Made by a program: the position numbers and the translations under genes
Assembly (NCBI GenBank): GCA_934527315.1
Contig: CAKTAK010000004.1
Location: forward strand, 7,109-71,108
Length of the DNA stretch: 64,000 bases
From: an uncultured Oscillospiraceae bacterium
Lineage (GTDB): Bacteria; Bacillota; Clostridia; Oscillospirales; Oscillospiraceae
Direction of reading: 5' to 3'
Shown: in pieces, positions 1 to 64,000 of the stretch
Layout of the letters: the number at the start of each line of letters is the position of its first letter
Position numbering within the stretch: position 1 is the stretch's first letter
The notes under the pieces: model-generated
Seen by the model: only the letters and a program-made list of their open reading frames with translations
What the model was told of the DNA's origin: nothing
Databases searched by the model: none

Positions 1-921
1 AGCGGGCAGGTGCGGATTCTTGGAGTAGTAACGGGTCAGCACGGTTTCTTCCTCTTCCATGCCCCATTCCGCCACGTTGTAAGCCATTTCGCTGCTGCCA
101 AACGCGCCGCTCTTCCGGCGGAGGTTGGTCATGTGGTCCACGTCCACCTCGGAAATTGCCAGTGCGCCGGCCTCTTCTTTGCGGTCCAGAATCACGCCGT
201 TTTCCGCCACCATGCACAGACCGGTGAACACGTTATCCGTGGTGGATTCGCCGGTGCCGGGCGCTGCCATAATCATACCGGCCAGCAGATGCTTGGAACG
301 GTACTTGATATCCAGCTCCGCCTCCTGGGTGGAGGTCACGGTTGCAGGGAAAGATGCCATCTGGGCAATCAGCGTTGCGCCGTCAATGGCCTGATTGACG
401 CTCATGGGCACCAGCTCGTTCATGTCGTTGCCCACTTCCACAGCCACGGTCAAGTCGCTGTTCACATTGCTGGGGAACACCACATCGTTGGTCAGCCATG
501 TTTCGTACCGGCCGCCGACAACAATGTCCACGGGCTCATCGTCCGGGCAGCTGAACGGCGTTCCGTTCACTTCCGTGCGGGGCACCATGGCGATGACGTC
601 GCCGTTGTACACTGCCGCTGCGCAGCTGTACAGCTGGCCGCCCAGTGCGTAGGGCAGGCCCACGAACACCAGCATATCCAGCTCTTCCGTAGCCTCTACC
701 ACCTTGCACAGTGCGTCCTCGCTGGCATTCAGCAGATTGCGCATGCCAATCAAGTCATAGCAGGTCACGCCGGTCAGCGTCAGTTCCGGGAATACCAGAA
801 CCTTTACGCCCTTTTCCTTGGCCGTCTGAATGGTTTCAATCACACGGTCGGCATTGTAATCCGGGTCAGCGACGCGAATTACAGGAGATGCCGCAGCAAC
901 TTTTACAAATCCGTCTTTCAT
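1..921 (-). CDS. nadE: Glutamine-dependent NAD+ synthetase, N-terminal carbon-nitrogen hydrolase domain; the 3' part of the gene lies off-window
   Basis: Reverse-strand translation from the ATG at 919-921 gives MKDGFVKVAAASPVIRVADPDYNADR..., an open frame to the window edge. An AGGTG ribosome-binding site lies upstream. The ORF track omits it because the frame is open-ended. Confidence 0.75.
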   Translation of the reverse strand, partial: MKDGFVKVAAASPVIRVADPDYNADRVIETIQTAKEKGVKVLVFPELTLTGVTCYDLIGMRNLLNASEDALCKVVEATEELDMLVFVGLPYALGGQLYSCAAAVYNGDVIAMVPRTEVNGTPFSCPDDEPVDIVVGGRYETWLTNDVVFPSNVNSDLTVAVEVGNDMNELVPMSVNQAIDGATLIAQMASFPATVTSTQEAELDIKYRSKHLLAGMIMAAPGTGESTTDNVFTGLCMVAENGVILDRKEEAGALAISEVDVDHMTNLRRKSGAFGSSEMAYNVAEWGMEEEETVLTRYYSKNPHLPA

Positions 922-947
922 TTCAACACCTGATTTTCTATATTTTT

Positions 948-1313
948 TTAGTCTTCCACAAACTCAAATAATGTCTGCCCATAATATTGCAGAATGGCCG
1001 CCCGAGAGCTGATAAAGTTGTCCCGGTCAATGCGAATTTTCAACACGCCCTCTGCCACCTCGCTGCCCTCAATGCCGTCCAGCTCCGGAAACACGTTGGT
1101 TTCCAATTCCGTCTGCAATTCAGTTAGGTGTTGGGCATAGTATGCGTCGGTTTCCGGCGGTGCATACCCGTCGATTTTCTTCGGTCCCGATGTAAACATC
1201 TGCGCCATGCACAGCACCGTCAGCACCAACACCAGAATACAGCCGCCGGGTTTCAGCCGTTGGGCCCACTCTTTTCCGGGATTGATTTCCCGCTCATTCT
1301 GTTTCATGGTCAA
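948..1313 (-). CDS. Small hypothetical protein with one N-terminal transmembrane segment
   Basis: 121 aa ORF. A GAGGAAAAA ribosome-binding site precedes the ATG. A hydrophobic stretch CILVLVLTVLCMAQMF is present. Confidence 0.5.
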   Translation of the reverse strand: MTMKQNEREINPGKEWAQRLKPGGCILVLVLTVLCMAQMFTSGPKKIDGYAPPETDAYYAQHLTELQTELETNVFPELDGIEGSEVAEGVLKIRIDRDNFISSRAAILQYYGQTLFEFVED

Positions 1314-3174
1314 AATTTTTCCTCACAGCGTATTGTGCAATGCGGAGATTCCGCAGCGCCTGAGCACCGGTTTCCGACAGCTCCTCAGCCGATTTTACCG
1401 TTCCGTTTTCCACATAAAACCCGTTGCTGTTGACAATGGGCAGGGTCTGCCGGATTTCCTCCGTCAGCTGCATGTACGCATTGCCCTTCCAGCCTAACTG
1501 CCGAAACAGCTCGTTCATCAGATAATTGGAACTCAAATCCGGGCCCTCGCCCCGGAAATCGTTGCCCAACACCTGCTTTGCCGCCTCGTTGGCCCACATC
1601 ACATAGCGGGTGGAATAGTAATTGTAAAATCCTTCCTCGGTTTGCGTATCCAGATTCACTCCCAAATCCGTATACACGCAGCCCGAATCGCCCAGCCAAG
1701 GATTGTGGTCGCCCCAGAACACCACCACCACGGGTGTTTCGTCATACCGCAGGGCATTCAGAAACTCCAGCATTCGGTTGCCCGTATCCCGCACGGAGCC
1801 CAGATAGTTGTTCATGACGTTGTAATCGTAGTCACTCACATTTTCATAATATCCCGTGGGGTCCAAAGCGCCGCCGCCCCATTCCACAGCATCAGTGGTA
1901 TAGGGTCCGTGTCCTTGATAGGTAATGTTGAAGTCAAACACCGGCTGCCCCTCTGCCGCAGCCTCTTGATACAGCCGCAGCATTTCCGGCAAAGCCACTT
2001 GGTCGTACGCAATTGCACCGCCGGTCAATTCCGCATAGTGGTCATTTAGGAACAAATATTCTTCAAATCCCAACCACGGCATAATATTCCGCCGATTGTA
2101 AAACCATTCGTAGCAGGGGTGGCTGCCGGTGGTCCGATAGCCTTGGTCCCGGAGATACCAAACATAAGAGTTGGTATTTTTCCGAAAATCCCGGAGCTGA
2201 TAGTACCCTGTGAGGGCGCAGCGCTCCGAATCAATGGTGCCCCCGGCAAAAATATTGGTAACCAGATTGCCGGTATAGCTTTCCGCCTCAATCTGATGAT
2301 ACGCAGCGTACACATCGCTGCTGATGCCCTTGATGCCCAGATTGGTGAAATCGTTGAACGCCTCCAACTGGAATCCGATGATGTTCACTTTCTTGTCCGC
2401 CGGAATTTCTTCATCGGTATACTGACTGAGCAGCTCCTCCGCCGCTTTGTGGGAATATCCCTCCGGGGGCGTATCCACCGCCGCGGAAATGCTGTGGAGA
2501 AACGGGTACACAAATCCCCGGGAAATCATGCTCTGGGTGGCGGACCACTGAACAATATGCTCGTCATTCCGGGCCTTCTGCTCATAAATGGTATTGTTGC
2601 TGTAAACACAGCTCCAAAGGGGCCAAATGCTCAAAAGCACCGCCGCCGCACCGGCCAAACGCACCGGACGTCCCGGTTTTCCGCGCACCAGAAGTCGGAG
2701 AAACACCGTTCCCAAAACCACACATGCCAGCAGAAACCACAGACGCTTGTCCATGCTCAAATCATAATTTCCTGCCACGCCCATGGCCGTTGTAATACTG
2801 GAAAAATCCGCAGCCACAAAGGGGTCGTCCCGAAACAGGAGCTTGAAATAGCTGCCGATACTGGCCGACAGCACCAAAACCGCCGTCAGCAGAAAGCCGA
2901 CCCACGGCCGTCCGGTGAGAAACCAGAAGAAAAATACCAGCAACACGCAGGGCAGGATATTCAGAAATGCAATCAGCGGGTGGTTAAAATATCCAAGGAA
3001 TACGTCCCAGCTGTAATTGCCGTATGCCAGCGTTAAGCTCACCAGTCCGATGCCGATGCCGGCACACAGCAAAATCACCACATTCCAAAGCCAATACAAA
3101 ACCGGGTTCCGGGAGGAAAGGTTCTTCCCGGAATCCGTCTGTACCGCCGTTTGTTCTTCAAAGAGTTTATTCAA
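1294..3174 (-). CDS. LTA synthase family protein (LtaS-like phosphoglycerol transferase / sulfatase fold) with an N-terminal multi-TM domain
   Basis: 626 aa. N-terminal 5-TM region followed by an extracytoplasmic sulfatase-like domain (WGDHNPWLG..), typical LtaS architecture. Confidence 0.75.
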   Translation of the reverse strand: MNKLFEEQTAVQTDSGKNLSSRNPVLYWLWNVVILLCAGIGIGLVSLTLAYGNYSWDVFLGYFNHPLIAFLNILPCVLLVFFFWFLTGRPWVGFLLTAVLVLSASIGSYFKLLFRDDPFVAADFSSITTAMGVAGNYDLSMDKRLWFLLACVVLGTVFLRLLVRGKPGRPVRLAGAAAVLLSIWPLWSCVYSNNTIYEQKARNDEHIVQWSATQSMISRGFVYPFLHSISAAVDTPPEGYSHKAAEELLSQYTDEEIPADKKVNIIGFQLEAFNDFTNLGIKGISSDVYAAYHQIEAESYTGNLVTNIFAGGTIDSERCALTGYYQLRDFRKNTNSYVWYLRDQGYRTTGSHPCYEWFYNRRNIMPWLGFEEYLFLNDHYAELTGGAIAYDQVALPEMLRLYQEAAAEGQPVFDFNITYQGHGPYTTDAVEWGGGALDPTGYYENVSDYDYNVMNNYLGSVRDTGNRMLEFLNALRYDETPVVVVFWGDHNPWLGDSGCVYTDLGVNLDTQTEEGFYNYYSTRYVMWANEAAKQVLGNDFRGEGPDLSSNYLMNELFRQLGWKGNAYMQLTEEIRQTLPIVNSNGFYVENGTVKSAEELSETGAQALRNLRIAQYAVRKNFDHETE

Positions 3175-3210
3175 AAGGGGTTGCCTCGCTAAGGATAAAA
3201 TAAGTAAAAA

Positions 3211-4632
3211 TCAGAAATCGATTTTCTCGTTGATGAAGTTGACCAGCTGGTCGATGGGCACACGCACCTGCTCCATGGTATCCCGGTCGCGAATGGTCAC
3301 GCAGTTGTCTGCCTCGATGCCCTTTTCGGGATCGCCCACGGTGTCAAAGTCCACGGTGATGCACAGAGGGGTGCCGATTTCGTCCTGACGGCGATAGCGC
3401 TTGCCGATGGAGCCTGCCTCGTCATAGTCCACCATGAAGTACTTGCTCAGCTGATTGCGAATCTCCATTGCCTTGCCGCCCAGCTTTTTGCTCAGAGGCA
3501 GCACGGCAGCCTTGAAGGGTGCCAGAGCCGGGTGCAGATGCAGCACGGTGCGCACGTCTTCCTTGCCGTTGGAATCGGTCAGATGCTCCTCGTCATAAGC
3601 CTCGCACAGGAAGGCCAGCGCCACGCGGTCGCAGCCCAGAGAAGGCTCGATGACGTAGGGAATGTAATGCTCGTTCTTCTCCTGATCGTAATAGGTCAGA
3701 TCCTTGCCGGAGGCCTCCTGATGACGGCCCAGATCGTAATCGGTACGGTCTGCAATGCCCCACAACTCACCCCAGTCGGTGAACGGGAATGCATATTCAA
3801 TATCGGTGGTTGCGCGGGAGTAGAATGCCAGCTCTGCGGGCTCATGGTCGCGCAGACGCAGGTTCTCTGCCTTGATGCCCAGATTCAGCAGCCAGTTAAA
3901 GCAGAAGTCTTTCCAGTATGCAAACCACTCCAAATCGGTGCCCGGCTGGCAGAAGAATTCGCATTCCATCTGCTCGAACTCACGGGTACGGAAGGTGAAG
4001 TTGCCCGGGGTAATCTCATTCCGGAATGCCTTGCCCACCTGGCACACGCCGAAGGGCAGCTTTTTCCGGGTAGTGCGCTGGATATTTGCAAAGTTCACGA
4101 AAATACCCTGTGCGGTTTCCGGACGGAGATACACGTCGGAGGAAGAGTCCTCGGTGACGCCCATCTTGGTCTTGAACATCAGATTGAATTTCCGAATGGG
4201 CGTAAAGTCATGCTTGCCGCAAACGGGGCAGACAACGTCCTCATGCTCGGCAATGAATGCGTCCATCTCGTCAAAGTTCATGGCGTCCACATTCACTTCC
4301 GGGTGCTCCTGACCAATCAGCTTATCGGCGCGGTGACGAGCCTTGCATGCCTTGCAGTCCAGCAGAGGGTCGGAAAAGCTGGAAACGTGGCCGGTGGTGA
4401 CCCAAGTCTGGGGGTTCATGATGATTGCTGCGTCCAGACCCACGTTGTAGGGGGATTCCTGCACGAACTTCTTCATCCATGCCTTTTTCACATTGTTTTT
4501 GAATTCAACGCCCAGAGGACCGTAATCCCAGCTGTTTGCCAATCCGCCGTAAATCTCGCTGCCGGCATAAATAAAGCCGCGGTTCTTGCAGAGGTTCACG
4601 ATCATGTCCAGGGTTTTCTCAGAATTTTTCAT
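3211..4632 (-). CDS. glyQS: Glycine--tRNA ligase (alpha2 dimeric type)
   Basis: 474 aa from [47 protein letters not shown] ribosome-binding site lies 7 nt upstream of the ATG at 4632. Class II aaRS motifs are present. Confidence 0.9.
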
Positions 4633-4853
4633 AAATTTCCTCCAAACTCCGCCGATGGCTTCGGCGGGTTCATTTAGCAATATGCCACTGCATAAAATAC
4701 CACATTTTTCACCTTATTACAATAATAATTGCCCGTTAAATCCCAAATTAGCATCAATTTCCAAACTGTTCATAACTTCCCCGTAGCCAGACGGGAATTT
4801 TTATGATACAATACAGCTACCCAAATCCAAAATACTTGAGGAGGATTCACGCA

Positions 4854-5252
4854 ATGGAAATCCCTGTTGGAGCAAAAGGCCGCGTTGACGGCATCGTAAC
4901 GGATCAGCTGACCGCAGCCGCCGTCGGTTCCGGCTCCGTGGAAGTTTTTGCCACCCCCTATATGGTCGCAGCAATGGAAAACGCTGCCTGCGAAGCCATT
5001 CGCCCTTACTACGGCGAAGGCGAAAACAGCGTCGGCACCAAGCTGGAAATCACCCATGACGCCGCCACCCCGGTGGGTATGAAATACTGGGCAGAGGCTG
5101 AAGTAACCGAGGTCGACCGCCGCCGTATCGTTCTGAAAGTGACCGCTTATGACGAAACCGGCATCATCGGCTCCGGCACCCACGAACGTTTCATCATTCA
5201 GATGGAGAAGTTCCTGGCAAAGGCAGAGGCCAAAAAAGCACTGGTAAAATAA
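4854..5252 (+). CDS. Hotdog-fold thioesterase family protein
   Basis: 133 aa MEIPVGAKGRVDGIVTDQLTAAAVGSGSVEVFATPYMVAAMENA.., resembling PaaI/FlK-like thioesterases. A GAGGAGG ribosome-binding site is present. Confidence 0.65.
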   Translation: MEIPVGAKGRVDGIVTDQLTAAAVGSGSVEVFATPYMVAAMENAACEAIRPYYGEGENSVGTKLEITHDAATPVGMKYWAEAEVTEVDRRRIVLKVTAYDETGIIGSGTHERFIIQMEKFLAKAEAKKALVK

Positions 5253-5264
5253 TCCGAAATGGGG

Positions 5265-5290
5265 AAAAAGCGGGCAATGCCCGCTTTTTC
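5265..5290 (+). terminator. Rho-independent terminator after the thioesterase gene
   Basis: Hairpin GCGGGC-aat-GCCCGC followed by TTTTT. Confidence 0.7.
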
Positions 5291-5361
5291 TGCTATTGCG
5301 GAATCGAACATATCAACATAAAAAGAATCCCATTCTGCCTTTCGGCAGGTAAGGAGGCAAC

Positions 5362-7293
5362 ATGAACGAATTTTTGAAAGACAAAAAACGTCTGCTGATG
5401 GCAGGCGGCGCGGTGTTACTGGTGGTGATTGCCGTCATTCTGGTGTTCTCTCTCCGGTCTCACAACCGCACGGTGCAGTATCAGAATTACCGCACCTCCG
5501 CAGAAACCTGCGTGGAAAACGGCGATTACGACAAGGCCGTGCGTTATCTGGAGCGCGCTTATGACGTAAAGGACACAGACGAGTGCGCCATTGCTCTGGC
5601 CAATGCCTACGTGCTGGCCGGACAAACGGACAAAGCCGAGGAGCTGCTGTGGGCGCAGATGGAGCGCAAGGGCAGCGATACCGCCAAACTGAAACAGGCT
5701 TTGGCGTCTTTGGGCGTGGAGGACGAAATTCCCACCAAGGGCGTGGAAATCGCCGGAAAGCTCTATGACGAAACCGCCTCTTCTCTGGTCATTACCGACA
5801 CCAAGCTGTCCAAAGACGATTTGGACCAGCTGGAAAATTTCGAATCCCTCACCGCACTGACGCTGAAAAACTGCGGCATTGACGATTTGGCATTTCTGAA
5901 GCATTGCGGCAGTCTGACCAGTCTGACCCTTTCCGACAACGGTATCGAAGACCTGAGCAGCCTGAAACATCTTACCGATTTGCGGACGCTGTATCTGGAC
6001 AACAACCCCATTGAGGATTTCAGCCCGCTGTACAAGCTGAAACACCTGACCACTCTGAGCATCAAGAAAATCGAGCTGACCCAGACCCAGTATGACGAGC
6101 TGTCCAAAAAGCTGGAGGACTGCAAGATTTTCAGCGATGACACCGTAGCGGAGGAATTGGAGCTGGGCGGCGTGAAATTCGATACCGATGTTACGGAACT
6201 GGACCTGACCAACAAGCACATTCGGGATATTTCCGTACTGGCAAAATGCACGCAGCTGCAATCTCTGAATCTGAAAGGCAATGAGGTTTCCGATTTGAGT
6301 CCTCTGGAGCATCTGAATAACCTCACTTGGCTGTGCCTGTGGGACAACGAAGTTTCCGATTTGAGCCCGCTGAGCAGTCTGACGCAGCTGACCTATCTGG
6401 ATTTGGAAGACAACAAATTTTCCAGTATTCGGGAACTGTCCTCTCTGAACAGTCTGACGGAACTGTCCATTGACGACAACAACCTGACCAGTTTCTCCAC
6501 GCTGTCCAGTTTCGGCAATCTCCGCAAGCTGAGCGTCCGGAATACCGGTCTGACCGACAACGATCTGAATCAGCTGAAACTGTCCACCCTCACCGATTTG
6601 GACATCAGCAACAACAGTGCTCTCACCGGCGCCGGTGTAAAAAAACTGAAGGATTCCATGCACAAGTGCAATATCATCCACGATGATTTGACCATCAACG
6701 TCACCCTGGGCAACAAAACCTTCTCCGCCGACGCGCAGATTGTGGATGCCTCCAACAGCAATGTGACGGATTTGAGCAATCTGGACCAGTTCACGGCAGT
6801 CACCTCTCTGATGCTGAACAACAACAGCATTTCCGACTTCTCTCCCCTGAGCAATCAGACCAATCTGAATGTTCTGGAGCTGCAGAGCACCGGTCTGTCC
6901 GATTTGACGTTCTTAGCCGGTCACAAAAAGCTGACCAATCTGAATCTGGCCAACAACAATCTGAAGGACGTCTATTCTCTGTCCAGCTGCACCGGTCTGA
7001 CGGAGCTGCTGCTGAACAACAACACGGCGCTGAAAGATGTTGCACCTTTGGCTTACTGCAGCAAGCTGCGGGACCTGTATCTGGACAACACCGGCGTCAC
7101 CGATGTGTCCGCGCTGAGCAAGCTGACCAAGTTGGAAAACCTCTATTTGGACAACTGCAAACTGGCAGACCCCACGCACCTGCATAGCCTGACCAGCCTG
7201 AAAACCCTGTCCATCATCGGCTGCGGTTTCACCGATGAGCAGGTGGCGGAAATCAAAGCCGCCCTGCCCAACTGTGCGGTGTATGCGGGATAA
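5362..7293 (+). CDS. Membrane-anchored leucine-rich-repeat (internalin-like) protein
   Basis: 643 aa. N-terminal transmembrane helix, a TPR-like segment, then about 17 consecutive 22-residue LRRs of the form LxxLxxLxxLxLxxNxIxDxSxLx. Confidence 0.8.
   Translation: MNEFLKDKKRLLMAGGAVLLVVIAVILVFSLRSHNRTVQYQNYRTSAETCVENGDYDKAVRYLERAYDVKDTDECAIALANAYVLAGQTDKAEELLWAQMERKGSDTAKLKQALASLGVEDEIPTKGVEIAGKLYDETASSLVITDTKLSKDDLDQLENFESLTALTLKNCGIDDLAFLKHCGSLTSLTLSDNGIEDLSSLKHLTDLRTLYLDNNPIEDFSPLYKLKHLTTLSIKKIELTQTQYDELSKKLEDCKIFSDDTVAEELELGGVKFDTDVTELDLTNKHIRDISVLAKCTQLQSLNLKGNEVSDLSPLEHLNNLTWLCLWDNEVSDLSPLSSLTQLTYLDLEDNKFSSIRELSSLNSLTELSIDDNNLTSFSTLSSFGNLRKLSVRNTGLTDNDLNQLKLSTLTDLDISNNSALTGAGVKKLKDSMHKCNIIHDDLTINVTLGNKTFSADAQIVDASNSNVTDLSNLDQFTAVTSLMLNNNSISDFSPLSNQTNLNVLELQSTGLSDLTFLAGHKKLTNLNLANNNLKDVYSLSSCTGLTELLLNNNTALKDVAPLAYCSKLRDLYLDNTGVTDVSALSKLTKLENLYLDNCKLADPTHLHSLTSLKTLSIIGCGFTDEQVAEIKAALPNCAVYAG
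5840..7230 (+). repeat. Tandem 66-nt coding repeats encoding the LRR units
   Basis: Recurrent near-identical stretches, e.g. gaggtttccgatttgagtcctctggagc at about 6284 and gaagtttccgatttgagcccgctgagc at about 6348. Confidence 0.55.
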
Positions 7294-7358
7294 ATCGGCT
7301 GTCTCAAAGGTCCCAAACATGTGATTCAGAATTTTTTGGATAAAATTCATAAATAACA

Positions 7359-7387
7359 CTTCCATTTTCAAAATATCGTGTTATAAT
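7359..7387 (+). promoter_or_regulatory. Putative extended -10 sigma-A promoter for hpf
   Basis: TGtTATAAT at 7379-7387 with a weak -35 CTTCCA. Confidence 0.4.
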
Positions 7388-7431
7388 ATAGACAAGGATT
7401 TTTCCTTAGTCAACAAAAGGAGCTGATCATT

Positions 7432-7965
7432 ATGAAGTTTACGTTCACAGAGAAAAGAATCGACGCTACCCCCGCCATGAAGGAATATGCCGAGAAGAAG
7501 ATTTCCAAAATCGACAAGTACTTCAAAACGGAAAGCGAAGCTTTTGTGACGTTCAGCACCGAGCGCGGTCGGTACATCGCTGAAGTGACGATTAAGAACA
7601 ACGGTATGTTCTATCGCGTCAAAGAAACCACCGGCGATATGTGCGCTTCCATTGATTCGGCTGTGGCCACCATCGAGCGGCAGATCCGCAAGAACAAAAC
7701 CCGTCTGGAAAAACGTCTGCGGACCGACGCTTTCGAGCGTGTTGTGGTTCCCATGGTCGATGACGAGCCGGAAGAGGAATTCAAAGTTGTCAGGAACAAA
7801 CGTTTCAGCATCCAGCCCATGGGTGTGCAGGAAGCAATTTTGCAGATGAATCTGTTGGAGCATGAATTCTTCGCATTCCGCAATGCCGACGAAGGCGATG
7901 CATTTGCAGTGGTCTACAAACGGAATGACGGCGGATACGGCCTCATTCTGGACTCAAAAGACTAA
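7432..7965 (+). CDS. hpf: Ribosome hibernation promoting factor (long form)
   Basis: 177 aa MKFTFTEKRIDATPAMKEYAEKKISKIDKYF... with a C-terminal dimerisation domain. Confidence 0.9.
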   Translation: MKFTFTEKRIDATPAMKEYAEKKISKIDKYFKTESEAFVTFSTERGRYIAEVTIKNNGMFYRVKETTGDMCASIDSAVATIERQIRKNKTRLEKRLRTDAFERVVVPMVDDEPEEEFKVVRNKRFSIQPMGVQEAILQMNLLEHEFFAFRNADEGDAFAVVYKRNDGGYGLILDSKD

Positions 7966-7977
7966 TATGATAGTTCC

Positions 7978-8009
7978 GCCGGGTACTCCAACGAGTACCC
8001 GGCTTTTTC
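7978..8009 (+). terminator. Rho-independent terminator after hpf
   Basis: GCCGGGTACTC-caac-GAGTACCCGGC followed by TTTTT. Confidence 0.7.
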
Positions 8010-8011
8010 TG

Positions 8012-8040
8012 TTGTCAGCCGGGCGATTTCATGGTACAAT
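8012..8040 (+). promoter_or_regulatory. Putative sigma-A promoter for prmA
   Basis: TTGTCA-N17-TACAAT. Confidence 0.5.
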
Positions 8041-8077
8041 GTCTGCACAGAACCGAATAAAAATGGAGGAATCATTG

Positions 8078-8995
8078 ATGCGCTGGATTGAAGTAACCGT
8101 CAACTGCACCGGTGACCCGGATTTGATGTGCGCCGACCTGGCTGAGCTGGGCGTGGGCGGCATGATTGTGGAAGACGAGCAGGATTTTGAAAATTTCTTG
8201 GAAAATAACCACGCCTACTGGGATTATGTGGACGAGGAACTGGAAAATAAATTCAAGGGTGTTTCCCGGGTGAAATTTTATCTGTCCGATGATGAAGAGG
8301 GCAAAGCCCTGCTGAACACCGTGGCAAACTTCCTGGGCAAAATGCCGGAGACCGCCTTTGTGCAGGACAGCGACTGGGAAAACAACTGGAAAGAGTTTTA
8401 CAAACCCATTGAAGTGGGCGAAAAGCTGGTGGTTGTGCCGGAGTGGGAGCCCGTCCCGGAAGACGGCCGGATTCCGCTGAAACTGGACCCGGGCTTGATT
8501 TTCGGCACCGGCAGCCATGCCACCACAAAAATGTGTCTGGCTGCGCTGGAATCCGTGGCAGGTCCCGGAAAAACCGTTCTGGACTTGGGCTGCGGCTCCG
8601 GAATTCTGGGCATCGGCGCGCTGCTGCTGGGCTGCGACCGCTGCGCCGGCTGCGATATTGACCCGAAAGCACCGGAAGTTGCCCTGTCGAATGCCGGTTT
8701 GAACGGCATTACCGCCGAAAAATTCGACATTCGCGCCGGAGACGTACTCTCCGATGCAGGGATGCGGAAAGCTCTGGGCAGCAATTATGACATTGTGACC
8801 GCAAACATTGTCTCCGACGTCATCATTCCCCTGTCCGGTTTCGTCAAGGAATTTTTGAAACCCGGCGGAACGTTCATCACTTCCGGCATTATCGAGGGTC
8901 GTCAGGACGAGGTGCGTCAAGCCATTGAGGACAATGGTTTCACCATTCTGGAGCATCACAACGAGGACGATTGGCATTGCTTTGTCGCCCGGTAA
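8078..8995 (+). CDS. prmA: Ribosomal protein L11 methyltransferase
   Basis: MRWIEVTVNC... with a class I SAM-binding motif LDLGCGSGILGI. A GGAGGA ribosome-binding site is present. The ORF-track start at 7862 is an upstream GTG/ATG that overlaps the hpf terminator. Confidence 0.85.
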   Translation: MRWIEVTVNCTGDPDLMCADLAELGVGGMIVEDEQDFENFLENNHAYWDYVDEELENKFKGVSRVKFYLSDDEEGKALLNTVANFLGKMPETAFVQDSDWENNWKEFYKPIEVGEKLVVVPEWEPVPEDGRIPLKLDPGLIFGTGSHATTKMCLAALESVAGPGKTVLDLGCGSGILGIGALLLGCDRCAGCDIDPKAPEVALSNAGLNGITAEKFDIRAGDVLSDAGMRKALGSNYDIVTANIVSDVIIPLSGFVKEFLKPGGTFITSGIIEGRQDEVRQAIEDNGFTILEHHNEDDWHCFVAR

Positions 8996-9007
8996 GTGAA
9001 ATTGTAT

Positions 9008-9050
9008 AAAAAACAGAACCTGTCACTTCACAATGACAGGTTCTATTTTT
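9008..9050. terminator. Bidirectional intrinsic terminator between the convergent prmA and small membrane-protein genes
   Basis: AGAACCTGTCA-loop-TGACAGGTTCT flanked by an A-run upstream and a T-run downstream. Confidence 0.7.
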
Positions 9051-9273
9051 ATTTCATTCGTTTTTTCAGAAGTGCCATAACAATCAGAATTCCGGCAACC
9101 ACCACAACGGTGAGTACACCGTTCATCAGAATGCCGTAATACCACGGCGCTGATTGCATGGCATACAGTTCCGGGTAAGTCTTGTACTCTTTGAATTCAT
9201 AGCAGCTGTTGCCGATAAAAACACCCACAAAACACCAAATGGCCGTTTTCAGAATCCGATAGACCTTTTCCAT
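9049..9273 (-). CDS. Small hypothetical membrane protein
   Basis: 74 aa with two hydrophobic helices. No recognisable domain. Confidence 0.45.
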   Translation of the reverse strand: MEKVYRILKTAIWCFVGVFIGNSCYEFKEYKTYPELYAMQSAPWYYGILMNGVLTVVVVAGILIVMALLKKRMK

Positions 9274-9292
9274 GGCAGCACCTCCACTTCTT

Positions 9293-10024
9293 TTATATGC
9301 CCAGCCGTTTCACCATATAATCGTGCGCCGCCTGCTCCACGGTGTCGTCCAATGCCGGGAGCACGAACTCCGGATTTTTCCGATGAATGGCCGTGGTCAG
9401 AATGACGTCGGCAAATTCCGGGTTTTTGGGCAGCACCGGACCGTGGCTGTACGTGCCGAATACGTTCAGATACCGCACGCCCTCGCCCTTGTCTTCTCCG
9501 TTGTTGCCGGAGCCGGTGAGCACCTGCCCCAAGGGAGAAACGCCTGCGCCCAGCCATGTTTTGCCGCTGTGGTTTTCAAATCCAACCACCACGCTGCCGC
9601 CGGATTCCGGACCGCAGCGGAAAGCGAAATTGCCAATCATACGTTCTTTTTCGCCCACGGTGGCATAATCAATGGCGCCGATAAAATCGCAGGTTACGCC
9701 GTCCCAAGTGGTATAGCTGCGGCCCAGCATCTGATACCCGCCGCAGATGGTCAGAAAGGTTTTTCCGTCGGCAATGGCGCTTTTGATTTCCGCCGCTTTG
9801 CCCCGATTCAGGTCGCTCAGCAGCACTTCCTGCTCAAAATCCTGCCCGCCGCCGATGAAAAACAAATCATAATCGGCAAAATTCACCGTTTCCCCAATGG
9901 GCACCCGGGTCACTTGGGAGTCAATGCCCCGCCAAGTCAAGCGCTGCTGCAGGCAGCGGATATTGCCGTTGTCGCCGTACAGATTCAGCACGTCCGGATA
10001 CAGATGACAAATTTTCAGTTCCAT
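9293..10024 (-). CDS. gatD: Lipid II isoglutaminyl synthase, glutaminase subunit (CobQ-like glutamine amidotransferase)
   Basis: 243 aa MELKICHLYPDVLNLYGDNGNIRCL.. with a GATase-1 fold. It lies immediately downstream of murT in the conserved pair. Confidence 0.85.
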   Translation of the reverse strand: MELKICHLYPDVLNLYGDNGNIRCLQQRLTWRGIDSQVTRVPIGETVNFADYDLFFIGGGQDFEQEVLLSDLNRGKAAEIKSAIADGKTFLTICGGYQMLGRSYTTWDGVTCDFIGAIDYATVGEKERMIGNFAFRCGPESGGSVVVGFENHSGKTWLGAGVSPLGQVLTGSGNNGEDKGEGVRYLNVFGTYSHGPVLPKNPEFADVILTTAIHRKNPEFVLPALDDTVEQAAHDYMVKRLGI

Positions 10025-10036
10025 GGCTCTGCCTCC

Positions 10037-11401
10037 TTATTCCCAGAATTCCTTGCTGCCGCACAAATGCGCCAGCCGCGTCCGCAAGTCCAGCATTGCC
10101 GTATACGTGGGAATCATATACACCGGCAGGCTCTGCCCGCTCACCTGCTGAATCAGCGCGTCAAAATCCCGCTCCACGCGGATATTTTCCGCCGGGATTC
10201 CCGCGTATTTCAAACGCAGGGCCATATCATCGGCACGAATACCGGAAACAACCACCGGACCGTTGTACTTTTCCGCAAATCGTTCATATTCCGCGTCCCA
10301 AATCCAGGAAATATCCGTGGAATCAGCCGCCTTGTCATTCAGCAGAAATACCGGCAGGAACGTCTGCTCCAAGCCGTTGAGATACTCAAACACCTGATTG
10401 CAGCCCGCCGGGTTTTTCACCAGAATCATACGGATTTCCGTTTCGTTCAGATCGAATTTTTCCATACGTCCGAAGCCGCACCGGAAATTTTCCGCGCAGG
10501 TCAGCGCCGTTTCTCCGTCCAGACCAAAGGACAGCAAAGCGGTAATCGCGCCCACGGCATTGTAAATGTTATACACCGCCGGCAGGTTCACCCGCACCGT
10601 CCGGGTCAGCTCCTCCGTGGCGATTTCCACCGTGGAGCTGTCTGCGTCTTTGCCCAGCATACGGGTTACGGTCACATCGGTTTCCGGCCGGTGATAGCCG
10701 CATTTCGGGCACTCATAATATCCCAAATGGCCGTAAGTACGATATTTGTATACATATTCGGTTTTGCAGCGAATGCAGTGGCTGGCATCGGAAACCGTAG
10801 GTGCCTCGCCGCCGCCCAATGCCTCGCCCAGACCGTAAAATACGCAGACGTTGGGAATATCTCCCGCCAGAGAGGCGGTCAGAGAACAATCCGCATTCAG
10901 ACACACCGTTGCCGTGGGAACTCCCAGAATGCCCTCCCGGATATTGCTCAGAGTATGGGTAATCTCGCCGTAGCGGTCCAGCTGGTCACGGAACAAATTG
11001 GTCACCAGAATGACTTCCGGCTGCACCAGCGGCGCGGTTTTCCGGAACGCCGCCTCGTCACATTCAATGACAGCGCAGGCATGTTTCGGTTTGCCCGTCA
11101 GCGTGGCATTTTCCACCAACAGCGTGGTCACGCCGGACAGCAGGTTGGCGCCGGACCGGTTGGCAAAGTAATCCACCCCCGCGTCAATCAGCCCCTGCTC
11201 CACAATACGGGAACTTGTGGTTTTTCCGTTGGTGCCGGTAACCATAATAATCCGCACGTTTTTTGCCAGCCGCTCCGGCAGACCGGGGTCAACCTTCAGT
11301 GCAAACCGACCGGGCATATCTGTTCCGCCGCGATGCAGTATCTTGGCTGCCAATTTCACGCAGCGGCAGACAATGATTGCAAGAATCGCTCGTAAATTCA
11401 T
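10037..11401 (-). CDS. murT: Lipid II isoglutaminyl synthase, Mur-ligase-like subunit
   Basis: 455 aa from MNLRAILAII.. with the P-loop VTGTNGKTT and a DUF1727 C-terminal region. The longer ORF-track N-terminus is unlikely because it contains no ribosome-binding site or domain. Confidence 0.85.
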   Translation of the reverse strand: MNLRAILAIIVCRCVKLAAKILHRGGTDMPGRFALKVDPGLPERLAKNVRIIMVTGTNGKTTSSRIVEQGLIDAGVDYFANRSGANLLSGVTTLLVENATLTGKPKHACAVIECDEAAFRKTAPLVQPEVILVTNLFRDQLDRYGEITHTLSNIREGILGVPTATVCLNADCSLTASLAGDIPNVCVFYGLGEALGGGEAPTVSDASHCIRCKTEYVYKYRTYGHLGYYECPKCGYHRPETDVTVTRMLGKDADSSTVEIATEELTRTVRVNLPAVYNIYNAVGAITALLSFGLDGETALTCAENFRCGFGRMEKFDLNETEIRMILVKNPAGCNQVFEYLNGLEQTFLPVFLLNDKAADSTDISWIWDAEYERFAEKYNGPVVVSGIRADDMALRLKYAGIPAENIRVERDFDALIQQVSGQSLPVYMIPTYTAMLDLRTRLAHLCGSKEFWE

Positions 11402-11440
11402 AAGCTGCTTACTTCCTAACTTCAAAAATTGAACGGGCTT

Positions 11441-11469
11441 ATTATAACGTATTCCACACAGAAATACAA
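11441..11469 (-). promoter_or_regulatory. Putative sigma-A promoter for murT-gatD
   Basis: On the minus strand, TTGTAT-N17-TATAAT. Confidence 0.45.
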
Positions 11470-11523
11470 TGAAAAGGATAGAAAATGGCAGGCGCCCGAT
11501 TTCCGGCTGCCTGCCATTGTTTT

Positions 11524-12723
11524 TTACTTGATTTGTTTCAGATACAACTCGCCGCTGTCGTCCAGCAGAATCTCTGCCGCGTGGGCGGCTCCGTCCGCGG
11601 TTGTATAGTCCACACGGCAGGTTACGGGCAAATAGCTGCTTGCCACGCCAAGCTCCTGAGAGCTGTCCAGCTGCCCCCGGGTGGGGAAGGTCTGCCAGAT
11701 ACCGAACTGCTCTCCGTCTGCCAGATGACTGCACCACAAATCGGAATTCGGCACCTCGTCCAATGTGCTGTAATAGCCCACCGTGGACACGGACAGCCGA
11801 TACACATCGCCCTCCGCAGTGAATACCACGTGCCGGTCATCATCGGAAGTCTTTTCCCCGTCATAGACCAAATGCTCGCCGTCGGTCAGCTCCATGGTCA
11901 AGCTGCCAATGCCGCTGCCGCTTGCAATCGGCTCCGGCAGGTATTCCTCCCGAATGTATCCCTCCAATGACTCATAGGGAATGGGGAATGTCAACGTACC
12001 GCATGCAAAGGACGCCAGCATATACGGCTGGGCGATAAACACGATTCCGTCCTCATCAAAATACCACAAGCCGTCTTCCACAACGTCCGGAATGGAAAGT
12101 TCATAGTCGTTAAAAAACAGGGACTCCCCATCGTCGAACTGATATTGACCACTCTGACTCAGCGTGAGGATATAGGATTCCGCGAACTGCCGGAACTCCG
12201 TTTCGTCCACGCAGATGTCTGCCAGCATCAGTGTCTGACCGGTTTGGCTGTCAAAGGTCCGGCCGGATTCCGCTCCATAGCCGTGAGCGCCGCCCGTATA
12301 AGTATAGAAAGTCGGCACAAAGCTCAGCACTTTGCTATCCGCCCGGGCGACCGACATGGTTGTGGACAAAATATAGGGGGTGGCGGCTATATCCCCATAG
12401 GTTTCATACCAATCCGCCGCCTCTTCTTTCATCGCATCGACACTGAAATCCGAACCATGCAGGAAAACATCCCGGTCCGATTTCCATGCCTCGTTGATTG
12501 TTTCCGCGCCGGGGATTCCCGTAACCGTTGGCATTTGATAATCATACTGCAAAGCGATTTCTCCGCTGTCTGTGGTCACATCTCCCGTGGTGGTCGCAAA
12601 CTGAACCCAAACACCGTCCGGCTGCTCCGTTTGAACGGTTTGTCCGTTTTCCTTGCCGCAAGCGGTCAGACTTGCCGTCAGCAGCAGCGCCAATCCCGCA
12701 GCGGTCCATTGCTTTTTCTTCAT
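11524..12723 (-). CDS. Lipoprotein with DUF4163/DUF3298-like (RsiV/PdaC-type) domains
   Basis: 399 aa. Signal peptide with lipobox LTAC-G. Confidence 0.65.
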   Translation of the reverse strand: MKKKQWTAAGLALLLTASLTACGKENGQTVQTEQPDGVWVQFATTTGDVTTDSGEIALQYDYQMPTVTGIPGAETINEAWKSDRDVFLHGSDFSVDAMKEEAADWYETYGDIAATPYILSTTMSVARADSKVLSFVPTFYTYTGGAHGYGAESGRTFDSQTGQTLMLADICVDETEFRQFAESYILTLSQSGQYQFDDGESLFFNDYELSIPDVVEDGLWYFDEDGIVFIAQPYMLASFACGTLTFPIPYESLEGYIREEYLPEPIASGSGIGSLTMELTDGEHLVYDGEKTSDDDRHVVFTAEGDVYRLSVSTVGYYSTLDEVPNSDLWCSHLADGEQFGIWQTFPTRGQLDSSQELGVASSYLPVTCRVDYTTADGAAHAAEILLDDSGELYLKQIK

Positions 12724-13021
12724 ATCATACCCTCCTCGGCAAAATTTTTTATAGTTCTGTTTTCCACAATTCTACCATATATGACGCAATTTCTCCAAAA
12801 TTGTTCCGCCTTTTTCGTCATTTTTCCCTGCCAATTCTTCCTGCCCATTTTTGGCGAAAAAAGCGAAATTTCCGGTTTCGTCAGGAATTCAACAATCCTT
12901 TCAGTATTTCTTAACGTTTTGTCATACATTTAAATTTATATTCATGTAATATTACACTGCTATGACTATCTGTCATGCAGTTGTATTTATAATGTATATT
13001 GGATTGTGACGAGGTTCAGTT

Positions 13022-14701
13022 ATGAAAGAGGAAAAGAAAATTCCGGGGGTTGCCGATGTGAAGAAGTTGAAACACTTCAACATCTACAACCACAACGATG
13101 TACAGTTTGAGCCGACCTTCGTTTCCGTAGGCCGCCAGATTGAGAGCATTGCCCAGACCAAGCCCAACGAAATTGCTGTGATTGAAATTTCTAAGGACGA
13201 TACGGAAGTCAAAACAGCCACTTGGAAAGACCTGTATCTGAAATCCAACCAGCTGGCATGGCTGCTCAAGGAAGAGGGCATCACCAATACCAGCACGGTC
13301 ATGATTTGCCTGCCCAACACCATTGCCCATATTCTCTGCATTTACGCAGCTTGGAAAAACGGCGCCTGCTATCTGCCCATTGCCCCCCGCTCCACAGACG
13401 GGGAAATCGACAACTTCGTGGCCTTGGCAAAACCCGATTTGCTGATTACCGAGGGATATCAGCCGGAAGGCGTTAAGTGCATGACCGTGGAAACTCTGAT
13501 GGAGCGGCTCAACGCTTATTCCGACAAAATGCCCCCCGATATTCTGGCCAATCCCTACCGTGCGCAGACCACCGGCGGCTCCACCGGCAAGCCGAAACTG
13601 ATTCGTTTCACCCGCCCCGCCGGAGAATCCGACGAAAGTCTGATGGCATGGTTCTATATGACCGGTATGTTCTTCGGCTGCCGTCAGCTGATTTGCGGAC
13701 CGATGTTCCACAGCGCACCCGCCTCCGCACTGATTACCGGTCTGTGCTGCGGCAACCGCATTGTGATGCCCAACAACTTCAAGCCCGCTGCCATTGAGCG
13801 GTACATCAAGGATTACGAAATTGAGTGCGTCCAGATGGTGCCCACTCTGATGCACCGTATGCTGAAATTGGATACCTTCAACCCCGAGGACTTCAAGAGC
13901 GTGAAAGCGCTGTCTCACACCGGCGGCTACTGCTCCGCAGAGCTGAAACGGGCATGGATTAACATTCTGGGCGCCAAAAACGTCTACGAAATCTACTCCA
14001 TGAGCGAAATGATCGGTATCACCACCATTCGCGGCGATGAATGGTTGGAGCATCCCGGCAGCGTGGGTCGGCCCTTCGGCGGCTGCAAAATTTCCGTTCG
14101 GGCGGAAGACGGCACGGAGCTGGCGCCCGGCGAAGTGGGCGAGATTTTCATGACCCCCTCCGGCGGCTATCTCCAGACGGAATACATCGGCCGAGAACAG
14201 CTGGCAGACGTGGGCGGCGGATTCCGCAGCGTAGGCGATATGGGCTACGTAGACGATGAGGGCTATCTGTACTTCTCCGACCGGCGGAGCGATATGATTG
14301 TTACCGGCGGTGAAAACGTATTCGCCGTGGACGTGGAAAACGTCTTTATGGAGCACCCGGACATCAACGACATTGTGGTGGTTGGTATCCCCGACCCGGA
14401 ATGGGGCCGTCGGGTTCACGCCGTGGTGGAGGCAAAACGGGAAATGACCTACGACGAATTCCGTCGGTACGGTTGGAAATTCCTGCTCCCCTTTAAGGTT
14501 CCCAAAACCGTTGAGTATGTGGACGCCCTGCCCCGGAAAGACAGCGGCAAAATCAACCGGGCAGAGCTGGCGGAAACCTGCGAAAGATTGCAGAAAGACC
14601 TGGTCAAGCCCTTCGGAATCATCGACACCGGGCTGCGTCAGCTGCTCCGGGAAAGAGCGGCACAGGCAGACGCTGCCGAGGCTGCGGAATCCAAAAAATA
14701 A
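13022..14701 (+). CDS. AMP-dependent synthetase/ligase (acyl-CoA ligase; BaiB/CaiC-like activating enzyme)
   Basis: 559 aa. AMP-binding motif TGGSTGKPK, motif GEIFMTPSGGY, and a C-terminal lysine motif PRKDSGKINRAEL. Confidence 0.85.
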   Translation: MKEEKKIPGVADVKKLKHFNIYNHNDVQFEPTFVSVGRQIESIAQTKPNEIAVIEISKDDTEVKTATWKDLYLKSNQLAWLLKEEGITNTSTVMICLPNTIAHILCIYAAWKNGACYLPIAPRSTDGEIDNFVALAKPDLLITEGYQPEGVKCMTVETLMERLNAYSDKMPPDILANPYRAQTTGGSTGKPKLIRFTRPAGESDESLMAWFYMTGMFFGCRQLICGPMFHSAPASALITGLCCGNRIVMPNNFKPAAIERYIKDYEIECVQMVPTLMHRMLKLDTFNPEDFKSVKALSHTGGYCSAELKRAWINILGAKNVYEIYSMSEMIGITTIRGDEWLEHPGSVGRPFGGCKISVRAEDGTELAPGEVGEIFMTPSGGYLQTEYIGREQLADVGGGFRSVGDMGYVDDEGYLYFSDRRSDMIVTGGENVFAVDVENVFMEHPDINDIVVVGIPDPEWGRRVHAVVEAKREMTYDEFRRYGWKFLLPFKVPKTVEYVDALPRKDSGKINRAELAETCERLQKDLVKPFGIIDTGLRQLLRERAAQADAAEAAESKK

Positions 14702-14747
14702 TTTTTTTCGGTTCCAATTTTTTCAAATTCGTATCGATCTGTTTTTT

Positions 14748-14793
14748 ACACTCCCGAACGGGCCCTGCGCCCGCTCCGGGAGTGTTGCTTTTT
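14748..14793 (+). terminator. Rho-independent terminator after the ligase gene
   Basis: ACACTCCCG-loop-CGGGAGTGT followed by TGCTTTTT. Confidence 0.65.
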
Positions 14794-14958
14794 CCCCTCA
14801 TTTTTCGTAAAATTCTCCCCGGTTTTTACGGATTCTCCGCTGCATTTTTGCAAAATGCCGTTCTTTTGCAGATTGCGCATAAAATAACAAAATCTTCCAT
14901 TTTGAGTGCCAAACCCAATCAGAATACTTATCTTTCTTCAAAAATTGTTCTGAAAAAC

Positions 14959-14987
14959 TTGCTTTTTGTCCGAAAAATTGTTATTAT
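14959..14987 (+). promoter_or_regulatory. Putative promoter for the AraC-family regulator
   Basis: TTGCTT-N17-TATTAT. Confidence 0.4.
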
Positions 14988-15014
14988 TCCAGAAGAAAAA
15001 GGCAGGTGTTCCCC

Positions 15015-16250
15015 ATGATTACCCAAAGAAAAGCCATGCCTCTGTGCGATAAACCGGAATGTGGGATGTTCTCCTCTCCGGATAAGCTGCTGCAGATGCA
15101 AAAACTGACGATTTCAGATCATATCGGTCCGCTGGCGGAAGACGATTCTCTATTCCTTTACGTCACCGGCGGCCGCGGCTACGCAACCATCAACGGCGTG
15201 GTGTTTGACCTGAAACCCGGCTGTTTTCTCTGGCTGCAGTCTTACCATGTCTTCAGCCTGGAATCGGTCTGGGGCGAATCTCTGGAATTAACCGCCATGG
15301 TATATGATTACCCCTTGTCCAGCTATATGACCTTCCGCTCGGACCACACCCGGGACCGGAATCTGTGGGCTTTTGCCTCCTCTCCCCCGGTGTTTCAGTT
15401 GGAAGGTCCCAAACGGGAACGGCTGGAAATGATGCTCCGGGAATTCGAGTTTTACAACAATGACCACGATTCCGGCAGCAATCTGATTAAATGCGCCATT
15501 CTGGGGCAGATGTCCTATTTCTTCTTCGCGCTGTGCGACCAATACCGCAGCCAGTTTCCCTACGTTCGCCATCAATGGCCCATGGGCTGGGTGCTCAGTC
15601 TGTATATTGCTTATTACTGCGCCGAGGATTTGGACCCGAAAGACGTGGCCGACCTGTTCGGCATTAGCGTGGGTACACTGAACCGGGAATTGCGCATCAT
15701 TACTGGTATGAACTTTGCCCAGTCTCTGAACCGCGCCCGGGTCAATCTGGCCGCCGGCGCCATTCTGTTCAGCGAGCTGTCTTTCCACTTTTTGTCCACC
15801 TACTGCGGTTTCCGCTCCGAAGTGGCTTTTTACCGCACGTTCAAGGAGCAGAAAGGCATGACTCCCCAAGAATATCGGGAGTATGCCGTCCACTATACCG
15901 GCGTTCCCCGGAAAATGGTCAGCGAAACCGTGGAACGGATTCTGTACTATATCCACTCCAACTACCGGGAGCAGATCAGCCTGAAATCCATGGCCCAGGA
16001 TTTGTATATCTCCGAGAATATCATCCGCACCCTGCTCCGGGAAAATCTGAACACCAGCTTTAAAGACATTCTCTCCGCCTACCGCATTCGTTATGCCGAG
16101 GCGCTGCTGGTGGTAACGGACCTGCCCATTCTGGATATTTCCTTGGCCTCCGGTTTTAACTCCGAACGGACGTTTACCCGGTTGTTCAAGGACCGAAACG
16201 GCATCACGCCCAGCACCTTCCGGAATCAACACATGAGGGAGACAACATGA
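15015..16250 (+). CDS. AraC-family transcriptional regulator with an N-terminal cupin-like sensor and two complete tandem AraC-type DNA-binding domains
   Basis: 411 aa. First DNA-binding domain: LDPKDVADLFGISVGTLNRELR...STYCGFRSEVAFYRTFKEQKGMTPQEYR. Second DNA-binding domain: ISLKSMAQDLYISENIIRTLLREN...ASGFNSERTFTRLFKDRNGITPSTFR. Confidence 0.85.
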   Translation: MITQRKAMPLCDKPECGMFSSPDKLLQMQKLTISDHIGPLAEDDSLFLYVTGGRGYATINGVVFDLKPGCFLWLQSYHVFSLESVWGESLELTAMVYDYPLSSYMTFRSDHTRDRNLWAFASSPPVFQLEGPKRERLEMMLREFEFYNNDHDSGSNLIKCAILGQMSYFFFALCDQYRSQFPYVRHQWPMGWVLSLYIAYYCAEDLDPKDVADLFGISVGTLNRELRIITGMNFAQSLNRARVNLAAGAILFSELSFHFLSTYCGFRSEVAFYRTFKEQKGMTPQEYREYAVHYTGVPRKMVSETVERILYYIHSNYREQISLKSMAQDLYISENIIRTLLRENLNTSFKDILSAYRIRYAEALLVVTDLPILDISLASGFNSERTFTRLFKDRNGITPSTFRNQHMRETT

Positions 16251-16783
16251 AAAAGCTCAAATACTCCGCACCCTTCGACAGTCGAGATTATTTCACCCAG
16301 AATATTCTCCCCACAGCCATTTTGGCTGACCAGAAAACCATTCGGAAACAGATTCCCTACCGGCAGCATGACGATTTGGAAATTCTTCTGATTCGTCAGG
16401 GCTCCGGCACCATTACGGTCAACGCGGTGGAATACCCCGTCACCCGTGGGGATTTGTTCTGTTTCAGCCCTTATCATTTCCACCGTCTGGACGCGGTGGA
16501 CGGCGACAAGCTGGAGGTTTCCGAGTGCCATGTGAACAGCGGCGTTTACTTTTACGTGACCGCCTGCCCCTACTATCACACGGAGGAAACCACCGCCCTG
16601 CCCTACCCTCATCTGCACGTCAAATTGAGCGAATCCCAGACCCGGCAGGTGGAATATCTGCTGGACGGCATCGCCATGGAAAGCGCCCAGAAAAACATTC
16701 AGGAGAATCAATCCTGTTTCTTCCTGCTGATGAAACTGTTCGGCATTGTGGAGCGCTGTGCCGTAAAGCCGGACGCAGACTGA
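16247..16783 (+). CDS. Stand-alone cupin protein (AraC-type ligand-binding-like), translationally coupled to the regulator
   Basis: 178 aa. Its ATG overlaps the araC-like stop (ATGA). Cupin-like motifs HDDLEILLIRQGSG..GDLFCFSPYHFH. No helix-turn-helix. Confidence 0.7.
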   Translation: MKKLKYSAPFDSRDYFTQNILPTAILADQKTIRKQIPYRQHDDLEILLIRQGSGTITVNAVEYPVTRGDLFCFSPYHFHRLDAVDGDKLEVSECHVNSGVYFYVTACPYYHTEETTALPYPHLHVKLSESQTRQVEYLLDGIAMESAQKNIQENQSCFFLLMKLFGIVERCAVKPDAD

Positions 16784-16861
16784 ATTCTGGGATTTTTGCT
16801 CAGATTTTTCATGAAAATTCTAAGGAAAACGTCAAAAATATAACGCCCCGGACTTTTATGC

Positions 16862-16890
16862 TTGACTTCCATCTGGACTGTTGATATCAT
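16862..16890 (+). promoter_or_regulatory. Sigma-A promoter for SDR gene 1
   Basis: TTGACT-N17-TATCAT. Confidence 0.55.
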
Positions 16891-16907
16891 TGCTGTTTGA
16901 TGATATC
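16883..16907. promoter_or_regulatory. Perfect inverted repeat (candidate operator) overlapping the -10 and transcription start of the SDR-1 promoter
   Basis: GATATCAT-N9-ATGATATC. Confidence 0.4.
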
Positions 16908-16995
16908 TATTGTTTTTCTGTAAAAAACATGGGGCGGTCAAGCTGTCTGCCCCGCATTTTCCCATATTGCACGATTGATTGGAGGAGGCTTACCC

Positions 16996-17751
16996 ATGGG
17001 ACATCATTTGATGGATGGTAAAACTGTCTTTCTGACAGGTGGAGCCGGAGGAATCGGATTTGCAACTGCTCGTCTGATGTTGGAAGAGGGCGCGCAGGCT
17101 GTTTTAATCACGGATCTGAACGAGGAAGTAACCACAAAGGCTGCCGAAAAGCTGAAAAGCGAGTTCCCCGGCCGGAACATTGAGGCCGCTTGGCCCAATT
17201 TGGGCAGCGAAGAAGAAATCGGTGCCGTAATGCGCGCCTTTGCGGAAAAATACGGAAAGCTGGACGCTGTGCTGTCCATTGCCGGTATTACCCATAACAC
17301 GACCATCAAGCGGATGCAGCCCGGTGAGTTTCTCCGTCAGGTGGACGTGAACCTGATTGACACCTACAATGTGGACCGGCAGGCCGGTCTGATTATGCGC
17401 GAGCAGCGGTTCGGTTCCATTGTGAACACCAGCTCCATCTGCGGTCTGTACGGCAACCCCATGGGCTGCGGTTACGGCGCATCGAAAGCCGGTGTGATCG
17501 GTCTGACCAAGTCTTTGGGCCGCGAGCTGGGCTACTTCAATGTCCGGGTCAACTGCGTTGCGCCCGGCGCAATCCGCACCCCCATGACCGCAAACCTTTC
17601 CAAAGAGGCGCAGGCTGCCGCAGTGGCTAACATTGCGCTGCGCCGCATCGGCGAGCCGGAAGAAGTTGCAAACGTTTTTCTGTTCCTGGCCTCCGATTTG
17701 TCCACCTACTGCACCGCCTCGGTTTACAACGTGGACGGTTTTTCCATCTGA
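16996..17751 (+). CDS. Short-chain dehydrogenase/reductase (classical SDR, BaiA/FabG-like), paralog 1
   Basis: 251 aa. TGGAGGIG Rossmann motif, catalytic YGASK, and C-terminal EPEEVANVFLFLASDLSTY. A GGAGGAGG ribosome-binding site is present. Confidence 0.85.
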   Translation: MGHHLMDGKTVFLTGGAGGIGFATARLMLEEGAQAVLITDLNEEVTTKAAEKLKSEFPGRNIEAAWPNLGSEEEIGAVMRAFAEKYGKLDAVLSIAGITHNTTIKRMQPGEFLRQVDVNLIDTYNVDRQAGLIMREQRFGSIVNTSSICGLYGNPMGCGYGASKAGVIGLTKSLGRELGYFNVRVNCVAPGAIRTPMTANLSKEAQAAAVANIALRRIGEPEEVANVFLFLASDLSTYCTASVYNVDGFSI

Positions 17752-17806
17752 AAAACGCCGGAAACCCTTGAAAAATAAGGAGTTTTTACGTATATTCTAT
17801 AAGGAC

Positions 17807-17844
17807 AATGCCGCAGATAGAACATATCTGCGGCATTGTTTTTA
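17807..17844 (+). terminator. Rho-independent terminator after SDR-1
   Basis: AATGCCGCAGAT-loop-ATCTGCGGCATT followed by GTTTTTA. Confidence 0.75.
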
Positions 17845-17891
17845 TTCACTATGCACAATTTTTGACAATCTGATTTAAGCAAAACGATTTC

Positions 17892-17920
17892 TTGACTTCC
17901 TGCACACAGCGTGATAATAT
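17892..17920 (+). promoter_or_regulatory. Sigma-A promoter for SDR gene 2
   Basis: TTGACT-N17-TAATAT. Confidence 0.55.
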
Positions 17921-17980
17921 TAACAACAAGAGCGAATGATTCACACTACGCTACTGAATTATTGATTGGAGGAAATTCAC

Positions 17981-18763
17981 ATGGAAAACATGATGAAGGG
18001 CAAGAACGTATTTATTACCGGCGGTTCCCGCGGTATCGGTTTTGCCACCGCAAGAGAAATGCTGAAGGAAGGCGCTAACGCAGTTGCTATCTGCAGCCAC
18101 TTTGAGGAAACCCGCGAGGCCGCTCTGGCTAAGCTGAACGAGGAGTTCCCCGGCCGCAACATCGTTGGCTACACCTTCGATCTGGCTACCTGCACCGAGG
18201 CTGAAATCGATGCATGCATGAAAGACTTCATTGCTAAGTTCCCCAACGAGGAAGGCAAGCAGCATCTGGACGCTGTCTGCTCCATCGCTGGTATCACCCA
18301 CAACAACACCTGCAAGAACATCCCCGAGGGTCTGTTCGAAGAGGTCGTTCGCGTCAACCTGATCGGCACCTGGTACGTTGACCACTGCGCTTGCAACATC
18401 ATGCGCGGCCAGAAGTACGGCGCTATCGTGAACACCGCTTCCATCGCTGGTGTGTACGGCTCCTCCATGGGTGCTGGCTACGGCGCTTCCAAGGGCGGCG
18501 TTGTTGGTCTGACTCGTTCTCTGGGCCGTGAGATGGCTTACTTCAACGTTCGCGTGAACGCTATCTGCCCGGGCGTTGTGAAGACCGACATGGTTATGAA
18601 GGACACCTCCGAGGCTGCTATCAAGTACGTGTGCCAGGGCATTGCTATGCACCGTATGGGCGAGCCCGAAGAGCTGGCTAAGATGTTCGTGTTCCTGTCC
18701 TCCGATGCTTCCAGCTACTGCGAAGCAGGCATCTACCACTGCGACGGCTGGACCACCGGCTGA
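17981..18763 (+). CDS. Short-chain dehydrogenase/reductase, paralog 2 (strong highly-expressed-type codon bias)
   Basis: 260 aa. TGGSRGIG, YGASK, EPEELAKMFVFLSSDASSY. A GGAGGA ribosome-binding site is present. Codon usage is dominated by gct/acc/atc/aag/ttc/tac, as in the ribosomal genes of this window. Confidence 0.85.
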   Translation: MENMMKGKNVFITGGSRGIGFATAREMLKEGANAVAICSHFEETREAALAKLNEEFPGRNIVGYTFDLATCTEAEIDACMKDFIAKFPNEEGKQHLDAVCSIAGITHNNTCKNIPEGLFEEVVRVNLIGTWYVDHCACNIMRGQKYGAIVNTASIAGVYGSSMGAGYGASKGGVVGLTRSLGREMAYFNVRVNAICPGVVKTDMVMKDTSEAAIKYVCQGIAMHRMGEPEELAKMFVFLSSDASSYCEAGIYHCDGWTTG

Positions 18764-18789
18764 TATTGCACTCAATATCGAAATTTTCA

Positions 18790-18816
18790 GGACCCGGTTT
18801 TACCGGGTCCTTTTTT
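18790..18816 (+). terminator. Rho-independent terminator after SDR-2
   Basis: GGACCCGG-tttta-CCGGGTCC followed by TTTTTT. Confidence 0.8.
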
Positions 18817-18906
18817 ATTGCTTTCAGCCATCTTTAACAATATATTATTTTTGTCAAATGTACAAAATTCACAAAAAATATTGACACTTTTCTGATTATC
18901 TTACTC

Positions 18907-18935
18907 TTGACATTTAGTTGTCAAAAAGGTATCAT
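18907..18935 (+). promoter_or_regulatory. Sigma-A promoter for CoA-transferase 1, with the -35 embedded in a TTGACA-N6-TGTCAA inverted repeat
   Basis: TTGACA-N17-TATCAT. Further TGTCAA/TTGACA half-sites lie at about 18852 and 18881. Confidence 0.55.
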
Positions 18936-19050
18936 AACATAGTCGGAATCAATTTGGAGAGTGATTCCTCTTACTTGTTAAATTACCGGAGTTCGTTTCC
19001 GGACGAGCTGTGGCTGTTTAAAAGACATATTGAAAGGAAGTTATGTTGTA

Positions 19051-20409
19051 ATGAACGTTAAAGTGATTAACAACGCACTGCATCAGAAATTCAATGAGTA
19101 CCCCGGTTTCGGTGTTCTGGAAGGCGTGAAAGTTCTCGTCACCGGCACTAACATCGCTGGCCCCTTCGCAGGCTGCCTGATGGCTGAAATGGGCGCAAAG
19201 GTTGTCCAGGCTGAGGCTCCCAACATCCTGTGCCAGACCCGTGGTACCACCGCTTGGTCTCAGAACCACAGAAACGAATACTCCATCACTCTGAACACTG
19301 CTACCGCTCGCGGCAAAGAAGTGTTCCTGAAGGCTATCGAGTGGGCAGACATCTGGATCGAGGCTGGCCGTCCCGGTGGCTACGAGAAACGCGGCTTGTC
19401 CGACGAAGTGTGCTGGGAGCACAACAAAAAGCTGGCTATTGTCCACGTTTCCGGCTACGGCCAGTTCGGCCCCGCTAAGGACAAGGCTTCCTACGACGTT
19501 TCCGGCCAGGCAATGGGCGGCTACATGTACATGAACGGTGTCAGCCCCACTTCCGGCATGCTGAAAGTGAACCCCTACCTGTCCGACTACGTAACCGCTT
19601 ACAACGCTTGCATCGTGGCTCTGGCTGGCTACATCCATGCTAAGAACTTCGGCGAAGGCGATTCCTGCGACGTTGCTCAGTACGACACCATGTTCCGTCT
19701 GCTGGATAACTACCCCGCAGTGTGGTTCAACAAAGGCTATCCCAAACAGGGCGAGCCCGTTCCCTTCCGTACCGGTAACAAGAGCGACCAGGCTTGCTGC
19801 TTCTCCTTCTATGACACCAAAGACGGCGGCGCAATGTTCGTTGCTATCGTTGGCCAGGGCCCTGTGACCCGCGGCTACCCCATCATCGGCATGGGCACCC
19901 CCGGTGTCGATCCCGAAATCCCCGCAGCCTGCACCGGTTTCCCCCTGTTCGATCCTCGCGGCCAGAAGGCTGAGGCTCTGATCACCAAGTTCTGCGCAGA
20001 GCGTACCTGCGACGAGCTGGAAGAGATCTTCACCAAGGCCGGCATCCCCTGCCAGAGAGCTTACACCCCCGCTGACATCGAGAAGGATACTCAGTACGAG
20101 GCACGTGAGAACATCGTTGAGTGGGACGACCAGGTGTTCGGACCCATGAAGGGCATTGGCTGCACTAACATCTTCAAGAAACACCCCTCTCAGATCGTTG
20201 CTTCCGCTCCTACCTTCGGCGAGCACAACCGCGAGTTCCTGGAGTCTCTGGGTTACTCCGCAGCAGAGATCGACGAGATGTATGCTAAGAAGGAAATGGT
20301 CACCATGACCGCTGCTGACACCGCTGTCGTGAAGAACCTGGCAGCTTGGGGCTTCTTCTGGGATCCCAAACGTCAGAGCGAGCGTCTGGGTCTGGAGTTC
20401 AAGGGCTAA
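19051..20409 (+). CDS. Family III (CaiB/BaiF-type) acyl-CoA transferase, paralog 1 (highly-expressed-type codon bias)
   Basis: 452 aa. NIAGPFAG, WADIWIEAGRPGGYEKRGLSDEVCWEHNKKLAIVHVSGYGQFGP, GDSCDVAQYD, PFRTGNK. Shares AAGGAAG ribosome-binding site context with paralog 2. Confidence 0.9.
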   Translation: MNVKVINNALHQKFNEYPGFGVLEGVKVLVTGTNIAGPFAGCLMAEMGAKVVQAEAPNILCQTRGTTAWSQNHRNEYSITLNTATARGKEVFLKAIEWADIWIEAGRPGGYEKRGLSDEVCWEHNKKLAIVHVSGYGQFGPAKDKASYDVSGQAMGGYMYMNGVSPTSGMLKVNPYLSDYVTAYNACIVALAGYIHAKNFGEGDSCDVAQYDTMFRLLDNYPAVWFNKGYPKQGEPVPFRTGNKSDQACCFSFYDTKDGGAMFVAIVGQGPVTRGYPIIGMGTPGVDPEIPAACTGFPLFDPRGQKAEALITKFCAERTCDELEEIFTKAGIPCQRAYTPADIEKDTQYEARENIVEWDDQVFGPMKGIGCTNIFKKHPSQIVASAPTFGEHNREFLESLGYSAAEIDEMYAKKEMVTMTAADTAVVKNLAAWGFFWDPKRQSERLGLEFKG

Positions 20410-20438
20410 TCCTTTCTCCAACCAACAGAATTTTACAA

Positions 20439-20469
20439 GGACCGCAGTTTTTGCTGCGGTCCTTTTTTT
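20439..20469 (+). terminator. Rho-independent terminator after CoA-transferase 1
   Basis: GGACCGCAG-tttttg-CTGCGGTCC followed by TTTTTTT. Confidence 0.8.
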
Positions 20470-20586
20470 GTGTTTCCGGGAACGGACATTTTCGGGGAAA
20501 TGTCTGCGTAACCAACATATTGCCATATTCTTAGTTCATACTGCACAAGAATATTTCTGTTTTTTGAGCGGTTTTTGAATTAGTTG

Positions 20587-20615
20587 TTGACATTGACATT
20601 GAAATAACATATAAT
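20587..20615 (+). promoter_or_regulatory. Perfect consensus sigma-A promoter for CoA-transferase 2 (tandem -35 hexamers)
   Basis: TTGACATTGACA ... TATAAT. The first TTGACA is exactly 17 nt from TATAAT. Confidence 0.65.
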
Positions 20616-20674
20616 CAATACAAGCTTTTGGAAGGAAGCTCTTGCAAAACTTAAATTGAAAGGAAGTCATTGCC

Positions 20675-22039
20675 ATGAAAGTATTCAATAATGCTCTGCA
20701 TCAGGATTTTGCAGCTTACCCCCAGTTCGGTGTCCTCCGCGGCGTAAAAGTTTTTATTACCGCTACTAATATTGCCGGTCCTTTCGCCGGTTCTCTGATG
20801 GCCGAAATGGGCGCACAGGTTCTGCGTGCAGAGCATCCGAAAATTGCCTGCTCCACCCGTGGCACAACTGCTTGCTCTCAGCTGCACAGAAACGAGTACT
20901 CCATCACTCTGAACGCAGCAACTGCCCGCGGTAAAGAAGTATTTCTGAAGGCAATTGAATGGGCTGATATTTGGATCGAGGCCGGTCGTCCCGGCGGTTA
21001 TGAGAAACGCGGTCTGTCCGATGAAGTTTGCTGGGAGCACAACAAAAAGCTCTCCATCGTGCACGTTTCCGGTTATGGTCAGTTTGGTCCTTACAAAGAC
21101 AAGGCTTCCTATGACGTATCTGGCCAGGCAATGGGCGGCTACATGTACATGAACGGCGTGAACCCCACTTCCGGTCCTTTGAAAGTCAACCCCTATCTGT
21201 CTGACTATGTGACTGCATACAACGTATGCATTGCTGCAATGGCAGGCCACATCCACGCACTGAAGTACGGCGAAGGCGACTCCTGCGACGTTGCTCAGTA
21301 TGATAACATGTTCCGTCTGCTGGATAACTATCCCGCAGTGTGGTTCAACAAGGGCTATCCCAAAGCAGGCGAGCCCGTTCCCTTCCGCAGCGGCAACAAG
21401 CACGACAGCTCTGCAGGTTTCTCCTTCTACAACACCAAAGACGGCGGCGCAATGTTCGTTGCTATCGTTGGTCAGGGTCCTGTGGAACGCGGATTCCCCA
21501 TCATCGGCATGCCCGCCCCCGGCAGCGGTGAAAAGGTTCCCGGTCTGGACATGGTCGTTGACGCACGTTGCACCGGCTACCCCATCTTCGATCCTCGCGG
21601 TCAGGTAGAAGAAAAGCTGATCGAGCAGTTCTGCGCAGAGCGCACCTGCGATGAGCTGGAGAAGATCTTCACCGAAGCCGGTATCCCCTGCCAGAGAGCT
21701 TACACGCCCGCTGATATCGAGAAGGATCCTCAGTACGAGGCACGTGAGAACATCGTGGAATGGGACGACCAGGTATTCGGACCCATGAAGGGCATTGGTT
21801 TGACCAACATCTTCAAACGGAACCCCTCCGACATCGTTGCATCTGCACCTCTGTTCGGCGAGCACAACCGCGAGGTTCTGTCTGCTTGGGGCTTCTCCGA
21901 TGCTGATATCGACGATATGTACGCTAAGGGCGAGCTGGAAAGCTGGACCGCAGCCGATACCGCACGGAACAAGATGCTGAAAGAGTGGGGCTTCTTCTGG
22001 GATCCCGAGCGTCAGGCAAAGCGCATCGGTCTGGAGTAA
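20675..22039 (+). CDS. Family III (CaiB/BaiF-type) acyl-CoA transferase, paralog 2
   Basis: 454 aa, about 75-80% identical to paralog 1 at the protein level, but with many synonymous differences (more ggt/tat/gat/ttt codons). Confidence 0.9.
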   Translation: MKVFNNALHQDFAAYPQFGVLRGVKVFITATNIAGPFAGSLMAEMGAQVLRAEHPKIACSTRGTTACSQLHRNEYSITLNAATARGKEVFLKAIEWADIWIEAGRPGGYEKRGLSDEVCWEHNKKLSIVHVSGYGQFGPYKDKASYDVSGQAMGGYMYMNGVNPTSGPLKVNPYLSDYVTAYNVCIAAMAGHIHALKYGEGDSCDVAQYDNMFRLLDNYPAVWFNKGYPKAGEPVPFRSGNKHDSSAGFSFYNTKDGGAMFVAIVGQGPVERGFPIIGMPAPGSGEKVPGLDMVVDARCTGYPIFDPRGQVEEKLIEQFCAERTCDELEKIFTEAGIPCQRAYTPADIEKDPQYEARENIVEWDDQVFGPMKGIGLTNIFKRNPSDIVASAPLFGEHNREVLSAWGFSDADIDDMYAKGELESWTAADTARNKMLKEWGFFWDPERQAKRIGLE

Positions 22040-22082
22040 TTTCCCCTCCGCTGTATCAAACAGTCAACAATTGAATACCAAA

Positions 22083-22116
22083 ATTCCCTGCAGTGCTGCT
22101 GCAGGGAATTTTTTTG
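22083..22116 (+). terminator. Rho-independent terminator after CoA-transferase 2
   Basis: ATTCCCTGCAG-tgctg-CTGCAGGGAAT followed by TTTTTTT. Confidence 0.8.
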
Positions 22117-22200
22117 CCTTCGATGGGGATTTCTCTCTTTTATCATTGTCGAATTTGTGATACAGTAGCACTATTCTCGAAAATTGGAGCTGTAAGCCGC

Positions 22201-23544
22201 ATGGAACACGATTTGACCTCCGGAAAGGTATTTCCCACGCTGATTTCTTTCTCTATTCCCTACCTCATATCCTATTTTCTCCAAACCCTGTACGGTATGG
22301 CGGATTTGTTCATCATCGGCCGATTCTGCGCCGTAGAGGCAACCACCGCTGTTTCCATCGGCAGTCAAGTGATGCACATGCTCACGGTCATGATTGTGGG
22401 CCTTGCTATGGGAACCACCGTAAAAATCGGTCATGCCATCGGCAGCGGCGACCGCAGTGAAGTCAACCGCATCATCGGCAATACGGTTGTTCTCTTTGCC
22501 GGTATCGCCGTGGTTTCTCTGGTGTTGCTGTCGAGGTACGTGCGGCCCATCGTTTCTCTGATGTCCACCCCGGAAGAGGCTGCGGTGGGAACGGTAAATT
22601 ACCTGCTGATTTGTTTCATCGGGATTCCCTTTGTGATGGCATATAATATCATCAGCTCTATTTTCCGCGGGTTGGGCGATTCCAAAACACCTATGTACTT
22701 CGTGACCATTGCCTGCGTGGTGAATATTCTGCTGGACTATCTGTTCATCGGCGGGTGTGGTCTGGGTCCCGCCGGCGCCGCTTTGGGAACGACCCTTGCC
22801 CAAGGCGTGAGCGTCATTCTGGCTTTGATTTACATTCGGAAAATGAACAAAATCTCCGGGTTTTCCCGGGCGGATTTCCGCCCCCAAAAGGAAACGCTCC
22901 TGCCCATTTTGCAGGTCGGAATCCCCGTAGCCGCGCAAGACGGATTGATTCAGATTTCCTTCCTCCTCATCACCGTTTTTGCCAACCTCCGCGGTCTGAC
23001 CGATGCAGCCGCCGTGGGCATTGTGGAGAAGATTATCAGCTTTCTGTTTTTGATTCCCTCCTCCATGCTCTCCGCTGTATCGGCGCTGGCTGCTCAGAAT
23101 ATCGGTGCCGGAAAGCATGACAGGGTCCGTTTGACCCTGCAATATGCGCTGTGCATCGCCGTGGGCATGGGCTTTGTTTGGGTGATTCTGATGCAATTTG
23201 CCGCAGATTCCGCAGTTGCGCTGTTTACCAAAGACCCGACAGCCATTGCCATGGGCGGCGAGTATATGCGGGGCTACGTTTGGGATTGCGTGTTCGCCGG
23301 GATTCATTTCTGCTTTAGCGGATATTTCTGCGCTTACGGAAAATCGTGGATTTCCTTTCTCCAGAACATTCTCTCCATTGTCCTTGCCCGGGTGCCGTTG
23401 GCATGGTATACCGCAAGATTTTGCTTGGACAGCCTTTTTCCCATGGGTCTGGCTGCTCCCGCCGGCTCCCTGCTGTCGGTGGTCGTTTGCCTGATTGCCT
23501 ACAAGCTGCTACGGAAGAACTCCCCGGAATTGCAGGGAAAATAA
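22201..23544 (+). CDS. MATE-family efflux transporter
   Basis: 447 aa from MEHDLTSGKVFPTLISFSIPYLISYFLQTLYGMADLFIIGRF. About 12 transmembrane helices. The ORF-track start at 22093 is upstream of the terminator and is unlikely. Confidence 0.8.
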   Translation: MEHDLTSGKVFPTLISFSIPYLISYFLQTLYGMADLFIIGRFCAVEATTAVSIGSQVMHMLTVMIVGLAMGTTVKIGHAIGSGDRSEVNRIIGNTVVLFAGIAVVSLVLLSRYVRPIVSLMSTPEEAAVGTVNYLLICFIGIPFVMAYNIISSIFRGLGDSKTPMYFVTIACVVNILLDYLFIGGCGLGPAGAALGTTLAQGVSVILALIYIRKMNKISGFSRADFRPQKETLLPILQVGIPVAAQDGLIQISFLLITVFANLRGLTDAAAVGIVEKIISFLFLIPSSMLSAVSALAAQNIGAGKHDRVRLTLQYALCIAVGMGFVWVILMQFAADSAVALFTKDPTAIAMGGEYMRGYVWDCVFAGIHFCFSGYFCAYGKSWISFLQNILSIVLARVPLAWYTARFCLDSLFPMGLAAPAGSLLSVVVCLIAYKLLRKNSPELQGK

Positions 23545-23609
23545 AAAAAATCCCAACACAAAAGCGCCCCGCTTTCTGATACGAAAGCGAGGCGCTTGTT
23601 CTATTCCGT

Positions 23610-23837
23610 TTACTTTTTCTTCGGCACCGCAACAGCCTGCAATTTCTGATTCACGGTTTCCAACTGTTCCGGGGAGAGATTCCATTGGGGGAACTGGCTC
23701 AAGGTCGCAAAAGACATCCCCAGCGTCATCTGGAAGGAAGGGGTCCGAAACAGCTTCGGCAGATACTCCTCCAATATGGCGCGGGTCTCCGCATTTTCAT
23801 ATAAATCCTTGATTCTGGAATGGACTGAAAAGTTCAT
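23610..23837 (-). CDS. Small hypothetical protein
   Basis: 75 aa ORF with no recognisable motif. The coding call is uncertain. Confidence 0.35.
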   Translation of the reverse strand: MNFSVHSRIKDLYENAETRAILEEYLPKLFRTPSFQMTLGMSFATLSQFPQWNLSPEQLETVNQKLQAVAVPKKK

Positions 23838-24035
23838 AACAGCCTCCCGTTTTCCTTTTTTACCAGTTCTGAGAATACAAAGATTTTACCACTTTGTAAC
23901 TATTATGTCAACGAATTTTTCCACATTTTTGTGGAAAAGCCGAACGAATTCGTCGCTTTTTCGGCTACTTTCAGCCCTTATCCCCCACTTTTTCAACATT
24001 TTCGCGGAAAACCGTTACAAAGTTTTCAACTTTTA

Positions 24036-25253
24036 TCAAATCAACAAACCGTAACGATTCACCAACGGCAGCAACTCCTCTTCCGACAAGCCGCCCTCGT
24101 ACAGCGCCCGACCCTGATACACCCGCAACGCAGCCTCCAACAGGTCTGCGCTGTCGCAAACCAGACACAGCGGTTTGGAAAACAGATACTGCACGTCCGC
24201 CAATGCGTCCACGTCTTCCCAGCTGTCAACCGCCACAGCCACCATAGGGAATCCGTCCTCCATGGCGTCGGTCAAATCCTCTTCCAACGTGTCGCTGCAC
24301 CGGAGCACCGGACCGTGGTCTGCATCTACCGGAAGGCAGAACACCTGCTTTTCCGTGGCAGCGGTGAGCTCGTCCGTATGCATGGGTGCGGGAGGTACAA
24401 ATTCCGCCCCCTCCAATGCCCGATTCAGTGCCGCAAGGTGGGTTGCGTCGGTGCCGCAGCAGCCGCCGAAGAATCCCACACCGGCAGCCAACATCTCCGG
24501 CACATACGAGGCAAACTTCTCCGGCGGGAAGTTGTAAACCGCTTTTCCCTCCGACATATCCGGCAGACCGGCATTGGGTTTTGCCATCAGTGGCACCCGG
24601 GCAAATTCCCGCAGCCGCTGCACCTGCACCACCATCGTTCCGATATCCGACAGGCAGTTCAAGCCGAAAGCGTCTACCCCCATGCCCTGGAGCACCGTCA
24701 GCGCTGCGGTCACGTCCGTACCGGACAGACTCCGTCCGTTTTCATCGCAGGTAAAGGACACCAAAATGGGTTTATCGGACACGCTGCGCACCGCCAACAC
24801 CGCTGCCCGGGCATCGGGCAGGGTCATCATGGTTTCAATCACGAACAAGTCCACCCCCGCTGATGCAAGTCCCGCAGCCTGTTCCGTGTAAATATCCACC
24901 AATTCTTCAAACGAGGCGGTGCCCATGGGAGAAAGGAACAGTCCCGTGGGCGCAATGTCCCCCGCAATCCATGCGCTGTTTCCCAAAGCCGACCGGCTCA
25001 AACCCACCAGACGGGCATTGTACTCCTCGGTTTGATTAAATATGCCCCGCTCCTCCAATTTCTGCCGATTGGCGCCGAATGTGGGCGCGTAAACAATGCG
25101 GCTGCCGGCTGCCACATAACTCTGCTGAATCTCTGCCAGCGCCGCCGGGTGCTCCAACAGCCATTGCTCCGTGCTAATCTCGCCGGTATATCCCCGGACC
25201 TGCGCCGCGGTACCCATGGCGCCGTCCAATAGAACGGGAAAACGCAATTCCAT
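24036..25253 (-). CDS. Homocysteine S-methyltransferase-family (zinc/thiol methyltransferase) protein with an extra C-terminal region of about 110 aa
   Basis: MELRFPVLLDGAMGT.. with the zinc motif FFGGCCGTDATH. A GGAGGA ribosome-binding site is present. It lies 4 nt downstream of the RACo gene. Confidence 0.8.
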   Translation of the reverse strand: MELRFPVLLDGAMGTAAQVRGYTGEISTEQWLLEHPAALAEIQQSYVAAGSRIVYAPTFGANRQKLEERGIFNQTEEYNARLVGLSRSALGNSAWIAGDIAPTGLFLSPMGTASFEELVDIYTEQAAGLASAGVDLFVIETMMTLPDARAAVLAVRSVSDKPILVSFTCDENGRSLSGTDVTAALTVLQGMGVDAFGLNCLSDIGTMVVQVQRLREFARVPLMAKPNAGLPDMSEGKAVYNFPPEKFASYVPEMLAAGVGFFGGCCGTDATHLAALNRALEGAEFVPPAPMHTDELTAATEKQVFCLPVDADHGPVLRCSDTLEEDLTDAMEDGFPMVAVAVDSWEDVDALADVQYLFSKPLCLVCDSADLLEAALRVYQGRALYEGGLSEEELLPLVNRYGLLI

Positions 25254-25271
25254 GCCTGATTCCTCCAAACT

Positions 25272-26774
25272 TCAAAATGTCATTGATTCCGTAAAGGCGT
25301 CCGTAAAAGCCGGATTGCCCGAAAGTTCCAAATAGCTGCACTGCCGTGCAATTTCCTGCAATTTTCCGCCGTATTGACGGTCCAGTGCCACCATGGACGC
25401 ACCGGCTAAAGCCGTGTTGCCCAAAGTGCGGCAGCGGTCCGCCAACGCCCGGGGCAGCATACCGATTGCCGCCGCGCTGTCGGGGTCCATATAGCTGCCA
25501 AAACCCCCGGCCAGATACAGCCCGTCCACCTGCTCCGGGGAGATGCCCCGCTGCCGGAGCAGCACCTGAATCCCGCCGGCTACCGCGGCTTTTGCCAGCT
25601 GCAAATTCCGCACGTCCTCCGCCGTAAGATACACCTCCGGCGTCAGATAAAACCGTCCGTTGCCATGGTCATCGGATTCCACATAACGGCGGGCCGCCGC
25701 CGGAACTTCGTCTTTCGGCAGCAGCCGCCCGCTCTCGTCAATGATTCCCAGCTGCCGCAGCTGCGCTGCCAAATCCAGCAGACCGGAGCCGCAAATGCCC
25801 TTTGCCGTACCACCGCCGATGACTTCATACAGAAATCCCCGGTCATACCGCACCCGGCTCACCGCACCGGAAATGCCCGGCATGCCGCAGGTGATGCCCG
25901 CGCCCTCAAACGCCGGACCGGAGGCCACAGCACAGCAGGAAAATCCCTCTTTCCCGCCCAAAGCCATTTCTCCGTTGGTGCCGATGTCCAAAAAGAGGAA
26001 GTTGCCGGATTTCTCATACAATCCCGAGACCAGCAGACCGGCTGTAATGTCGCCGCCCACGTACCCCGCCACGCAGGGCGCATAGGTCAGCGGCACTCCG
26101 CAAAGTGTTTCCCCCCGGGGCGTATCAAACAGCGTTTCCGGGTGAAAGGGCGCTGCCGCGATTCCCGTCACGGGCAATCCGGCAAACAAATGCTGCATCA
26201 CCGTATTCCCCGCCACCACGATTTCCTGCAATTCATGGACGGATTCCCCTCCGCGGGTCAGAATGTCTTCCAACAGCTGCCAGACCTGCGCCCGAATTTT
26301 TTCGGACAGCTCTTCCAAGCCGCTTTCCCGCTCCATGGTGTACTGAATCCGGCTGATGACATCGCCGCCGTAAGGCGCCTGCAGGTTCCATGCACCTCTT
26401 TCGCCCAAAAGGGCGCCGGTTGCCCGGTCATACACCCGGACTGCCACTGTGGTGGTTCCCAAATCCACCGCCGCGCCCCAGCCGGTTCTCCCCGGTTCAC
26501 ATGAAGGCAGGGCAACGGTTTCCGTCAAAATAACACCGCCCATAGATGCGGGCAGGTCAATCACATCTCCCCCTTTGGGAATCAGCTTGCAGGCCAATCG
26601 GGGTACACCGTTCACCGGAACCCGGCATTTTCCGCACCGCCCCCGGCCGCCGCAAGCCGCCGGAATGGAGTATCCCGCGCTCCGCAGCACCGACAGCAGC
26701 GTTTCTCCCTCTTCCAACGGCACAAGCCGGATTTCACTCCCCTGCCGAACCTGAATACTTGACACGAACACCAC
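25272..26774 (-). CDS. Reductive activator of corrinoid protein (RACo/RamA-like): N-terminal 2Fe-2S ferredoxin plus ASKHA ATPase domain
   Basis: 500 aa. The cysteine cluster CGGRGRCGKCRV..C matches a plant-type ferredoxin. ASKHA motifs DLGTTTV and DIGTNGE are present. Confidence 0.8.
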   Translation of the reverse strand: MVFVSSIQVRQGSEIRLVPLEEGETLLSVLRSAGYSIPAACGGRGRCGKCRVPVNGVPRLACKLIPKGGDVIDLPASMGGVILTETVALPSCEPGRTGWGAAVDLGTTTVAVRVYDRATGALLGERGAWNLQAPYGGDVISRIQYTMERESGLEELSEKIRAQVWQLLEDILTRGGESVHELQEIVVAGNTVMQHLFAGLPVTGIAAAPFHPETLFDTPRGETLCGVPLTYAPCVAGYVGGDITAGLLVSGLYEKSGNFLFLDIGTNGEMALGGKEGFSCCAVASGPAFEGAGITCGMPGISGAVSRVRYDRGFLYEVIGGGTAKGICGSGLLDLAAQLRQLGIIDESGRLLPKDEVPAAARRYVESDDHGNGRFYLTPEVYLTAEDVRNLQLAKAAVAGGIQVLLRQRGISPEQVDGLYLAGGFGSYMDPDSAAAIGMLPRALADRCRTLGNTALAGASMVALDRQYGGKLQEIARQCSYLELSGNPAFTDAFTESMTF

Positions 26775-26843
26775 CCGCCAATATAATGAATGTAAATTTC
26801 ATTTTACGCAGAAACCAATCGGATTGTCAAGAGGCATCGAACC

Positions 26844-27380
26844 ATGGAAGAAATTCTGAAACTGGCCCGGGAGAACGGTTTTACCCACTTCGGCCCGGTG
26901 AATTACGGCGCACTGATTCCCCTGCCGGAGGTACGGGATATGTGCGCAGCAGACCGCTGCGGGAAATACGGGAAAAGCTGGTCCTGCCCGCCGGCCTGCG
27001 GAACCTTGCAGGAGGCATCGGCGGCCATTGCCCGGTATTCCCGCGGGGTTCTGGTGCAAACCACGGGCGCGCTGTCCGATTCCTTTGATTATGACGGTAT
27101 GACCGCCCTTTCCCAAGCCCATCGGCAGCGCTTTTCCAACTTTGCCCGGCAGGTGCGGTTTCTGTTTCCGGATTGCCTGCCCCTGACTGCCGGTGCCTGC
27201 AATCTCTGCAAAAAATGTACCTATCCCGGAAAGCCCTGCCGGTTCCCGGACAAGCGGTTGGCCTCTATGGAGGCTTACGGGCTGTTTGTCAGCGATATCT
27301 GCGTCCAATCCGGGCTGCAATACAATTACGGTCCCAACACTTTGACGTACACATCTTGTGTGCTGTTTTCCGAGAGGTGA
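26844..27380 (+). CDS. DUF2284-type predicted metal-binding protein (Cys-rich)
   Basis: 178 aa with CGKYGKSWSCPPAC..CNLCKKC..C. Proteins of this family are typically found beside corrinoid methyltransferase genes. Confidence 0.65.
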   Translation: MEEILKLARENGFTHFGPVNYGALIPLPEVRDMCAADRCGKYGKSWSCPPACGTLQEASAAIARYSRGVLVQTTGALSDSFDYDGMTALSQAHRQRFSNFARQVRFLFPDCLPLTAGACNLCKKCTYPGKPCRFPDKRLASMEAYGLFVSDICVQSGLQYNYGPNTLTYTSCVLFSER

Positions 27381-27386
27381 ATCCCA

Positions 27387-29126
27387 ATGCCCACACCAAA
27401 AGAACTATTTCTGGAAACCATTCGTCCCGACGGCCAGCCGGAGCGGGCGCTGAAACAATATGAGGCTCTGTCCATGTGTCTGGATGACCCTATCAATACC
27501 TTTCTCCGGGGCAATCGAAAGCGGGGCACCACCAGCGTGGACCGTTGGGGCACCACCATCAGTTTCCCGGAAACCGCCCCCGGTCCCATGCCCCTCCACG
27601 GCGAGGGTTTGACCGTCTGTCCGGACATCACCCGTTGGGAAGAAACCGTCCGCGTACCGGATATTGCCGGCCGCTGTACGGAGGGTTGGGAGGAATGCCG
27701 CACCCGCGCCCGGGAGCGCTGCGGGGAGGACAAATTGCTCACCGCCTTTATGGGTACGGGTATTTTTGAGCAGTGCCATTTCCTCATGGGCTTTGAGGAC
27801 ACGCTGACCAATCTCTATGAGCACCCGCAGGAAATGCATGCCCTCATTGAGACCATTACGGAATACCGGATTCTCTACGCAAAGCTGCTGATTGACAATC
27901 TCCGCCCGGACGCCATTTTGTCCCACGATGACTGGGGTACCAAGGCTGCGCTGTTTATGAAACCGGAAATGTGGCGGGAATTCTTCAAAGAGCCCTACCG
28001 CCGATTCTACGGATATATCCGCTCCCGGGGCGTCATTGCCATTCACCATGCCGACTCCTATTTGGTTCCCATTGTGGACGATATGGCGGAAATCGGTATT
28101 CAGGTGTGGCAGGGTACGCTGCCGGAAAATGATATTCCCGCGCTGCAGCGCCATTTGCAGGGCAAGCTGACTTTGATGGGCGGTTTCGGTGCCGCCATTG
28201 ACCGGGCAGACGCACAGCCGGAAGAAATTCTGGATTATGCCGCACGGACCCTCCGCGCCTGCTGCCCCGGCGGACATTTTATTCCCTGCATTACCTATGG
28301 TCTGCCCGGTGCGGTGTTTCCCCAGGTCGACCAATCTTTGAATGAGGCTGTGGACCGATACAACGCAGAGCTCCATGTGCCCCATTTCCCCCTGCCTGCC
28401 GTGCCCCGGCGGTGCAAATCGCTACAAACCGCCGGAAGCGCCGGAGACACCGCCGCAGCTGCCGATGACAGCGGCGCAGACCTGATGAGCCGCATTGCCA
28501 AAGCCTTGGAGCACGGACAGCAGAAAAAGCTGCTCCAGCTGTGTCAGCAAGCCTTGGACGATGGCTATGCCCCCCAAGAGATTCTCTCCCAAGGCATGAT
28601 GCAGGGCATGAATGTGTTGGGCGAGGCATTTTCCGCCAACCGCGCCTTTGTGCCGGAGATGCTCATGGCTGCCCGGTGCATGACCGCCGCCACAGAAATG
28701 CTCAAGCCCTACATGATTTCCGAAAACGCGGAGCAGTTGGGGCGGGTCTGTCTGGGTACGGTGAAAGGCGACATGCATGACATCGGCAAAAATCTGGTGA
28801 AAATCATGATGGAGGGCAGCGGCATTGAAGTCATTGATCTGGGCGTTGACGTGGACCCGCAGGACTTTGTGGATACCGCCGTTGCGGAGCACTGCGGCAT
28901 CATCGCCTGCTCCTCTCTGCTGACCACCACCATGCAGGAAATGCAGTCCGTGGTCCAACTGGTTGCCCGGCGCGGTCTGCGGGACAACATTAAAATTATG
29001 GTGGGCGGCGCGCCCATCAGCCAGAATTTCTGCGAGAGCATCGGTGCAGATATTTATACGGCAGACGCAGCCGCCGCTGCCCGCGCCGCCGTGCAGGTCT
29101 TTCAAGACCGGAAATCCGCCGGCTGA
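27387..29126 (+). CDS. Fusion protein: UroD-family (MtaA/CmuA-like) methyltransferase domain plus C-terminal cobalamin-binding domain
   Basis: 579 aa. N-terminal ~345 aa are UroD-like (ILSHDDWGTKAALFMKPEMWREFF...IAIHHADS). C-terminal B12-binding Rossmann domain with the DxHxxG motif GDMHDIGKNLV. Confidence 0.8.
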   Translation: MPTPKELFLETIRPDGQPERALKQYEALSMCLDDPINTFLRGNRKRGTTSVDRWGTTISFPETAPGPMPLHGEGLTVCPDITRWEETVRVPDIAGRCTEGWEECRTRARERCGEDKLLTAFMGTGIFEQCHFLMGFEDTLTNLYEHPQEMHALIETITEYRILYAKLLIDNLRPDAILSHDDWGTKAALFMKPEMWREFFKEPYRRFYGYIRSRGVIAIHHADSYLVPIVDDMAEIGIQVWQGTLPENDIPALQRHLQGKLTLMGGFGAAIDRADAQPEEILDYAARTLRACCPGGHFIPCITYGLPGAVFPQVDQSLNEAVDRYNAELHVPHFPLPAVPRRCKSLQTAGSAGDTAAAADDSGADLMSRIAKALEHGQQKKLLQLCQQALDDGYAPQEILSQGMMQGMNVLGEAFSANRAFVPEMLMAARCMTAATEMLKPYMISENAEQLGRVCLGTVKGDMHDIGKNLVKIMMEGSGIEVIDLGVDVDPQDFVDTAVAEHCGIIACSSLLTTTMQEMQSVVQLVARRGLRDNIKIMVGGAPISQNFCESIGADIYTADAAAAARAAVQVFQDRKSAG

Positions 29127-29180
29127 ACGACCGCTCCGCAAAAAATCATTCAGAATCGGACAGAATGGAAGGATATCAAT

Positions 29181-30215
29181 ATGCTGGCTTATACATATCT
29201 ATCAAAGGGTACATTCGCATTGACCGAGAAACCGAAACCGGAGCTGCTCCATGAGCGGGACGCCATTGTCAAGGTCACATTGGCCAGTATTTGCTCCAGT
29301 GACCTGCACATCAAGCACGGAAGTGTTCCCCGGGCTGTTCCAGGTATCACCGTGGGTCATGAGATGGTGGGCATTGTGGAATCGGTGGGCAGCGCCATAA
29401 CCAACGTCAAACCGGGCGACCGGGTGACCGTGAACGTGGAAACATTCTGCGGCGAGTGCTTTTTCTGCAAGAAGGGCTACGTGAACAACTGCACCGACCA
29501 AAACGGCGGTTGGGCACTGGGCTGCCGCATTGACGGCGGGCAAGCGGAATATGTACGGGTGCCTTTTGCCGACCAGGGCTTGAACAAAATTCCCGACGGT
29601 GTGACCGACCGACAGGCGCTGTTTGTGGGCGATATCCTCGCCACCGGATTTTGGGCGGCGCGTATTTCCGAGATTACTCCGGAGGATACCGTGCTGATGA
29701 TCGGCGCCGGTCCCACCGGCATTTGCACTCTGCTGTGCGTAATGCTCAAGAATCCCAAGCGCATCATTGTGTGCGAAAAGGACGAAAACCGCATTCGCTT
29801 TATCAACGAACACTATCCGGAGGTGCTGACGGTCTCTCCGGAGGCATGTCTGGACTTTGTGCAGGAAAACAGCGACCACGGCGGTGCCGATGTGGTGCTG
29901 GAAGTGGCAGGCGCGGATTCCACATTCCGTCTGGCATGGGAATGCGCCAGACCGAACGCCATTGTGACGGTGGTAGCGCTGTATGACAAAGCGCAGACCC
30001 TGCCCCTGCCGGATATGTACGGCAAAAACCTCATCTTCAAAACCGGCGGTGTTGACGGCTGCAACTGCGAGGAAACGCTGCAATTGATTGCCGAGGGCAA
30101 AATCAACACCGAGCCGCTGATTACCCACACCTATCCCCTCAGCAAAATCGAAGAGGCTTACGAATTGTTCGAAAACAAGCGGGACAACGTCATCAAAGTT
30201 GCCGTGGAGTGCTAA
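29181..30215 (+). CDS. Zinc-dependent medium-chain alcohol dehydrogenase (threonine/sorbitol dehydrogenase-like)
   Basis: 344 aa. Zn ligands CSSDLH..GHE.. and structural Zn cysteines CGECFFCKKGYVNNC. Confidence 0.85.
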   Translation: MLAYTYLSKGTFALTEKPKPELLHERDAIVKVTLASICSSDLHIKHGSVPRAVPGITVGHEMVGIVESVGSAITNVKPGDRVTVNVETFCGECFFCKKGYVNNCTDQNGGWALGCRIDGGQAEYVRVPFADQGLNKIPDGVTDRQALFVGDILATGFWAARISEITPEDTVLMIGAGPTGICTLLCVMLKNPKRIIVCEKDENRIRFINEHYPEVLTVSPEACLDFVQENSDHGGADVVLEVAGADSTFRLAWECARPNAIVTVVALYDKAQTLPLPDMYGKNLIFKTGGVDGCNCEETLQLIAEGKINTEPLITHTYPLSKIEEAYELFENKRDNVIKVAVEC

Positions 30216-30233
30216 GCATCATAAAAACAAGAA

Positions 30234-30265
30234 AACCGAGTATCGCGAAAGATACTCGGTTTTTG
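30234..30265 (+). terminator. Rho-independent terminator after the ADH gene
   Basis: ACCGAGTATC-gcgaaa-GATACTCGGT followed by TTTT. Confidence 0.75.
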
Positions 30266-30320
30266 GTGTATTTGAAATTTGGAAAAAAGAAAAGCATCTG
30301 CTAATGCAGATGCCCTCTAT

Positions 30321-30395
30321 TGGAGGCGCCACCCAGATTTGAACTGGGGAATCGCGGATTTGCAGTCCACTGCCTTACCACTTGGCTATGGCGCC
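30321..30395 (-). tRNA. tRNA-Cys (GCA)
   Basis: Reverse complement ggcgccatagccaagtggtaaggcagtggactGCAaatcc...tggcgcctcca. Cloverleaf with anticodon GCA and an encoded CCA. Confidence 0.85.
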
Positions 30396-30457
30396 ATATT
30401 CAGAAAAACAGGAAAGAGGAAATTCCGCCGTCGCGGAATCCTCTCCTGATTATAAGA

Positions 30458-30533
30458 TGGAGCGGGCGACGAGGCTCGAACTCGCTACCTCCACCTTGGC
30501 AAGGTGGCGCTCTACCGGATGAGCTACGCCCGC
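30458..30533 (-). tRNA. tRNA-Gly (GCC)
   Basis: Reverse complement gcgggcgtagctcatccggtagagcgccaccttGCCaaggtgg...cgcccgctcca. Confidence 0.85.
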
Positions 30534-30560
30534 ATATAACCCGAAAGAAATTCTTTCGGG

Positions 30561-30636
<76 letters not shown>

Positions 30637-30665
30637 ACATCACTGCGCTGCACACTTTTGAATTT

Positions 30666-30741
30666 TGGTGGGAACAACAGGGCTCGAACCTGTGACCCCC
30701 TGCTTGTAAGGCAGGTGCTCTCCCAGCTGAGCTATGCTCCC
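30666..30741 (-). tRNA. tRNA-Val (TAC)
   Basis: Reverse complement gggagcatagctcagctgggagagcacctgccttTACaagcagg...gttcccacca. Confidence 0.85.
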
Positions 30742-30762
30742 TAATCCATCAGCGGCTTTGCT

Positions 30763-30791
30763 ATTATAACCTGATGTGCCCCTATTTGTCA
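30763..30791 (-). promoter_or_regulatory. Consensus sigma-A promoter for the tRNA Val-Phe-Gly-Cys operon
   Basis: On the minus strand, TTGACA-N17/18-TATAAT, about 20 nt upstream of tRNA-Val. Confidence 0.5.
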
Positions 30792-30821
30792 ATAACTTTT
30801 TTTAAGTTTTTTAAATTATTT

Positions 30822-31712
30822 TTATTCGGCAGATTCTGCCACTTTTTTTGCCAGAATTTCGCCCACATCTGCAGGGGTGAACGTATACACTGTATCGCAG
30901 AACTGGCAGTTAACGTGAATGTCCTCGCCGGAGCGGATAATATCCTGCAGCTCGCTGTTGTCGATGGTCTGCAGCGCCTCCTCCAGTCGGGCACGGCTGC
31001 AGGTGCAGCGATACTCCACGGGAATCTCCTCCACGATTTCCGGCTCCAGATCCTTCATCACGTTCTTAATCAGTTCCTCCGCGCCGCCGTCGCTCAGCTG
31101 CATGGTCACAGAGTCCATGAGGAAAATATTATCCTCCAGCTTTTCAATCATGGATTCCGGAGCACCAGGCAGCAGCTGCACAATAAAGCCGCCTGCCTGC
31201 GCCACACTCAAATCCGTTTCCACCAGAACGCCCAGACCCACAGCGGCGGGAATCTGCTCGCTCTCGGTCATATAAGCTGCCACGTCCTCGGCAATTTCGC
31301 CGCTGACGATTTCCGTGCTGCCGATATAGGGTTCCTTCAAACCGATGTCACGGCTTACGGTGAGCATACCGTCTCTGCCCACAGCGCCGCCCACGTCCAG
31401 CTTGCCGTCCGGGCGCAAAGGCAAATCGCACTCCGGGTTGCCCACATAGCCCCGCACGTTGCCGTTGGAATCGGACACCGCCAAAACGCCGCCCAAAGGA
31501 CCGCCGCCGTTGATACGCATGGTCAGGCTGGCCTTTTCTTCCTTCATCATATTTCCCAACAGGCTGGCTGCGCACAGCAGTCTGCCCAATGCCGCCGTTG
31601 CGGTGGGGGTGGTGTGATGAATTTCTTTTGCCCGAGCCACCATCTCCCGTCCGTCCACTGCGGAAATTTTAATCATGCCGTCTTTGCTCATGGCGCGAAT
31701 GATTTTATCCAT
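30822..31712 (-). CDS. hslO: Hsp33 redox-regulated chaperone
   Basis: 296 aa. C-terminal Zn/redox-switch cysteines CTCSRARLE..CQFCDTVY. Confidence 0.9.
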   Translation of the reverse strand: MDKIIRAMSKDGMIKISAVDGREMVARAKEIHHTTPTATAALGRLLCAASLLGNMMKEEKASLTMRINGGGPLGGVLAVSDSNGNVRGYVGNPECDLPLRPDGKLDVGGAVGRDGMLTVSRDIGLKEPYIGSTEIVSGEIAEDVAAYMTESEQIPAAVGLGVLVETDLSVAQAGGFIVQLLPGAPESMIEKLEDNIFLMDSVTMQLSDGGAEELIKNVMKDLEPEIVEEIPVEYRCTCSRARLEEALQTIDNSELQDIIRSGEDIHVNCQFCDTVYTFTPADVGEILAKKVAESAE

Positions 31713-31745
31713 AATAAATGTGTTCTCTCCTTTTGATGTCCCAAT

Positions 31746-32486
31746 TTAATGGGGCGTGTTTTCCGCCGTAAAGAATACACGGCCCTGCGCAGCCTGAGGA
31801 CCATGGGCGTCTGCGGCAATGTTGATAAATCCCGCCTGCTCCAGCCAATGGGTCAGCTGCTCCACGGAATAGGCATACTCCACATGCTCTTCCTCGCTCC
31901 GCTCCCACAAATCGTCCTCTGCGTAGCTGAACAAGTCCATGCCGTAAAACAGCGCCTGCTCCGTCTCGTCAAATTCCGCCCGCCAAAGGCACAGTACGTC
32001 CTCCTGCTCGTCCACAAACACCTGACCGTCCAGAGAACGGAGCCGCTCCGGGGAATTGACGTCGAAAATCAGCAAGCCGTCCGGTCGGATAAACAGATGC
32101 AGCCGCCGGAGCAGCTCCTTCAAATCCGCCTCCGGCAGGTAGTTAAATCCGTCCAGAGAGCAAACCGCTGCGTCCACCACATCGTTCAAGTCCAAATGCG
32201 CGGCATCTTGACAGAGAATCAGCGGCGGAACCGCATCTTCCAGCTCAGCGGCTTTTTCGCTCAATTCCATCAGCATATCCGCCGAGGCATCTGCCGCAAT
32301 CATCTCATAGCCCCGCTGCGCCATGATGCAGGTCAAGGTGCCCGTTCCGCAGGCAAAGTCCAATAGGGTATGCACCGACTTTTCCCGATCCCGGAATCGA
32401 GCCTCATAATAATCGGCAAAGGTTTCATAAGGCACGTCGCCGGTCAGACTGTCATACCAACGTGCCAACTCCATATAGGCGCTCAT
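31746..32486 (-). CDS. Class I SAM-dependent methyltransferase
   Basis: 246 aa with SAM-binding motif I LLDFACGTGTLT. Confidence 0.75.
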   Translation of the reverse strand: MSAYMELARWYDSLTGDVPYETFADYYEARFRDREKSVHTLLDFACGTGTLTCIMAQRGYEMIAADASADMLMELSEKAAELEDAVPPLILCQDAAHLDLNDVVDAAVCSLDGFNYLPEADLKELLRRLHLFIRPDGLLIFDVNSPERLRSLDGQVFVDEQEDVLCLWRAEFDETEQALFYGMDLFSYAEDDLWERSEEEHVEYAYSVEQLTHWLEQAGFINIAADAHGPQAAQGRVFFTAENTPH

Positions 32487-32782
32487 TCGTCCTCCTGCTC
32501 CTCCAATCGGCCGAACACGATTTCATAACCGCCCTTGCCGTACTGCAAGCTGCGGTTGACCCGGCTGATGGTTGCGCTGGATGCCCCGGTTTTTTCCAGA
32601 ATGTCGTTGTAAATCATTCCCTGATTCAGATAGGTTGCCACCTGATAGCGCTGCTCCATAGCCTGCAGCTCCGTCACCGTGCAAAGGTCGTCGAAAAAGA
32701 TTTTGCACTCCTCCAAGGTCCGCAGGGTCAGAATGGCCTCATACAGCGCATCGCTCCGGGGTTTCTTGTTCTGTTTGTTCAT
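32483..32782 (-). CDS. YerC/YecD-family (TrpR-like) DNA-binding protein
   Basis: About 99 aa from MNKQNKKPRSDALYEAILTLRTLEECKIFFDDLCTVTELQAMEQR.., a TrpR-like helix-turn-helix. Confidence 0.7.
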   Translation of the reverse strand: MNKQNKKPRSDALYEAILTLRTLEECKIFFDDLCTVTELQAMEQRYQVATYLNQGMIYNDILEKTGASSATISRVNRSLQYGKGGYEIVFGRLEEQEDE

Positions 32783-33072
32783 GATTTCCTCCAATACCAT
32801 ACTCCATAAATTCTATGCGAAAGCGAAAAATGTTTCGCTTAGGAATTTCACACTTTAGTGCGTGAATTCATTGTACCCTATTTTATCTGAAAAGTAAACG
32901 TTTCCTTGCAATATTTCCAAATTATTTACTTTTTCGGGTTGGGCGCTCCATCGGGAAACTCTTGCTTTTCTTCCCGGAAAACGATATAATGCAATTGTAA
33001 ATACTGCTGCAAAACTGACCGGGAAACCGCCGGTATTTTGCAGCACTTTCCCACAGAAAGGGGCGATTTCTC

Positions 33073-33564
33073 ATGGCAGTTGTATTATCCCTGACGGGCG
33101 GCCGCACCGGTCTGACCTTGATGTGGCTCGGTCTGATGCTGGCTCTGCTGCTGATTGAGGTTCTGACGGTCAATCTGACTACCATTTGGTTTGCGTTAGG
33201 CGCTTTGGCAGCGCTCATCAGCAGTCTGTTTCATGCGCCGCTGTGGCTGCAGGTCATTTGGTTTCTTCTGGTTTCCGTTGTCACCTTGATTTGCACCAAG
33301 CCGCTGGTGAAAAAATTCGTCAACGGACGGACCCAACCCACCAACGCGGATATGGTCATCGGCAAAATCTGCGTGGTCATGGAGCCGATTGACAATCTCC
33401 GGGGCACCGGAACCGTTACCGTCGGCGGAAAAACATGGACCGCCAGAAGTGAAACCGGCGATGTATTCGCTCCGGGCGAGCGGGTCGTTGCCCGGAAAAT
33501 CGAAGGGGTTAAATTGATTGTGGCCGCGCCGGAGCCGGTGGACGCCGCAAAAAATACACCATAA
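33073..33564 (+). CDS. NfeD-family membrane protein (OB-fold, stomatin-operon partner)
   Basis: 163 aa. N-terminal transmembrane helices and a C-terminal beta domain. Immediately precedes the SPFH gene. Confidence 0.75.
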   Translation: MAVVLSLTGGRTGLTLMWLGLMLALLLIEVLTVNLTTIWFALGALAALISSLFHAPLWLQVIWFLLVSVVTLICTKPLVKKFVNGRTQPTNADMVIGKICVVMEPIDNLRGTGTVTVGGKTWTARSETGDVFAPGERVVARKIEGVKLIVAAPEPVDAAKNTP

Positions 33565-33592
33565 TTTTGAGAGAGCATAGGAGGTATTCATA

Positions 33593-34510
33593 ATGTTAGG
33601 ATTTTTTCAAATGTTTCCGGTTATTCTGCTCATCATTCTGATTCTGCTGATTATCATTAAAAACGTCCGTGTCGTTCAGCAGGCCAGTGCATACGTCATC
33701 GAACGTCTGGGCGCTTACAGCACCACATGGAGCGTGGGTCTGCATGTTAAAATTCCGTTCATCGAGCGCGTGGCAAAAGTGGTTTCCCTGAAAGAGCAGG
33801 TAGCCGACTTCCCGCCCCAGCCGGTGATTACGAAGGATAACGTCACCATGCAGATTGATACCGTAGTGTATTTCCAGATTACGGACCCGAAACTGTATAC
33901 CTACGGTGTGGAGCAGCCCATGCTGGCCATTGAGAGCCTGTCCGCCACCACCCTGCGTAACATCATCGGTGATCTGGATTTGGACCAGTGCCTGACCAGC
34001 CGGGATATCATCAACAGCAAAATGCGCGTCATTCTGGACGAAGCCACCGACCCTTGGGGCATTAAGGTCCACCGGGTGGAGCTGAAGAACATCATTCCGC
34101 CCAGAGAGATTCAGGACGCTATGGAAAAACAGATGAAGGCCGAACGGGAACGCCGGGAATCCATTCTCCGGGCAGAAGGCGAAAAGCGGGCTGCTATTCT
34201 GGAGGCCGAGGGCGAAAAGGAATCCGCCATTCTCCGTGCCGATGCAAAGAAACAGCAGCAGATTCTGGAGGCACAGGGCGAGGCAGAGGCCATTCTCACT
34301 GTGCAAAAAGCAACGGCAGAGGGCTTGCGTTTGATTAACGAGGCCGCCCCCTCCGAGGCTGCCATTAAGCTCCGGGCGCTGGAGGCATTTGCCGCCGCTG
34401 CCGACGGAAAAGCAACGAAAATCATCATTCCCTCTGAAATTCAGGGTCTGGCCGGTTTGGCGGAAGGTCTGGTGGAAAGCGTTAAAAATCCCCCCGCAGC
34501 AGAGCCGTAA
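33593..34510 (+). CDS. SPFH/band-7 (stomatin-like) protein
   Basis: 305 aa. N-terminal transmembrane segment, PHB domain, C-terminal coiled coil rich in AEGEK repeats. Confidence 0.85.
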   Translation: MLGFFQMFPVILLIILILLIIIKNVRVVQQASAYVIERLGAYSTTWSVGLHVKIPFIERVAKVVSLKEQVADFPPQPVITKDNVTMQIDTVVYFQITDPKLYTYGVEQPMLAIESLSATTLRNIIGDLDLDQCLTSRDIINSKMRVILDEATDPWGIKVHRVELKNIIPPREIQDAMEKQMKAERERRESILRAEGEKRAAILEAEGEKESAILRADAKKQQQILEAQGEAEAILTVQKATAEGLRLINEAAPSEAAIKLRALEAFAAAADGKATKIIIPSEIQGLAGLAEGLVESVKNPPAAEP

Positions 34511-34533
34511 TCAAACCGTCATTCACAAACTGC

Positions 34534-34569
34534 ACTCCGGGTTGCCTGCAGGCAATCCGGAGTTTTTTC
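34534..34569 (+). terminator. Rho-independent terminator after the SPFH gene
   Basis: ACTCCGGGTTGCC-tgca-GGCAATCCGGAGT followed by TTTTTT. Confidence 0.7.
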
Positions 34570-34581
34570 GAAGGGAGCTTT

Positions 34582-35847
34582 ATGGAACCAACATCCTGCA
34601 CAACATTTCTCCGGCAGCACAATATGGCCCCGGAGCAGGTGGACATCGCCCAACTATCCCAAGCCATTCAAAGGGATATGACCGCCGCTTTGGCCGGAAA
34701 ACCGGCCGCAACACTGATGCTGCCCAGCTATCTGTATGCCGACGGAACCCCGGCGCAAAATGTGCCGGTCATCGTTCTGGATGCCGGCGGCACCAATTTC
34801 CGAACCGCACTGGTCACGCTGACGGAATCCGGCCCCCAAGTGGAGCAGCTCCGGGAATGTGCCATGCCCGGCACCGCCGCCCCTGCGGAATGGCCGGAAT
34901 TTATTGCGTTCTGCGCCGACCAAATTCAGCCGCTGCTGCCGCTGAGTCATACCATCGGCATTTGCTTTTCCTACTCCGCAGCGCCCCAACCGGACGGTGA
35001 CAGCCGCGTCATTCATCTGAACAAGGAAGTGGTGATTCACGGAGGGGAAAACCGCCCCATCGGCGGCGATTTGCGGGCGGAGCTGGCCCGGCGGGGCATT
35101 TCCGATGTAAAAACCGTGGTGCTCAATGACACCCTTGCCGTACAATTCGGCGCTGCGGCTGCCCACAAGCTGCCGGTGCGGGATTGTCTGGGTATGGTCT
35201 GCGGCACCGGCTCCAACATTTGCTGCGCCCTGCCTGCCGGGCAGATTCCCAAGCTGGGCGAGGAGTTTTCCGGAGATTTGCGCACCATGTTGGTGAACTG
35301 TGAAAGCGGATTTTTTACCGGAATGGCTCAAGGCACTTTTGACCGCGCTTTGGACGATTCCTCCCAAATGCCCGGGGAGTGCCTACTGGAAAAAATGGTG
35401 TCCGGAGCCTATCTGGGGCCGCTGTGCCGTCTGACCTTGCAGGCAGCCGCCCGGGAGGGGCTGTTCACATCCCGCGGACAGGAACTTCTGCTGTCTATGG
35501 ACCAACTTTCTTCCGGCGAGGCAGATACGCTCTCCGGGCCGCTGACAGCCTTATCCCAAGCGGACTTATCCATTGCCGACAGCATCATTCAGGGGCTGTT
35601 CCGCCGCTCGGCAAAAATCGTTGCAGCCGCTTTGACAGCCGTTCTGGGGCTGCGGGGCAGCGCGAATCCCTGCTATGTGGGCGCGGAGGGGTCTTTGTTC
35701 CAGAAAAGCCGCCGATTCCGCCCGGCATTGGAAGAATTCTGCAAGGCGTCGGAATCACTCCGCCCCTGCCCGCTAGAATTCCGCACCTGCCAACACACCA
35801 CGCTCATCGGCGCCGCCTGCGCTGCGCTGCTGATGAACGAATCCTGA
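34582..35847 (+). CDS. Hexokinase-family protein (eukaryotic-type hexokinase_1/_2 fold)
   Basis: 421 aa. Phosphate-1 motif VIVLDAGGTNFRTALV and an actin-fold sugar-kinase core. An AAGGGAG ribosome-binding site is present. Confidence 0.7.
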   Translation: MEPTSCTTFLRQHNMAPEQVDIAQLSQAIQRDMTAALAGKPAATLMLPSYLYADGTPAQNVPVIVLDAGGTNFRTALVTLTESGPQVEQLRECAMPGTAAPAEWPEFIAFCADQIQPLLPLSHTIGICFSYSAAPQPDGDSRVIHLNKEVVIHGGENRPIGGDLRAELARRGISDVKTVVLNDTLAVQFGAAAAHKLPVRDCLGMVCGTGSNICCALPAGQIPKLGEEFSGDLRTMLVNCESGFFTGMAQGTFDRALDDSSQMPGECLLEKMVSGAYLGPLCRLTLQAAAREGLFTSRGQELLLSMDQLSSGEADTLSGPLTALSQADLSIADSIIQGLFRRSAKIVAAALTAVLGLRGSANPCYVGAEGSLFQKSRRFRPALEEFCKASESLRPCPLEFRTCQHTTLIGAACAALLMNES

Positions 35848-35902
35848 CCATAAAAAAATCCCTCTTGCCGACAAAAGCAAGAGGGATTTTGTATTGCAAT
35901 GT

Positions 35903-37600
35903 TTACATTTTTTCCGGTGCGGTCACACCAATGATGCCCAAGCAGATGGCAATCACCTGCCGTGCGGTATCGGCCAGTTTCAGACGGGCATTCAGCACGT
36001 CTTCTGCCTCGCCCTTAATGCGGCAGGCAGCATAGAACCGATGGAACCGGGCAGCCAACTCGATAACGTACCGGTTGATGCGGCTGGGGTCATAATCCCG
36101 GGCAGCCAGCTTAATTTCTTCCGGCAGCGCGGAAATCTGCTTAATCAGCTCCCGCTCCTGCTCAGTGGTCAGCAAATCGAACTGCACGGCGCTTGCTGCG
36201 GGAACGGTGTGTCCGTCCTCTTTCAGCGCTTGAATCAGAGTGCAGATACGGGCATGGGCATACTGTACATAGTACACCGGGTTCTCGCTGTCTTCCCGCA
36301 CAGCCAAATCCAGATCGAATTCCAGATGGGTATCGGGCTTTGCATTGAAGAAGAACCGGCAGGCGTCCACGCCGATTTCGTCCATCAGATCTGCCAAGGT
36401 CAGCGCCTTACCGGTGCGCTTGGAAACCTTTACCACTTCATCGCCCCGCACCAGACGCACCATCTGCATGATGAGGAAGTCCAGATTCCGGCCGTTCAAA
36501 CCCAATGCAGGGGCTTTCATGGTGTTGCCAAAGCGAATGGCATGGCCATGGTGGTCAGCACCCCAAACGTCAATGACACGGTCAAAATGACGCTCCACGA
36601 ATTTGTTCCGATGATATGCAATATCCACGGCATAGTAGGTGTAGAAACCGTTGGAGCGGCGCATGACTTCGTCCTTATCTGCGCCCAGTTCCGTGTTCTT
36701 CAGCCACAGAGCGCCGTCCTTTTCATAGGTCAGACCGGCCTGGGTGAGCAGGTCCACGGTTTCCTTCACATAGCCGGACTGATGCAGGCTGCTTTCCAGG
36801 AACCACTGGTCAAAGTGAATCCGATAGCGCTCCAAATCCCGCTGCATTCTTGCAATGTTATAGGGCAGGCCGAATTCCACAAATGCCTTGCAGCGCTCAT
36901 CGCTGGGTGCGTTCACCCATTTGTCGCCGTCCCGCTCAAAAATCAGCTTGGCCAATGCTTTAATGTCATCGCCGTGATAGCCGTTGTCAGGGAACTCCAC
37001 AGCGTCTTCGCCCTGAATCAGCTGCAGATACCGAGCCTCGATGGATTTGCCGAACAAGTCCACCTGATTGCCGGCGTCATTCACGTAGAACTCCCGCCAC
37101 ACATCGTAGCCGGCGCGCTGCAGCACGGAAGCCAGCGTATCACCCAGCACACCGCCCCGGGCATTGCCGATGGTCATGGGACCGGTGGGGTTGGCGGAAA
37201 CGAACTCCACCATCACCTTTTCCCCGTGACCCACATCACAGCTGCCGAAGTCATCGCCTTCTTTTTCCACATCTGCCAACACATCGCCGTACCACTTCTG
37301 GCTCAGCCGGAAGTTGATAAAGCCGGGACCTGCAATCTCCACGCCCTCAAACCAGCTGCCTTCCAGATTCAGCTCTGCCACCAGAGCCTCTGCAATCTGG
37401 CGGGGTGCTTTCTTCATAGCCTTTGCGGAAACCATTGCATGGTTTGCTGCATAGTCGCCGTTTTTGGTATCCTTGGGAATATCCACATTGCCCCGGAATT
37501 CTGCGTCTTTCGGCAGAATGTCCTTTTCCGCTGCGCTGTGGTATGCCTGCTGCAGCAGCTCATCTGCTTTTGCTTTTGCCTGTTCAATCAAGTTTGCCAT
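35903..37600 (-). CDS. argS: Arginine--tRNA ligase
   Basis: 565 aa, class I aaRS, with the KMSKS-region equivalent VKVSKRTGKAL. Confidence 0.9.
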   Translation of the reverse strand: MANLIEQAKAKADELLQQAYHSAAEKDILPKDAEFRGNVDIPKDTKNGDYAANHAMVSAKAMKKAPRQIAEALVAELNLEGSWFEGVEIAGPGFINFRLSQKWYGDVLADVEKEGDDFGSCDVGHGEKVMVEFVSANPTGPMTIGNARGGVLGDTLASVLQRAGYDVWREFYVNDAGNQVDLFGKSIEARYLQLIQGEDAVEFPDNGYHGDDIKALAKLIFERDGDKWVNAPSDERCKAFVEFGLPYNIARMQRDLERYRIHFDQWFLESSLHQSGYVKETVDLLTQAGLTYEKDGALWLKNTELGADKDEVMRRSNGFYTYYAVDIAYHRNKFVERHFDRVIDVWGADHHGHAIRFGNTMKAPALGLNGRNLDFLIMQMVRLVRGDEVVKVSKRTGKALTLADLMDEIGVDACRFFFNAKPDTHLEFDLDLAVREDSENPVYYVQYAHARICTLIQALKEDGHTVPAASAVQFDLLTTEQERELIKQISALPEEIKLAARDYDPSRINRYVIELAARFHRFYAACRIKGEAEDVLNARLKLADTARQVIAICLGIIGVTAPEKM

Positions 37601-37606
37601 ATAATC

Positions 37607-38035
37607 TCAAACCGCCTGTTCTTTTATTTTCACTGCAAACCGGTTCCGTGAAGACATGACCCGGTCAAATTGCAAGGTATAATCAATTTCCAGCTCTCCG
37701 CCGTGCTCGTCCAGCCGATTGCTGATTTTGTGGGTATCCACCCCGATGGTCATACTGCCGTAAGGGGTGTTGTAAAGAAACACATTGGGCCGCCCCTCCA
37801 CAAACGCCATTCTGCTGTTCGTGGTTCCCTTTCGGGAAATGACAACCTCATCTGAGGTAAAGCTGAATTGGGTTGTGGTACCGGCCATACCGGTAATCTC
37901 GCTTTCCTCATACCGGAGCATGCCCCGGCCGTTGCGATAGGAATACTCGCCCTCTGTAATCAATTCAATGTCGTCCTGCTCCTGTCCTTCCAAACGCTGA
38001 AAACCGGAGACAGTGATCAATACTTTTTTGTTCAT
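37607..38035 (-). CDS. DUF1934 (YwiB-like) beta-barrel protein upstream of argS
   Basis: 142 aa. This gene is conserved next to argS in Firmicutes. Confidence 0.7.
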   Translation of the reverse strand: MNKKVLITVSGFQRLEGQEQDDIELITEGEYSYRNGRGMLRYEESEITGMAGTTTQFSFTSDEVVISRKGTTNSRMAFVEGRPNVFLYNTPYGSMTIGVDTHKISNRLDEHGGELEIDYTLQFDRVMSSRNRFAVKIKEQAV

Positions 38036-38202
38036 GATTCTCCTGCCAATCTCATAATCCTTATCATTTTAGCTGAAACACCGGAAGAATACAAGATATT
38101 CCTTGGATTTCCCTGATATTTTTTGTGGAATTCCGGTCTGTCCCTTGCTATAATGGGGTACAAAAGAAAATTATGCGTAAGTATCTGCAAGGGAGGGTCA
38201 TT

Positions 38203-38607
38203 ATGACAATCGAATTGACGGATTTGGAATATCGCCGGCTGCTGGATTTGGTGTACGTGGGCAACTGGATTCTGAACTCTGCCCGGGGCAGGGACCGCAT
38301 CGGGGATTACGATTATATGGAGTCCAAAATTTTTTCCTATGCCCCAAAGTGCGGCATGAAATCACTGGTGCAAACACCCTTCGGGGTTCCGAAACCCAGC
38401 AAAGCCTTTCAAGAAGGCGGCATTCATGAGGCCATCTGTGATTATGAAGACGCCGTATTTTTTGAAATTCTGGCGGAAGAGCTGGCCCGCCGGGATTTGA
38501 ATCTGTTCGGTGAGCCGGAAGACCCCGCCCCGCTGAACAACCGCATAGAAGAATACATGCAGGAATTTGAGGCCAACGGGTTGGAAAACCTGTCGGTGGA
38601 TTTCTAA
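38203..38607 (+). CDS. Hypothetical protein
   Basis: 134 aa from MTIELTDLEYRRLLDL.. with an AGGGAGGG ribosome-binding site. The ORF-track N-terminal extension lacks a ribosome-binding site. Confidence 0.5.
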   Translation: MTIELTDLEYRRLLDLVYVGNWILNSARGRDRIGDYDYMESKIFSYAPKCGMKSLVQTPFGVPKPSKAFQEGGIHEAICDYEDAVFFEILAEELARRDLNLFGEPEDPAPLNNRIEEYMQEFEANGLENLSVDF

Positions 38608-38617
38608 AGGAGACTCT

Positions 38618-39328
38618 ATGGAAGAACTGAACTTTCTCGATGCCATTCCCATGGACCTGGTCCTCTCTGCCGGACCGGCTTGCCGCCCGGCGCAGCAAAT
38701 CAAGGCAGCCGGTCTCCGGTTCACCTCGGCGCCCATGGATTGGATGGAGCTGTACCCCTTGTCTGCTTTTCTCCACATTTTCGCCACAAAGTATGAAGAT
38801 TTCTTCACGGAAATTGAAGAAGAGCCCCAAACCCACGGAAAAAATCGTCGGGTGGTGGACACGAAAAATAACATCACGTCCATTCACCATTTCCCGGTGA
38901 AAAAATCTCTTTCCGCCGGACAGAAGGCCATGCGGAAAACCATGCTCCGCCGGGCAGAGCGCATCGACGGCATTTTGCAGCAGGCAAAACACGTGCTGAT
39001 TGTGTGCAACCGTCCGGATAGTCCGGAATCTCTGGAGAACTTCCGCCGGGAATTTCAAACCATTTATCCACATTTGACCTGTTATCTGATGAATATTCGG
39101 GATACCGACAGGGATTTTCCCACAGTTACCGCCATGAATGACGGTAAGCTGTTGGAAATTGCGTTCCGAGACGTTCACCCGGAGGGGGACGCAGAATCGG
39201 GAAATCCATTGGCATGGCAGGGCAATTCTCCCTGCTGGCAGGCCGCGCTGGGTCATGTGCAGCTGTCCGATGCTGCAAAAAATTATCGGGAACCGAAAGG
39301 TCTTCTGGAAAAGCTGTTTCGTCGGTAA
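38618..39328 (+). CDS. DUF1796-like (predicted papain-fold) protein
   Basis: 236 aa from MEELNFLDAIPMDLVLSAGPACRPAQQIKAAGLRFTSAPMDWM.., matching the family N-terminal signature SxG.NC....LK..GLR..S.PFDW. An AAGGAG ribosome-binding site is present. Confidence 0.5.
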   Translation: MEELNFLDAIPMDLVLSAGPACRPAQQIKAAGLRFTSAPMDWMELYPLSAFLHIFATKYEDFFTEIEEEPQTHGKNRRVVDTKNNITSIHHFPVKKSLSAGQKAMRKTMLRRAERIDGILQQAKHVLIVCNRPDSPESLENFRREFQTIYPHLTCYLMNIRDTDRDFPTVTAMNDGKLLEIAFRDVHPEGDAESGNPLAWQGNSPCWQAALGHVQLSDAAKNYREPKGLLEKLFRR

Positions 39329-39381
39329 ATTCCGCATACATACCATTCCTTCGGGGCAAACTATCCCCGGAGGAATTTTTT

Positions 39382-39840
39382 ATGAAATGGAATCTGAACA
39401 CAACCACACCGGAGCGTTATCAGCAAATGGTAAACCGTCTCGCTCCGCCCTCCCCCATTGGGAAAAATTGTCTGAATGCCTTTCTGGTGGGCGGCGCCAT
39501 CTGCGCCATCGGGCAAATCTTTTTGAATCTGTTTACCCTCTGGGGGCTTTCCAAAGCCGATGCCGGTACCGCTACATCCGTTACCATGGTCTTTCTGGGG
39601 GCGCTGCTGACCGGTTTGGGCGTCTATGACCGCATTGCCCGATTCGCCGGAGCCGGCACATTGGTGCCCATCACCGGGTTTTCCAATGCCGTCACCTCGC
39701 CCACCATTGAATTCAAAATGGAAGGTGCCATGGGTTTGGCTGCCAAAACCTTTGTGATTGCCGGTCCGGTCATTGTTTACGGCACCGCCGCCAGCGCGGT
39801 ATACGGGCTGCTCCTGTTTTTTCTCTCCCTGTTATCCTAA
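39382..39840 (+). CDS. spoVAC: Stage V sporulation protein AC
   Basis: 152 aa ..NCLNAFLVGGAICAIGQ..GVYDRIARFAGAGTLVPITGFSNA.. with a GGAGGA ribosome-binding site. The ORF-track upstream start is rejected. Confidence 0.8.
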   Translation: MKWNLNTTTPERYQQMVNRLAPPSPIGKNCLNAFLVGGAICAIGQIFLNLFTLWGLSKADAGTATSVTMVFLGALLTGLGVYDRIARFAGAGTLVPITGFSNAVTSPTIEFKMEGAMGLAAKTFVIAGPVIVYGTAASAVYGLLLFFLSLLS

Positions 39841-39887
39841 TTGCGCAAAAACTGCCATCTTTCGCAAAAAAGATGGCAGTTTGTTTT

Positions 39888-40574
39888 TTATTCGGTTTCT
39901 TCCTCCGTATCCCGTTCCAAGACAATGGGCAGATTGTTCTGCAGCGCGAATTTTGCGCTCTGCCAGAGGTTGGAGTAAGCATTCCGCGCCAAGGAAACCG
40001 TGGAATAGCCTTCCTCATTCCGGTCCACTTTCCGTTCCGACCAGCTGAGCACAGCTGCCTCGTCGGCATTCCAGCCCAACTCGTTCAGCCGCAGCAGCTC
40101 CAACATCAAAGCGCCTGCGGTGGAGAGGGTAATCATATCCCCCGTGGGTGTTTCTCCCTGAAACAGCAATGGCTGTTCCACCGGCAGCCACCATTCCGCA
40201 TTCCGGAACAGAGACCAGTTGGCCTGCTCATCGGCCTTCGCCCGCTGAATCAAAGGCTCATCGTCCGGGTTCCAATCCAAGGGCAGGCGGCCGGGGTAGG
40301 GCTCGTTATACATCTTTGCCGCGGCATACAGCAGCAATGCATCCACTGCCGGTTCCTCCAGCTTTGCCAGACGGAACGGACCGTCCAGACGCTCTTCCCA
40401 ACCCTCCCGTTTTCCAACGGTGGACTGAATGGCCTGCATGACGCTGTCCCGCCAACCGGAGGTAATCTTCTGAATTTCTGCCGGCGTCAAATCCGAATCC
40501 GCAGGCTCCAAATCCTCAAACCAGTTCTGGGTATAGTACCGGCTCAGAGAGCCCACATACAAATCCTTTTCCAT
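39888..40574 (-). CDS. Hypothetical acidic protein
   Basis: About 228 aa from MEKDLYVGSLSRYY.., or MSMEKD.. at 40580. The GAGGAG ribosome-binding site spacing favours the second ATG. Confidence 0.45.
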   Translation of the reverse strand: MEKDLYVGSLSRYYTQNWFEDLEPADSDLTPAEIQKITSGWRDSVMQAIQSTVGKREGWEERLDGPFRLAKLEEPAVDALLLYAAAKMYNEPYPGRLPLDWNPDDEPLIQRAKADEQANWSLFRNAEWWLPVEQPLLFQGETPTGDMITLSTAGALMLELLRLNELGWNADEAAVLSWSERKVDRNEEGYSTVSLARNAYSNLWQSAKFALQNNLPIVLERDTEEETE

Positions 40575-40597
40575 GCTCATTTTCTCCTCAAACGGTA

Positions 40598-40921
40598 TTA
40601 AATCAATTCTTTCAGTTTCTCCAGAAATGCATCTTCTCCCCAAGTATTCACCTTGAGGAATACACCCTGACTGCCCCCGGCTGTCACAGCGCTCATGCAA
40701 ATGGGGCCGTCATTCTGAAACAGTGTTACGGACATGCTCAATCGGTTTCCGCCCATATAGCTGAACCGCTCAAACACCCGGACACTGCACCGCGCCGTGC
40801 CCTGCCGGAAATCGCTGGACGCCTCTAAGGACGCGCTGATGCTCCCTCGCAAAATTCCCTGCTCAATGCGCTGCAGAATGCTGTCAAAATCACCGTTCAG
40901 TTGTTTTTCCCATTTTGCCAT
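40598..40921 (-). CDS. Hypothetical small protein
   Basis: 107 aa MAKWEKQLNGDFDSILQRIEQG.. with a GAAGGGAG ribosome-binding site. Co-directional with and adjacent to the previous gene. Confidence 0.45.
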   Translation of the reverse strand: MAKWEKQLNGDFDSILQRIEQGILRGSISASLEASSDFRQGTARCSVRVFERFSYMGGNRLSMSVTLFQNDGPICMSAVTAGGSQGVFLKVNTWGEDAFLEKLKELI

Positions 40922-41004
40922 AAAGATTCACTCCCTTCCATTTGCTGTGTTCAGTATACCAAATTCCGGCACCGGAGGCAAGTGCCCCGCCCGTCTTCGG
41001 AAAT

Positions 41005-41040
41005 AGAAAAACGCCCGCAGCAAAAACTGCGGGCGTTTGA
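41005..41040 (-). terminator. Intrinsic terminator closing the alpha operon after rplQ
   Basis: On the minus strand, AAACGCCCGCAG-tttttg-CTGCGGGCGTTT followed by TTCTATTT. Confidence 0.7.
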
Positions 41041-41052
41041 AAACTGATTCAA

Positions 41053-41394
41053 TTACACCAGTTCGATGACAGCCACTTCAGCTGCGTCGCCGCGACGTGC
41101 GCCAACGCGGGTGATGCGGGTGTAACCGCCGTTGCGCTCAGCGTATTTGGGAGCGATCTCGTCAAATACCTTCTTTGCAACGTCTTCGCGGGTAATGAAG
41201 GACAGGGCCTGGCGGTAAGATACCAGATCTTTCTTCTTACCCAGGGTAATCATTTTCTCTGCAAGAGGTGCGATCTCTTTCGCGCGAGTGACAGTGGTCT
41301 CCATGCGGCCGTTGTCCAGGAAGTCCGTGACCTGCTGACGGAGCATTGCCATACGCTGATCGGTGGTCTTGCCGAGTTTTCTAGTACCGGGCAT
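41053..41394 (-). CDS. rplQ: 50S ribosomal protein L17
   Basis: 113 aa [23 protein letters not shown].. Confidence 0.95.
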
Positions 41395-41434
41395 ATTACT
41401 AACCTCCTAAGGTTGAATGGTACGAAACCGTACC

Positions 41435-42385
41435 TTACTGATTATCGTCGCTCGCCAGAGACAGTCCCAGCTGAGCCAGCTTGTGCTCAACCTCTTCCAG
41501 ACTCTTTCTGCCGAGGTTACGGACCTTGATCATCTCGTCTTGCGTCTTGTTGATCAGATCCTCAACAGTGTTGATGTTTGCTCTCTTCAGGCAGTTAAAG
41601 CTGCGCACAGAGAGGTCCAACTCCTCAATCGTCATGTCAAGCAGCTTGTCTTTCGGGGTTTCCACCTTTTCGACAACGGTGCTTGTGCCACCAACTGTTT
41701 CGGAGAGGTCTGTGAAAATTGTAAAGTGATCGACCAGAATCTTTGCGCCGAGAGACAGAGCGTTTCTGGCGGTAATGGTCTTGTCTGTCCAGACTTCGAT
41801 GGTCAGTTTGTCAAAGTCAGTCTGGTTACCCACACGGGTATTTTCCACCGTGTAGTTGACTTTGAGAACCGGCGTATAGATGGAGTCAACGGGAATCGTT
41901 CCGATGGGCATCTGGGGCGTTTTGTTCTTTGCAGCGGGCACGTAACCACGGCCGTGGCCAATGGTCAGCTCCATGTTCAAAGATGCGCCTGCACCCAACG
42001 TTGCAATGTGCAGATCCGGATTCAGGACCTCTACCTCACCGTCGGCCTTGATGTCACCGGCAGTCACTTCGCCTTCGCCGTTTGCATCGATGTACACGGT
42101 TTTGGGGCCCTGGGTATGCAGACGAGCAATGATGCTCTTCACATTCAGGACGATTTCCGTCACATCTTCTTTCACACCGGGAATGGTGGAAAATTCATGC
42201 TGGACGCCGGCAATTTTGATGCTGGTAACAGCGGTACCGGGCAGAGAGGAGAGCAGAACTCTTCTCAACGAGTTTCCGAGAGTCGTACCATATCCACGCT
42301 CCAGAGGTTCAATGATATATTTTCCATAAGAATCGTCTGTGGGCGTCTCGAGGCATACAATACGCGGCTTCTCTATTTCGATCAT
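41435..42385 (-). CDS. rpoA: DNA-directed RNA polymerase alpha subunit
   Basis: 316 aa [13 protein letters not shown].. Confidence 0.95.
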
Positions 42386-42462
42386 ATAGACTTAACCCTC
42401 CTTATTCGATTTATGTGCCGTAGCACGTGGTTTTCAGCTTACCAATTCTGAGGGTCTGGGGA

Positions 42463-43074
42463 TTACTTGGAGTACAACTCGACGATCATGTGTTCAGCAA
42501 CCTCATAATCGATGTCGTCTCTTGCGGGCATAGCCACAACAGTGCCTTCGCCCTTCTTTGCGTCGTAGGTCAGCCATTTGGGCAGGCCACGGAAAGCGTC
42601 TTCCTCCATGAAGCCCTTGATGCGCTCAATGCTTCTGCTGGATTCTTTCACGCCGATGACCATGCCGGGCTTCACCAGGAAGGAAGGAATGTTCACAACG
42701 CTGCCGTTGACAGTGAAGTGACCGTGAGACACCAGCTCACGAGCTTCCCGTCTGGTCTTAGCCAGGCCCAGGCGATAAATCACGTTATCGAGACGACGCT
42801 CGATAGTGGTCAGCAGAACTTCACCGGTGATTCCGGGAGCCTTTTCTGCCTTCTCGTAATATGCACGGAACTGCTTCTCCTGGATGCCGTAGATGAACTT
42901 CACTTTCTGCTTCTCATTCAACTGGTTAGCGTACTCGCTCTTTTTGGTCCGTTTTTTGGCACCGGGGTTCCGCTTATTGGAATTCAGTTTGGATTTTTCG
43001 GTATAGCCCATCACCGCAGGGGAAATGCCCAGCGCTCTGCAACGCTTGACAATGGGCTGCATATTTCTAGCCAT
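42463..43074 (-). CDS. rpsD: 30S ribosomal protein S4
   Basis: 203 aa. Confidence 0.95.
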   Translation of the reverse strand: MARNMQPIVKRCRALGISPAVMGYTEKSKLNSNKRNPGAKKRTKKSEYANQLNEKQKVKFIYGIQEKQFRAYYEKAEKAPGITGEVLLTTIERRLDNVIYRLGLAKTRREARELVSHGHFTVNGSVVNIPSFLVKPGMVIGVKESSRSIERIKGFMEEDAFRGLPKWLTYDAKKGEGTVVAMPARDDIDYEVAEHMIVELYSK

Positions 43075-43097
43075 AGTCTATTTCCTCCTTCCCAAGA

Positions 43098-43499
43098 TCA
43101 GACGCGGCGGCGTTTGGGAGGACGGCAGCCATTGTGAGGAATGGGGGTGACGTCCTTAATCATCGTAACTTCCAGACCTGCGGTCTGCAGAGCACGGATT
43201 GCTGCCTCACGTCCTTGACCGGGACCTTTGACAAACACTTCAACGGTCTTCAGGCCATGATCCATAGCTGCCTTAGCTGCAGTCTCTGCAGCGGTCTGAG
43301 CAGCAAAAGGAGTGGACTTTCTGCTGCCACGGAAGCCCATCTCACCGGAAGATGCCCAGGAAATTGCATTGCCGTGGGTATCGGTGATGGTCACCATGGT
43401 GTTGTTGAAAGAGGAGCTGATATGAACCTGACCTTTTTCAATGTTCTTCCGCTCTTTACGGCGGGTTCTCACTTTTTTCTTAGCGCTTACTGCTGCCAT
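43098..43499 (-). CDS. rpsK: 30S ribosomal protein S11
   Basis: 133 aa. Confidence 0.95.
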
Positions 43500-43514
43500 A
43501 ATTCATATCCCTCC

Positions 43515-43883
43515 TTACTTCTTCTTATTTGCGACGGTGCGTTTCGGACCCTTACGAGTACGAGCATTCGTCTTGCTTCTCTGGCCACGGCAGGGCAGGC
43601 CCTTTCTGTGACGCAGGCCGCGGTAGCAGCCGATCTCGGTCAGACGTTTGATGTCCAGAGCGGTCTGACGACGCAGGTCGCCTTCCACAATGTAATCGTG
43701 ATCGATGCATTCACGGATCTTTGCTTCATCCTCATCGGTGAGGTCTTTCACGCGGATGTCAGGGTTGATTCCGGTCTTCTCCAGAATCTTGGTTGCGCTG
43801 GTCCTGCCGATTCCGTAGACATAAGTGAGAGCGATTTCGATTCTCTTGTCTTTAGGCAGGTCGACGCCGGCTATACGTGCCAT
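43515..43883 (-). CDS. rpsM: 30S ribosomal protein S13
   Basis: 122 aa [14 protein letters not shown].. Confidence 0.95.
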
Positions 43884-44018
43884 ACTAATTGATCATTCCT
43901 TTCAATGATTGTTTGTTCGCACCTTTTATTGTGCGCACGGGGCTTCATCCCGCCGGAGGGAGCCTCCGATTGCGGTGCGGCTGTGGTGAATTGTGTTCAG
44001 GACCGTATTGTGGATGGC

Positions 44019-44132
44019 TCAGCCCTGTCTCTGCTTATGCTTGGGGTTTTCGCAGATAACCATGACCTTACCCTTGCGCTTGATGATCTTGCATTTCTCG
44101 CACATGGGTTTTACGGACGGTCTAACTTTCAT
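44019..44132 (-). CDS. rpmJ: 50S ribosomal protein L36 (zinc-binding C+ form)
   Basis: Hand translation gives [37 protein letters not shown] (37 aa). It is below the ORF-track length cutoff. Confidence 0.9.
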
Positions 44133-44144
44133 TTCTTAAACCTC

Positions 44145-44363
44145 CTATTTACTTCTCCAAGTAATCCGGCCACGGGTCAGATCGTACGGAGACATCTGAA
44201 TCGTGACTTTGTCACCTGGGAGAATACGAATGTAGTTCATCCGGAGTTTACCGGAAATGTGTGCCAAAATGACATGGCCATTGCCAATATCCACTTTGAA
44301 CATCGTGTTGGGCAGAGCCTCGACGACCGTACCCTCAAGTTCGATTTCTTCGTCTTTCGACAT
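44145..44363 (-). CDS. infA: Translation initiation factor IF-1
   Basis: 72 aa. Confidence 0.95.
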
Positions 44364-44390
44364 GCTTAACCTCCTCGAATGTTGCGTTCA

Positions 44391-45149
44391 TCAAATGTCG
44401 TCTGCCATTGTCAGAATTTCGGGTTCACCGTCTGTGATACAAATGGTGTTCTCATAGTGTGCGCACAGTTGCCCGTCCACAGTGACTACGGTCCAATCGT
44501 TATCCAGAACGCGGATTGCAGCGCCGCCCATATTGACCATGGGTTCCACGGCGATTACCATGCCCTTGACCAAACGGGGACCATGACCTGCGCGGCCATA
44601 GTTGGGAACTTCCGGAGACTCGTGCAGGTCTGCACCCACACCGTGACCGACGTATTCCCGAACGATGCTGTATCCGTGGCGCTCCACGTACTCCTGAATT
44701 GCGGCACCGATATCGCCAATCCGATTGCCGGCTTTGGCCATCTTAATGCCTTCAAAAAAACTTTGCCGGGTGACCCGAATCAGTTCTTTTGCTTCTTCCG
44801 AGACCTCGCCACAAGGGAATGTTCCGGCGCAGTCACCATGGAATCCATGGATTTTTGCACCTACGTCCACACTGACGATATCGCCGTTGTGAATCACTCG
44901 CGGTCCCGGTATACCGTGGATCAGTTCTTCGTTCACAGAAATGCAGGCGCTTGCCGGGAATCCGCCGTAATGGAGGAAAGAGGGGGTTGCACCGGATTTC
45001 GTAATGAACTTATAAACTTCCTGGTCGATTTGTTCTGTGGTAACGCCATCCGCAACTGCCTGCCGGGCAACGGTACGTGCCTGTGCAGTCAGTTTTCCGG
45101 CCTTCCGCATGAACTCGATTTCTCGGGGGGATTTTACAATAATCGGCAT
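44391..45149 (-). CDS. map: Methionine aminopeptidase type I
   Basis: 252 aa. Confidence 0.95.
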   Translation of the reverse strand: MPIIVKSPREIEFMRKAGKLTAQARTVARQAVADGVTTEQIDQEVYKFITKSGATPSFLHYGGFPASACISVNEELIHGIPGPRVIHNGDIVSVDVGAKIHGFHGDCAGTFPCGEVSEEAKELIRVTRQSFFEGIKMAKAGNRIGDIGAAIQEYVERHGYSIVREYVGHGVGADLHESPEVPNYGRAGHGPRLVKGMVIAVEPMVNMGGAAIRVLDNDWTVVTVDGQLCAHYENTICITDGEPEILTMADDI

Positions 45150-45152
45150 GAC

Positions 45153-45785
45153 TTAGATCCCCAGAACTTTGTAAATCTCAGCTGTGGTTGCCTCGATCGT
45201 CGGCTGATTTTCCACCGTTTTCAGTTTTCCGCGCTGTGCGTAGAAATCCTTCAACGGCTCCGTCTCCTTATGATAAGTTACCAAACGAGCCTTCACAGTC
45301 TCCGGAGCGTCGTCCTTCCGAATGGTCAGAGCAGCACCGCAGCTGTCGCAAACGCCTTCCTGTTTGGGGGGATTGGAAACGACGTGGAAAGATGCGCCGC
45401 AATTGGGGCAGGTCCGGCGACCGGACATACGATCCACAATGGTCTGATCTTCCACTTCCAGAGACAGAGCGCAGTCAATGTCAATGCCATTGGCTTCCAG
45501 AGCCTCTGCCTGAGGAATGGTTCTGGGCACGCCGTCCAGAATGAAGCCGTTTTTGCAATCGTCTTCAGCCAGACGCTCACAAATGATGCCGATGATGACT
45601 TCATCGGGCACCAGTGCGCCCTGATCCATATATTCCTTTGCCTTCAAGCCCACGGGCGTGCCGTTTTTAACGGCTGCCCGCAGGATGTTGCCAGTGGAAA
45701 TAGTAGGGATCTGCAGTTTCTTGCACAGGATTTCTGCCTGTGTACCTTTACCGGCGCCCGGGGCGCCCAAAAGCACAAGTTTCAT
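45153..45785 (-). CDS. adk: Adenylate kinase (with zinc-binding lid CPNCG..CDSCG)
   Basis: 210 aa. Confidence 0.95.
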   Translation of the reverse strand: MKLVLLGAPGAGKGTQAEILCKKLQIPTISTGNILRAAVKNGTPVGLKAKEYMDQGALVPDEVIIGIICERLAEDDCKNGFILDGVPRTIPQAEALEANGIDIDCALSLEVEDQTIVDRMSGRRTCPNCGASFHVVSNPPKQEGVCDSCGAALTIRKDDAPETVKARLVTYHKETEPLKDFYAQRGKLKTVENQPTIEATTAEIYKVLGI

Positions 45786-45800
45786 GAGCTTTTCCTCCGA

Positions 45801-47204
45801 TTAATCCAAGAAACCTTTATAGTTCCGCATAATCATCTGAGCTTCCAGTGCACGCACGGTTTCCAGAGCCACACTGACCACGATGATGATGGATGTTCCG
45901 CCCAGATACACGCCGGAGTTGGCAGCACTGGTGGAGCAAATGCTAATGATAATCGGCGTAACAGCGATAATGCTCAAATACAGAGCGCCGAACATGGTGA
46001 CCTTGTTCAGGACCTTGTTCAGATATTCGCTGGTGGGCCGGCCCGGACGAATGCCGGGGATAAAGCCGCCGTTGTTCTTCAGATTGTTTGCAACTTCCAC
46101 CGTGTTGAACTGAATGGTGGAGTAGAAATAAGCAAAGAACACAATCAGCAGAAGGTAAATGATTGCATACAGCCAGCTGGAAGTGTTAAACACCTTCAGG
46201 AAGCCGCCCCAGAAACCGCCGCTCTCGGAAGTTACACCGAAGAGCATGCAGATGGTTGCGGGCAGAGATGCAATCGACTGAGCGAAAATGATAGGCATAA
46301 CGCCGGACATATTCACCTTCATGGGCAGGTTGGTGGACTGGCCGCCGTACATTTTCCGTCCGACCACTCTCTTGGAGTACTGAACGGGAATGCGGCGCTC
46401 TGCATCGTTGACAGCAACGATCAGAACAATCAGAGCCAGGGAACCCAGCAGCACCAGGACCAAAGTCCAAGGAGCCAATGCGCTGTCCATTACATTTTGT
46501 GCCTGCGTTGCAGCACTGTCGCCGTAAGCAGCGTAACGCTGGGTCAGAATATCCAGAGTCAACTCGCCGCTGCGGATCTTGAACCAGTTGGACACGTTGG
46601 TGACCATGGTTGCGACAGCAGTGGGGAAACGGGACACAATGCTTGCGAACAGAATCACGGAAATGCCATTGCCAATGCCGAACTCGGTAATCTGCTCACC
46701 CAGCCACATAACCAGTGCGGAACCGGAAGTGAAGGTGAAGATGATCACGATGGCCGGCCAGATGCCGGTTGCATCGGAAGTCAGCATACCGTTGTTCTTA
46801 ATCAGCATGTAGTAAGCAAAGCCCTGCAGCAGACCGATCAGAACGGTTGCATAACGGGTAATGCTTGCGATTTTCTTTCTGCCTTCCTCGCCGCCTTCTT
46901 TGGAGAGTCTCTCCAGAGCAGGAATTGCGATGGTCAGCAGCTGAATAATAATCGATGCGTTGATGTACGGCTGAATGCTCAGAGCGAAAATCGTTGCCTG
47001 AGACATTGCGCTGCCGGACATGACGTTCCACAGTCCGAGGACCGTGTTTTCCATCTGCTGGAAATACTGGGAAAGCAGCGTGGTGTCCACATAGGGGACA
47101 GGCACTGCGTTACCAATGCGGTACAGAAGGAGAATTACGATCGTAAAAAGCATCTTTTTACGGATCTCTTCCACCTTCCAGGCATTCCGCATAGTCTCAA
47201 GCAC
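45801..47204 (-). CDS. secY: Preprotein translocase subunit SecY
   Basis: 467 aa with 10 transmembrane helices. Confidence 0.95.
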   Translation of the reverse strand: MLETMRNAWKVEEIRKKMLFTIVILLLYRIGNAVPVPYVDTTLLSQYFQQMENTVLGLWNVMSGSAMSQATIFALSIQPYINASIIIQLLTIAIPALERLSKEGGEEGRKKIASITRYATVLIGLLQGFAYYMLIKNNGMLTSDATGIWPAIVIIFTFTSGSALVMWLGEQITEFGIGNGISVILFASIVSRFPTAVATMVTNVSNWFKIRSGELTLDILTQRYAAYGDSAATQAQNVMDSALAPWTLVLVLLGSLALIVLIVAVNDAERRIPVQYSKRVVGRKMYGGQSTNLPMKVNMSGVMPIIFAQSIASLPATICMLFGVTSESGGFWGGFLKVFNTSSWLYAIIYLLLIVFFAYFYSTIQFNTVEVANNLKNNGGFIPGIRPGRPTSEYLNKVLNKVTMFGALYLSIIAVTPIIISICSTSAANSGVYLGGTSIIIVVSVALETVRALEAQMIMRNYKGFLD

Positions 47205-47645
47205 TTAGACCACCTCAGCCTTTCCGCCTGCAGCCTCGATCTTTGCTTTTGCGGATTCGGAGAAGGCGGATGCCTTAACAGTCAGTTTCTTGGTTACTTC
47301 GCCGCAGCCCAGGAACTTCACGCCGTATTCGCACTTGGACAGAATGCCAGCGACCAGCAGAGCCTCTGCGTCAACAACTGCGCCGTCCTCGAACTTGTTC
47401 AGAACGGAGATGTTCACTGCTTCCAGGGGCTTAGCAAAGATGTTGTTGAAGCCTCTCTTGGGGATACGACGTGCCAGGGGCATCTGGCCGCCTTCGAAGC
47501 CGACGCGAACGCCGCCGCCGGAACGTGCCTTCTGACCCTTGTGGCCGCGGCCTGCGGTCTTACCGTTGCCGGTAGCGTGGCCTCTGCCTTTTCTCTTTGC
47601 AATACGAGTGGAGCCTTCCACCGGAGAAAGTTCGTTGATATACAT
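47205..47645 (-). CDS. rplO: 50S ribosomal protein L15
   Basis: 146 aa. Confidence 0.9.
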
Positions 47646-47659
47646 GGTGTTACGCCCTC

Positions 47660-47839
47660 CTTATTCTTCCGTGACCTGCAGGAGATAGCCGATCTTAGCA
47701 ATCTTGCCTCTGGTCTGGGGGTTATCAGGCTGGACGGTCTCGTTGCCGATCTTGTACAGACCCAAGGACTCAGCGGTAGCAATGTGCTTATCCAGTCTTC
47801 CGTTCAGGCTCTTGACGAGCTTAATTCTCAGATTCGCCA
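47660..47839 (-). CDS. rpmD: 50S ribosomal protein L30
   Basis: Hand translation gives [59 protein letters not shown] (59 aa). It is below the ORF-track cutoff. Confidence 0.9.
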
Positions 47840-47852
47840 TGGTAGCCCCTCC

Positions 47853-48446
47853 TTAACCCAGGATTTCTTCAGGAGTCTTACCGCGAACGGCAGCAACCTG
47901 ATTGACGTCACGCAGGCTCTTCAGACCTGCCATGGTAGCGGCAACAACGTTCTGAGGGTTGTTGGTGCGCAGGCACTTGGTACGGATGTCCTTAATGCCG
48001 GCAGCCTCAACCACTGCACGAACAGCGCCGCCGGCGATCACGCCGGTACCGGGAGCAGCGGGCTTCAGCAGCACGCGGCCTGCACCGAACTCGCCGATTA
48101 CTTCGTGAGGAATGGTGGTACCAACCATGGTGATGGTGGTCACATTCTTCTTAGCAGCTTCGATTCCCTTGCGGATAGCTTCGGAAACTTCGCCAGCCTT
48201 ACCCAGGCCGTAACCAACGCGGCCCTTACCGTCGCCCACAACGCACAGTGCGGAGAACTTAGCCACACGGCCGCCCTTAACGGTCTTGGAAACGCGGTTC
48301 AGAGCAACAACGGTTTCAACAAATTCCTGAGCTTCCTCTTCTCTGGGACGACGATCGCGACGATCACGTCTCTCGCCGCGGTCGCGACGATCGGAACGCT
48401 CGGGTCTGTCAGTTTTCACAACATTCTTTTCATTCATATCTGCCAT
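47853..48446 (-). CDS. rpsE: 30S ribosomal protein S5 with an N-terminal Arg/Asp-rich extension of about 35 aa
   Basis: 197 aa. Confidence 0.9.
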
Positions 48447-48465
48447 TGATTAGGTCCTCCTTCCC

Positions 48466-48825
48466 TTAGAATTTCAGGCCGCCCTCGCGGGCGCCTTCTG
48501 CCAGAGCCTGCACACGGCCATGGTACACGTAACCGCCACGGTCGAACACGACTTCTTCGATGCCTTTAGCGACAGCGCGCTCTGCCAGGGTCTTGCCAAC
48601 CAGGGTTGCACCTTCGCAGTTGCTGCCCTTAGCTGCAAAATCTTTTTCATGGGAAGAAGCGGCGCACAGGGTCACACCAGCGACGTCGTCGATGATCTGT
48701 GCAACAATGTGGTTTTCGCTTCTGTAAACGCTCAGGCGGGGTCTCTCGGAAGTGCCGGAGATCTTGCCGCGGATTCTCTGATGCCGCTTCAGTCTAGCGG
48801 CTTTTGCGTCAGCTCTTTTAATCAT
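48466..48825 (-). CDS. rplR: 50S ribosomal protein L18
   Basis: 119 aa. Confidence 0.95.
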
Positions 48826-48838
48826 TCAGCACACCTCC

Positions 48839-49378
48839 TTATTTCTTGCCGGACTTACCGACCTTGCGGCGGACCACTTCGTAATCATACTTGATGCCCT
48901 TGCCCTTGTAGGGTTCGGGAGGTCTCTTAGCACGCACTTCAGCAGCAAACTGTCCGACTTTCTGCTTATCAATGCCTTTGACGATCAGGGTGTTTGCGTC
49001 GGGCATCTCCAGCTTGATGTCATCGGTCTCGTCGATGATCACATCATGGGAGAAACCCAGTTTCATAACAACCTGAGTGCCTTTTTTCTCTGCTCTGTAA
49101 CCAACGCCGTTGATCTCCAGTTTCTTCTGGAAACCTTCGGTCACACCCACGACCATGTTGTGGATCAGGGTACGGGTCAGGCCGTGCAGAGATCTTTCCG
49201 TTTTGCTGTCGCCGGAACGTTTGACGTGCAGGACGCCCTCTTCCAGTTCAACAGTGATGCCGTGCGCAATGTCGCGCTCCAGCTGGCCCTTGGGGCCCTT
49301 GACGGTAATGTGGTTGCCGTCAACCTTCACTTCCACGCCTGCGGGCACGGTGATAGGAGCTCTACCAATTCTAGACAT
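48839..49378 (-). CDS. rplF: 50S ribosomal protein L6
   Basis: 179 aa. Confidence 0.95.
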   Translation of the reverse strand: MSRIGRAPITVPAGVEVKVDGNHITVKGPKGQLERDIAHGITVELEEGVLHVKRSGDSKTERSLHGLTRTLIHNMVVGVTEGFQKKLEINGVGYRAEKKGTQVVMKLGFSHDVIIDETDDIKLEMPDANTLIVKGIDKQKVGQFAAEVRAKRPPEPYKGKGIKYDYEVVRRKVGKSGKK

Positions 49379-49393
49379 AATCTCGTACCTCCC

Positions 49394-49792
49394 TTACCAA
49401 ACGAATGCCAGGACTTCGCCGCCAACGTGTGCCTTGCGAGCAGCCTTGTCGGTCATAACGCCCTTGGAAGTAGAAATGATGGCGATGCCCAGTCCCTTCA
49501 GAACCTGAGGCAGTTCGTCAGCGCCGGCGTAAACACGCAGGCCGGGCTTGGAGACTCTGCGGAGTCCCTGAATGGCTTTTACCTTACCGGGAAGGTATTT
49601 CAGAGTGATGCGGATGATACCCTGAGTGCCGTCGTCGATGATCTGGAAGCTCTTGATATAGCCTTCGTCGAGAAGGATCTGAGCAATCGCGGTCTTCATC
49701 TTGGACGCAGGGACATCCACGGTTTCATGCTTAGCGGTACCTGCGTTGCGGATACGAGTAAGCATGTCTGCGATGGGGTCGGTGATCTGCAT
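49394..49792 (-). CDS. rpsH: 30S ribosomal protein S8
   Basis: 132 aa. Confidence 0.95.
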
Positions 49793-50013
49793 AATGTTTC
49801 CTCCTATTGTAGAGTTACAGTCCGGATTTTCCGGTCCTGTTCAGGCGGCGAGGTTCCACACTAATGCCTGATTAGCTGCGGCCTTTCGCCATCCTTGCGG
49901 GGATTTTCCCCGACTATAAAAACCGCCGTTCAGCGGGTTTTACCAACGTTTTTCGTCCATTTGCGGCTTGAAAAGCGCACAAAAAAACACGCACATCCGT
50001 GATGTGACAAGTT

Positions 50014-50042
50014 ATTATACTTCCATTTTGAGAATTTGTAAA
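50014..50042 (-). promoter_or_regulatory. Internal consensus-like sigma-A promoter inside the spc operon, upstream of rpsH
   Basis: On the minus strand, TTTACA-N17-TATAAT. Confidence 0.5.
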
Positions 50043-50162
50043 GGAATTTCCGGGCTTGAAAGCTGAAAAAAACGCTTTTTTTGAATTTTCAGCATTTTGA
50101 TTAGTTTTTATACCTTTTGTTCCTTTCCGATGCACAAAAACGTCAACTCAAACAAGTGAAAC

Positions 50163-50208
50163 TATAAAAAAGCCGGCACCGTGACAAGTCACGATGCCGA
50201 GCTGTTCG
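50163..50208 (-). terminator. Intrinsic terminator immediately after rpsZ, within the spc operon
   Basis: On the minus strand, CGGCATCGTGAC-tt-GTCACGGTGCCG (12 bp with one G-U pair) followed by GCTTTTTTAT. Confidence 0.65.
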
Positions 50209-50215
50209 TTTGAAA

Positions 50216-50401
50216 TTACCAGGAAGCTTTCTTCACACCGGGAATCTCGCCCTTGTAGGCCAGTTCACGGAAGCAAATACGGCAGATGCCGTAGTTGCGC
50301 AGGTAAGAATGAGGACGGCCGCAGATCTTGCAGCGGGTGTAAGCGCGAGTGGAGTACTTAGGCTCTCTCTGCTGCTTCACTTTCATAGACTTTTTCGCCA
50401 T
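50216..50401 (-). CDS. rpsZ: 30S ribosomal protein S14 type Z (zinc-binding)
   Basis: 61 aa ..[20 protein letters not shown].. Confidence 0.95.
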
Positions 50402-50417
50402 GTTTCTCTTACCTCCC

Positions 50418-50963
50418 TTAAGCTTTGGTGATGAACGGAGCGCCGAGCAGAGTCAGCAGTTCTTTTGCTTCCTCATCGGTCTCTGCAGTGGTAATCACAG
50501 CAATGTTCATACCGCGCAGCTTCTCGATTTTATCATACTCGATTTCCGGGAAAATGATCTGTTCCTTCAGGCCCAGGCTGTAGTTGCCGCGGCCGTCGAA
50601 AGCGTCGCCGTTGATGCCGCGGAAGTCGCGAACACGGGGCAGAGCAATGTTGAACAGACGGTCCAGGAACTCCCACATCTTGTCGCCGCGCAGAGTGACC
50701 TTCACGCCAACCTTCATGCCCTCGCGGAGCTTGAAGTTAGCAACGGACTTCTTAGCAACGGTGGCAACAGCCTTCTGGCCGGTGATTGCAGTGATATCTT
50801 TAATCACAGCGTCCAGAGCTTTTGCGTTATCCTTGCAGTCGCCGCAGCCGACAGACACAACGATTTTCTCCAGTTTGGGAATCTGCATCACAGATTTGTA
50901 CTGGAACTTCTGCATGAGAGCGGGAGCAATTTCTTCCTGATACTTAGTTTTCAATGTAGGCAT
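50418..50963 (-). CDS. rplE: 50S ribosomal protein L5
   Basis: 181 aa from [14 protein letters not shown].. with an AAAGGGG ribosome-binding site. Confidence 0.95.
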
Positions 50964-50980
50964 GTCACTGTTCCCCTTTC

Positions 50981-51289
50981 TTACAGATTTGCGCCGCACT
51001 TTTTGCAGACGCGAGATTTCTTGCCATCAGCACCGAACTTATGGCCTACGCGGGTAGCCTTGCCGCACTTGGGGCAGACAACCTGCACTTTGGATGCGTA
51101 GATCGGGGTCTCGATCTTCACGATGCCGCCTTCTTCACCCTGTCTTCTGGGAGCCTGGTGTTTGGTTGCAACGTTTACGCCTTCCACAACGACCTTAGCA
51201 TTCTTCACGTCAGCGCGAAGGACTTTGCCGGTCTTGCCCTTGTCCTTACCGGACAGGACGATTACATTATCGCCAGTTTTGATCTTCAT
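50981..51289 (-). CDS. rplX: 50S ribosomal protein L24 with a C-terminal CxxC-N19-CxxC zinc ribbon
   Basis: 102 aa. KOW motif, then ..[33 protein letters not shown]. Confidence 0.9.
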
Positions 51290-51304
51290 TCTCTTCGTGC
51301 CTCC

Positions 51305-51673
51305 TTAAATGACTTCCGGAGCCAGAGACAGGATCTTCATGTAATCCTTATCACGCAGCTCACGTGCAACGGGCCCAAAGATACGAGTACCAACAGGGTT
51401 GTGGTCCTCTTTAATCAGAACGGCAGCGTTCTCGTCGAAACGCACATAGGTGCCATCAGCACGACGGACAGCCTTGGTGGTACGGACCACAACGGCCTTA
51501 ACCACGTCGCCTTTTTTCACGTTGCTGGCAGGTGCGCACTTACGAACGGAGGCAACGATCACGTCACCAACAGATGCGTATTTACGCTTGGAGCCGCCCA
51601 GCACGCGGATGCACTTGATCTCTTTGGCGCCGGTATTATCAGCGACCTTCAGATAGCTTTCTTCCTGAATCAT
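51305..51673 (-). CDS. rplN: 50S ribosomal protein L14
   Basis: 122 aa. Confidence 0.95.
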
Positions 51674-51687
51674 GTTGTGCCGCCTCC

Positions 51688-51951
51688 TTACTTAGCCTTC
51701 TCAACGATTTCAACCACGCGCCATCTCTTGTCCTTGGACAGGGGGCGGGTTTCCATCACTCTAACAATGTCACCAACACCGCACTCGTTGTTCTCGTCGT
51801 GTGCTTTGAGGCGGTAGGTTCTTCCAATGATCTTCTTATATTTCTTGTGTGCAACACGGTCTTCCACGATGACAACGACGGTTTTGTCCATCTTGTCGGA
51901 GACGACCTTGCCCACACGAACCTTACGAGAGGTTTCTCTAACTTCGCTCAT
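51688..51951 (-). CDS. rpsQ: 30S ribosomal protein S17
   Basis: 87 aa. Confidence 0.95.
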
Positions 51952-51964
51952 TTACCTTTCCTCC

Positions 51965-52159
51965 TCACTGCTCGAGTTCTTTTTCACGGATGACTGTCTT
52001 GACTCGGGCAATATCACGACGCACAGCAGTGATCTTCGTGGGGTTGTCAAGATGGTTAGTGGCCAGCTGCATACGGAGCATGAACAGATCCCGCTTGAGT
52101 TCCACGAGTTTCTTATCAAGCTGATCAACGGACATAGAACGGATTTCACTTGCCTTCAT
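51965..52159 (-). CDS. rpmC: 50S ribosomal protein L29
   Basis: 64 aa from [18 protein letters not shown].. with an AAGGTGGTG ribosome-binding site. The ORF-track N-terminal extension overlaps rplP and is rejected. Confidence 0.9.
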
Positions 52160-52160
52160 C

Positions 52161-52589
52161 TTATTCACCACCTTCGAACTCTTCGCCCTTCTTGACGATC
52201 TTCGTCTTGCAGGGGAGCTTGTGGCTTGCCAGACGCATTGCCTCACGTGCCACTTCATCAGATACACCGGCGATTTCGAACAGAACTCTGCCGGGCTTTA
52301 CCACTGCAACCCAGTACTCGGGAGAACCTTTACCGGAACCCATACGAGTTTCTGCAGGCTTTGCAGTTACGGGCTTGTCAGGGAAAATCTTGATCCAGAC
52401 CTTACCGCCACGCTTGGTGTAACGGGTCATAGCAATACGAGCTGCTTCGATCTGGTTGGAGGTGATCCAGCAGGGCTCAGTAGCCATCAGGCCGTAGTCA
52501 CCATAAGCAACGAAGTTGCCGCGAGTAGCCTTACCGGTCATACGACCGCGATGCACTCTGCGGTACTTCACTCTTTTCGGCATCAACAT
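52161..52589 (-). CDS. rplP: 50S ribosomal protein L16
   Basis: 142 aa. Confidence 0.95.
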
Positions 52590-53422
52590 TATGCGTTACC
52601 TCCTTCTTTGGGAGCAGACTGACGGGGAGGTCTCTGACCATCGCGGTTGTAGCCACCCTGTCTACGGTCACGGTTGTAGCCGCCGCGATCGCCGCCTCTG
52701 CGGTCATTGCGGCGTCCGCCTCTACGGTCGTCACGACGTTTCTCTTCGCCGGCCTTGTTCAGGTCCATGGTCCGAGGAGTGGTGCGCAGGGTCTGGCTCA
52801 GGACTTCGCCTTTGTAGATCCAAACCTTAACGCCCAGACGGCCATAAGTGGTAGCAGCCTCTGCGAAACCGTAGTCGATATCTGCACGGAGGGTCTGCAG
52901 GGGGATAGTGCCTTCGTGATAGCACTCGCTGCGAGCGATTTCGGCGCCGCCGATACGGCCGGCAACCATAACCTTAATGCCCAGAGCGCCCATTCTCATA
53001 GCGCGGCCCATTGCGTTCTTCATTGCGCGGCGGTAGGAGATACGTTTCTCCAGCTGCTGTGCAATGCTCTCAGCAACCAGCTGTGCATTGGTGTCGGGAG
53101 TGCGAACCTCGATGATGGAAATTTTGACCTTCTTGCCGATCATCTTTTCCACTTCGCCCTCCAGGCGCTGAATCTCAGCACCGCCCTTGCCGATGACAAC
53201 ACCGGGTCTGGAGCAGTGGATGAAAATGCGAACGCCGTTGGAGTCACGCTCGATCTCGATTTTGGGAACGCCTGCGGAATACAGGGTCTTCTTCAGGAAT
53301 TTCCGGATGTTGTAGTCTTCGACCAGCAGATCGCCGACTTTGTCTTCTCTAGCGTACCATCTGGAGTCCCAGTCTTTGATGACGCCCACGCGCATGCCGT
53401 GGGGATTAACTTTCTGTCCCAT
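52589..53422 (-). CDS. rpsC: 30S ribosomal protein S3 with an RGG/RD-rich C-terminal tail of about 55 aa
   Basis: 277 aa. Tail: ..[41 protein letters not shown].. Confidence 0.9.
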
Positions 53423-53437
53423 ATTCAGCCTCCTCCC

Positions 53438-53773
53438 TTAAGCTTTCTCAGCCACGACGATGGTGATGTGGCTGGTTCTCTTGTTAACGCGATGCACACC
53501 TGCGCGAGACACGAACCGCATTCTCTTCAGAATGGGGCCGGGGGTCACGTAAGCTTCCTTAACGTACAGCTTATCGGGGTCCATCTCGAAGTTGTTTTCT
53601 GCATTGGCGCAAGCGCTCTTCAGCAGCTTGGTCATCAGTTCGCAAGCAGCTTTGGGAGTGTTCTCCATCACTGCCATTGCGTATTTGGTATCTTTACCGC
53701 GGATCAGATCGCAAACGATCTCCACTTTCCGGGGAGAGATACGCGCAAATTTCAGGATTGCTTTTGCTTCCAT
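53438..53773 (-). CDS. rplV: 50S ribosomal protein L22
   Basis: 111 aa. Confidence 0.95.
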   Translation of the reverse strand: MEAKAILKFARISPRKVEIVCDLIRGKDTKYAMAVMENTPKAACELMTKLLKSACANAENNFEMDPDKLYVKEAYVTPGPILKRMRFVSRAGVHRVNKRTSHITIVVAEKA

Positions 53774-53787
53774 ATTCTCTCCTCCTC

Positions 53788-54060
53788 TTACTTACCGGTC
53801 TTGCTTCCGGCGTGGCCGCGGAAGGTACGGGTGGGGGCGAACTCGCCCAGCTTGTGACCGACCATATCCTCGGTGACATACACGGGAACATGACGACGAC
53901 CGTCATGCACAGCGATGGTGTGTCCAACGAAGGAGGGGAAAATGGTGGAAGAACGGCTCCAGGTTTTCAGAACTTTCTTCTCGCCTGCCTGATTCATTTC
54001 ATCGACTCTCTTAAGCAGCTCGGGAGCAGCGTAAGGGCCTTTTTTGATACTTCTGCTCAT
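53788..54060 (-). CDS. rpsS: 30S ribosomal protein S19
   Basis: 90 aa. Confidence 0.95.
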
Positions 54061-54074
54061 TTAAGATTCCCTCC

Positions 54075-54911
54075 TCACTTCGTATTCCGACGCTTGACAA
54101 TGAACTTGTCAGTCGGATTCTTGGTCTTACGGGTCTTGTAACCCAGTGCGGGTTTACCCCAGGGGGTCACAGGGCCGGGACGACCAACAGGGCTCTTGCC
54201 TTCGCCGCCGCCGTGGGGGTGGTCATTGGGGTTCATGACGGAGCCACGAACCGTGGGACGGACGCCCATGTGACGTTTACGACCGGCCTTACCGATGTGG
54301 ATGTTAGCGTGATCAGCGTTGCCGACCTGACCGATGGTAGCCATGCAGTTCAGGCGGACCTTGCGGAACTCGCCGGAGGGCAGACGAACGGTAGCCATAC
54401 CATTCTCTTTTGCCATCAGCTGAGCTGCCACACCAGCGGAACGAACCAGCTGGCCGCCCTTGCCGGGATACAGCTCAATGTTGTGAATCACAGTACCGAC
54501 AGGAATGTTCTGCAGGGGCAGAGCGTTGCCGGGCTTGATATCAGCTTCGGTGGATGCCAGGACTTTATCGCCCACAGCCAGACCCACAGGAGCCAGGATA
54601 TATCTCTTCTCGCCGTCAGCGTACTCGATCAGAGCGATGAAAGCGGAGCGGTTGGGGTCGTACTCCAGACGAGCAACGGTACCTTCCACATCCAGCTTGT
54701 TGCGCTTGAAGTCGATGATACGGTATTTCTGACGGTTGCCGCCGCCGTGATGACGAACGGTGATGCGGCCGTAGCTGTTACGACCAGCGTGCTTTTTCTG
54801 GACTTCTACCAGGCTCTTTTCGGGCTTCGCGTGCTTATCAACACCCTCGAAACCAGAAACGGACATATGTCTTCTGGACGGAGTCGTCGGTCTGAATGTT
54901 TTAATAGCCAT
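54075..54911 (-). CDS. rplB: 50S ribosomal protein L2
   Basis: 278 aa. Confidence 0.95.
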
Positions 54912-54924
54912 TTACGTTTCCTCC

Positions 54925-55224
54925 TTAGACCATGTCCTGGAACAGCTCAATGTCCTTGGATGCGGCGCTGAGCTTGACAACTGCCTTTTTCCAGGTCTTC
55001 TGATAGCCGGCAGGCTGCATGCCCTGGCGTTTCTTCTTACCGTGGACAGTAGCGGTGGTCACGTTGATGACAGTCACGCCGAAGATCTCTTCGATGGCCT
55101 GTTTAATTTCCACTTTGTTTGCGTCCTTAGCGACCTCGAAAGCGTACTTTTTAATGTCAAGGTCTTCCATGGACTGCTCAGTGATGATAGGACGAATGAT
55201 AACGTCGTAAGCAGTTCTTGCCAT
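54925..55224 (-). CDS. rplW: 50S ribosomal protein L23
   Basis: 99 aa. Confidence 0.95.
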   Translation of the reverse strand: MARTAYDVIIRPIITEQSMEDLDIKKYAFEVAKDANKVEIKQAIEEIFGVTVINVTTATVHGKKKRQGMQPAGYQKTWKKAVVKLSAASKDIELFQDMV

Positions 55225-55847
55225 TATGCGTACACCTCCTCGATTTTTGCGATAGCGGCCTTATCAACGACCAGCTTGCGGGTGTTCAGGATTTCGTAAG
55301 TGCTGAGGATACCTGCGGTAGTAGCGGTCACGCCGGGGATGTTCCGTGCGGACTTCAGAACCTTCTCATCAACACCTTCGGTAATCACCATAGCCTTGGA
55401 CTCAACGCCAACGCTGCTCAGGAAGGACTTGAAAGCCTTGGTCTTGATCTCGCTGACCTGCAGGCCGTCGATGACAATGATGTCGCCGGACAGAGCCTTA
55501 TCGGACAGAGCGGACTTCAGAGCCAGTCTCTTTTCCTTCTTGTTCAGGCTGTAGCTGTAATCGCGGGGCTTCGGAGCGAAAACTACGCCGCCGTGGGTGA
55601 ACTGAGGAGCACGGGTGCTGCCAGCTCTTGCGCGGCCGGTGCCTTTCTGCTTCCAGGGCTTTTTACCGCCGCCGCTGACTTCAGCGCGGGTGAGGGCGCT
55701 CTGGGTGCCCTGTCTCTGGTTAGCCAGATAGTTTTTGACTGCTGCATGCAGAACAGCCTTATTGGGCTCAACGCCGAAGACGGCTTCGGAGAGCTCAATG
55801 GTACCGACTTTCTCGCCGGCCATGTTAAATACGTTTGCGGTAGGCAT
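55224..55847 (-). CDS. rplD: 50S ribosomal protein L4
   Basis: 207 aa. Confidence 0.95.
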   Translation of the reverse strand: MPTANVFNMAGEKVGTIELSEAVFGVEPNKAVLHAAVKNYLANQRQGTQSALTRAEVSGGGKKPWKQKGTGRARAGSTRAPQFTHGGVVFAPKPRDYSYSLNKKEKRLALKSALSDKALSGDIIVIDGLQVSEIKTKAFKSFLSSVGVESKAMVITEGVDEKVLKSARNIPGVTATTAGILSTYEILNTRKLVVDKAAIAKIEEVYA

Positions 55848-55866
55848 TTACGACTCTCTCCTTTCC

Positions 55867-56589
55867 TTACTTCGTACGAGCAGATGCCTTCTGGGGGTTT
55901 CTGCCGGAAGCCTTCTGCGGGTTCAGGCTGATAGAAGCTGCTGCGCCCTTAGCCTTCACGTTCTTCACAGTGTTCTTGATATACACGATGCCGCCCTTGG
56001 GGCCGGGAATGGCGCCGCGGATGACGATCATGTTCAGTTCGGGATCCACTTTCACAACGTCCAGATTCTGAACGGTGACCTGATCCACGCCCATGTGACC
56101 GGCGCCGATGTGGCCCTTGAACACGCGGGAGGGGTCAGTGCTGGAGCCCATAGAGCCCAGATGACGATGCACAGGACCGCCGCCGTGGGTCATCGGGGTA
56201 CGCTGTGCGTTGTAGCGTTTCACAACGCCTGCATAACCGTGGCCCTTGCTGATACCGGTAACGTCAACCTTATCGCCTTCAGCGAAGGTATCTGCTTTCA
56301 GCACATCGCCGACTTCCAGCTGGCTCATATCTTCCAGACGGAACTCGTGCAGGTGCTTCTGGTACTTCAGCTCGTTCTTGTCGAAGTGACCCTTTGCAGG
56401 TTTGGTGATTTTCTTTTCAGCGACTTCTTCAAAGCCCAGCTGAACAGAGTTGTAGCCGTCCGTCTCCACAGTCTTCTTCTGAACGACCGTGCAGGGGCCA
56501 GCCTCGATGACGGTAACAGGGATAACCTTGCCCGCCTCGTCGAAGATCTGCGTCATGCCGACCTTCTTGCCAATAATGGCCTTTTTCAT
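55867..56589 (-). CDS. rplC: 50S ribosomal protein L3 with a C-terminal low-complexity extension of about 30 aa
   Basis: 240 aa. Tail: ..[30 protein letters not shown]. Confidence 0.9.
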
Positions 56590-56731
56590 GGTATTTCCTC
56601 CTTCAGGTTATTGGTCAGCTCGCTTAGGCGTTCCGCCAAGAGGCTGCTGACTTGACCCCGTCTGCCGTTTTGGCAGACCGATGGGTGATAACAATTGTGG
56701 GCCGTACTTTCGTACGGGGATCACCGAAATC

Positions 56732-57043
56732 TTACAGCTTGATTTCGATCTCGACGCCTGCAGGCAGCTCCAGGCTCATCAGGGAGTTAACGGTCTCCTG
56801 ATTGGGAGCAATGATGTCGATCAGACGCTTGTGAGTGCGACGCTCAAACTGCTCGCGGCTGTCTTTGTACTTGTGAACAGCACGCAGGATGGTCACGACT
56901 TCCTTCTCGGTGGGGAGAGGAATGGGACCGGAAACCTTAGCGCCGGTGCGCTTTGCGGTCTCCACGATGGTTTCTGCAGCCTTGTCGATCAGCTGATGAT
57001 CGTAGGCTTTCAGACGGATGCGAATAGAATTCTTCTGTGCCAT
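56732..57043 (-). CDS. rpsJ: 30S ribosomal protein S10
   Basis: 103 aa [24 protein letters not shown].. Confidence 0.95.
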
Positions 57044-57154
57044 GATTTTTTCCTCCGATTCGTACGATTTGTTCCGGCGTCATTGGCTTCGCCGAATTTG
57101 TGTCGTACGGATGAGCTTTACTCATACACTCAACCGTGCGTATCAACTTCTGTC

Positions 57155-57217
57155 TGAAAAACAAACCGGCTGGGCACCGACTTCACAAATGAAATCATTG
57201 CCAAAACTGGCCGGTTT
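57155..57217 (-). promoter_or_regulatory. Attenuator-like hairpin plus U-tract inside the rpsJ leader (candidate L4-type autoregulatory site)
   Basis: On the minus strand, AAACCGGC-(39 nt)-GCCGGTTT followed by GTTTTT, about 110 nt upstream of the rpsJ ATG. Confidence 0.3.
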
Positions 57218-57373
57218 ATTCCACGACAGACGATATACGCCGTGCATGGAAAAGTCTCAGCCGCCCGATTCCCCAGCGGTCTCCCGCCAGCGGACATACT
57301 CCACTGAAGTTACCTCACTCTCGTGAGCAATCTCCAGCTTCATCGCATACTGCGCCCTTTCAAGCGCCATATT

Positions 57374-57402
57374 AAGATACCAAAAAACGCCCCTGTTGTC
57401 AA
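57374..57402 (-). promoter_or_regulatory. Sigma-A promoter of the S10 operon, with the -35 embedded in the upstream gene's terminator hairpin
   Basis: On the minus strand, TTGACA-N17-TATCTT. Gives a leader of about 320 nt. Confidence 0.5.
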
Positions 57403-57410
57403 GGGCGTTT
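57385..57410 (-). terminator. Intrinsic terminator of the upstream gene (57479-58012)
   Basis: On the minus strand, AACGCCC-ttgacaaca-GGGGCGTT followed by TTTTGG. Confidence 0.55.
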
Positions 57411-57478
57411 TCCGTTTTTTTCTGATTTTTTCACCTTTTTACGATTCGCACAAAGAGCCGGCTGTTTTCCGCCCGGAA

Positions 57479-58012
57479 TCAGCCTTTTTGACCGATCCAT
57501 GCGCGAACGCTGGACTTCAAGTCCAGAACATTCTGATAAGCCGTCAGATTTCCGTCCGCGTCACGATAGTAGGCGTTCATCGGTTTGCCGTCCGGGGCAT
57601 AATCTCCCACCGCTTTGGTGACGCCCGTTCCGTCCAGACGATTGAAGGACAGAATCACGCTGCGGGTGTCCGTTCCGTAAGAAGCCCATACCGTATTGCC
57701 TGCACTGGTCACTTCCAGATTTTCCAGCTGAAAGCTTTCCCCAATCATCCAAAGCTGACTTTCCGGCCAACCGTCGGCCTCCGTTCCATCATAAGACTCA
57801 TCTAACGTCATCAACGCTTGAATCAGCGCCCGATCCTTGCTGTCAATCTCAAGTTCCGGACAACGCCGGGCAATTTCCGCCGCAGTGAGATTCAATTCCT
57901 TTTCCTGATAAATCTGGTGCCGCTGCATCATCAAAGCCGCAGTCAGAACCACCACTGCCAGAACCAGAATTCCGGCCACCATATATTCCTTTTTACGAGT
58001 TACGCGTGTCAC
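57479..58012 (-). CDS. Membrane-anchored hypothetical protein
   Basis: 177 aa (GTG start) or 167 aa from MVAGILVLAVVVL... The GGAGG at the end of the upstream ORF serves as the ribosome-binding site. Confidence 0.5.
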   Translation of the reverse strand: MTRVTRKKEYMVAGILVLAVVVLTAALMMQRHQIYQEKELNLTAAEIARRCPELEIDSKDRALIQALMTLDESYDGTEADGWPESQLWMIGESFQLENLEVTSAGNTVWASYGTDTRSVILSFNRLDGTGVTKAVGDYAPDGKPMNAYYRDADGNLTAYQNVLDLKSSVRAWIGQKG

Positions 58013-58015
58013 AGT

Positions 58016-59347
58016 TTAGCCTCCGGATGCCATAATGGAAAAATGCATATAGTCAAATTTCTGAGTGTTGTCCTTACGGACGCTGTAGCCCTGTCCGCCC
58101 CAGCCCCAGCCGTAATCGGAAAATGCCTTGACTACGCTGCCGCCTGCAGCAATAGAGTAGGGACTTGGTCCATTCAAAGAGCCGGAGAATACGGTCTGTT
58201 CCTTGCCCAACGGCCACCAGCCCCTGCCCACAGTAAAATTCACTGTGTTGGTGTTGTAATTTGCCCGACATTCCGGGTTATAGTCTGCATTGATGTCAAT
58301 GGCGCAGCCCCAGGAATGGCGCATGGTATCGGTGTTCCGGAAACTACTGGTGCCGATAATGGGGAACCGCTCCGGGTCATCGTAAATCTGCTGGAAAATG
58401 GCCTTTACATCGTCCGCCACCGCAGCATTCACATAAACAACGTCTTTGGAGCTGTATTTCTTTCCGCTCTTATCAATCTTCCAAACCGGAATGTTTACGG
58501 CAACAATGTGGTCTCCCGCCTCTTTCTGAGAAGTGAAGTACGACTTGTTGCTGTCGCCGAACAAAATCTGCCGCAGTTCTGCGCTGGCTTTGCCGTAAGC
58601 ATTGATCCAGCCGTTTTTCTGCCACTGAATCGCCGCCGGGGTGGTTGTGGGTTTCACCGTGGTTGCCTCCGCAACCTTCACACGGCTCTGTGCAAACAGC
58701 AACCGACAAACCACCGATGCCGCCTCCGCCCGGGTCAGCGTATTTCCGCCGTGGAAGCAATGGTCGGAATATCCGGAAAGAATTCCCTTGCCGTACGCCT
58801 GCTCCACATAGTACCGGGTTCCGCTGGGAATGGAACTGTAATCTTGAATCAGCTTGGTGGGCTCTTTCAAAGACACCTTGTCCTCGTAGTAATCCTTGTA
58901 CAGCATATTGGTCACCAATGTTGCCATTTCATTCCGGGTGATTTTGCCCTCCAAGGAATTCCAGGTACATTTGATGCCGCTGTCATTCAGAATACCCATA
59001 TCGTTCAGCACGTTCCAGTAGGGCTGTGCCCAGTGAATGGATTTGAATTCCTCATAGCTGCCGGCTTTGCCGTTTTCATCTACATACTGCATGGTAGCCG
59101 TATTGGCTGCATTGTACAGCATGGACAGAAACTCGCCCCGGCTCAGATTTTCCTCCGGTCGGTAGGTTCCGCCGGGGTCTCCGGCAATGATTCCAAAGCT
59201 GCTGAGCTTATCCAAGGATTCTTTGTACCAGGCATTGTCCGGCACATCGGAAAATTTCTTCGGTTGTCCATAAGCTGCCGCAGGAATCGCCGCTGCAATC
59301 AGCAAAATCACGCTCAGCAGCAGTGCGAGAATTCGTTTTCCCTTCAT
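58016..59347 (-). CDS. Secreted SLH-domain protein with a C-terminal M15-family (VanY-like) zinc D,D-/L,D-peptidase domain
   Basis: 443 aa. Signal peptide, three SLH repeats (FSDVPDNAWYKESLDKL...), and the M15 motif SWGCAIDIN. Confidence 0.75.
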   Translation of the reverse strand: MKGKRILALLLSVILLIAAAIPAAAYGQPKKFSDVPDNAWYKESLDKLSSFGIIAGDPGGTYRPEENLSRGEFLSMLYNAANTATMQYVDENGKAGSYEEFKSIHWAQPYWNVLNDMGILNDSGIKCTWNSLEGKITRNEMATLVTNMLYKDYYEDKVSLKEPTKLIQDYSSIPSGTRYYVEQAYGKGILSGYSDHCFHGGNTLTRAEAASVVCRLLFAQSRVKVAEATTVKPTTTPAAIQWQKNGWINAYGKASAELRQILFGDSNKSYFTSQKEAGDHIVAVNIPVWKIDKSGKKYSSKDVVYVNAAVADDVKAIFQQIYDDPERFPIIGTSSFRNTDTMRHSWGCAIDINADYNPECRANYNTNTVNFTVGRGWWPLGKEQTVFSGSLNGPSPYSIAAGGSVVKAFSDYGWGWGGQGYSVRKDNTQKFDYMHFSIMASGG

Positions 59348-59393
59348 AAGCTCCGTCCTTTCTCTCTTTCTGTTCGGAAGTTACTTCCTGAAA

Positions 59394-59801
59394 TCAAGCC
59401 TGCTGGTCCAGCACATTCTGCGCATTGAAGGAATGGGGCAGCAGCTCCCTTACCTTATATATAATGTATTGACCGTCCTGCCGACCGACAATGACATCCA
59501 TATCCAGATTGAATTCCGCCATAAACTGCCGGCACTCGCCGCAGGGCATTGCCCAATCCCGGCTATCCGGACTGGTCACCGCCAAGCGGACAAAATCCCG
59601 ATGTCCTTCGCTGACCGCTTTCACCATTGCCGTGCGCTCACCGCAGATACTGCAGCCATACGCCGCATTTTCCACATTGCAGCCGGTAAAAATCGTTCCG
59701 TCAGCACATTCCAATGCCGCACCTACCCGGAAGTGGGAATAGGGGGAATAGGAATTCAGTGCAGCCCGCTCTGCCAACCGCAGCAATTCTTCATTGGTCA
59801 T
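59394..59801 (-). CDS. cdd: Cytidine deaminase
   Basis: About 135 aa. Zn motifs CNVENAAYGCSICGE and PCGECRQ. The track start is a GTG 4 nt after the AAGGAG ribosome-binding site; the ATG two codons later is more likely. Confidence 0.85.
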   Translation of the reverse strand: MTNEELLRLAERAALNSYSPYSHFRVGAALECADGTIFTGCNVENAAYGCSICGERTAMVKAVSEGHRDFVRLAVTSPDSRDWAMPCGECRQFMAEFNLDMDVIVGRQDGQYIIYKVRELLPHSFNAQNVLDQQA

Positions 59802-59815
59802 AACCACATATCTCC

Positions 59816-61396
59816 TTATGCATTGTCCAAGTCAATGGACCAATTTTTCAGTTGATAAAACACATTGTACTGTGTGGGGTCCATACCGGATACCACGTCT
59901 CGATGGGTCAGCACCTGCTGTTTTTCAAAACAGACCGGAATAATCGGTCCGTTATCCGCCAAAAACTGGCACATTTCCAGGCAAGTCTGCCCCCGGGTTG
60001 TATCGTCCGCCTCCAGATAGGAGTGGATAAAGGAGTAATACTCCGGATCGTCGATGCCGTAAAAATTATTCAAGCCGTTGGTGGTCAGCATATCCGTCAG
60101 ATTAAAATCCGCCGTAAGCTTGATTTCTCCGTAAAACAGATCGTAATTGCCCGCCTGAATGGCAGCAACGTAATCCGCCCAGCTCAATTCCTTTACGGTC
60201 ACACCAATGCCGATGGATTCCAAATCCGCCGCAATTTTCTGCGCCGCCCGTATCTTATCGGTATTGTCGGAGCAAACCACAAATTTCAGATTGATGTCCG
60301 CCAATCCGTTGGACAGCTGATATTCCAGCTTACCGTCGTTGTCGTAATCCTCCACACCAGCAGCATGGAGTTTCGTCCGGCAGGTATTCAAATCATACCG
60401 ATAGGCTTTTGCCAAATCCGCGGGATACAAATCGCTTTCCGGACTAATGGGAAACATGGTTTCCACCGCAGAGCCGGATAGTACCGTATCCACAATATAG
60501 CTCCGGTCCACCGCATAGGTCAGCGCAGCGCGCATATCCCGATAGCAAACGAACTCCCGTTTCAGATTCATACCCACAAACTGCAGATTCGTGGTATTGA
60601 ACGCCCGGATTTCATTATTGGAGCCGTATCCCAACCGGGAAAGTCCCGTGGGGTCATTGACCACCAAATCAATCAGCGCGGAGCTGTAATCGGAAATCGT
60701 CTGTTCCGCGTCACCGTTTTCATGGAGATAAATGGTCTTCAGCGGCGCCGCCTCACTGTCCCGATAATCGTTGAACTTTGTAAGCTTTGACATATCCGAG
60801 GCGAACACGTAAGGGCCCGTTCCCACGGGAATGCCGTCGCCCCCCTCTTTCACCACCGGAATGTTCAGCAGTCGGGGAAACAGATAGTTCGTATCCGTCA
60901 GCGTGACCATAATGTTTTCCGCATCCATGGCAGTGACGCCCCAGATTTTATTCAATCGGTTTCCGTAGGTTTTGGACCGTCTGGCCTGGTTGATGGAGTA
61001 AGCCACATCCGATGCCGTCAGCGTGCTGCCGTCATGGCATTTGATGGACGTATCCACCGTCAAAACCCAGCTGTACCCATTGGTGGAAGACCAAGAGGTA
61101 ATCAAATTGGGCTGCACATTGAAATCGTGGTCCACTTCCACGGCGAATTCATATACCAGACAATCCACCAATGCGTTGGCTGCGCTGGTGGTGGTAATGG
61201 GGTCCATGGTGTAATCCGCATCATATCCCAACGTAAACCGACCGTCCTTCGCCCGAATGACGGTGCTGTCTGTCTCCTGCGTGACATCGTCGTCCTCGTC
61301 GGATTCGCTGTTCTTTTTTCCGCACCCGGCCGCCGTCAGCAGCATTGCCGCAGCCAACATCAACGTCAGCGGGCGTTTCAGTTTATTCCAGTTCAT
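59816..61396 (-). CDS. ABC transporter substrate-binding lipoprotein, family 5 (peptide/nickel type)
   Basis: About 526 aa from MNWNKLKRPLTLMLAAAMLLTAAGCGKK, with a lipobox. The track start would overlap pgeF. Confidence 0.8.
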   Translation of the reverse strand: MNWNKLKRPLTLMLAAAMLLTAAGCGKKNSESDEDDDVTQETDSTVIRAKDGRFTLGYDADYTMDPITTTSAANALVDCLVYEFAVEVDHDFNVQPNLITSWSSTNGYSWVLTVDTSIKCHDGSTLTASDVAYSINQARRSKTYGNRLNKIWGVTAMDAENIMVTLTDTNYLFPRLLNIPVVKEGGDGIPVGTGPYVFASDMSKLTKFNDYRDSEAAPLKTIYLHENGDAEQTISDYSSALIDLVVNDPTGLSRLGYGSNNEIRAFNTTNLQFVGMNLKREFVCYRDMRAALTYAVDRSYIVDTVLSGSAVETMFPISPESDLYPADLAKAYRYDLNTCRTKLHAAGVEDYDNDGKLEYQLSNGLADINLKFVVCSDNTDKIRAAQKIAADLESIGIGVTVKELSWADYVAAIQAGNYDLFYGEIKLTADFNLTDMLTTNGLNNFYGIDDPEYYSFIHSYLEADDTTRGQTCLEMCQFLADNGPIIPVCFEKQQVLTHRDVVSGMDPTQYNVFYQLKNWSIDLDNA

Positions 61397-61406
61397 GGTC
61401 GTTTCC

Positions 61407-62213
61407 TTATCTGTTCGCGTCCAGAACAATCATGGCCGCTTGATGTCCCCGTTTTCCCTGGGTTGCCCGATGAGACCAGTATTTATCCGGGCTGCACATG
61501 GTGCATTCCTCAGAAACCCCAATCTGCTCCGCCGGGATTCCCAGCTGCATCAGCCGCCGGCGAATGGCCTCCCGCAAATCCACATAGTATTTGTCCGGTG
61601 CCTTTCCCGGCCGCACCAATCCCTCGTGGTCATGGGGCAGCAGCTTGTAAATTGCCTCCGGCACCTCCGGACCCGTTTCAAAGCAGCAGAATCCGATGGA
61701 TTCTCCGATGGCGGCATGGATTTCCTTGGGTTCTGCGCCCAACTCCGTCATTTTCCGGACTGCCTCCGCCATAATATCCTGCACGGTGCTCCGCCAGCCG
61801 CAATGCACAGCCGCTACCACACCGTTTTTGGTATCTTCCATCAGCAGCGGCACGCAATCGGCAATGAACGCAGTGATGGGCAATCCGGGAATGTTGGTCA
61901 CCAGACCGTCCGCCTCATAGGGCACTTCCGTCATCAGCGTGTGAATGTCCGCCTCCGTTGCAATGCGCACCACGTTTCCGTGGACCTGTTTGGTGAACGC
62001 CAGACGGTCCGTGTCGATTCCGGTGGCTTGTTTCACTCTCCGATAATTTTCAATCACATTTTCCGGGCGATCTCCCCGGTGTTCTCCCAGGTTCAAAGAT
62101 GCCCAGATGCCCTCACTCACGCCGCCGAGGCGGGTGGTGAAGGCATGGCGGGTTTCGAGGTTCGGAGCAGTCATATAGACCACTCCGTCCACGTTGTGTT
62201 CAATAAATTTCAT
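61407..62213 (-). CDS. pgeF: Peptidoglycan editing factor PgeF (YfiH/DUF152 laccase-domain protein)
   Basis: 268 aa. Metal ligands in ..VHGNVV..ADCVP..HCGWRS.. Confidence 0.85.
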   Translation of the reverse strand: MKFIEHNVDGVVYMTAPNLETRHAFTTRLGGVSEGIWASLNLGEHRGDRPENVIENYRRVKQATGIDTDRLAFTKQVHGNVVRIATEADIHTLMTEVPYEADGLVTNIPGLPITAFIADCVPLLMEDTKNGVVAAVHCGWRSTVQDIMAEAVRKMTELGAEPKEIHAAIGESIGFCCFETGPEVPEAIYKLLPHDHEGLVRPGKAPDKYYVDLREAIRRRLMQLGIPAEQIGVSEECTMCSPDKYWSHRATQGKRGHQAAMIVLDANR

Positions 62214-62217
62214 ACGA

Positions 62218-64000
62218 TTACTTGTCTTTGCCGCAGCAATCCTTATACTTCATGGGCAAACCGTTGGGGCGGAGCTTACCGCAGGGGCAAGGGTCGTTCC
62301 GGCCGGGTTTTTTCAGCTTTTTCACCGGAGATTTTTTCACCGTGCCGTCGCCGGCAGGGGTATTTGCCTGCGCCACGCTCTTTCTCTCCAATGTGGTGTT
62401 CTGACGAATCTGCACCGTGAACATCCGGCGCACGGTTTCCTCACGGATACCGGCATTCATGGCGTCGAACATCTCAAAGCCCTCTTTTTTGTATGCGTCA
62501 ATGGGTTTCTGGTTGGCGTAAGCCCGGAGATAGATGCCGTCCTTCAGGTCGCTCATTGCGTCAATGTGTTCCATCCAGTATTCGTCCACCACACGGAGCA
62601 TAACCACCCGTTCCAGCTCCCGCATCAGCGGTGTGCCGTCGGGGAGATTGCCGAACATTGCCTCTCTGGCTTTGTACACGGCATCAGCCTTTGCCAGCAC
62701 CAAGTCCTCCAGTTCGTCCTCGGTGGTAGATGCCAGACGGTCATCGGGAATCTGAATCTCGCCCCGGCGGAGGAACAGCGGCTCAAAGGGCATCAGCACT
62801 TCCGTCAGCTGACTCTGGGATTCAATGGGCATACCGGCCATGCCGTCTTTCAGCGTGGTGGATACGTAGTCCACAATCATACCGTCAATGGCATTGCTCA
62901 GATCCTCACCGTCCAGAACCTTCCGGCGCTGATCGTAAATGATATTTCTCTGCTGATTCATCACATCGTCAAATTCCAGAACGCTCTTACGAGCCTGGAA
63001 GTGACGGCTTTCCACGGTTTTCTGTGCCTGTTCCAGCGCGTTGGTCAGCATTTTGCTTTCCAGCGGCATATCTTCATCCACTTTCATGGTTTCCATCATG
63101 TTTTTCACACGGTCGGTACCAAACAGACGCATCACATCGTCTTCCAGAGACACGAAGAAACGGCTTTCGCCGGGGTCACCCTGACGACCTGCACGGCCGC
63201 GGAGCTGGTTATCAATTCGGCGGGATTCGTGGCGCTCGGTGCCCACAATGAACAAGCCGCCGGCAGCCCGGACTTTTTCCGCCTCTACGGAAATCTCCGC
63301 CTTGTGCTTTTCCATGCTCTCGGCATATTTCCGGCGGGCCTCCAGAATCCGCTGGTCATCGGTATCCGCATAGCCGGTTGCCTCGGCAATGATTTCTTCC
63401 TCATAGCCGGCTTTCCGTAGTTCCTGCTTTGCCAGATACTCTGCGTTGCCGCCCAGCATAATATCCGTACCACGGCCTGCCATGTTGGTTGCAATGGTCA
63501 CTGCGCCCATTTTGCCGGCCTGCGCCACGATTTCCGCCTCTTTTTCGTGGTGCTTTGCGTTCAGCACATTGTGGGGAACGCCCTGCTTTTTCAGCATAGC
63601 GGACACCAGTTCGCTCTTCTCAATAGAAATGGTACCCACCAGAACCGGCTGGCCCTTTTCATGGCACTGAATAATCTGATTGACCACCGCCCGGAATTTT
63701 GCGGCCTCCGTTTTGTAAATCACATCGGAATGGTCGATTCGCGCCACCGGCTTATTGGTGGGAATCTCGATAATATCCAGTTTGTAAATGGTCTCGAACT
63801 CTTCCTGCTCGGTCATTGCCGTACCGGTCATACCGGACAGCTTGCTGTACAGACGGAAGTAATTCTGGAAGGTAATGGTTGCCAGCGTTTTGTTTTCCCG
63901 CTGCACATCCACATGCTCTTTGGCCTCAATGGCCTGATGCAAACCTTCGCTGTAACGACGTCCCAGCATAATACGGCCGGTGAACTCGTCCACAATCAGC
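62218..64000 (-). CDS. secA: Preprotein translocase ATPase SecA, C-terminal part; the gene continues beyond the window
   Basis: Open frame to the window edge. The C-terminal Zn-binding tail is ..PCPCGKLRPNGLPMKYKDCCGKDK. Confidence 0.85.
   Translation of the reverse strand, partial: LIVDEFTGRIMLGRRYSEGLHQAIEAKEHVDVQRENKTLATITFQNYFRLYSKLSGMTGTAMTEQEEFETIYKLDIIEIPTNKPVARIDHSDVIYKTEAAKFRAVVNQIIQCHEKGQPVLVGTISIEKSELVSAMLKKQGVPHNVLNAKHHEKEAEIVAQAGKMGAVTIATNMAGRGTDIMLGGNAEYLAKQELRKAGYEEEIIAEATGYADTDDQRILEARRKYAESMEKHKAEISVEAEKVRAAGGLFIVGTERHESRRIDNQLRGRAGRQGDPGESRFFVSLEDDVMRLFGTDRVKNMMETMKVDEDMPLESKMLTNALEQAQKTVESRHFQARKSVLEFDDVMNQQRNIIYDQRRKVLDGEDLSNAIDGMIVDYVSTTLKDGMAGMPIESQSQLTEVLMPFEPLFLRRGEIQIPDDRLASTTEDELEDLVLAKADAVYKAREAMFGNLPDGTPLMRELERVVMLRVVDEYWMEHIDAMSDLKDGIYLRAYANQKPIDAYKKEGFEMFDAMNAGIREETVRRMFTVQIRQNTTLERKSVAQANTPAGDGTVKKSPVKKLKKPGRNDPCPCGKLRPNGLPMKYKDCCGKDK

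Follow-up and report, generated by a model that had tools for sequence, protein, structure and literature searches.

The cluster at positions 13022-23544 raises the question of which chemistry is carried out by genes that resemble parts of the bile-acid-inducible (bai) system. It was examined within the window, i.e., the whole analysed stretch of 64,000 nucleotides from an uncultured Oscillospiraceae bacterium. Eight same-strand (+) genes were found at 13022-23544, and the families of all of them were confirmed with Pfam and NCBIfam. The consecutive same-strand ORFs were present exactly as described in a sequence-only reading of this DNA, and their coordinates stood; its count of seven genes was corrected to eight by the ORF check. 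All of the motifs quoted in that reading were found in the sequence, although PFRTGNK was confined to the first transferase and is replaced by PFRSGNK in the second. Five start codons were moved to ATGs with Shine-Dalgarno sites, and the genes are as follows.

13022..14701, +, ligase, AMP-binding (Pfam/NCBIfam); 559 aa
15015..16250 (listed 15006), +, AraC regulator, BarA-type; 411 aa, N-terminal cupin and two tandem HTH_18
16247..16783, +, stand-alone cupin, BarB-type (Pfam AraC_binding and Cupin_2); 178 aa
16996..17751 (listed 16975), +, SDRa, BaiA-family; 251 aa
17981..18763 (listed 17966), +, SDRb, BaiA-family; 260 aa
19051..20409 (listed 19030), +, CoAT1, family III CoA-transferase (PF02515); 452 aa
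20675..22039, +, CoAT2, tandem paralogue of CoAT1 (PF02515); 454 aa
22201..23544 (listed 22093), +, MATE-family transporter (Pfam MatE, TIGR00797)

The AraC start at 15015 matches the 411-aa gene call of the NCBI assembly. As listed, the MATE ORF begins with a GTG inside the terminator hairpin of CoAT2; its likely start is 22201. The start of the cupin gene overlaps the end of the AraC gene by 4 nt, and the cupin gene is translationally coupled to the AraC gene.

Enzyme and regulator families

The ligase had been given a BaiB/CaiC role, which was sharpened to membership of the BaiB family by the NCBIfam model NF038344, the solved structure 4LGC and the tree. The NF038344 (BaiB) cut-off of 650 was passed only narrowly, with 667.7 bits over residues 17-520/559, and a C-terminal tail of ~39 aa extends past the model; the CaiC model scored 150.7 bits. 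Among the solved relatives, BaiB 4LGC ('Bile acid-coenzyme A ligase') was the best match (521 bits, E=2e-155), followed by FadD13 with 158 bits. Three clades were compared, where W denotes the window type and I and II the canonical bai architectures. Type I is the classical operon baiBCDEA2FGHI of Clostridium scindens, C. hylemonae, Peptacetobacter hiranonis and Extibacter muris (the Hylemon-Bjorkhem pathway), and type II is the bai cluster of uncultured Clostridiales UBA11811 and its relatives (Kim et al. 2022). In the NJ tree, the W ligase clade had a bootstrap of 100, and W, I and II together were separated from the outgroup with a bootstrap of 100; I and II were joined with a bootstrap of 90, W being separate and basal. 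The W ligases were 48% identical to both I and II, which were 50% identical to each other, and the nearest outgroup ligases were only 35% identical. The C. hylemonae BaiB was 48% identical to the window ligase. By homology and phylogeny, the ligase is a BaiB-family member of a third clade, with a predicted activity as bile acid-CoA ligase.

The best solved match of both SDRs was BaiA2 4IS2, ahead of the FabG entries (E=4.6e-52 for SDRa and E=2.4e-46 for SDRb). An identity as FabG was rejected, the best FabG NCBIfam scores being 230.9 (SDRa) and 185.4 (SDRb) against a cut-off of 296. The earlier assignment to BaiA-type SDRs was thus upheld over FabG. The SDRs were 37-42% identical to characterised BaiA, and SDRb was 54% identical to SDRa. 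The N-S-Y-K catalytic tetrad was kept in 15 of 15 window-type SDRs. These SDRs formed a clade with a bootstrap of 100 among the BaiA-position SDRs, in a tree built without a non-bai SDR outgroup; in the same outgroup-free tree they were sister to type I BaiA with 62% support only. The cofactor loop was found to differ systematically between the two SDRs. SDRa contained VLITDLNE, with Asp at the cofactor-discriminating position, and SDRb contained AICSHFEET, which is like the FLSHYEET loop of the type II BaiA group, one member of which made 3-oxo-cholyl-CoA in vitro. Distinct roles of the two SDRs are therefore suggested by the BaiA-like loop of SDRb and the classical Asp loop of SDRa. The earlier proposal that the duplications stand for two stereochemistries or two substrates is nevertheless speculative. 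Both are classed by sequence as BaiA-family dehydrogenases, for which 3-alpha stereospecificity on CoA thioesters is predicted at most.

CoAT1 and CoAT2 both contained a full-length PF02515 (CoA_transf_3) match, at positions 1-366/366. In the tree, both fell inside the type II clade, among transferases encoded by complete bai loci of Oscillospiraceae, with 73-82% identity to the type II bai-locus "BaiF" transferases (CoAT1 up to 82%, CoAT2 to 76%) and ~43-45% identity to type I BaiF. The value of up to 82% for CoAT1 refers to the transferase encoded after BaiB/BaiG at the type II loci. CoAT2 was 79% identical to CoAT1 (dN 0.14, dS 0.81). Among solved structures, CaiB matched the transferases best. 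Their PYxxDY motif reads PYLSDY, and its catalytic Asp was aligned with the Asp of PYTADY in CaiB, which we take from the chain numbering to be Asp169. An identity as CaiB itself was rejected, as the scores for the NF002914 equivalog, 260.3 and 264 bits, lie below its cut-off of 413; an identity as the formyl-CoA/oxalate transferase Frc was rejected as well (TIGR03253/NF003809, 112-122 bits against cut-offs of 442-504). The earlier placement in the CaiB/BaiF family was retained, and both proteins, nested among bai-locus transferases, are assigned by homology as BaiF-type family III CoA-transferases.

The AraC protein contained HTH_18 twice and a weak N-terminal AraC_binding match (Pfam), and was 46% identical to the AraC which is divergent from a canonical bai operon. 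The W AraC clade was separate, with 36-40% identity to types I and II. The cupin matched the 181-aa protein that is paired with the bai AraC at E=1.5e-22 (29% identity), and it shared 32% identity with the N-terminal cupin domain of its neighbour, the window AraC. A pair of AraC (~410 aa, double HTH_18) and cupin (~180 aa) was present at the type I and type II loci too, where the AraC gene was named barA and its partner barB (Kim et al. 2022; PMC9426597). Homologues of barA/barB adjoin every canonical bai locus examined. The AraC protein, earlier taken as the regulator of the cluster, is thus described more sharply, by homology, as one half of the bai regulator pair barA/barB. Through this pair, the transcription of the cluster is probably bile-acid-responsive.

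The same chemistry may act on another substrate, namely a carboxylated steroid or hydroxy-acid. Examples would be bile acids that are host-specific or of the allo/iso type, or a steroid acid that is not a bile acid. The substrate or position specificity could differ, since the ligase (48%) and the SDRs (37-42%) are only 37-48% identical to characterised BaiB and BaiA. These enzymes form clades of their own, the ligase has a tail added at its C-terminus, and the narrow passing of the BaiB cut-off (667.7 against 650) points the same way. However, the transferases share ~80% identity with their counterparts in complete bai loci, the regulator pair occurred, within the loci examined, at bai loci only, and the nearest outgroup ligases reach only 35% identity. 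We regard such a substrate as rather unlikely.

Transcription units and conservation of the locus

Promoter-like and terminator-like elements were found between the genes of the window, as listed below.

14748..14795, +, terminator-like hairpin and T-run after the ligase gene (RNAfold -24.8 kcal/mol)
16862..16890, +, promoter-like TTGACT-17-TATCAT upstream of SDRa (from sequence)
17807..17846, +, terminator hairpin and T-run after SDRa (-21.3 kcal/mol; inverted repeat I1)
17892..17920, +, promoter-like TTGACT-17-TAATAT upstream of SDRb (from sequence)
18789..18819, +, terminator hairpin and T-run after SDRb (-18.2 kcal/mol)
18860..18935, +, CoAT1 promoter region, GTACAAAN4ACAAA followed by TTGACA-17-TATCAT (upstream block conserved in orthologues)
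20437..20472, +, terminator hairpin and T7 after CoAT1 (-21.6 kcal/mol)
20587..20615, +, promoter-like TTGACA-17-TATAAT (perfect consensus) upstream of CoAT2 (from sequence)
22080..22118, +, terminator hairpin and T7 after CoAT2 (-21.7 kcal/mol; overlaps the listed MATE GTG start)

In the window, every unit contained a strong terminator except AraC-cupin, whose hairpin is weak. A TTGACT/TATCAT-type site precedes each SDR and transferase gene in the related loci L005 and L008, where the one-gene promoter/terminator layout was also present in a less complete form. The canonical bai operons have intergenic gaps of 30-140 nt, unlike the window layout. An operator motif common to the upstream regions of the units was looked for and was not found. 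A view of the cluster as a single operon gives way to a row of separate promoter/terminator units, and each enzyme gene forms a predicted unit of its own.

The MATE exporter had been counted as a part of the cluster. It was found only in the window, behind a strong terminator, and no MATE homologue was present at E<1e-10 in any of the 167 related loci; its position was occupied by a third SDR in L005 and by unrelated genes in L008. The MATE gene is adjacent to the cluster and is no conserved member of it. The term "island" was also dropped. The GC content of the cluster was that of the flanks, the flanking genes (LRR protein, PrmA, GatD, MurT and PdaC-like) kept their synteny in relatives, and no sign of mobility was found. 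The chance is about even that this uncultured gut Oscillospiraceae bacterium carries, in its chromosome, a variant of the bai system that stands by itself.

The cluster was found to recur in at least nine loci. The short form contained the ligase, AraC, cupin and one SDR (L006, L009, and L089; no transferase), and the long form contained, in addition, a second SDR and two transferases. CoA recycling is therefore not essential to the core function, as the short form is without a transferase. The same gene order was kept in independent contigs of other species, where the ligases were 73-86% identical. The adjacency is thus very unlikely to be incidental, and because it is conserved the sequence-only reading, against which scattered genes would have spoken, holds on this point.

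A bai locus in decay, or genes that are neighbours by chance and share no function, would agree with the missing core pathway genes and with the accessory content, which differs between the loci (MATE, third SDR, extra SDRb copy). Against this, the ORFs were all intact in every locus and the catalytic residues were kept, purifying selection was found on all genes (dN/dS ~0.07-0.23, with saturated dS), and the gene order was conserved across species with ligases as divergent as given above. This reading is already disfavoured and is considered very improbable.

Missing bai genes and proposed C-3 chemistry

With queries from a canonical bai locus, tblastn (E<1e-5) gave no match to BaiCD, BaiE, BaiH or BaiG in the 64-kb window, which is 64 kb of a contig of ~265 kb. 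The sequence flanking eight related loci contained none of them either. The three GTDB species with the window-type ligase showed no second, canonical BaiB in the scan that found them. The window is therefore short of a complete 7-alpha-dehydroxylation gene set (no BaiE, no BaiCD/BaiH), and the arrangement of all characterised systems, BaiB next to BaiCD/BaiE, was seen neither in the window nor in the flanks of the related loci. The description of a non-canonical bai system, drawn earlier from the absence of BaiCD, BaiH and BaiE, agrees with this search of 64 kb. The relation to bai was supported, while the substrate chemistry proposed with it goes beyond homology and is kept conditional here.

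Alternatively, the bacterium may be a full 7-alpha-dehydroxylator with a split bai regulon, in which BaiCD/BaiE/BaiH are encoded elsewhere in the genome and the cluster provides ligation, 3-oxidation and CoA transfer. Each of these three functions is a genuine step of that pathway, and the search for BaiCD/BaiE/BaiH spanned 64 kb of the genome. In C. scindens, baiA1/3, baiJKL and baiN also lie outside the operon (PMC10936602), and MAG surveys report dispersed and partial Bai modules (PMC13477222). However, BaiB was adjacent to or near BaiCD/BaiE in all ~120 canonical loci examined (types I and II), and at least nine window-type loci share the same housekeeping neighbourhood without BaiCD/BaiE/BaiH. 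The ligase, SDRs and regulators, moreover, form separate clades and are not orthologues of the pathway genes. A split regulon is accordingly given a low probability.

Since neither BaiE nor BaiCD/BaiH was present at the locus, removal of the 7-hydroxyl would be impossible for the locus alone. In the best reading of the cluster, which we believe about as much as we doubt, its genes make up a C-3 redox module that works by itself on CoA thioesters of bile acids; the gene content points to a CoA-linked oxidation or epimerisation of bile acids other than 7-dehydroxylation, and the products may be 3-oxo or iso bile acids. Such a module would keep only the CoA handling and the C-3 dehydrogenase of the Hylemon-Bjorkhem pathway. 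The ligase would form the first bile-acyl-CoA thioester with ATP, and the SDRs would convert its 3-hydroxy group to 3-oxo and back. The tandem transferases would then recycle the CoA, taking it off the product and loading it onto the bile acid that enters next. The product, a bile acid that is 3-oxo or epimerised at C-3 (iso), would thereby be released, and ATP would be saved. The cluster may have evolved as a mosaic, with the ligase, the regulators and one SDR as the old core; the second SDR may have been gained later by duplication and the transferases from 7-dehydroxylating relatives.

Comparison with known systems

The Oscillospiraceae-type (type II) bai cluster of UBA11811 and its relatives contains baiE, baiCD / baiH, barA, barB, baiA, baiB, baiG, baiF, baiF (PMC9426597). 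The window likewise contained barA, barB, baiA and baiB homologues and two tandem baiF; in both, the regulators stand before the SDR and the tandem transferases are last, and the window transferases (73-82% identical) are nested in the type II group. The window differs in that baiE, baiCD, baiH and baiG are absent, the ligase gene is upstream of the regulators, and the ligase (48%), SDRs (37%), AraC (36%) and cupin (29%) belong to separate clades. Its separate promoter/terminator units also differ from an operon with gaps of 30-140 nt.

With the type I operon, the window shares the BaiB family (4LGC best solved), the BaiA family (4IS2 best solved), a family III CoA-transferase and the AraC and cupin regulator pair. 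The dehydratase, the flavoenzymes and BaiG are absent from the window, its transferases are ~43-45% identical to type I BaiF, and its regulators are co-directional whereas those of type I are divergent.

The logic of a ligase (CaiC) and a family III CoA-transferase (CaiB) is shared with the E. coli cai system. However, the window is without CaiA, CaiD and CaiT, the transferases stay below the CaiB cut-off (260-264 against 413 bits), and the ligase scored 150.7 bits for CaiC against 667.7 for BaiB, so that the carnitine analogy drawn earlier adds nothing.

Eggerthella lenta and Ruminococcus gnavus form iso bile acids by 3-epimerisation, for which a 3-alpha and a 3-beta hydroxysteroid dehydrogenase work as a pair on the free bile acid; the route needs no ligase or CoA-transferase. 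The likeness is one of chemistry alone, as the same net C-3 oxidation and re-reduction is predicted for the window; the E. lenta and R. gnavus enzymes are CoA-independent, whereas the window contained a ligase and CoA-transferases.

Tentatively, and with less confidence than in the C-3 redox module as such, we propose for uncultured gut Oscillospiraceae a self-contained, CoA-thioester-dependent route of C-3 oxidation/epimerisation of bile acids, encoded by a third, previously unrecognised BaiB/BaiA/BarA/BarB clade and put together in modular fashion with BaiF transferases captured from 7-dehydroxylating relatives. It might serve the formation of 3-oxo or iso bile acids, or the reduction of 3-oxo bile acids as an electron sink. 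If true, this would be a new bile-acid pathway, distinct from the Hylemon-Bjorkhem pathway and from the CoA-independent HSDH epimerisation pathways.

Gene content and genomic setting of the cluster

The region from 13022 to 23544 was found to contain eight plus-strand open reading frames in a row; the sequence-only reading had counted seven genes, while its own list held eight. Profile searches (Pfam and NCBIfam) confirmed the family it had given for each protein, and every peptide motif that it quoted was present. Revised ATG starts with ribosome-binding sites were assigned to five genes, and that of the AraC gene matched the NCBI gene call on the identical contig.

Genes of the cluster in order (open reading frame listing; families by Pfam and NCBIfam)
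13022-14701, plus strand: ligase, AMP-binding family
revised start 15015, plus strand: AraC protein, two HTH_18 stretches and a weak N-terminal cupin
following AraC, plus strand: cupin protein, 178 aa
revised start 16996, plus strand: SDRa, classical SDR
17981 (revised start) to 18763, plus strand: SDRb, classical SDR
revised start 19051, plus strand: CoAT1, full-length family III CoA-transferase
following CoAT1, plus strand: CoAT2, full-length family III CoA-transferase
revised start 22201, plus strand: MatE transporter

The flanks of the cluster are housekeeping or unrelated genes. The upstream flank contained an LRR/TPR protein, PrmA, GatD, MurT and a PdaC-like protein, and the downstream flank contained a corrinoid methyltransferase set followed by a tRNA array, with the ribosomal-protein superoperon about 18 kb further. 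The GC content of the cluster showed no shift from its surroundings, and a scan of flanking genes revealed neither an integrase nor a transposase; the word "island" of the first description, if taken to mean a mobile element, is therefore not supported. The tRNA array (Cys, Gly, Phe and Val; 30321-30741, minus strand) and an S10-Clostridia ribosomal leader (57270-57351, minus strand) are ordinary chromosomal features, which confirm that the region belongs to the core genome.

Other features were observed in the window. Directly 3' of the cluster, the segment 24036-29126 contained a PF02574 methyltransferase (minus strand), a RACo reductive activase with a 2Fe-2S domain (minus strand) and a URO-D/B12-binding fusion protein (plus strand), a corrinoid-dependent set that suggests methyl-group (demethylation) metabolism. 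The protein encoded at 34582-35847 (plus strand) contained Hexokinase_1 and Hexokinase_2 Pfam domains, the eukaryote-type hexokinase fold and not the usual bacterial ROK glucokinase. A stop-free frame of 1356 aa at 44379-48449 (plus strand), devoid of any Pfam match, is placed opposite map, adk and secY in the minus-strand ribosomal-protein superoperon, in exact antisense, and is almost certainly a spurious frame, though a strikingly long one. A second long spurious antisense frame, of 707 aa and also without a Pfam match, is present at 9272-11395 (plus strand), opposite the real minus-strand GatD and MurT genes.

Relationship to the enzymes of the bile-acid pathway

The ligase scored 667.7 bits against the NCBI curated BaiB model, for which the cut-off is 650. 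Its best solved relative was the C. scindens "Bile acid-coenzyme A ligase" 4LGC (521 bits), followed by FadD13 (158 bits), and its identity with the BaiB of C. hylemonae was 48%. In the ligase tree, the window-type (W) ligases formed a clade with a bootstrap of 100, the classical bai operons (type I) and the Oscillospiraceae-type bai clusters (type II) grouped together with a bootstrap of 90, and all three were separated from outgroup ligases of 35% identity with a bootstrap of 100. The W ligases were 48% identical to each canonical clade, and types I and II were 50% identical to one another. The window-type ligases also contained a C-terminal extension of about 40 aa (residues about 521-559, consensus ...LVxPFGxIxTGLRxxLR...), from which the canonical BaiBs of about 507 aa were free.

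The best solved match of both SDRa and SDRb was BaiA2 (4IS2), above all FabG entries, and every curated FabG cut-off was missed. For CoAT1 and CoAT2, CaiB was the top-scoring curated model, and the catalytic Asp aligned with that of CaiB; the score was well under the CaiB cut-off, and that of Frc was far lower still, so that neither the carnitine nor the formyl-CoA assignment could be made. Transferases of the formyl-CoA or oxalate type, or SDRs of the FabG type, which the sequence-only reading had set against its own proposal when joined with a lack of induction, were not found. CoAT1 and CoAT2 were nested inside the type II "BaiF" clade, and the identity of CoAT1 with transferases of type II reached 82%, as close as to the neighbouring CoAT2 (79%).

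In the tree of SDRs from bai-type loci, the W SDRs all fell in one clade (bootstrap 100) among the SDRs in the BaiA position. Judged from this tree, SDRa and SDRb, with 54-56% identity, are products of a lineage-specific duplication. At the end of strand beta-2, the position that discriminates between cofactors, the SDRa orthologues always contained Asp, in (I/V/L)TD(L/I)NE, and the SDRb orthologues contained AICSH(Y/F)(D/E)ET, as in the type II BaiA group (FLSHYEET); NAD+ served one member of that group in vitro. Canonical loci also contained a second clade of SDRs that have Asp. Because the cofactor loops differ systematically, the pair is not a simple redundancy; the difference may lie in cofactor, direction, substrate or stereochemistry. 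Between the window and the related loci L005, L007 and L008, the dS of SDRb was 0.5-0.9 as against 1.6-2.6 for the ligase, AraC and SDRa in the same locus pairs, which may point to a recent exchange of SDRb between lineages or to its gene conversion. An SDR of a third type, with the cofactor loop VYMACRN/D, was observed 3' of the transferases in L005 (15514-16308) and also in type I loci, for example L004 (10253-11050); that of L005 shared 74.5% identity with the SDR that follows BaiF in Oscillospiraceae loci of type I.

Related loci, regulation and origin

The ligase alignment was scanned against GTDB species genomes and metagenome contigs, and the loci were grouped by tree. Canonical bai loci numbered at least about 120, and only a handful of window-type loci were among the matches listed.

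Gene order of the three locus types
Type I: cupin and AraC (divergent), then BaiB-BaiCD-BaiE-(BaiA)-BaiF-BaiG-BaiH
Type II: BaiE and BaiCD (opposite strand), then BaiH-AraC-cupin-BaiA-BaiB-BaiG-CoAT-(CoAT)
W: ligase, AraC-cupin, SDR(s), (CoAT-CoAT)

A short W form (L006, L009 and L089) contained the ligase, AraC, cupin and one SDR, without transferase. Among the long forms, L005 ended in the third SDR, and L008 and L010 carried two SDRb copies. No MATE homologue was present in any related locus compared, and the MATE exporter, a member of the system in the earlier description, was accordingly rejected. The DUF3878, radical SAM and SNF genes 3' of the short form were syntenic in three loci, but the window lacked them, so they resemble neighbouring genes more than members of a pathway.

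The proteins of a complete Oscillospiraceae bai locus (L002/L004, reached through a 52%-identical ligase) were searched against the window. No match to its BaiCD, BaiE, BaiH-like flavoenzyme or MFS transporter was found anywhere in the 64 kb, which bears out the earlier observation that BaiCD, BaiH and BaiE are lacking. There is a small chance that another part of the genome carries genes for the missing enzymes. In the three GTDB species with a W ligase, whose MAGs are incomplete, no canonical BaiB was among the matches listed.

The AraC protein of L002/L004 matched the window AraC (46%), and its 181-aa partner matched the window cupin (29%). In the Oscillospiraceae bai cluster, the AraC and cupin genes are named barA and barB (Kim et al., 2022, PMC9426597). 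The AraC and cupin trees each contained three clades, like that of the ligase. Three canonical type II loci (L016, L017 and L024) were observed to contain extra divergent AraC and cupin pairs upstream of the bai core, beside another CoA-transferase and SDR, and in L024 one such pair adjoined a ligase only 34% identical to that of the window; these pairs therefore seem to mark further BarA/BarB-controlled CoA-dependent modules beside bai loci.

The intergenic gaps were 160-310 nt in the window cluster, whereas those of canonical bai operons were 30-140 nt. The ligase, SDRa, SDRb, CoAT1 and CoAT2 each had a 3' hairpin (-18 to -25 kcal/mol) with a T-run behind it, and near-consensus promoter-like sites (TTGAC[TA]-17-TAT[CA]AT) preceded SDRa, SDRb, CoAT1 and CoAT2. 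L005 and L008 were similar: most of their SDR and transferase genes were preceded by a promoter of the TTGACT/TATCAT type, and several units ended in a hairpin terminator. AraC and cupin, with a 4-nt overlap, look like the sole bicistronic pair. No conserved block was found in the cupin-SDRa intergenic region in an alignment of eight loci, and no operator motif was common to all units; the candidate TTTTCTGGAAATGG, which precedes some promoters in L005 and L008, was absent from the window cluster at up to 3 mismatches. The CoAT1 promoter alone had an upstream block conserved among orthologues. The long 5' UTRs gave no Rfam match to a riboswitch or leader at gathering thresholds (12.7-23.8 kb).

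Since the transferases are nested in type II and the other genes form separate clades, the cluster is a mosaic: by these trees, a putatively older core of ligase, regulators and SDR, later joined by transferases shared with 7-dehydroxylating Oscillospiraceae. Such an origin fits the transferase-free short form, and also the dS of SDRb, markedly below that of the ligase. A decaying or accidental arrangement is very improbable, being disfavoured by conservation and by dN/dS; all genes of the cluster were intact and under purifying selection.

Proposed function and significance

Homology shows that three predicted activities of the bile-acid pathway are encoded in the locus, namely ligation, dehydrogenation at C-3 and CoA transfer, and that the two regulators of this pathway are there as well; by the same measure, the locus is without genes for the dehydration and ene-reduction steps. 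We consider it about evenly balanced whether these activities work in three steps. A bile acid would be converted to its CoA thioester; C-3 would then undergo oxidation or, in a 3-oxo bile acid, reduction, perhaps with inversion that gives the 3-beta epimer; finally, the CoA would be passed to the next substrate molecule and the product released. We consider it unlikely that the substrate is a different steroid or hydroxy-acid.

Gene surveys often rate the potential for bile-acid 7-dehydroxylation from counts of baiB, baiA or baiF homologues. The carriers of the cluster are uncultured Oscillospiraceae, to which the leading part in secondary bile-acid formation is already ascribed. The ligase is above the NCBI BaiB cut-off, so it would presumably be annotated as BaiB and the cluster counted as 7-dehydroxylation potential. 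Surveys would call it bai-positive although it lacks the defining enzymes of the pathway, the dehydratase and the flavoenzymes, and estimates of 7-dehydroxylation could be inflated. The 3-oxo and iso bile acids act as signals to the host immune system and to competing bacteria such as C. difficile; if the cluster works alone, it would be a CoA-dependent route that produces or uses up these compounds.

Partial and dispersed Bai modules have already been noted in MAG surveys (PMC13477222); in a full-text literature search, neither this specific cluster nor a third BaiB/BaiA/BarA/BarB clade nor its mosaic origin was found to be described. The cluster exemplifies the assembly of a bile-acid pathway in modules, and the three paralogous clades each of BaiB, BaiA and BarA/BarB offer a clean natural experiment for mapping substrate and effector specificity.

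Follow-up and report, generated by a model that had tools for sequence, protein, structure and literature searches.

A tandem AraC-type regulator and its coupled sensor-domain partner form a BarA/BarB-type pair in a bai-type gene island

A 64-kb stretch of DNA from an uncultured Oscillospiraceae bacterium (the window) encodes an AraC-type regulator with two DNA-binding domains (DBDs) in one chain, followed directly by a small cupin-like protein. The locus raises the question of how such a pair is built and what it might regulate. The two proteins are called BarA and BarB here, for reasons given below. The barA reading frame (positions 15015-16250; features lie on the forward strand unless stated otherwise) encodes 411 aa counted from the ATG. 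An alternative GTG start at 15006 would yield 414 aa; the starts of the homologues agree with the ATG instead.

According to Pfam and AlphaFold2, BarA begins with a cupin/helical sensor domain of the AraC type and continues with two complete AraC DBDs. The sensor domain (15015-15581, residues 1-189) comprises a cupin barrel (approximately residues 28-97) and then a helical region. Its sequence-based assignment is marginal (Pfam AraC_binding, 22.4 bits versus a cut-off of 21.1) and is backed by fold matches to the regulatory domains of RhaR, AraC and BgaR (Foldseek, TMt 0.62-0.68). A cupin domain of this type is typical of the AraC/RhaS subgroup, and membership of the AraC/XylS family is possible without one. 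DBD1 (15582-15899, residues 190-295), with its two helix-turn-helix units, and DBD2 (15921-16229, residues 303-405) are each a complete AraC module. The initial annotation had proposed two full DBDs and had named the recovery of only one by Pfam as the result that would speak against them. Both were recovered: HTH_18 and HTH_AraC matched two stretches each, and each DBD scanned alone cleared the curated HTH_18 cut-off of 33.6 bits (residues 185-300, 56.5 bits, profile positions 2-79 of 80; residues 301-411, 64.3 bits, positions 1-80 of 80), so that neither region is degenerate. The ~100-aa DBD with two helix-turn-helix motifs that marks the AraC/XylS family is hence present twice over. The AlphaFold2 model, a check proposed together with that reading, displays a beta-barrel, a helical region and twice seven helices, and is continuous and confident across the chain (pLDDT 85.7, pTM 0.71). 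Each module independently matched its own set of solved AraC-type DBDs, DBD1 (197-289) those of XylR and AdpA, and DBD2 (303-407) those of Lin2118, AraT, GadX, AraC, SoxS, Rob and MarA (TMt of DBD2 to solved AraC-type DBDs, 0.83-0.93). A solved chain spanning all three BarA domains was not found by Foldseek (TMq ≤0.30).

A reading frame of this kind might also result from two neighbouring AraC genes merged by a frameshift or mis-assembly, for which the region at about 15650-15700 had been pointed out. We give this explanation practically no chance. In total, 97 BarA homologues were recovered, nearly all of 403-426 aa and with 97-100% coverage, at identities down to 33-35%; these ~100 full-length proteins stem from many independent assemblies as well as isolate genomes and keep the same architecture, which excludes a fusion by frameshift or assembly error. 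The 7-residue linker between the DBDs is itself conserved (column identity 0.65), and the predicted structure runs through it unbroken and with confidence.

DBD1 and DBD2 share only 28% identity (E 1e-10). A recent internal duplication was rejected, based on this protein identity and on the shared DNA, which amounts to just 64 nt at 70% identity. Both modules are complete, and their conservation is about equal: the mean column identity is 0.62 in DBD1 and 0.61 in DBD2, while the helical region of the sensor domain reaches 0.46. In an alignment of 21 homologues, N223, L226, R242, F272, R274 and F276 of DBD1 and R357, R389 and F391 of DBD2 are invariant. MarA (PDB 1bl0), one of the solved proteins matched by DBD2, contacts bases through R46 and R96 and served as reference for the DNA-contacting positions. 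The R96 position is occupied by R274 in DBD1 and by R389 in DBD2, both invariant in this alignment. R224, at the position of MarA R46, is kept in 17 of the 21 homologues, and R338, at the position of MarA Q45, is nearly invariant among them.

Tandem DBDs had been regarded as unusual. This part of the initial annotation did not hold up: in an exhaustive phmmer survey with the two-DBD segment, both DBDs were matched in one stretch by the representatives (~385-430 aa) of more than 100 clusters built at 50% identity, and the tandem module is kept down to 25-27% identity. Three of four distant tandem-DBD relatives lack a BarB-like neighbour, which indicates that tandem DBDs can work without a partner. 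A 168-aa reading frame overlapping one such distant gene (locus L026) had no BLAST or Pfam likeness to BarB and was not counted as BarB.

The partner gene barB (16247-16783) encodes a 178-aa stand-alone sensor/dimerization domain of the AraC type. Pfam assigned AraC_binding (33.3 bits) and Cupin_2 (28.5 bits versus a cut-off of 27.2), and the predicted structure (pLDDT 72.3) displays a barrel and two long C-terminal helices. The best fold matches were again the regulatory domains of RhaR, AraC and BgaR, which aligned over 158-171 columns (Foldseek, TMq 0.55-0.62). BarB and residues 31-155 of BarA were aligned by hhalign with a probability of 97.9%; BarB is a paralogue of the sensor domain of BarA itself. 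An AraC-type cupin ligand-binding/dimerization domain is therefore present in BarB as well as, marginally by sequence, in BarA. All 46 BarB homologues are stand-alone proteins, 44 of them of 169-189 aa and two of them shorter fragments.

The initial annotation had offered two readings of the small protein, a detached ligand-binding domain or a small cupin enzyme. The former is borne out by the whole-length match to AraC-family folds and by the hhalign result, and the latter is disfavoured. In its fullest form, it would make BarB a pathway enzyme (an isomerase of a bile-acid intermediate, for instance) or carrier that merely shares the operon of the regulator. Several Cys and His residues (C72, H77, H79, C94, H95 and C107) are indeed conserved within the clade of the window, but they are replaced in other clades, and neither the HxH...E...H metal motif of cupins nor any other His/Glu metal motif conserved across BarB clades was found; the conserved barrel motifs of a cupin metalloenzyme are missing from BarB. 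The Cupin_2 assignment lends itself to an enzyme, but barely exceeds its cut-off, and cupin enzymes match BarB only over the barrel (~98 columns), whereas AraC-family regulatory domains fit its whole length. Moreover, whatever the gene order, barB always trails barA and never enzyme genes. Together with the paralogy to the N-terminal domain of BarA, this renders an enzymatic function highly improbable.

The names barA and barB have been given to a pair of genes predicted to regulate bai genes, in Oscillospiraceae UBA11811 (PMC9426597, Table 1) and in Eubacterium sp. c-25 (PMC8623032), and an AraC-type regulator is described upstream of the bai operon of C. scindens VPI 12708 (PMC10382948). In the literature searched, barB is annotated as a "hypothetical protein"; its length is given as 195 aa in PMC9426597. 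The two genes of the window agree with this description, as an AraC-family gene lies beside bai structural genes (ligase, short-chain dehydrogenases or SDRs, transferases) and a small gene (178 aa here, ~180-200 aa in the published cases) directly follows it. BarA is 38-43% identical, over 97-98% of its length, to regulators of P. hiranonis, E. muris, Dorea sp. D27, P. sphenisci and Peptacetobacter, which are recognised bearers of the bai operon and in which the regulator is divergent from baiB. The two genes are a BarA/BarB-type pair and a new member of this named, predicted and uncharacterised family. In the literature searched, barA and barB occur only as names in tables of genes, and the passages that name them say nothing of tandem DBDs in BarA or of BarB being a sensor domain. 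The same literature contained no functional study of BarA/BarB, and a search for tandem AraC DBDs gave nothing relevant.

The initial annotation had spoken of adjacent catabolic genes without recognising the system; the neighbours are bai-type bile-acid genes, as judged from the BaiB cut-off, the SDRs and the CoA transferases. Upstream of the pair lies a bile acid-CoA ligase gene of the BaiB type (13022-14701, 559 aa, Pfam AMP-binding domains). Its product passes the NCBIfam model bile_CoA_BaiB (667.7 bits versus a cut-off of 650) and is 48.6% identical to BaiB of P. hiranonis. Downstream follow two BaiA-like SDR genes (16975-17751 and 17966-18763; Pfam adh_short), each with its own promoter and with products that share 38% and 34% identity with BaiA of P. 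hiranonis, two genes for BaiF-like family III CoA transferases (19030-20409 and 20675-22039), the first with 80% identity to the gene that takes the place of baiF in the relative locus L023, and a MATE transporter gene (22093-23544). The island is no complete bai operon for 7-alpha-dehydroxylation, as the window is without baiCD, baiE and baiH; tblastn with P. hiranonis queries gave no match to baiCD or to baiE, the gene of the 7-alpha-dehydratase, anywhere in the 64 kb. The inducing ligand may therefore be something other than a 7-alpha-hydroxy bile acid. A bai cluster can be split, as in Eubacterium sp. c-25 (PMC8623032), so the missing baiCD, baiE and baiH may sit elsewhere in the genome.

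The genes barA and barB are tightly coupled. The ATGA stop/start overlap noted initially is present at 16247-16250, within a junction (16235-16250) that comprises the Shine-Dalgarno sequence GAGGGAG (16235-16241), the barB ATG (16247-16249) and the barA TGA (16248-16250). Across 24 loci, the distance from the barA stop to the barB start is invariably between -17 and +16 nt, and the genes overlap in 19. They lie next to each other in the window and in each of the 23 further loci inspected, which reach down to 33% identity. Regulator, small partner and a CoA ligase of the BaiB type occur together in 22 of 22 BarA-family loci scanned, among them those of Peptacetobacter hiranonis, Extibacter muris and Proteocatella sphenisci; the genome scan for relatives was based on a six-sequence alignment and probably left out the C. 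scindens/C. hylemonae-type subclade. Gene order around barA-barB is otherwise rearranged between loci. One protein, P0185, is a single in-frame BarA-BarB fusion; it comes from a single contig, and an artefactual indel may have created it. Its cluster has one member and the metagenome scan found no relatives, and thus the fusion is not counted as strong evidence.

A candidate operator was found upstream of the baiB-type gene. The 21-bp box AGTATTTCTTAACGTTTTGTC (12903-12923, pattern AGTWWWW-N7-KTTTGKC) is followed, after 23 bp, by the -10-like TAATAT (12947-12952), which is not preceded by a -35 consensus at the usual spacing. The window contains three matches to the stricter pattern with at most two mismatches, versus 0.39 expected, and none of 100 shuffles reached three. 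With a looser pattern, 14 exact matches were obtained in 13 of 28 loci, and 12 of the 14 lie upstream of baiB or a baiB-like gene and are oriented as baiB. The distance between box and -10 element is fixed in all six orthologous promoters. As a background, a match with at most one mismatch occurs in ~0.5% of shuffled intergenic sequences. The box is found at baiB-type promoters of three bacterial families, and its distribution and geometry mark it as a candidate operator of BarA.

A second copy of the box (14908-14928, reverse strand, one mismatch) is inverted relative to the first and lies 87-107 bp ahead of the barA start codon. Its position and orientation are repeated in loci L007 (exact) and L008 (one mismatch), and it is absent from L005, L006 and L009. 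It is followed by a predicted, conserved sigma-70-like promoter of barA (14959-14987), composed of TTGCTT, a 17-nt spacer containing the element TTTTTGTCC, and TATTAT; CTTGCTTTTTGTCCGnnAAATTGTTATTAT is conserved in loci L005, L006, L007 and L010. The promoters of the SDR and CoA-transferase genes of the island gave no convincing match to the box. Beside the 21-bp box, the search for a second half-site revealed a weak T-rich element ~33-34 bp away and nothing more.

We consider it somewhat better than an even bet, judging from sequence and gene context, that BarA and BarB are the regulator pair of the bai-type island and form a bile-acid-sensing heterocomplex with a composite operator as its binding site. 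BarB would pair with the sensor domain of BarA via the AraC-type dimerization surface, and the resulting complex would contain two ligand barrels and two DBDs, both DBDs residing on one chain. Since the DBDs are only 28% identical, the operator would be asymmetric and composite rather than made of two equal direct repeats, and it would include the 21-bp box. That a BarA monomer reads an operator with two half-sites, as suggested before, is plausible. With a bile acid or pathway intermediate in one barrel or in both, the complex would switch, activate the baiB-type promoter lacking a -35 element and also modulate the promoter of barA. We infer that the split or dual-input sensor suggested by the initial annotation is the best reading of the locus. 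Some observations point away from such a complex: the box has the size expected for one AraC DBD and has no clear half-site next to it, the SDR and CoA-transferase promoters are without a good box, and distant relatives are mostly (3 of 4) partnerless.

Two other accounts of the pair were weighed. BarB might act as an antagonist, a decoy devoid of a DBD that caps or sequesters BarA, or blocks its self-association, until a ligand frees BarA. Anti-activators of AraC-family proteins follow a logic like that of such a dominant-negative decoy. Dimerization-type helices in a protein without a DBD, the paralogy to the N-terminal domain of BarA and coupled translation, which would provide near-stoichiometric amounts, are all compatible with this role, and the partnerless distant relatives allow the partner to be a modulatory add-on. 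However, the strict co-conservation of both genes in the window and in 23 of 23 loci fits an obligate subunit better, as does the one possible in-frame fusion, and we regard an antagonist as unlikely.

The other account concerns BarA. One DBD alone might bind specifically, while the other would contact RNA polymerase, bend DNA non-specifically or take part in an autoinhibition similar to the 'light switch' of AraC, so that BarA would be an ordinary one-site monomer or dimer. Indeed, the sole clearly conserved box has the 21 bp appropriate for one DBD, and in the first recognition helix the Gln/Arg pair retained by DBD1 is missing from DBD2 (N223/R224 versus R338/T339). Against a single active DBD stand the equal conservation of both domains, each of which fits the full HTH_18 profile, the Arg in the second recognition helix, which is invariant in both, and the persistence of the whole tandem module to 25-27% identity among more than 100 cluster representatives. 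We judge this account to be quite improbable.

Within the favoured heterocomplex, a more far-reaching version can be put forward tentatively, and we regard it as possible rather than probable. BarA and BarB may represent a build of AraC regulator not described before, an asymmetric heterodimer whose subunits depend on each other: one chain would supply both non-identical DBDs and the other only a second sensor barrel, and two ligands, such as a primary bile acid and a pathway intermediate or product, would be integrated on one composite operator. The pair would then also be the long-sought bile-acid sensor for bai induction in gut Clostridia, and the wider tandem-DBD family may comprise steroid sensors beside genes for 3-beta-HSD/epimerase.

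The bai pathway is inducible by bile acids, and the secondary bile acids derived from it affect resistance to Clostridioides difficile, liver disease and cancer risk. The locus offers several testable points, namely two distinct DBDs in BarA, BarB as a sensor copy, co-translation and a 21-bp box at baiB-type promoters, and these define the proteins to purify, the residues to mutate and the DNA to footprint in order to understand the switching of bile-acid genes. Within AraC research, BarA/BarB provides a natural case in which the domain inventory of a dimer is redistributed between chains; related permutations are a single-chain cupin-DBD-cupin-DBD arrangement and, possibly, the BarA-BarB fusion.

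Among known systems, the published barA/barB genes share with the pair of the window an AraC-family gene followed by a small gene beside baiB, baiA and baiF. In P. hiranonis, E. muris, Dorea sp. D27, P. sphenisci and Oscillospiraceae MAGs, full-length homologues (38-47% identical) and baiB-baiCD-baiE-baiA are arranged divergently, whereas the pair described here is co-directional inside a partial island with no baiCD, baiE or baiH within 64 kb. The published layout of UBA11811 is matched by locus L023, and the names barA/barB were first given in C. scindens VPI 12708. MarA, SoxS and Rob, to which DBD2 aligns, are examples of one polypeptide filling a DNA site without dimerizing; they carry one DBD reading ~20 bp, in contrast to the two DBDs and sensor domain of BarA. 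The 550-aa proteins of family P0268 (cupin-DBD-cupin-DBD) are likewise a covalent unit of two DBDs and two sensor domains, but their domains alternate within one chain with no partner gene, and they fall outside the BarA family. The homodimers AraC, RhaS/RhaR, XylS and BgaR share with BarA/BarB the sensor fold, a cupin barrel with dimerization helices, and the seven-helix DBD. A canonical AraC dimer contains two sensor domains and two DBDs, which equals the inventory of BarA plus BarB; here, in contrast, BarA holds both DBDs, BarB is a separate sensor, and the sub-sites on the DNA need not be repeats.

BarA, the 411-aa AraC-type regulator, is encoded at 15015-16250 on the plus strand according to the ORF list and the sequence. 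A GTG at 15006 offers an alternative start, but homologue alignments begin at the ATG. The initial annotation had assigned two complete AraC DNA-binding domains to this protein, and this was confirmed by independent approaches. In Pfam, HTH_18 (E = 5e-33) and HTH_AraC each matched two stretches, as expected. Scanned alone, residues 185-300 and 301-411 covered the whole HTH_18 profile with 56.5 and 64.3 bits, respectively (cut-off 33.6 bits). The two domains (DBD1 and DBD2) share 28% identity, and each independently matched different solved AraC-type DNA-binding domains. An AlphaFold2 model built from 21 homologues (pLDDT 85.7, pTM 0.71) consisted of a β-barrel (28-97), a helical stretch (110-180) and two seven-helix units in succession (184-294 and 304-410). 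In Foldseek searches the N-terminal part matched the regulatory domains of RhaR, AraC and BgaR, and the DBDs matched AraT, Lin2118, YesN, GadX and AdpA; no solved chain spanned all three BarA domains.

The alternative that the ORF is a frameshift or assembly artefact was refuted by 97 BarA homologues from many assemblies, nearly all of 403-426 aa with 97-100% query coverage and with identities down to 33-35%. In an alignment of 21 sequences, mean column identity was 0.62 for DBD1, 0.61 for DBD2 and 0.46 for the helical half of the sensor domain, and the short linker between the DBDs was conserved as well. The frequency of tandem domains was surveyed by an exhaustive phmmer search of 1.84 billion cluster representatives with the two-DBD segment only (residues 190-411), which gave 1187 matches at E up to 1e-10. 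Among the best 150, more than 100 were proteins of ~385-430 aa in which a single match extended over all 220 residues of the segment (at ~185-405, identity down to 25-27%). Tandem AraC DBDs thus form a sizeable family, commoner than the initial annotation had assumed in calling them unusual. No mention of the architecture was found in the literature searched.

The barB gene (16247-16783, plus strand) encodes a 178-aa protein. Its ATG overlaps the barA TGA in the ATGA at 16247-16250, as noted previously, and a Shine-Dalgarno sequence GAGGGAG is located at 16235-16241. In 24/24 loci the distance from the barA stop to the barB start falls between -17 and +16 nt, with an overlap in 19, which points to translational coupling of the two genes. 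All 46 BarB sequence homologues are unnamed proteins that stand alone (44 of 169-189 aa, 2 shorter fragments). The initial annotation had left open whether BarB is a detached ligand-binding domain or a small cupin enzyme. In the BarB model (pLDDT 72.3) a barrel is followed by two long helices, and the best structural matches were the regulatory/dimerisation domains of RhaR, AraC and BgaR over 158-171 columns. A BarB profile aligned to BarA residues 31-155 with a probability of 97.9% (pairwise identity 32%). The enzyme reading is disfavoured: cupin enzymes matched the barrel alone, and a comparison across clades revealed no cupin metal motif, Cys/His residues being conserved inside the window clade and not across clades. 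On the regulatory-domain folds, the alignment to BarA and the missing metal motif, BarB is thus a paralogue of the sensor domain of BarA itself that lacks a DBD, not an enzyme. Judged from sequence and models, the earlier structural interpretation appears largely right.

The genomic context connects the pair to bile-acid metabolism. Homologous loci at 37-47% identity contain the regulator and an overlapping gene for ~180-200 aa. In most of them the pair is divergent from a run encoding an AMP-binding ligase, an Oxidored_FMN+Pyr_redox_2 protein (639 aa), a SnoaL_4 protein (168 aa), an SDR (250 aa) and a CoA_transf_3 protein, which is the order baiB-baiCD-baiE-baiA-baiF of the bile-acid CoA pathway. 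In locus L023, barA-barB-baiA-baiB-MFS-baiF are co-directional with baiE and baiCD on the opposite strand, the same layout as published for UBA11811. A genome scan found BarA relatives in Extibacter muris DSM 28560, Dorea sp. D27, Proteocatella sphenisci DSM 23131, Peptacetobacter spp., one Lachnospiraceae isolate and many Oscillospiraceae MAGs; one protein cluster (P0080, 340 members) corresponds to Peptacetobacter hiranonis WP_432792244. By tblastn, barA, barB and a baiB-type ligase occurred together in the window and all 22 loci, while the remaining genes varied in order and orientation. The literature gives this very pair the names barA (AraC family) and barB (a "hypothetical protein" of 195 aa) and presents both as predicted elements of bile-acid regulation (PMC9426597, Table 1; PMC8623032; for C. 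scindens VPI 12708, PMC10382948). The pair is a new member of this named, functionally uncharacterised BarA/BarB family; the literature searched contained no functional study of either protein.

Within the window, the upstream ligase scored 667.7 bits against the curated NCBIfam BaiB cut-off of 650, although no baiCD, baiE or baiH homologue was found anywhere in the 64 kb. Two SDRs are BaiA-like, and the L023 gene at the baiF position shares 80% identity with the first CoA transferase. Both gene types form tandem paralogues within 16975-22039 (54% and 79% amino-acid identity, respectively). In the window clade (L005-L010, 64-77% identity) the genes are ordered baiB-type ligase, barA, barB, 2-3 SDRs and 2-3 CoA transferases. 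By gene content the island is a partial bai cluster, resembling the split cluster of Eubacterium sp. c-25 (PMC8623032). It is directly followed by a corrinoid-dependent methyltransferase set (24036-29126) with an S-methyl_trans protein (24036-25268, minus), a RACo-type reductive activator (25272-26774, minus) and a URO-D + B12-binding fusion (27387-29126, plus). A 643-aa TPR and multiple leucine-rich-repeat protein at 5362-7293 (plus; LRR_4 E = 1.6e-49) is unrelated to barA/barB.

Every gene of the island is preceded by a sigma-70-like promoter of its own, those of the SDR and CoA-transferase genes being strong. Terminator-like hairpins (18789, 20437, 22080) lie behind several of these SDR and CoA-transferase genes. 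An ungapped alignment of six orthologous baiB-type promoters revealed the motif AGTATTTY-N6-TTTTGKC, whose spacing to a -10-like hexamer does not vary; a -35 consensus is absent from its normal position. This 21-bp box, at 12903-12923 in the window, is a candidate operator. With up to two mismatches, the strict pattern gave 3 matches in the window against 0.39 expected (0/100 shuffles reached 3). The generalised pattern AGTWWWW-N7-KTTTGKC had 14 exact matches in 13/28 loci from Oscillospiraceae, Lachnospiraceae and Peptostreptococcaceae, 12 of them upstream of baiB(-like) genes and in the same orientation; with up to one mismatch it occurs in ~0.5% of shuffled intergenic sequences. A second copy, in reverse orientation, lies 87-117 bp ahead of barA in the window (14908-14928, one mismatch), in L007 and in L008. 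The barA promoter (TTGCTT 14959-14964, 17-nt spacer, TATTAT 14982-14987) is conserved too. At the SDR and CoA-transferase promoters no good match to the box was seen. In a Peptacetobacter locus an exact copy (L022:1675-1695, minus) is located away from barA, ~120-140 bp ahead of a baiH/baiCD-like oxidoreductase gene, which suggests that the box belongs to more than a single bai promoter there.

Four distant tandem-DBD proteins (L025-L028, 25-29% DBD identity, regulator at 4001-~5200 each) all have Epimerase/3Beta_HSD-type dehydrogenase genes as divergent neighbours, joined by an SDR gene in L026 and L027, and a BarB-like neighbour is missing from three of the four loci. On these grounds, the tandem architecture may represent a general type of steroid-responsive regulator among gut Firmicutes, and BarB may be an addition in the bai-associated subfamily. 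L024 contains a second AraC-family gene (8267-9454, minus; 395 aa, HTH_AraC/HTH_18/HTH_AraC matches) beside an MFS transporter, ~0.5 kb downstream of the BarA/BarB-like pair and ~1 kb past the barA stop, which may encode another tandem-DBD regulator. The two-DBD search also returned a separate 550-aa family, absent from the window, in which a whole AraC regulator is duplicated (cupin-DBD-cupin-DBD in one chain; P0268, 90% cluster of 14 members from several contigs, 12 of 550 aa and 2 shorter fragments).

In the most economical model, BarA and BarB join via the AraC-type dimerisation surface into a heterocomplex, which would bind an asymmetric composite operator with its two different DBDs and would respond to either a bile acid or an intermediate of the pathway. 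A 619-aa in-frame fusion of BarA-like and C-terminal BarB-like parts (P0185, L029:833-2692; AraC_binding at 462-525) would support joint function, weakly, since it is the sole member of its cluster, comes from one contig and may be an indel artefact. Its gene adjoins enoyl-CoA hydratase and MaoC dehydratase genes. That BarB, itself without a DBD, serves as a decoy or anti-activator seems unlikely. The box has the length of one AraC DBD site, and a search for a second sub-site beside it gave only a weak T-rich element ~33-34 bp off. In both DBDs, arginines occupy positions that are base-contacting in MarA (PDB 1bl0, among the solved-structure matches of BarA): in DBD1, R274 is invariant among 21 aligned homologues and R224 is kept in 17/21; in DBD2, R389 is invariant and R338 is kept as well. 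DNA specificity in just one of the two domains seems rather improbable. The link to bai regulation, BarB as a paralogous sensor domain and the candidate operator are added here, and bai induction therefore becomes directly testable. For the favoured heterocomplex, BarA and BarB together provide two sensor barrels and two DBDs; the canonical AraC homodimer has an equal domain inventory, which is redistributed here as (sensor-DBD-DBD) + (sensor).

Follow-up and report, generated by a model that had tools for sequence, protein, structure and literature searches.

A corrinoid methyltransferase module of gut and rumen Clostridia that may make methionine without methyl-folate

Organization of the four-gene locus

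A stretch of 64,000 nucleotides from an uncultured Oscillospiraceae bacterium (contig CAKTAK010000004.1; referred to below as the window) had been described in an earlier note as encoding an uncharacterised corrinoid methyl-transfer module. The four open reading frames were found at the coordinates given there, and Pfam backs every domain call. They form two divergent two-gene operons. The minus-strand operon encodes a homocysteine S-methyltransferase (24036-25253) and a RACo-type reductive activator of corrinoid enzymes (25272-26774), and the plus-strand operon encodes a Cys-rich DUF2284 protein (26844-27380) and a 579-aa fusion of a UroD-fold methyltransferase with a corrinoid-binding module (27387-29126), the stop codon of the former being 6 nt upstream of the start of the latter. 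The gap between the operons, put earlier at about 70 bp, measures 69-78 bp, depending on the choice of the RACo start. The divergent promoter region (26759-26843) contains a perfect consensus promoter on the plus strand (TTGACA-17-TATAAT, 12/12 matches, 26759-26787) and a nearly perfect one on the minus strand (TTGACA-18-TAAAAT, 11/12 matches, 26830-26801). No riboswitch or T-box was found in this region or in 8 related loci. The GC3 of the module equals that of the neighbouring genes.

The Zn-dependent alcohol dehydrogenase gene noted at 29181 is present (29181-30215, plus strand; Pfam ADH_N and ADH_zinc_N), and a terminator-like hairpin lies downstream of it at 30231-30264. This gene is found beside the module in the same species only. 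Together with CoA-transferase genes and a MATE gene it was rejected as a module part, since all of these are missing from all 80 related loci.

The RACo protein has Fer2, Raco_middle and RACo_C_ter domains (E 2e-69, all three above Pfam cut-offs), i.e., the predicted order of a [2Fe-2S] ferredoxin, a middle domain and an ASKHA ATPase that marks members of this group. Four N-terminal cysteines (C41, C47, C50 and C62) are invariant. Independent gene callers give the protein a length of 497 aa, and its score against the NCBIfam AcsV-like model (319 bits) is under the cut-off. The DUF2284 assignment also holds (Pfam DUF2284, E 3e-47). Cysteines C34, C39, C48 and C119-x2-C122-x2-C125-x6-C132 are invariant in this protein, which is probably an Fe-S protein; no solved relative was found for it.

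The open reading frame of the homocysteine methyltransferase can be extended to a TTG codon at 25268, and its Pfam match (S-methyl_trans, PF02574, E 7e-65) covers residues 12-285 of the extended frame (24036-25268, minus strand). The start at Met6 is the most likely one, since the resulting 405 aa correspond to the family length and to the length obtained with independent gene callers. Among solved structures, T. maritima MetH(1-566) is the best relative (E 1e-50), and the AF2 model has a pLDDT of 86 and a pTM of 0.88. The larger part of the protein (24399-25253) is a (beta/alpha)8 barrel of the homocysteine-binding kind, which carries a Zn(Cys)3 site. Its family-invariant residues, in 405-aa numbering, are D10 and G11 in DGAxGT, E140 in ETMMT, N199-C200, N227 in PNAG and C265-C266 in GGCCGT, the last being the zinc motif pointed out earlier. 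E140, C200, N227 and C265/C266 align to E146, C207, N234 and C272/C273 of T. maritima MetH, which build the homocysteine and zinc site in published MetH structures.

The C-terminal region of some 110 aa, which the earlier note had left unassigned, is indeed there, and it can now be assigned. A profile built from 30 family C-termini matches residues 362-431 of T. maritima MetH (E 6e-4) and, weakly, MeTr. When the whole protein was compared by Foldseek, 431 columns were aligned with MetH(1-566) (TMq 0.80) versus ca. 300 columns with BHMT and MmuM (TMq 0.57). As judged from the profile and the model, the C-terminal part of ca. 115 aa (24039-24398, minus strand) is the first half of the MetH pterin-binding (Fol) barrel, modelled with a pLDDT of ca. 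90, and the protein as a whole is a truncated N-terminal fragment of MetH. The complete pterin-binding barrel (PF00809) was not matched in this protein; only the first half is present. Positions of the Asp and Asn residues that contact the pterin in MeTr and MetH align to Val/Ile and Glu/Asp/Ala, respectively. The protein thus keeps all zinc- and homocysteine-binding residues but is predicted to be unable to bind methyl-folate canonically, and we propose that the half-barrel is a structural remnant from which folate binding has been lost. Since the C-terminal region is a half-barrel inherited from MetH, the locus is best seen as a rewired MetH descendant and not as an unrelated thiol methyltransferase.

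The fusion protein matches Pfam URO-D (E 9e-15, residues 104-323), B12-binding_2 and B12-binding. Its N-terminal domain (27387-28391) was checked for a DHPS-like pterin barrel, which would have meant a split MetH; Pfam and Foldseek (UroD matches over ca. 350 columns) both give a UroD fold instead, and the domain is a putative donor-to-cobalt methyltransferase (MT I). The earlier note had described the fusion as a UroD/MtaA/CmuA-type methyltransferase with a B12 domain, and both domain calls stand. With the MtaA/CmuA family model TIGR01463 the fusion scores 26 bits against a cut-off of 235, and the match to MtaA is weak (E 5e-6). The invariant residues of the domain are E128, H131, H180-D181-D182-W-G, H220-H221-x-D223 and D272. 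The H-x-C zinc motif of MtaA aligns to H221-A-D223, and the third MtaA cysteine is not conserved. By its residues, then, the domain would not be of the thiol-methylating MtaA type. Its identity across bacterial families is 51-76%.

A low-complexity linker (28392-28481; pLDDT below 50 at residues 330-363) that is not conserved joins this domain to the corrinoid-binding module (28482-29126), a four-helix cap followed by a Rossmann B12-binding domain. The AF2 model of the fusion is moderate (pLDDT 69), and its active-site loops are poor. The cobalamin-binding signature read earlier as GDMHDIGK is present and family-invariant (His-on D462-x-H464-x-x-G467). The module matches 1y80 with E 3e-50 and MtgC/MtbC-type NCBIfam models with E ca. 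1e-53, versus E 2e-27 for MetH 1bmt, which places it, as far as sequence similarity goes, closest to methyltransferase corrinoid proteins of the MtaC/MtgC type and not to MetH.

The closest stand-alone relative of the UroD domain with informative context, P0441 (37% identity, E 2e-79), comes from a Eubacteriaceae genome, where it takes the MT I position in a canonical operon of URO-D, Pterin_bind and B12-binding (corrinoid-protein) genes. The B12 module of the fusion is 46% identical (E 6e-60) to the separate corrinoid protein encoded there. Other relatives occur in Acetobacterium, Desulfosporosinus and Catenibacillus, often beside TetR and MFS_2 genes.

Conservation of the module

Gene order was compared in 53 genome loci with enough flanking sequence, a check that the earlier note had proposed. 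The homocysteine methyltransferase gene adjoins the fusion gene in 53/53 of them. The DUF2284 gene, directly upstream of the fusion gene, is present in 47/53 and the RACo gene in 43/53, and the exact arrangement of the query locus is found in 40/53. In six loci, the homocysteine methyltransferase and the fusion are the only adjacent pair. The association of these genes is far beyond chance. When clustered at 90% identity, the fusion family gives more than 2,100 clusters, of which several have thousands of member sequences, and the fusion occurs in at least 118 species-level genomes from human gut (Hadza samples included), chicken caecum and ruminant gut. Hosts of the module, from gut and rumen, are Oscillospiraceae, Anaerovoracaceae, Lachnospiraceae and Erysipelotrichaceae-like MAGs.

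An adjacent gene for a methyl-tetrahydrofolate-binding protein, which would likewise have pointed to a split MetH, was found neither in the window nor, by tblastn, in 80 related loci. No conserved transporter, regulator or riboswitch was found near the module, which is autonomous. None of the curated family models names any of its parts above cut-off, and literature searches retrieved no description of the four-gene set.

Relation to known corrinoid-dependent systems

The homocysteine barrel of the module has the Zn(Cys)3/Asn/Glu site of MetH (Hcy-Fol-Cap-Cob-AdoMet), and the 405-aa protein can be superposed over its whole length on MetH(1-566). Like MetH, the module also has a cap and a His-on B12 domain with DxHxxG (PF02607 and PF02310), though on another polypeptide than the homocysteine barrel, and the barrel-cap-B12 order of the fusion mirrors Fol-Cap-Cob. 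In contrast to MetH, the module is split over two polypeptides, only the first half of the folate barrel is left and the place of the donor domain is taken by a UroD-fold domain, while the B12 part is of the corrinoid-protein type described above. Furthermore, none of the four proteins has an AdoMet reactivation domain (PF02965); the ATP-dependent RACo is there instead.

The earlier note had described the component set as that of a three-part methyltransferase system (substrate to corrinoid, corrinoid to acceptor and ATP-dependent cobalt repair), and the domain calls and conserved residues agree with this. As in the O-demethylase-type systems of acetogens and Desulfitobacterium, there is a predicted UroD-fold MT I, an MtaC-like corrinoid protein and, in the 43 loci mentioned, a putative ATP-dependent activator of the RACo/RamA type. 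Unlike in those systems, MT I is fused with the corrinoid protein, the accompanying TetR/MFS genes are missing and DUF2284 is added. The acceptor part also differs, as proposed earlier: in place of a pterin-binding (MtrH/MeTr-like) MT II, the partner position is held in all 53 loci by the MetH-derived homocysteine methyltransferase. With such an MT II, the methyl group would end in methionine and not in methyl-folate.

A UroD-superfamily methyltransferase and a corrinoid domain also share one polypeptide in CmuA, the chloromethane:corrinoid methyltransferase, which has the same N-to-C order as the fusion, and in Methanosarcina MtsD/F/H. The fusion differs from these in having no H-x-C...C zinc motif, and their methyl acceptors are pterin-binding CmuB and coenzyme M, respectively.

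Phaeobacter and Ruegeria offer a documented precedent, a MetH built from modules, with a RamA-like activator and donor methyltransferases that can be exchanged (PMC5764234, PMC12478193). The split MetH of these Roseobacters (three-part MetH in Phaeobacter, MtgBCDE in Ruegeria) resembles the module in its separate homocysteine subunit, in a corrinoid module that can be charged by alternative donor methyltransferases, in the ATP-dependent RamA/RACo-type reactivator and in a small accessory protein (PMC5764234, PMC12478193). The donors there are methyl-folate, via a pterin-binding subunit, and glycine betaine, via the MttB-family MtgB, whereas the module has a UroD-fold donor part on one polypeptide with the corrinoid domain; the small accessory protein belongs to DUF1638 there and to DUF2284 here, and the module hosts are anaerobic Bacillota. 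No pterin-binding (MtgD), MttB-family or DUF1638 protein was found among the module genes.

[quoted passage not shown] They are defined by at least two separate MtaA-like proteins with >25% identity to coenzyme M methyltransferases and a His-Cys-Cys site, together with a separate corrinoid protein (PMC10418091). The gene family set is a different one: two or three separate MtaA-like proteins with His-Cys-Cys zinc, a separate corrinoid protein and no PF02574 there, versus a single fused UroD-fold domain with a His/Asp motif in the module. Finally, core-MetE proteins MesA-D (PMC7857596) resemble the module in that homocysteine is converted to methionine with a methyl-corrinoid protein, not methyl-folate, as the immediate donor. 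They have a MetE fold (PF01717-like) as opposed to the MetH-type PF02574 barrel, and the paper makes no mention of PF02574 or UroD partners (PMC7857596).

Proposed function and alternatives

We consider it rather probable, though far from certain, that the products of the four genes together make up a self-contained methyl donor:homocysteine methyltransferase that depends on a corrinoid, i.e., an alternative methionine synthase whose methyl-folate half has been swapped. Beyond the observed domain identities, conserved catalytic residues, synteny and position of relatives in canonical operons, we infer the direction of methyl flow, the cooperation of the two proteins, the donor and the role of DUF2284 as follows. 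The methyl group would pass from a donor (X-CH3) to Co(I) on the fusion and then to homocysteine. The UroD-fold MT I domain would bind a methylated compound other than methyl-tetrahydrofolate; homology makes an O-methyl compound the most likely one, e.g., a plant-derived methoxylated aromatic, with a small diffusible donor such as methanol as the alternative. The invariant His/Asp/Glu cluster would activate the donor for transfer to Co(I), and the tethered cap-and-B12 domain would bring CH3-Co(III) to the separate MetH-derived barrel, where the zinc-bound homocysteine thiolate would accept the methyl group, so that methionine is formed and Co(I) is restored. RACo, with ATP and its [2Fe-2S] centre, would repair the system by reducing inactive Co(II) on the B12 domain of the fusion to Co(I), and DUF2284 may serve as an Fe-S electron relay or a corrinoid-handling helper.

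The main rival explanation is that the module is an ordinary methionine synthase whose donor is still 5-methyl-tetrahydrofolate, the UroD-fold domain having displaced the pterin barrel non-orthologously; such an enzyme would be a split MetH, structurally novel and functionally conventional. Since there is no conserved transporter, regulator or riboswitch, the consensus promoters are strong and look constitutive, and the conservation of the MT I domain between bacterial families is unusually high, a housekeeping function would fit, with a ubiquitous metabolite of the cell, possibly methyl-folate, as the substrate. The module is autonomous and, by its GC3, looks native, and a split MetH that works with a RamA-like activator has been described (PMC5764234). 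Nevertheless, P0441 has a separate MT II of the Pterin_bind type as its neighbour and occupies the position of a donor-specific MT I, not the folate slot, and it is hard to explain why the ancestral folate barrel would be halved and its pterin-contact positions altered if folate were still the donor. Moreover, UroD-fold enzymes are not known to act with methyl-folate as the donor. We regard this explanation as unlikely, though deserving of serious attention.

It is less probable still, and on the whole doubtful, that the 405-aa protein is uncoupled from the corrinoid protein and, as MmuM and YitJ do, uses S-methylmethionine or SAM as a direct donor, with the fusion, RACo and DUF2284 serving an acceptor encoded elsewhere, e.g., a distant pterin-binding MT II. 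The best named NCBIfam model for the homocysteine domain is indeed that of the YitJ-type bifunctional homocysteine S-methyltransferase/MTHFR (218 bits versus 138 bits for MetH), and orphan MT I genes relying on distant partners are common among relatives. Against this stand the invariable pairing with the fusion in several bacterial families, minimal two-gene divergent pairs included, and the retention of a MetH-specific architecture, a homocysteine barrel followed by the start of a folate barrel, which MmuM and BHMT do not have. The reverse reaction suggested earlier, in which methionine or another methylthio compound would be demethylated and the methyl group passed via cobalt to an acceptor at the UroD-fold domain, is very improbable: UroD-fold MtsA-type enzymes do act on methylthiols, and methionine and methanethiol are abundant in gut, oral and rumen habitats, but thioethers, methionine among them, donate methyl groups to Co(I) very poorly, the MetH half-reaction is effectively irreversible, the UroD domain does not have the His-Cys-Cys zinc site of its thiol-handling relatives, and no result supports this direction.

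Returning to the alternative methionine synthase, we advance, at somewhat less than even confidence, the broader proposal that a large share of the Clostridia in gut and rumen directly use diet-derived methyl donors (methoxylated plant aromatics or methanol) to make or recycle methionine via B12, bypassing folate, with an O-demethylase-type MT I-corrinoid fusion grafted onto a truncated MetH. In evolutionary terms, the module clearly illustrates how B12 methyltransferases swap modules in nature, the half-barrel being retained as a fossil. If the proposed function is true, it adds a folate-independent, B12-dependent methionine route in abundant butyrate-producing gut taxa, would alter the prediction of methionine auxotrophy and B12 dependence from such genomes and suggests that bacterial SAM pools draw on methyl ethers or methanol from the diet. 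Should the donor prove to be diet-derived, the module would represent a new physiological class of methionine synthase and a direct biochemical link between a plant-rich diet and B12 availability on the one hand and bacterial methionine and SAM supply on the other.

Gene content and layout of the module

The module consists of four genes on two sides of a divergent spacer. On the minus strand, the homocysteine methyltransferase gene (24036-25268) encodes a protein that matches Pfam S-methyl_trans over residues 12-285 (E 7e-65), with ca. 120 C-terminal residues left without a Pfam assignment, and the gene next to it encodes RACo (25272-26774; Pfam Fer2, Raco_middle and RACo_C_ter). On the plus strand, a DUF2284 gene (26844-27380; Pfam DUF2284, E 3e-47) is followed by the gene of a fusion protein of 579 aa (27387-29126; Pfam URO-D at residues 104-323, E 9e-15, plus B12-binding_2 and B12-binding) and then by a zinc alcohol dehydrogenase (ADH) gene (29181-30215; ADH_N, ADH_zinc_N). 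None of the four module proteins reached the cut-off of an NCBIfam model. All four ORFs claimed in the earlier note, which had proposed a corrinoid methyl-transfer module with a homocysteine-like acceptor, are present as described, and the architecture of the module can be read directly from them. The homocysteine methyltransferase most likely starts at 25253 and has 405 aa, as is indicated by the length usual in its family and by independent gene calling on same-species contigs; RACo is 497 aa according to independent calls on same-species contigs.

The divergent spacer (69-78 bp) carries a perfect TTGACA-17-TATAAT sequence on the plus strand and a promoter with an 11/12 match on the minus strand. 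No riboswitch, T-box or B12 element was found at the module when the window and eight loci with long intergenic gaps were searched at Rfam gathering thresholds; tRNAs and one S10 leader were the only matches in this set. Recent horizontal transfer was considered and rejected. Raw GC is raised in the region, but GC3 is the same in the module (0.685-0.70) as in the genes around it, so that the module looks native to the genome.

In RACo, the three-domain architecture is complete, and four N-terminal cysteines are invariant. The DUF2284 protein contains invariant C34, C39 and C48 and a C119-x2-C-x2-C-x6-C132 motif, which is typical of Fe-S proteins. A search for a solved relative of DUF2284 found none, and in the open-access literature searched the domain turns up only in lists. 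The DUF2284 stop codon lies 6 nt upstream of the fusion start, a tight junction that is otherwise kept and is interrupted in Flintibacter faecis (locus L066) by a 326-aa ORF (6723-7703). DUF2284 is kept with the fusion in four loci where RACo is not adjacent. It would relay electrons, either to RACo or to the corrinoid, or take part in cofactor handling, and may be analogous to DUF1638 of the Phaeobacter split MetH (PMC5764234). The fusion of DUF2284 to an arsenite methyltransferase in selenoprotein family NF041536 (PMC13188914) hints at a more general association of the domain with methyl-transfer enzymes.

Relationships of the 405-aa and 579-aa proteins

The best solved relative of the 405-aa protein is T. 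maritima MetH(1-566) (E 1e-50). In the alignment to this enzyme, the residues invariant in the 405-aa family (D10, G11, E140, C200, N227, C265 and C266) line up with the MetH homocysteine/zinc site; the roles of these residues are those in the published MetH structures. When 30 C-terminal regions were combined into a profile, it matched residues 362-431 of T. maritima MetH, within the folate domain (E 6e-4), and also, weakly, the MeTr pterin barrel. The AF2 model of the protein is confident (pLDDT 86, pTM 0.88; ca. 90 pLDDT in the C-terminal part) and superimposes on MetH(1-566) over 431 columns with TMq 0.80; the values for BHMT and MmuM, both of which lack a folate domain, are ca. 300 columns and TMq ca. 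0.57. The pterin-type barrel ends after roughly the fourth strand. In the profile alignment, the pterin-contacting Asp and Asn of MeTr/MetH are replaced in the 405-aa family by Val/Ile and Glu/Asp/Ala. We therefore conclude that the 405-aa protein descends from MetH and that canonical methyl-folate binding is impossible.

The B12 module of the fusion, in which D462, H464 and G467 are invariant, matches 1y80 with E 3e-50, MtgC/MtbC-type models with ca. 1e-53 and 1bmt with 2e-27, and thus resembles the corrinoid proteins of methyltransferases more closely than it does MetH. The N-domain has a UroD fold (Pfam URO-D; Foldseek UroD matches over ca. 350 columns), the AF2 model of the fusion being of moderate quality (pLDDT 69). 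When solved relatives were searched with a UroD domain profile, only marginal matches, to UroD and MtaA, were obtained (E 0.03-0.08). Membership in the MtaA/CmuA family was rejected at 26 bits versus a cut-off of 235. The MtaA zinc motif H-x-C aligns to invariant H221-A-D223; since its Cys is thus replaced and the third Cys is not conserved, a thiol-methylating role of the N-domain is unlikely. P0122 (603 aa), seemingly a longer homologue, carries an internal duplication and was set aside as an assembly artefact. MtoA is MtrH-like, not UroD-like.

An exhaustive search with the N-domain retrieved 3,362 related cluster representatives. Many of them are stand-alone proteins of ca. 330 aa that have W54-G55, E128, HDDWG and HH-x-D in common with the fusion. 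Stand-alone relatives were found by profile search in Acetobacterium wieringae, Desulfosporosinus, Eubacteriaceae ES2/ES3, Catenibacillus scindens, Cuneatibacter and Oscillospiraceae, and most are solitary or located beside TetR and MFS_2 genes. One of them, P0441 of Eubacteriaceae ES3, is encoded by the first gene of a URO-D / Pterin_bind / B12-binding operon with TetR, i.e., the classical layout of a donor-to-corrinoid methyltransferase (MT I), a pterin-binding corrinoid-to-folate methyltransferase (MT II) and a corrinoid protein. The fusion N-domain is 37% identical to the MT I of this operon (E 2e-79) and the C-terminal part is 46% identical to its corrinoid protein (E 6e-60). By this homology, the 579-aa protein joins an MT I and a corrinoid protein in one chain. 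A tblastn search with the MT II of the P0441 operon gave no match to a pterin-binding MT II gene in the window or in 80 module loci. The interpretation in the earlier note is supported and sharpened.

The module's fusion is not the only one in which this UroD-fold subfamily is joined to a corrinoid module; P0289 (613 aa) and P0273 (589 aa) are others. In one of the two the order is reversed, with cap-B12 N-terminal and URO-D C-terminal; the other keeps the domain order of the module's fusion and is only 38% identical. Such fusion seems to have arisen more than once.

Spread of the module and its surroundings

At 90% identity, the fusion family comprises >2,100 clusters. The three-domain composition is the same throughout, and no cluster carries a name. 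Scanning one genome per species gave 118 relatives, and 80 loci were fetched. The hosts are Oscillospiraceae (Lawsonibacter, Flintibacter, Vescimonas and Limivicinus), Anaerovoracaceae-like bacteria (Eubacterium pyruvativorans, Mogibacterium and E. saphenum-like MAGs), Lachnospiraceae and Solobacterium/Bulleidia-like MAGs from human gut, chicken caecum and ruminant gut. Among the 53 loci with sufficient flank, to which adjacency counts were restricted, the homocysteine methyltransferase adjoins the fusion in every one (53/53), always at full length including the C-terminal region. DUF2284 is present in 47 and RACo in 43 of these loci; 40 have the exact arrangement of the window, and the divergent homocysteine methyltransferase/fusion pair occurs alone in six. 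The species of the window, with identical synteny, is present in Hadza gut metagenomes. The module is conserved, autonomous and widespread in gut Clostridia.

Conserved neighbours that could point to the substrate were sought by all-against-all clustering of 880 ORFs from the 80 loci and by Pfam searches of 97 flanking ORFs from 28 loci. Neither transporters nor regulators nor pathway genes recurred, and none of the 107 neighbour families occurred in more than three loci. The sole recurrent family, CbiK/CbiX cobalt chelatases, adjoins the module in 3/28 sampled loci and links it weakly to cobamide biosynthesis. The window's ADH, its two CaiB-like CoA-transferases and its MATE exporter are absent from 80/80 related loci and were rejected as members of the system. 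The latter three belong to an upstream run (13022-23544) that looks like part of a CoA-dependent pathway of the bile-acid (bai-like) or carnitine type and that also contains an AMP-binding acyl-CoA ligase (13022-14701), an AraC regulator (15006-16250) and two SDR dehydrogenases (16975-17751 and 17966-18763); the CoA-transferases, of the CaiB/BaiF-type family III, lie in tandem (19030-20409 and 20675-22039). This run is kept in the same species but not beside the module in other genera.

Just past the ADH gene lies a tRNA cluster (Cys, Gly, Phe, Val; 30321-30741, minus strand). Two distant Anaerovoracaceae-like genomes likewise have tRNA arrays (L053, 10287-10797; L060, 11954-12469), at 0.5-2.5 kb downstream of the module; this may be due to chance, or it may be what is left of a conserved housekeeping neighbourhood. 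Between 35894 and 48449, long ORFs (among them 38201-39346, 39873-40601, 41417-43892 and 44379-48449, the last of 1356 aa) had no Pfam match at E 1e-5. The plus-strand ORF at 35894 is probably a shadow ORF because 35903-37600 (minus strand) is called as arginyl-tRNA synthetase on same-species contigs. A 643-aa protein (5362-7293, plus strand) combines TPR at its N-terminus with numerous leucine-rich repeats (LRR_4, E 2e-49), which is unusual for a gut Clostridium; it may act at the surface or in host interaction. The S10-Clostridia ribosomal protein leader (57270-57351, minus strand; 42 bits, exceeding the gathering score) is consistent with a Clostridia host.

Proposed cycle, methyl donor and known systems

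In the cycle that we propose, RACo with ATP would convert Co(II) to Co(I), and the CH3-Co(III) brought by the tethered B12 domain would yield methionine at the Zn-homocysteine site in the 405-aa protein. Obligate synteny and the chemistry of homologues point to this methyl flow and to a partnership of the fusion with the 405-aa protein. Because the fusion is homologous to MT I-position proteins of acetogen-type systems and the folate site of the 405-aa protein is destroyed, a non-folate donor is favoured; the candidates are O-methyl aromatics and small diffusible compounds, methanol for example. The strong sequence conservation and the lack of an accompanying transporter or regulator speak the other way, for methyl-folate as a less likely rival donor.

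Set against MetH, O-demethylase-type three-component systems and MtgBCDE, the modular methionine synthase of Roseobacters (PMC12478193, PMC5764234), the module blends features of these and fits no full definition. Type 1 mlp clusters (PMC10418091) are a different system, and the module also differs from CmuA and from core-MetE enzymes, the description of which (PMC7857596) does not mention such an architecture. Our search, which covered the open-access literature only, found no description of this gene set. The module is probably a split methionine synthase that depends on B12 and has been rewired by exchange of its donor module.
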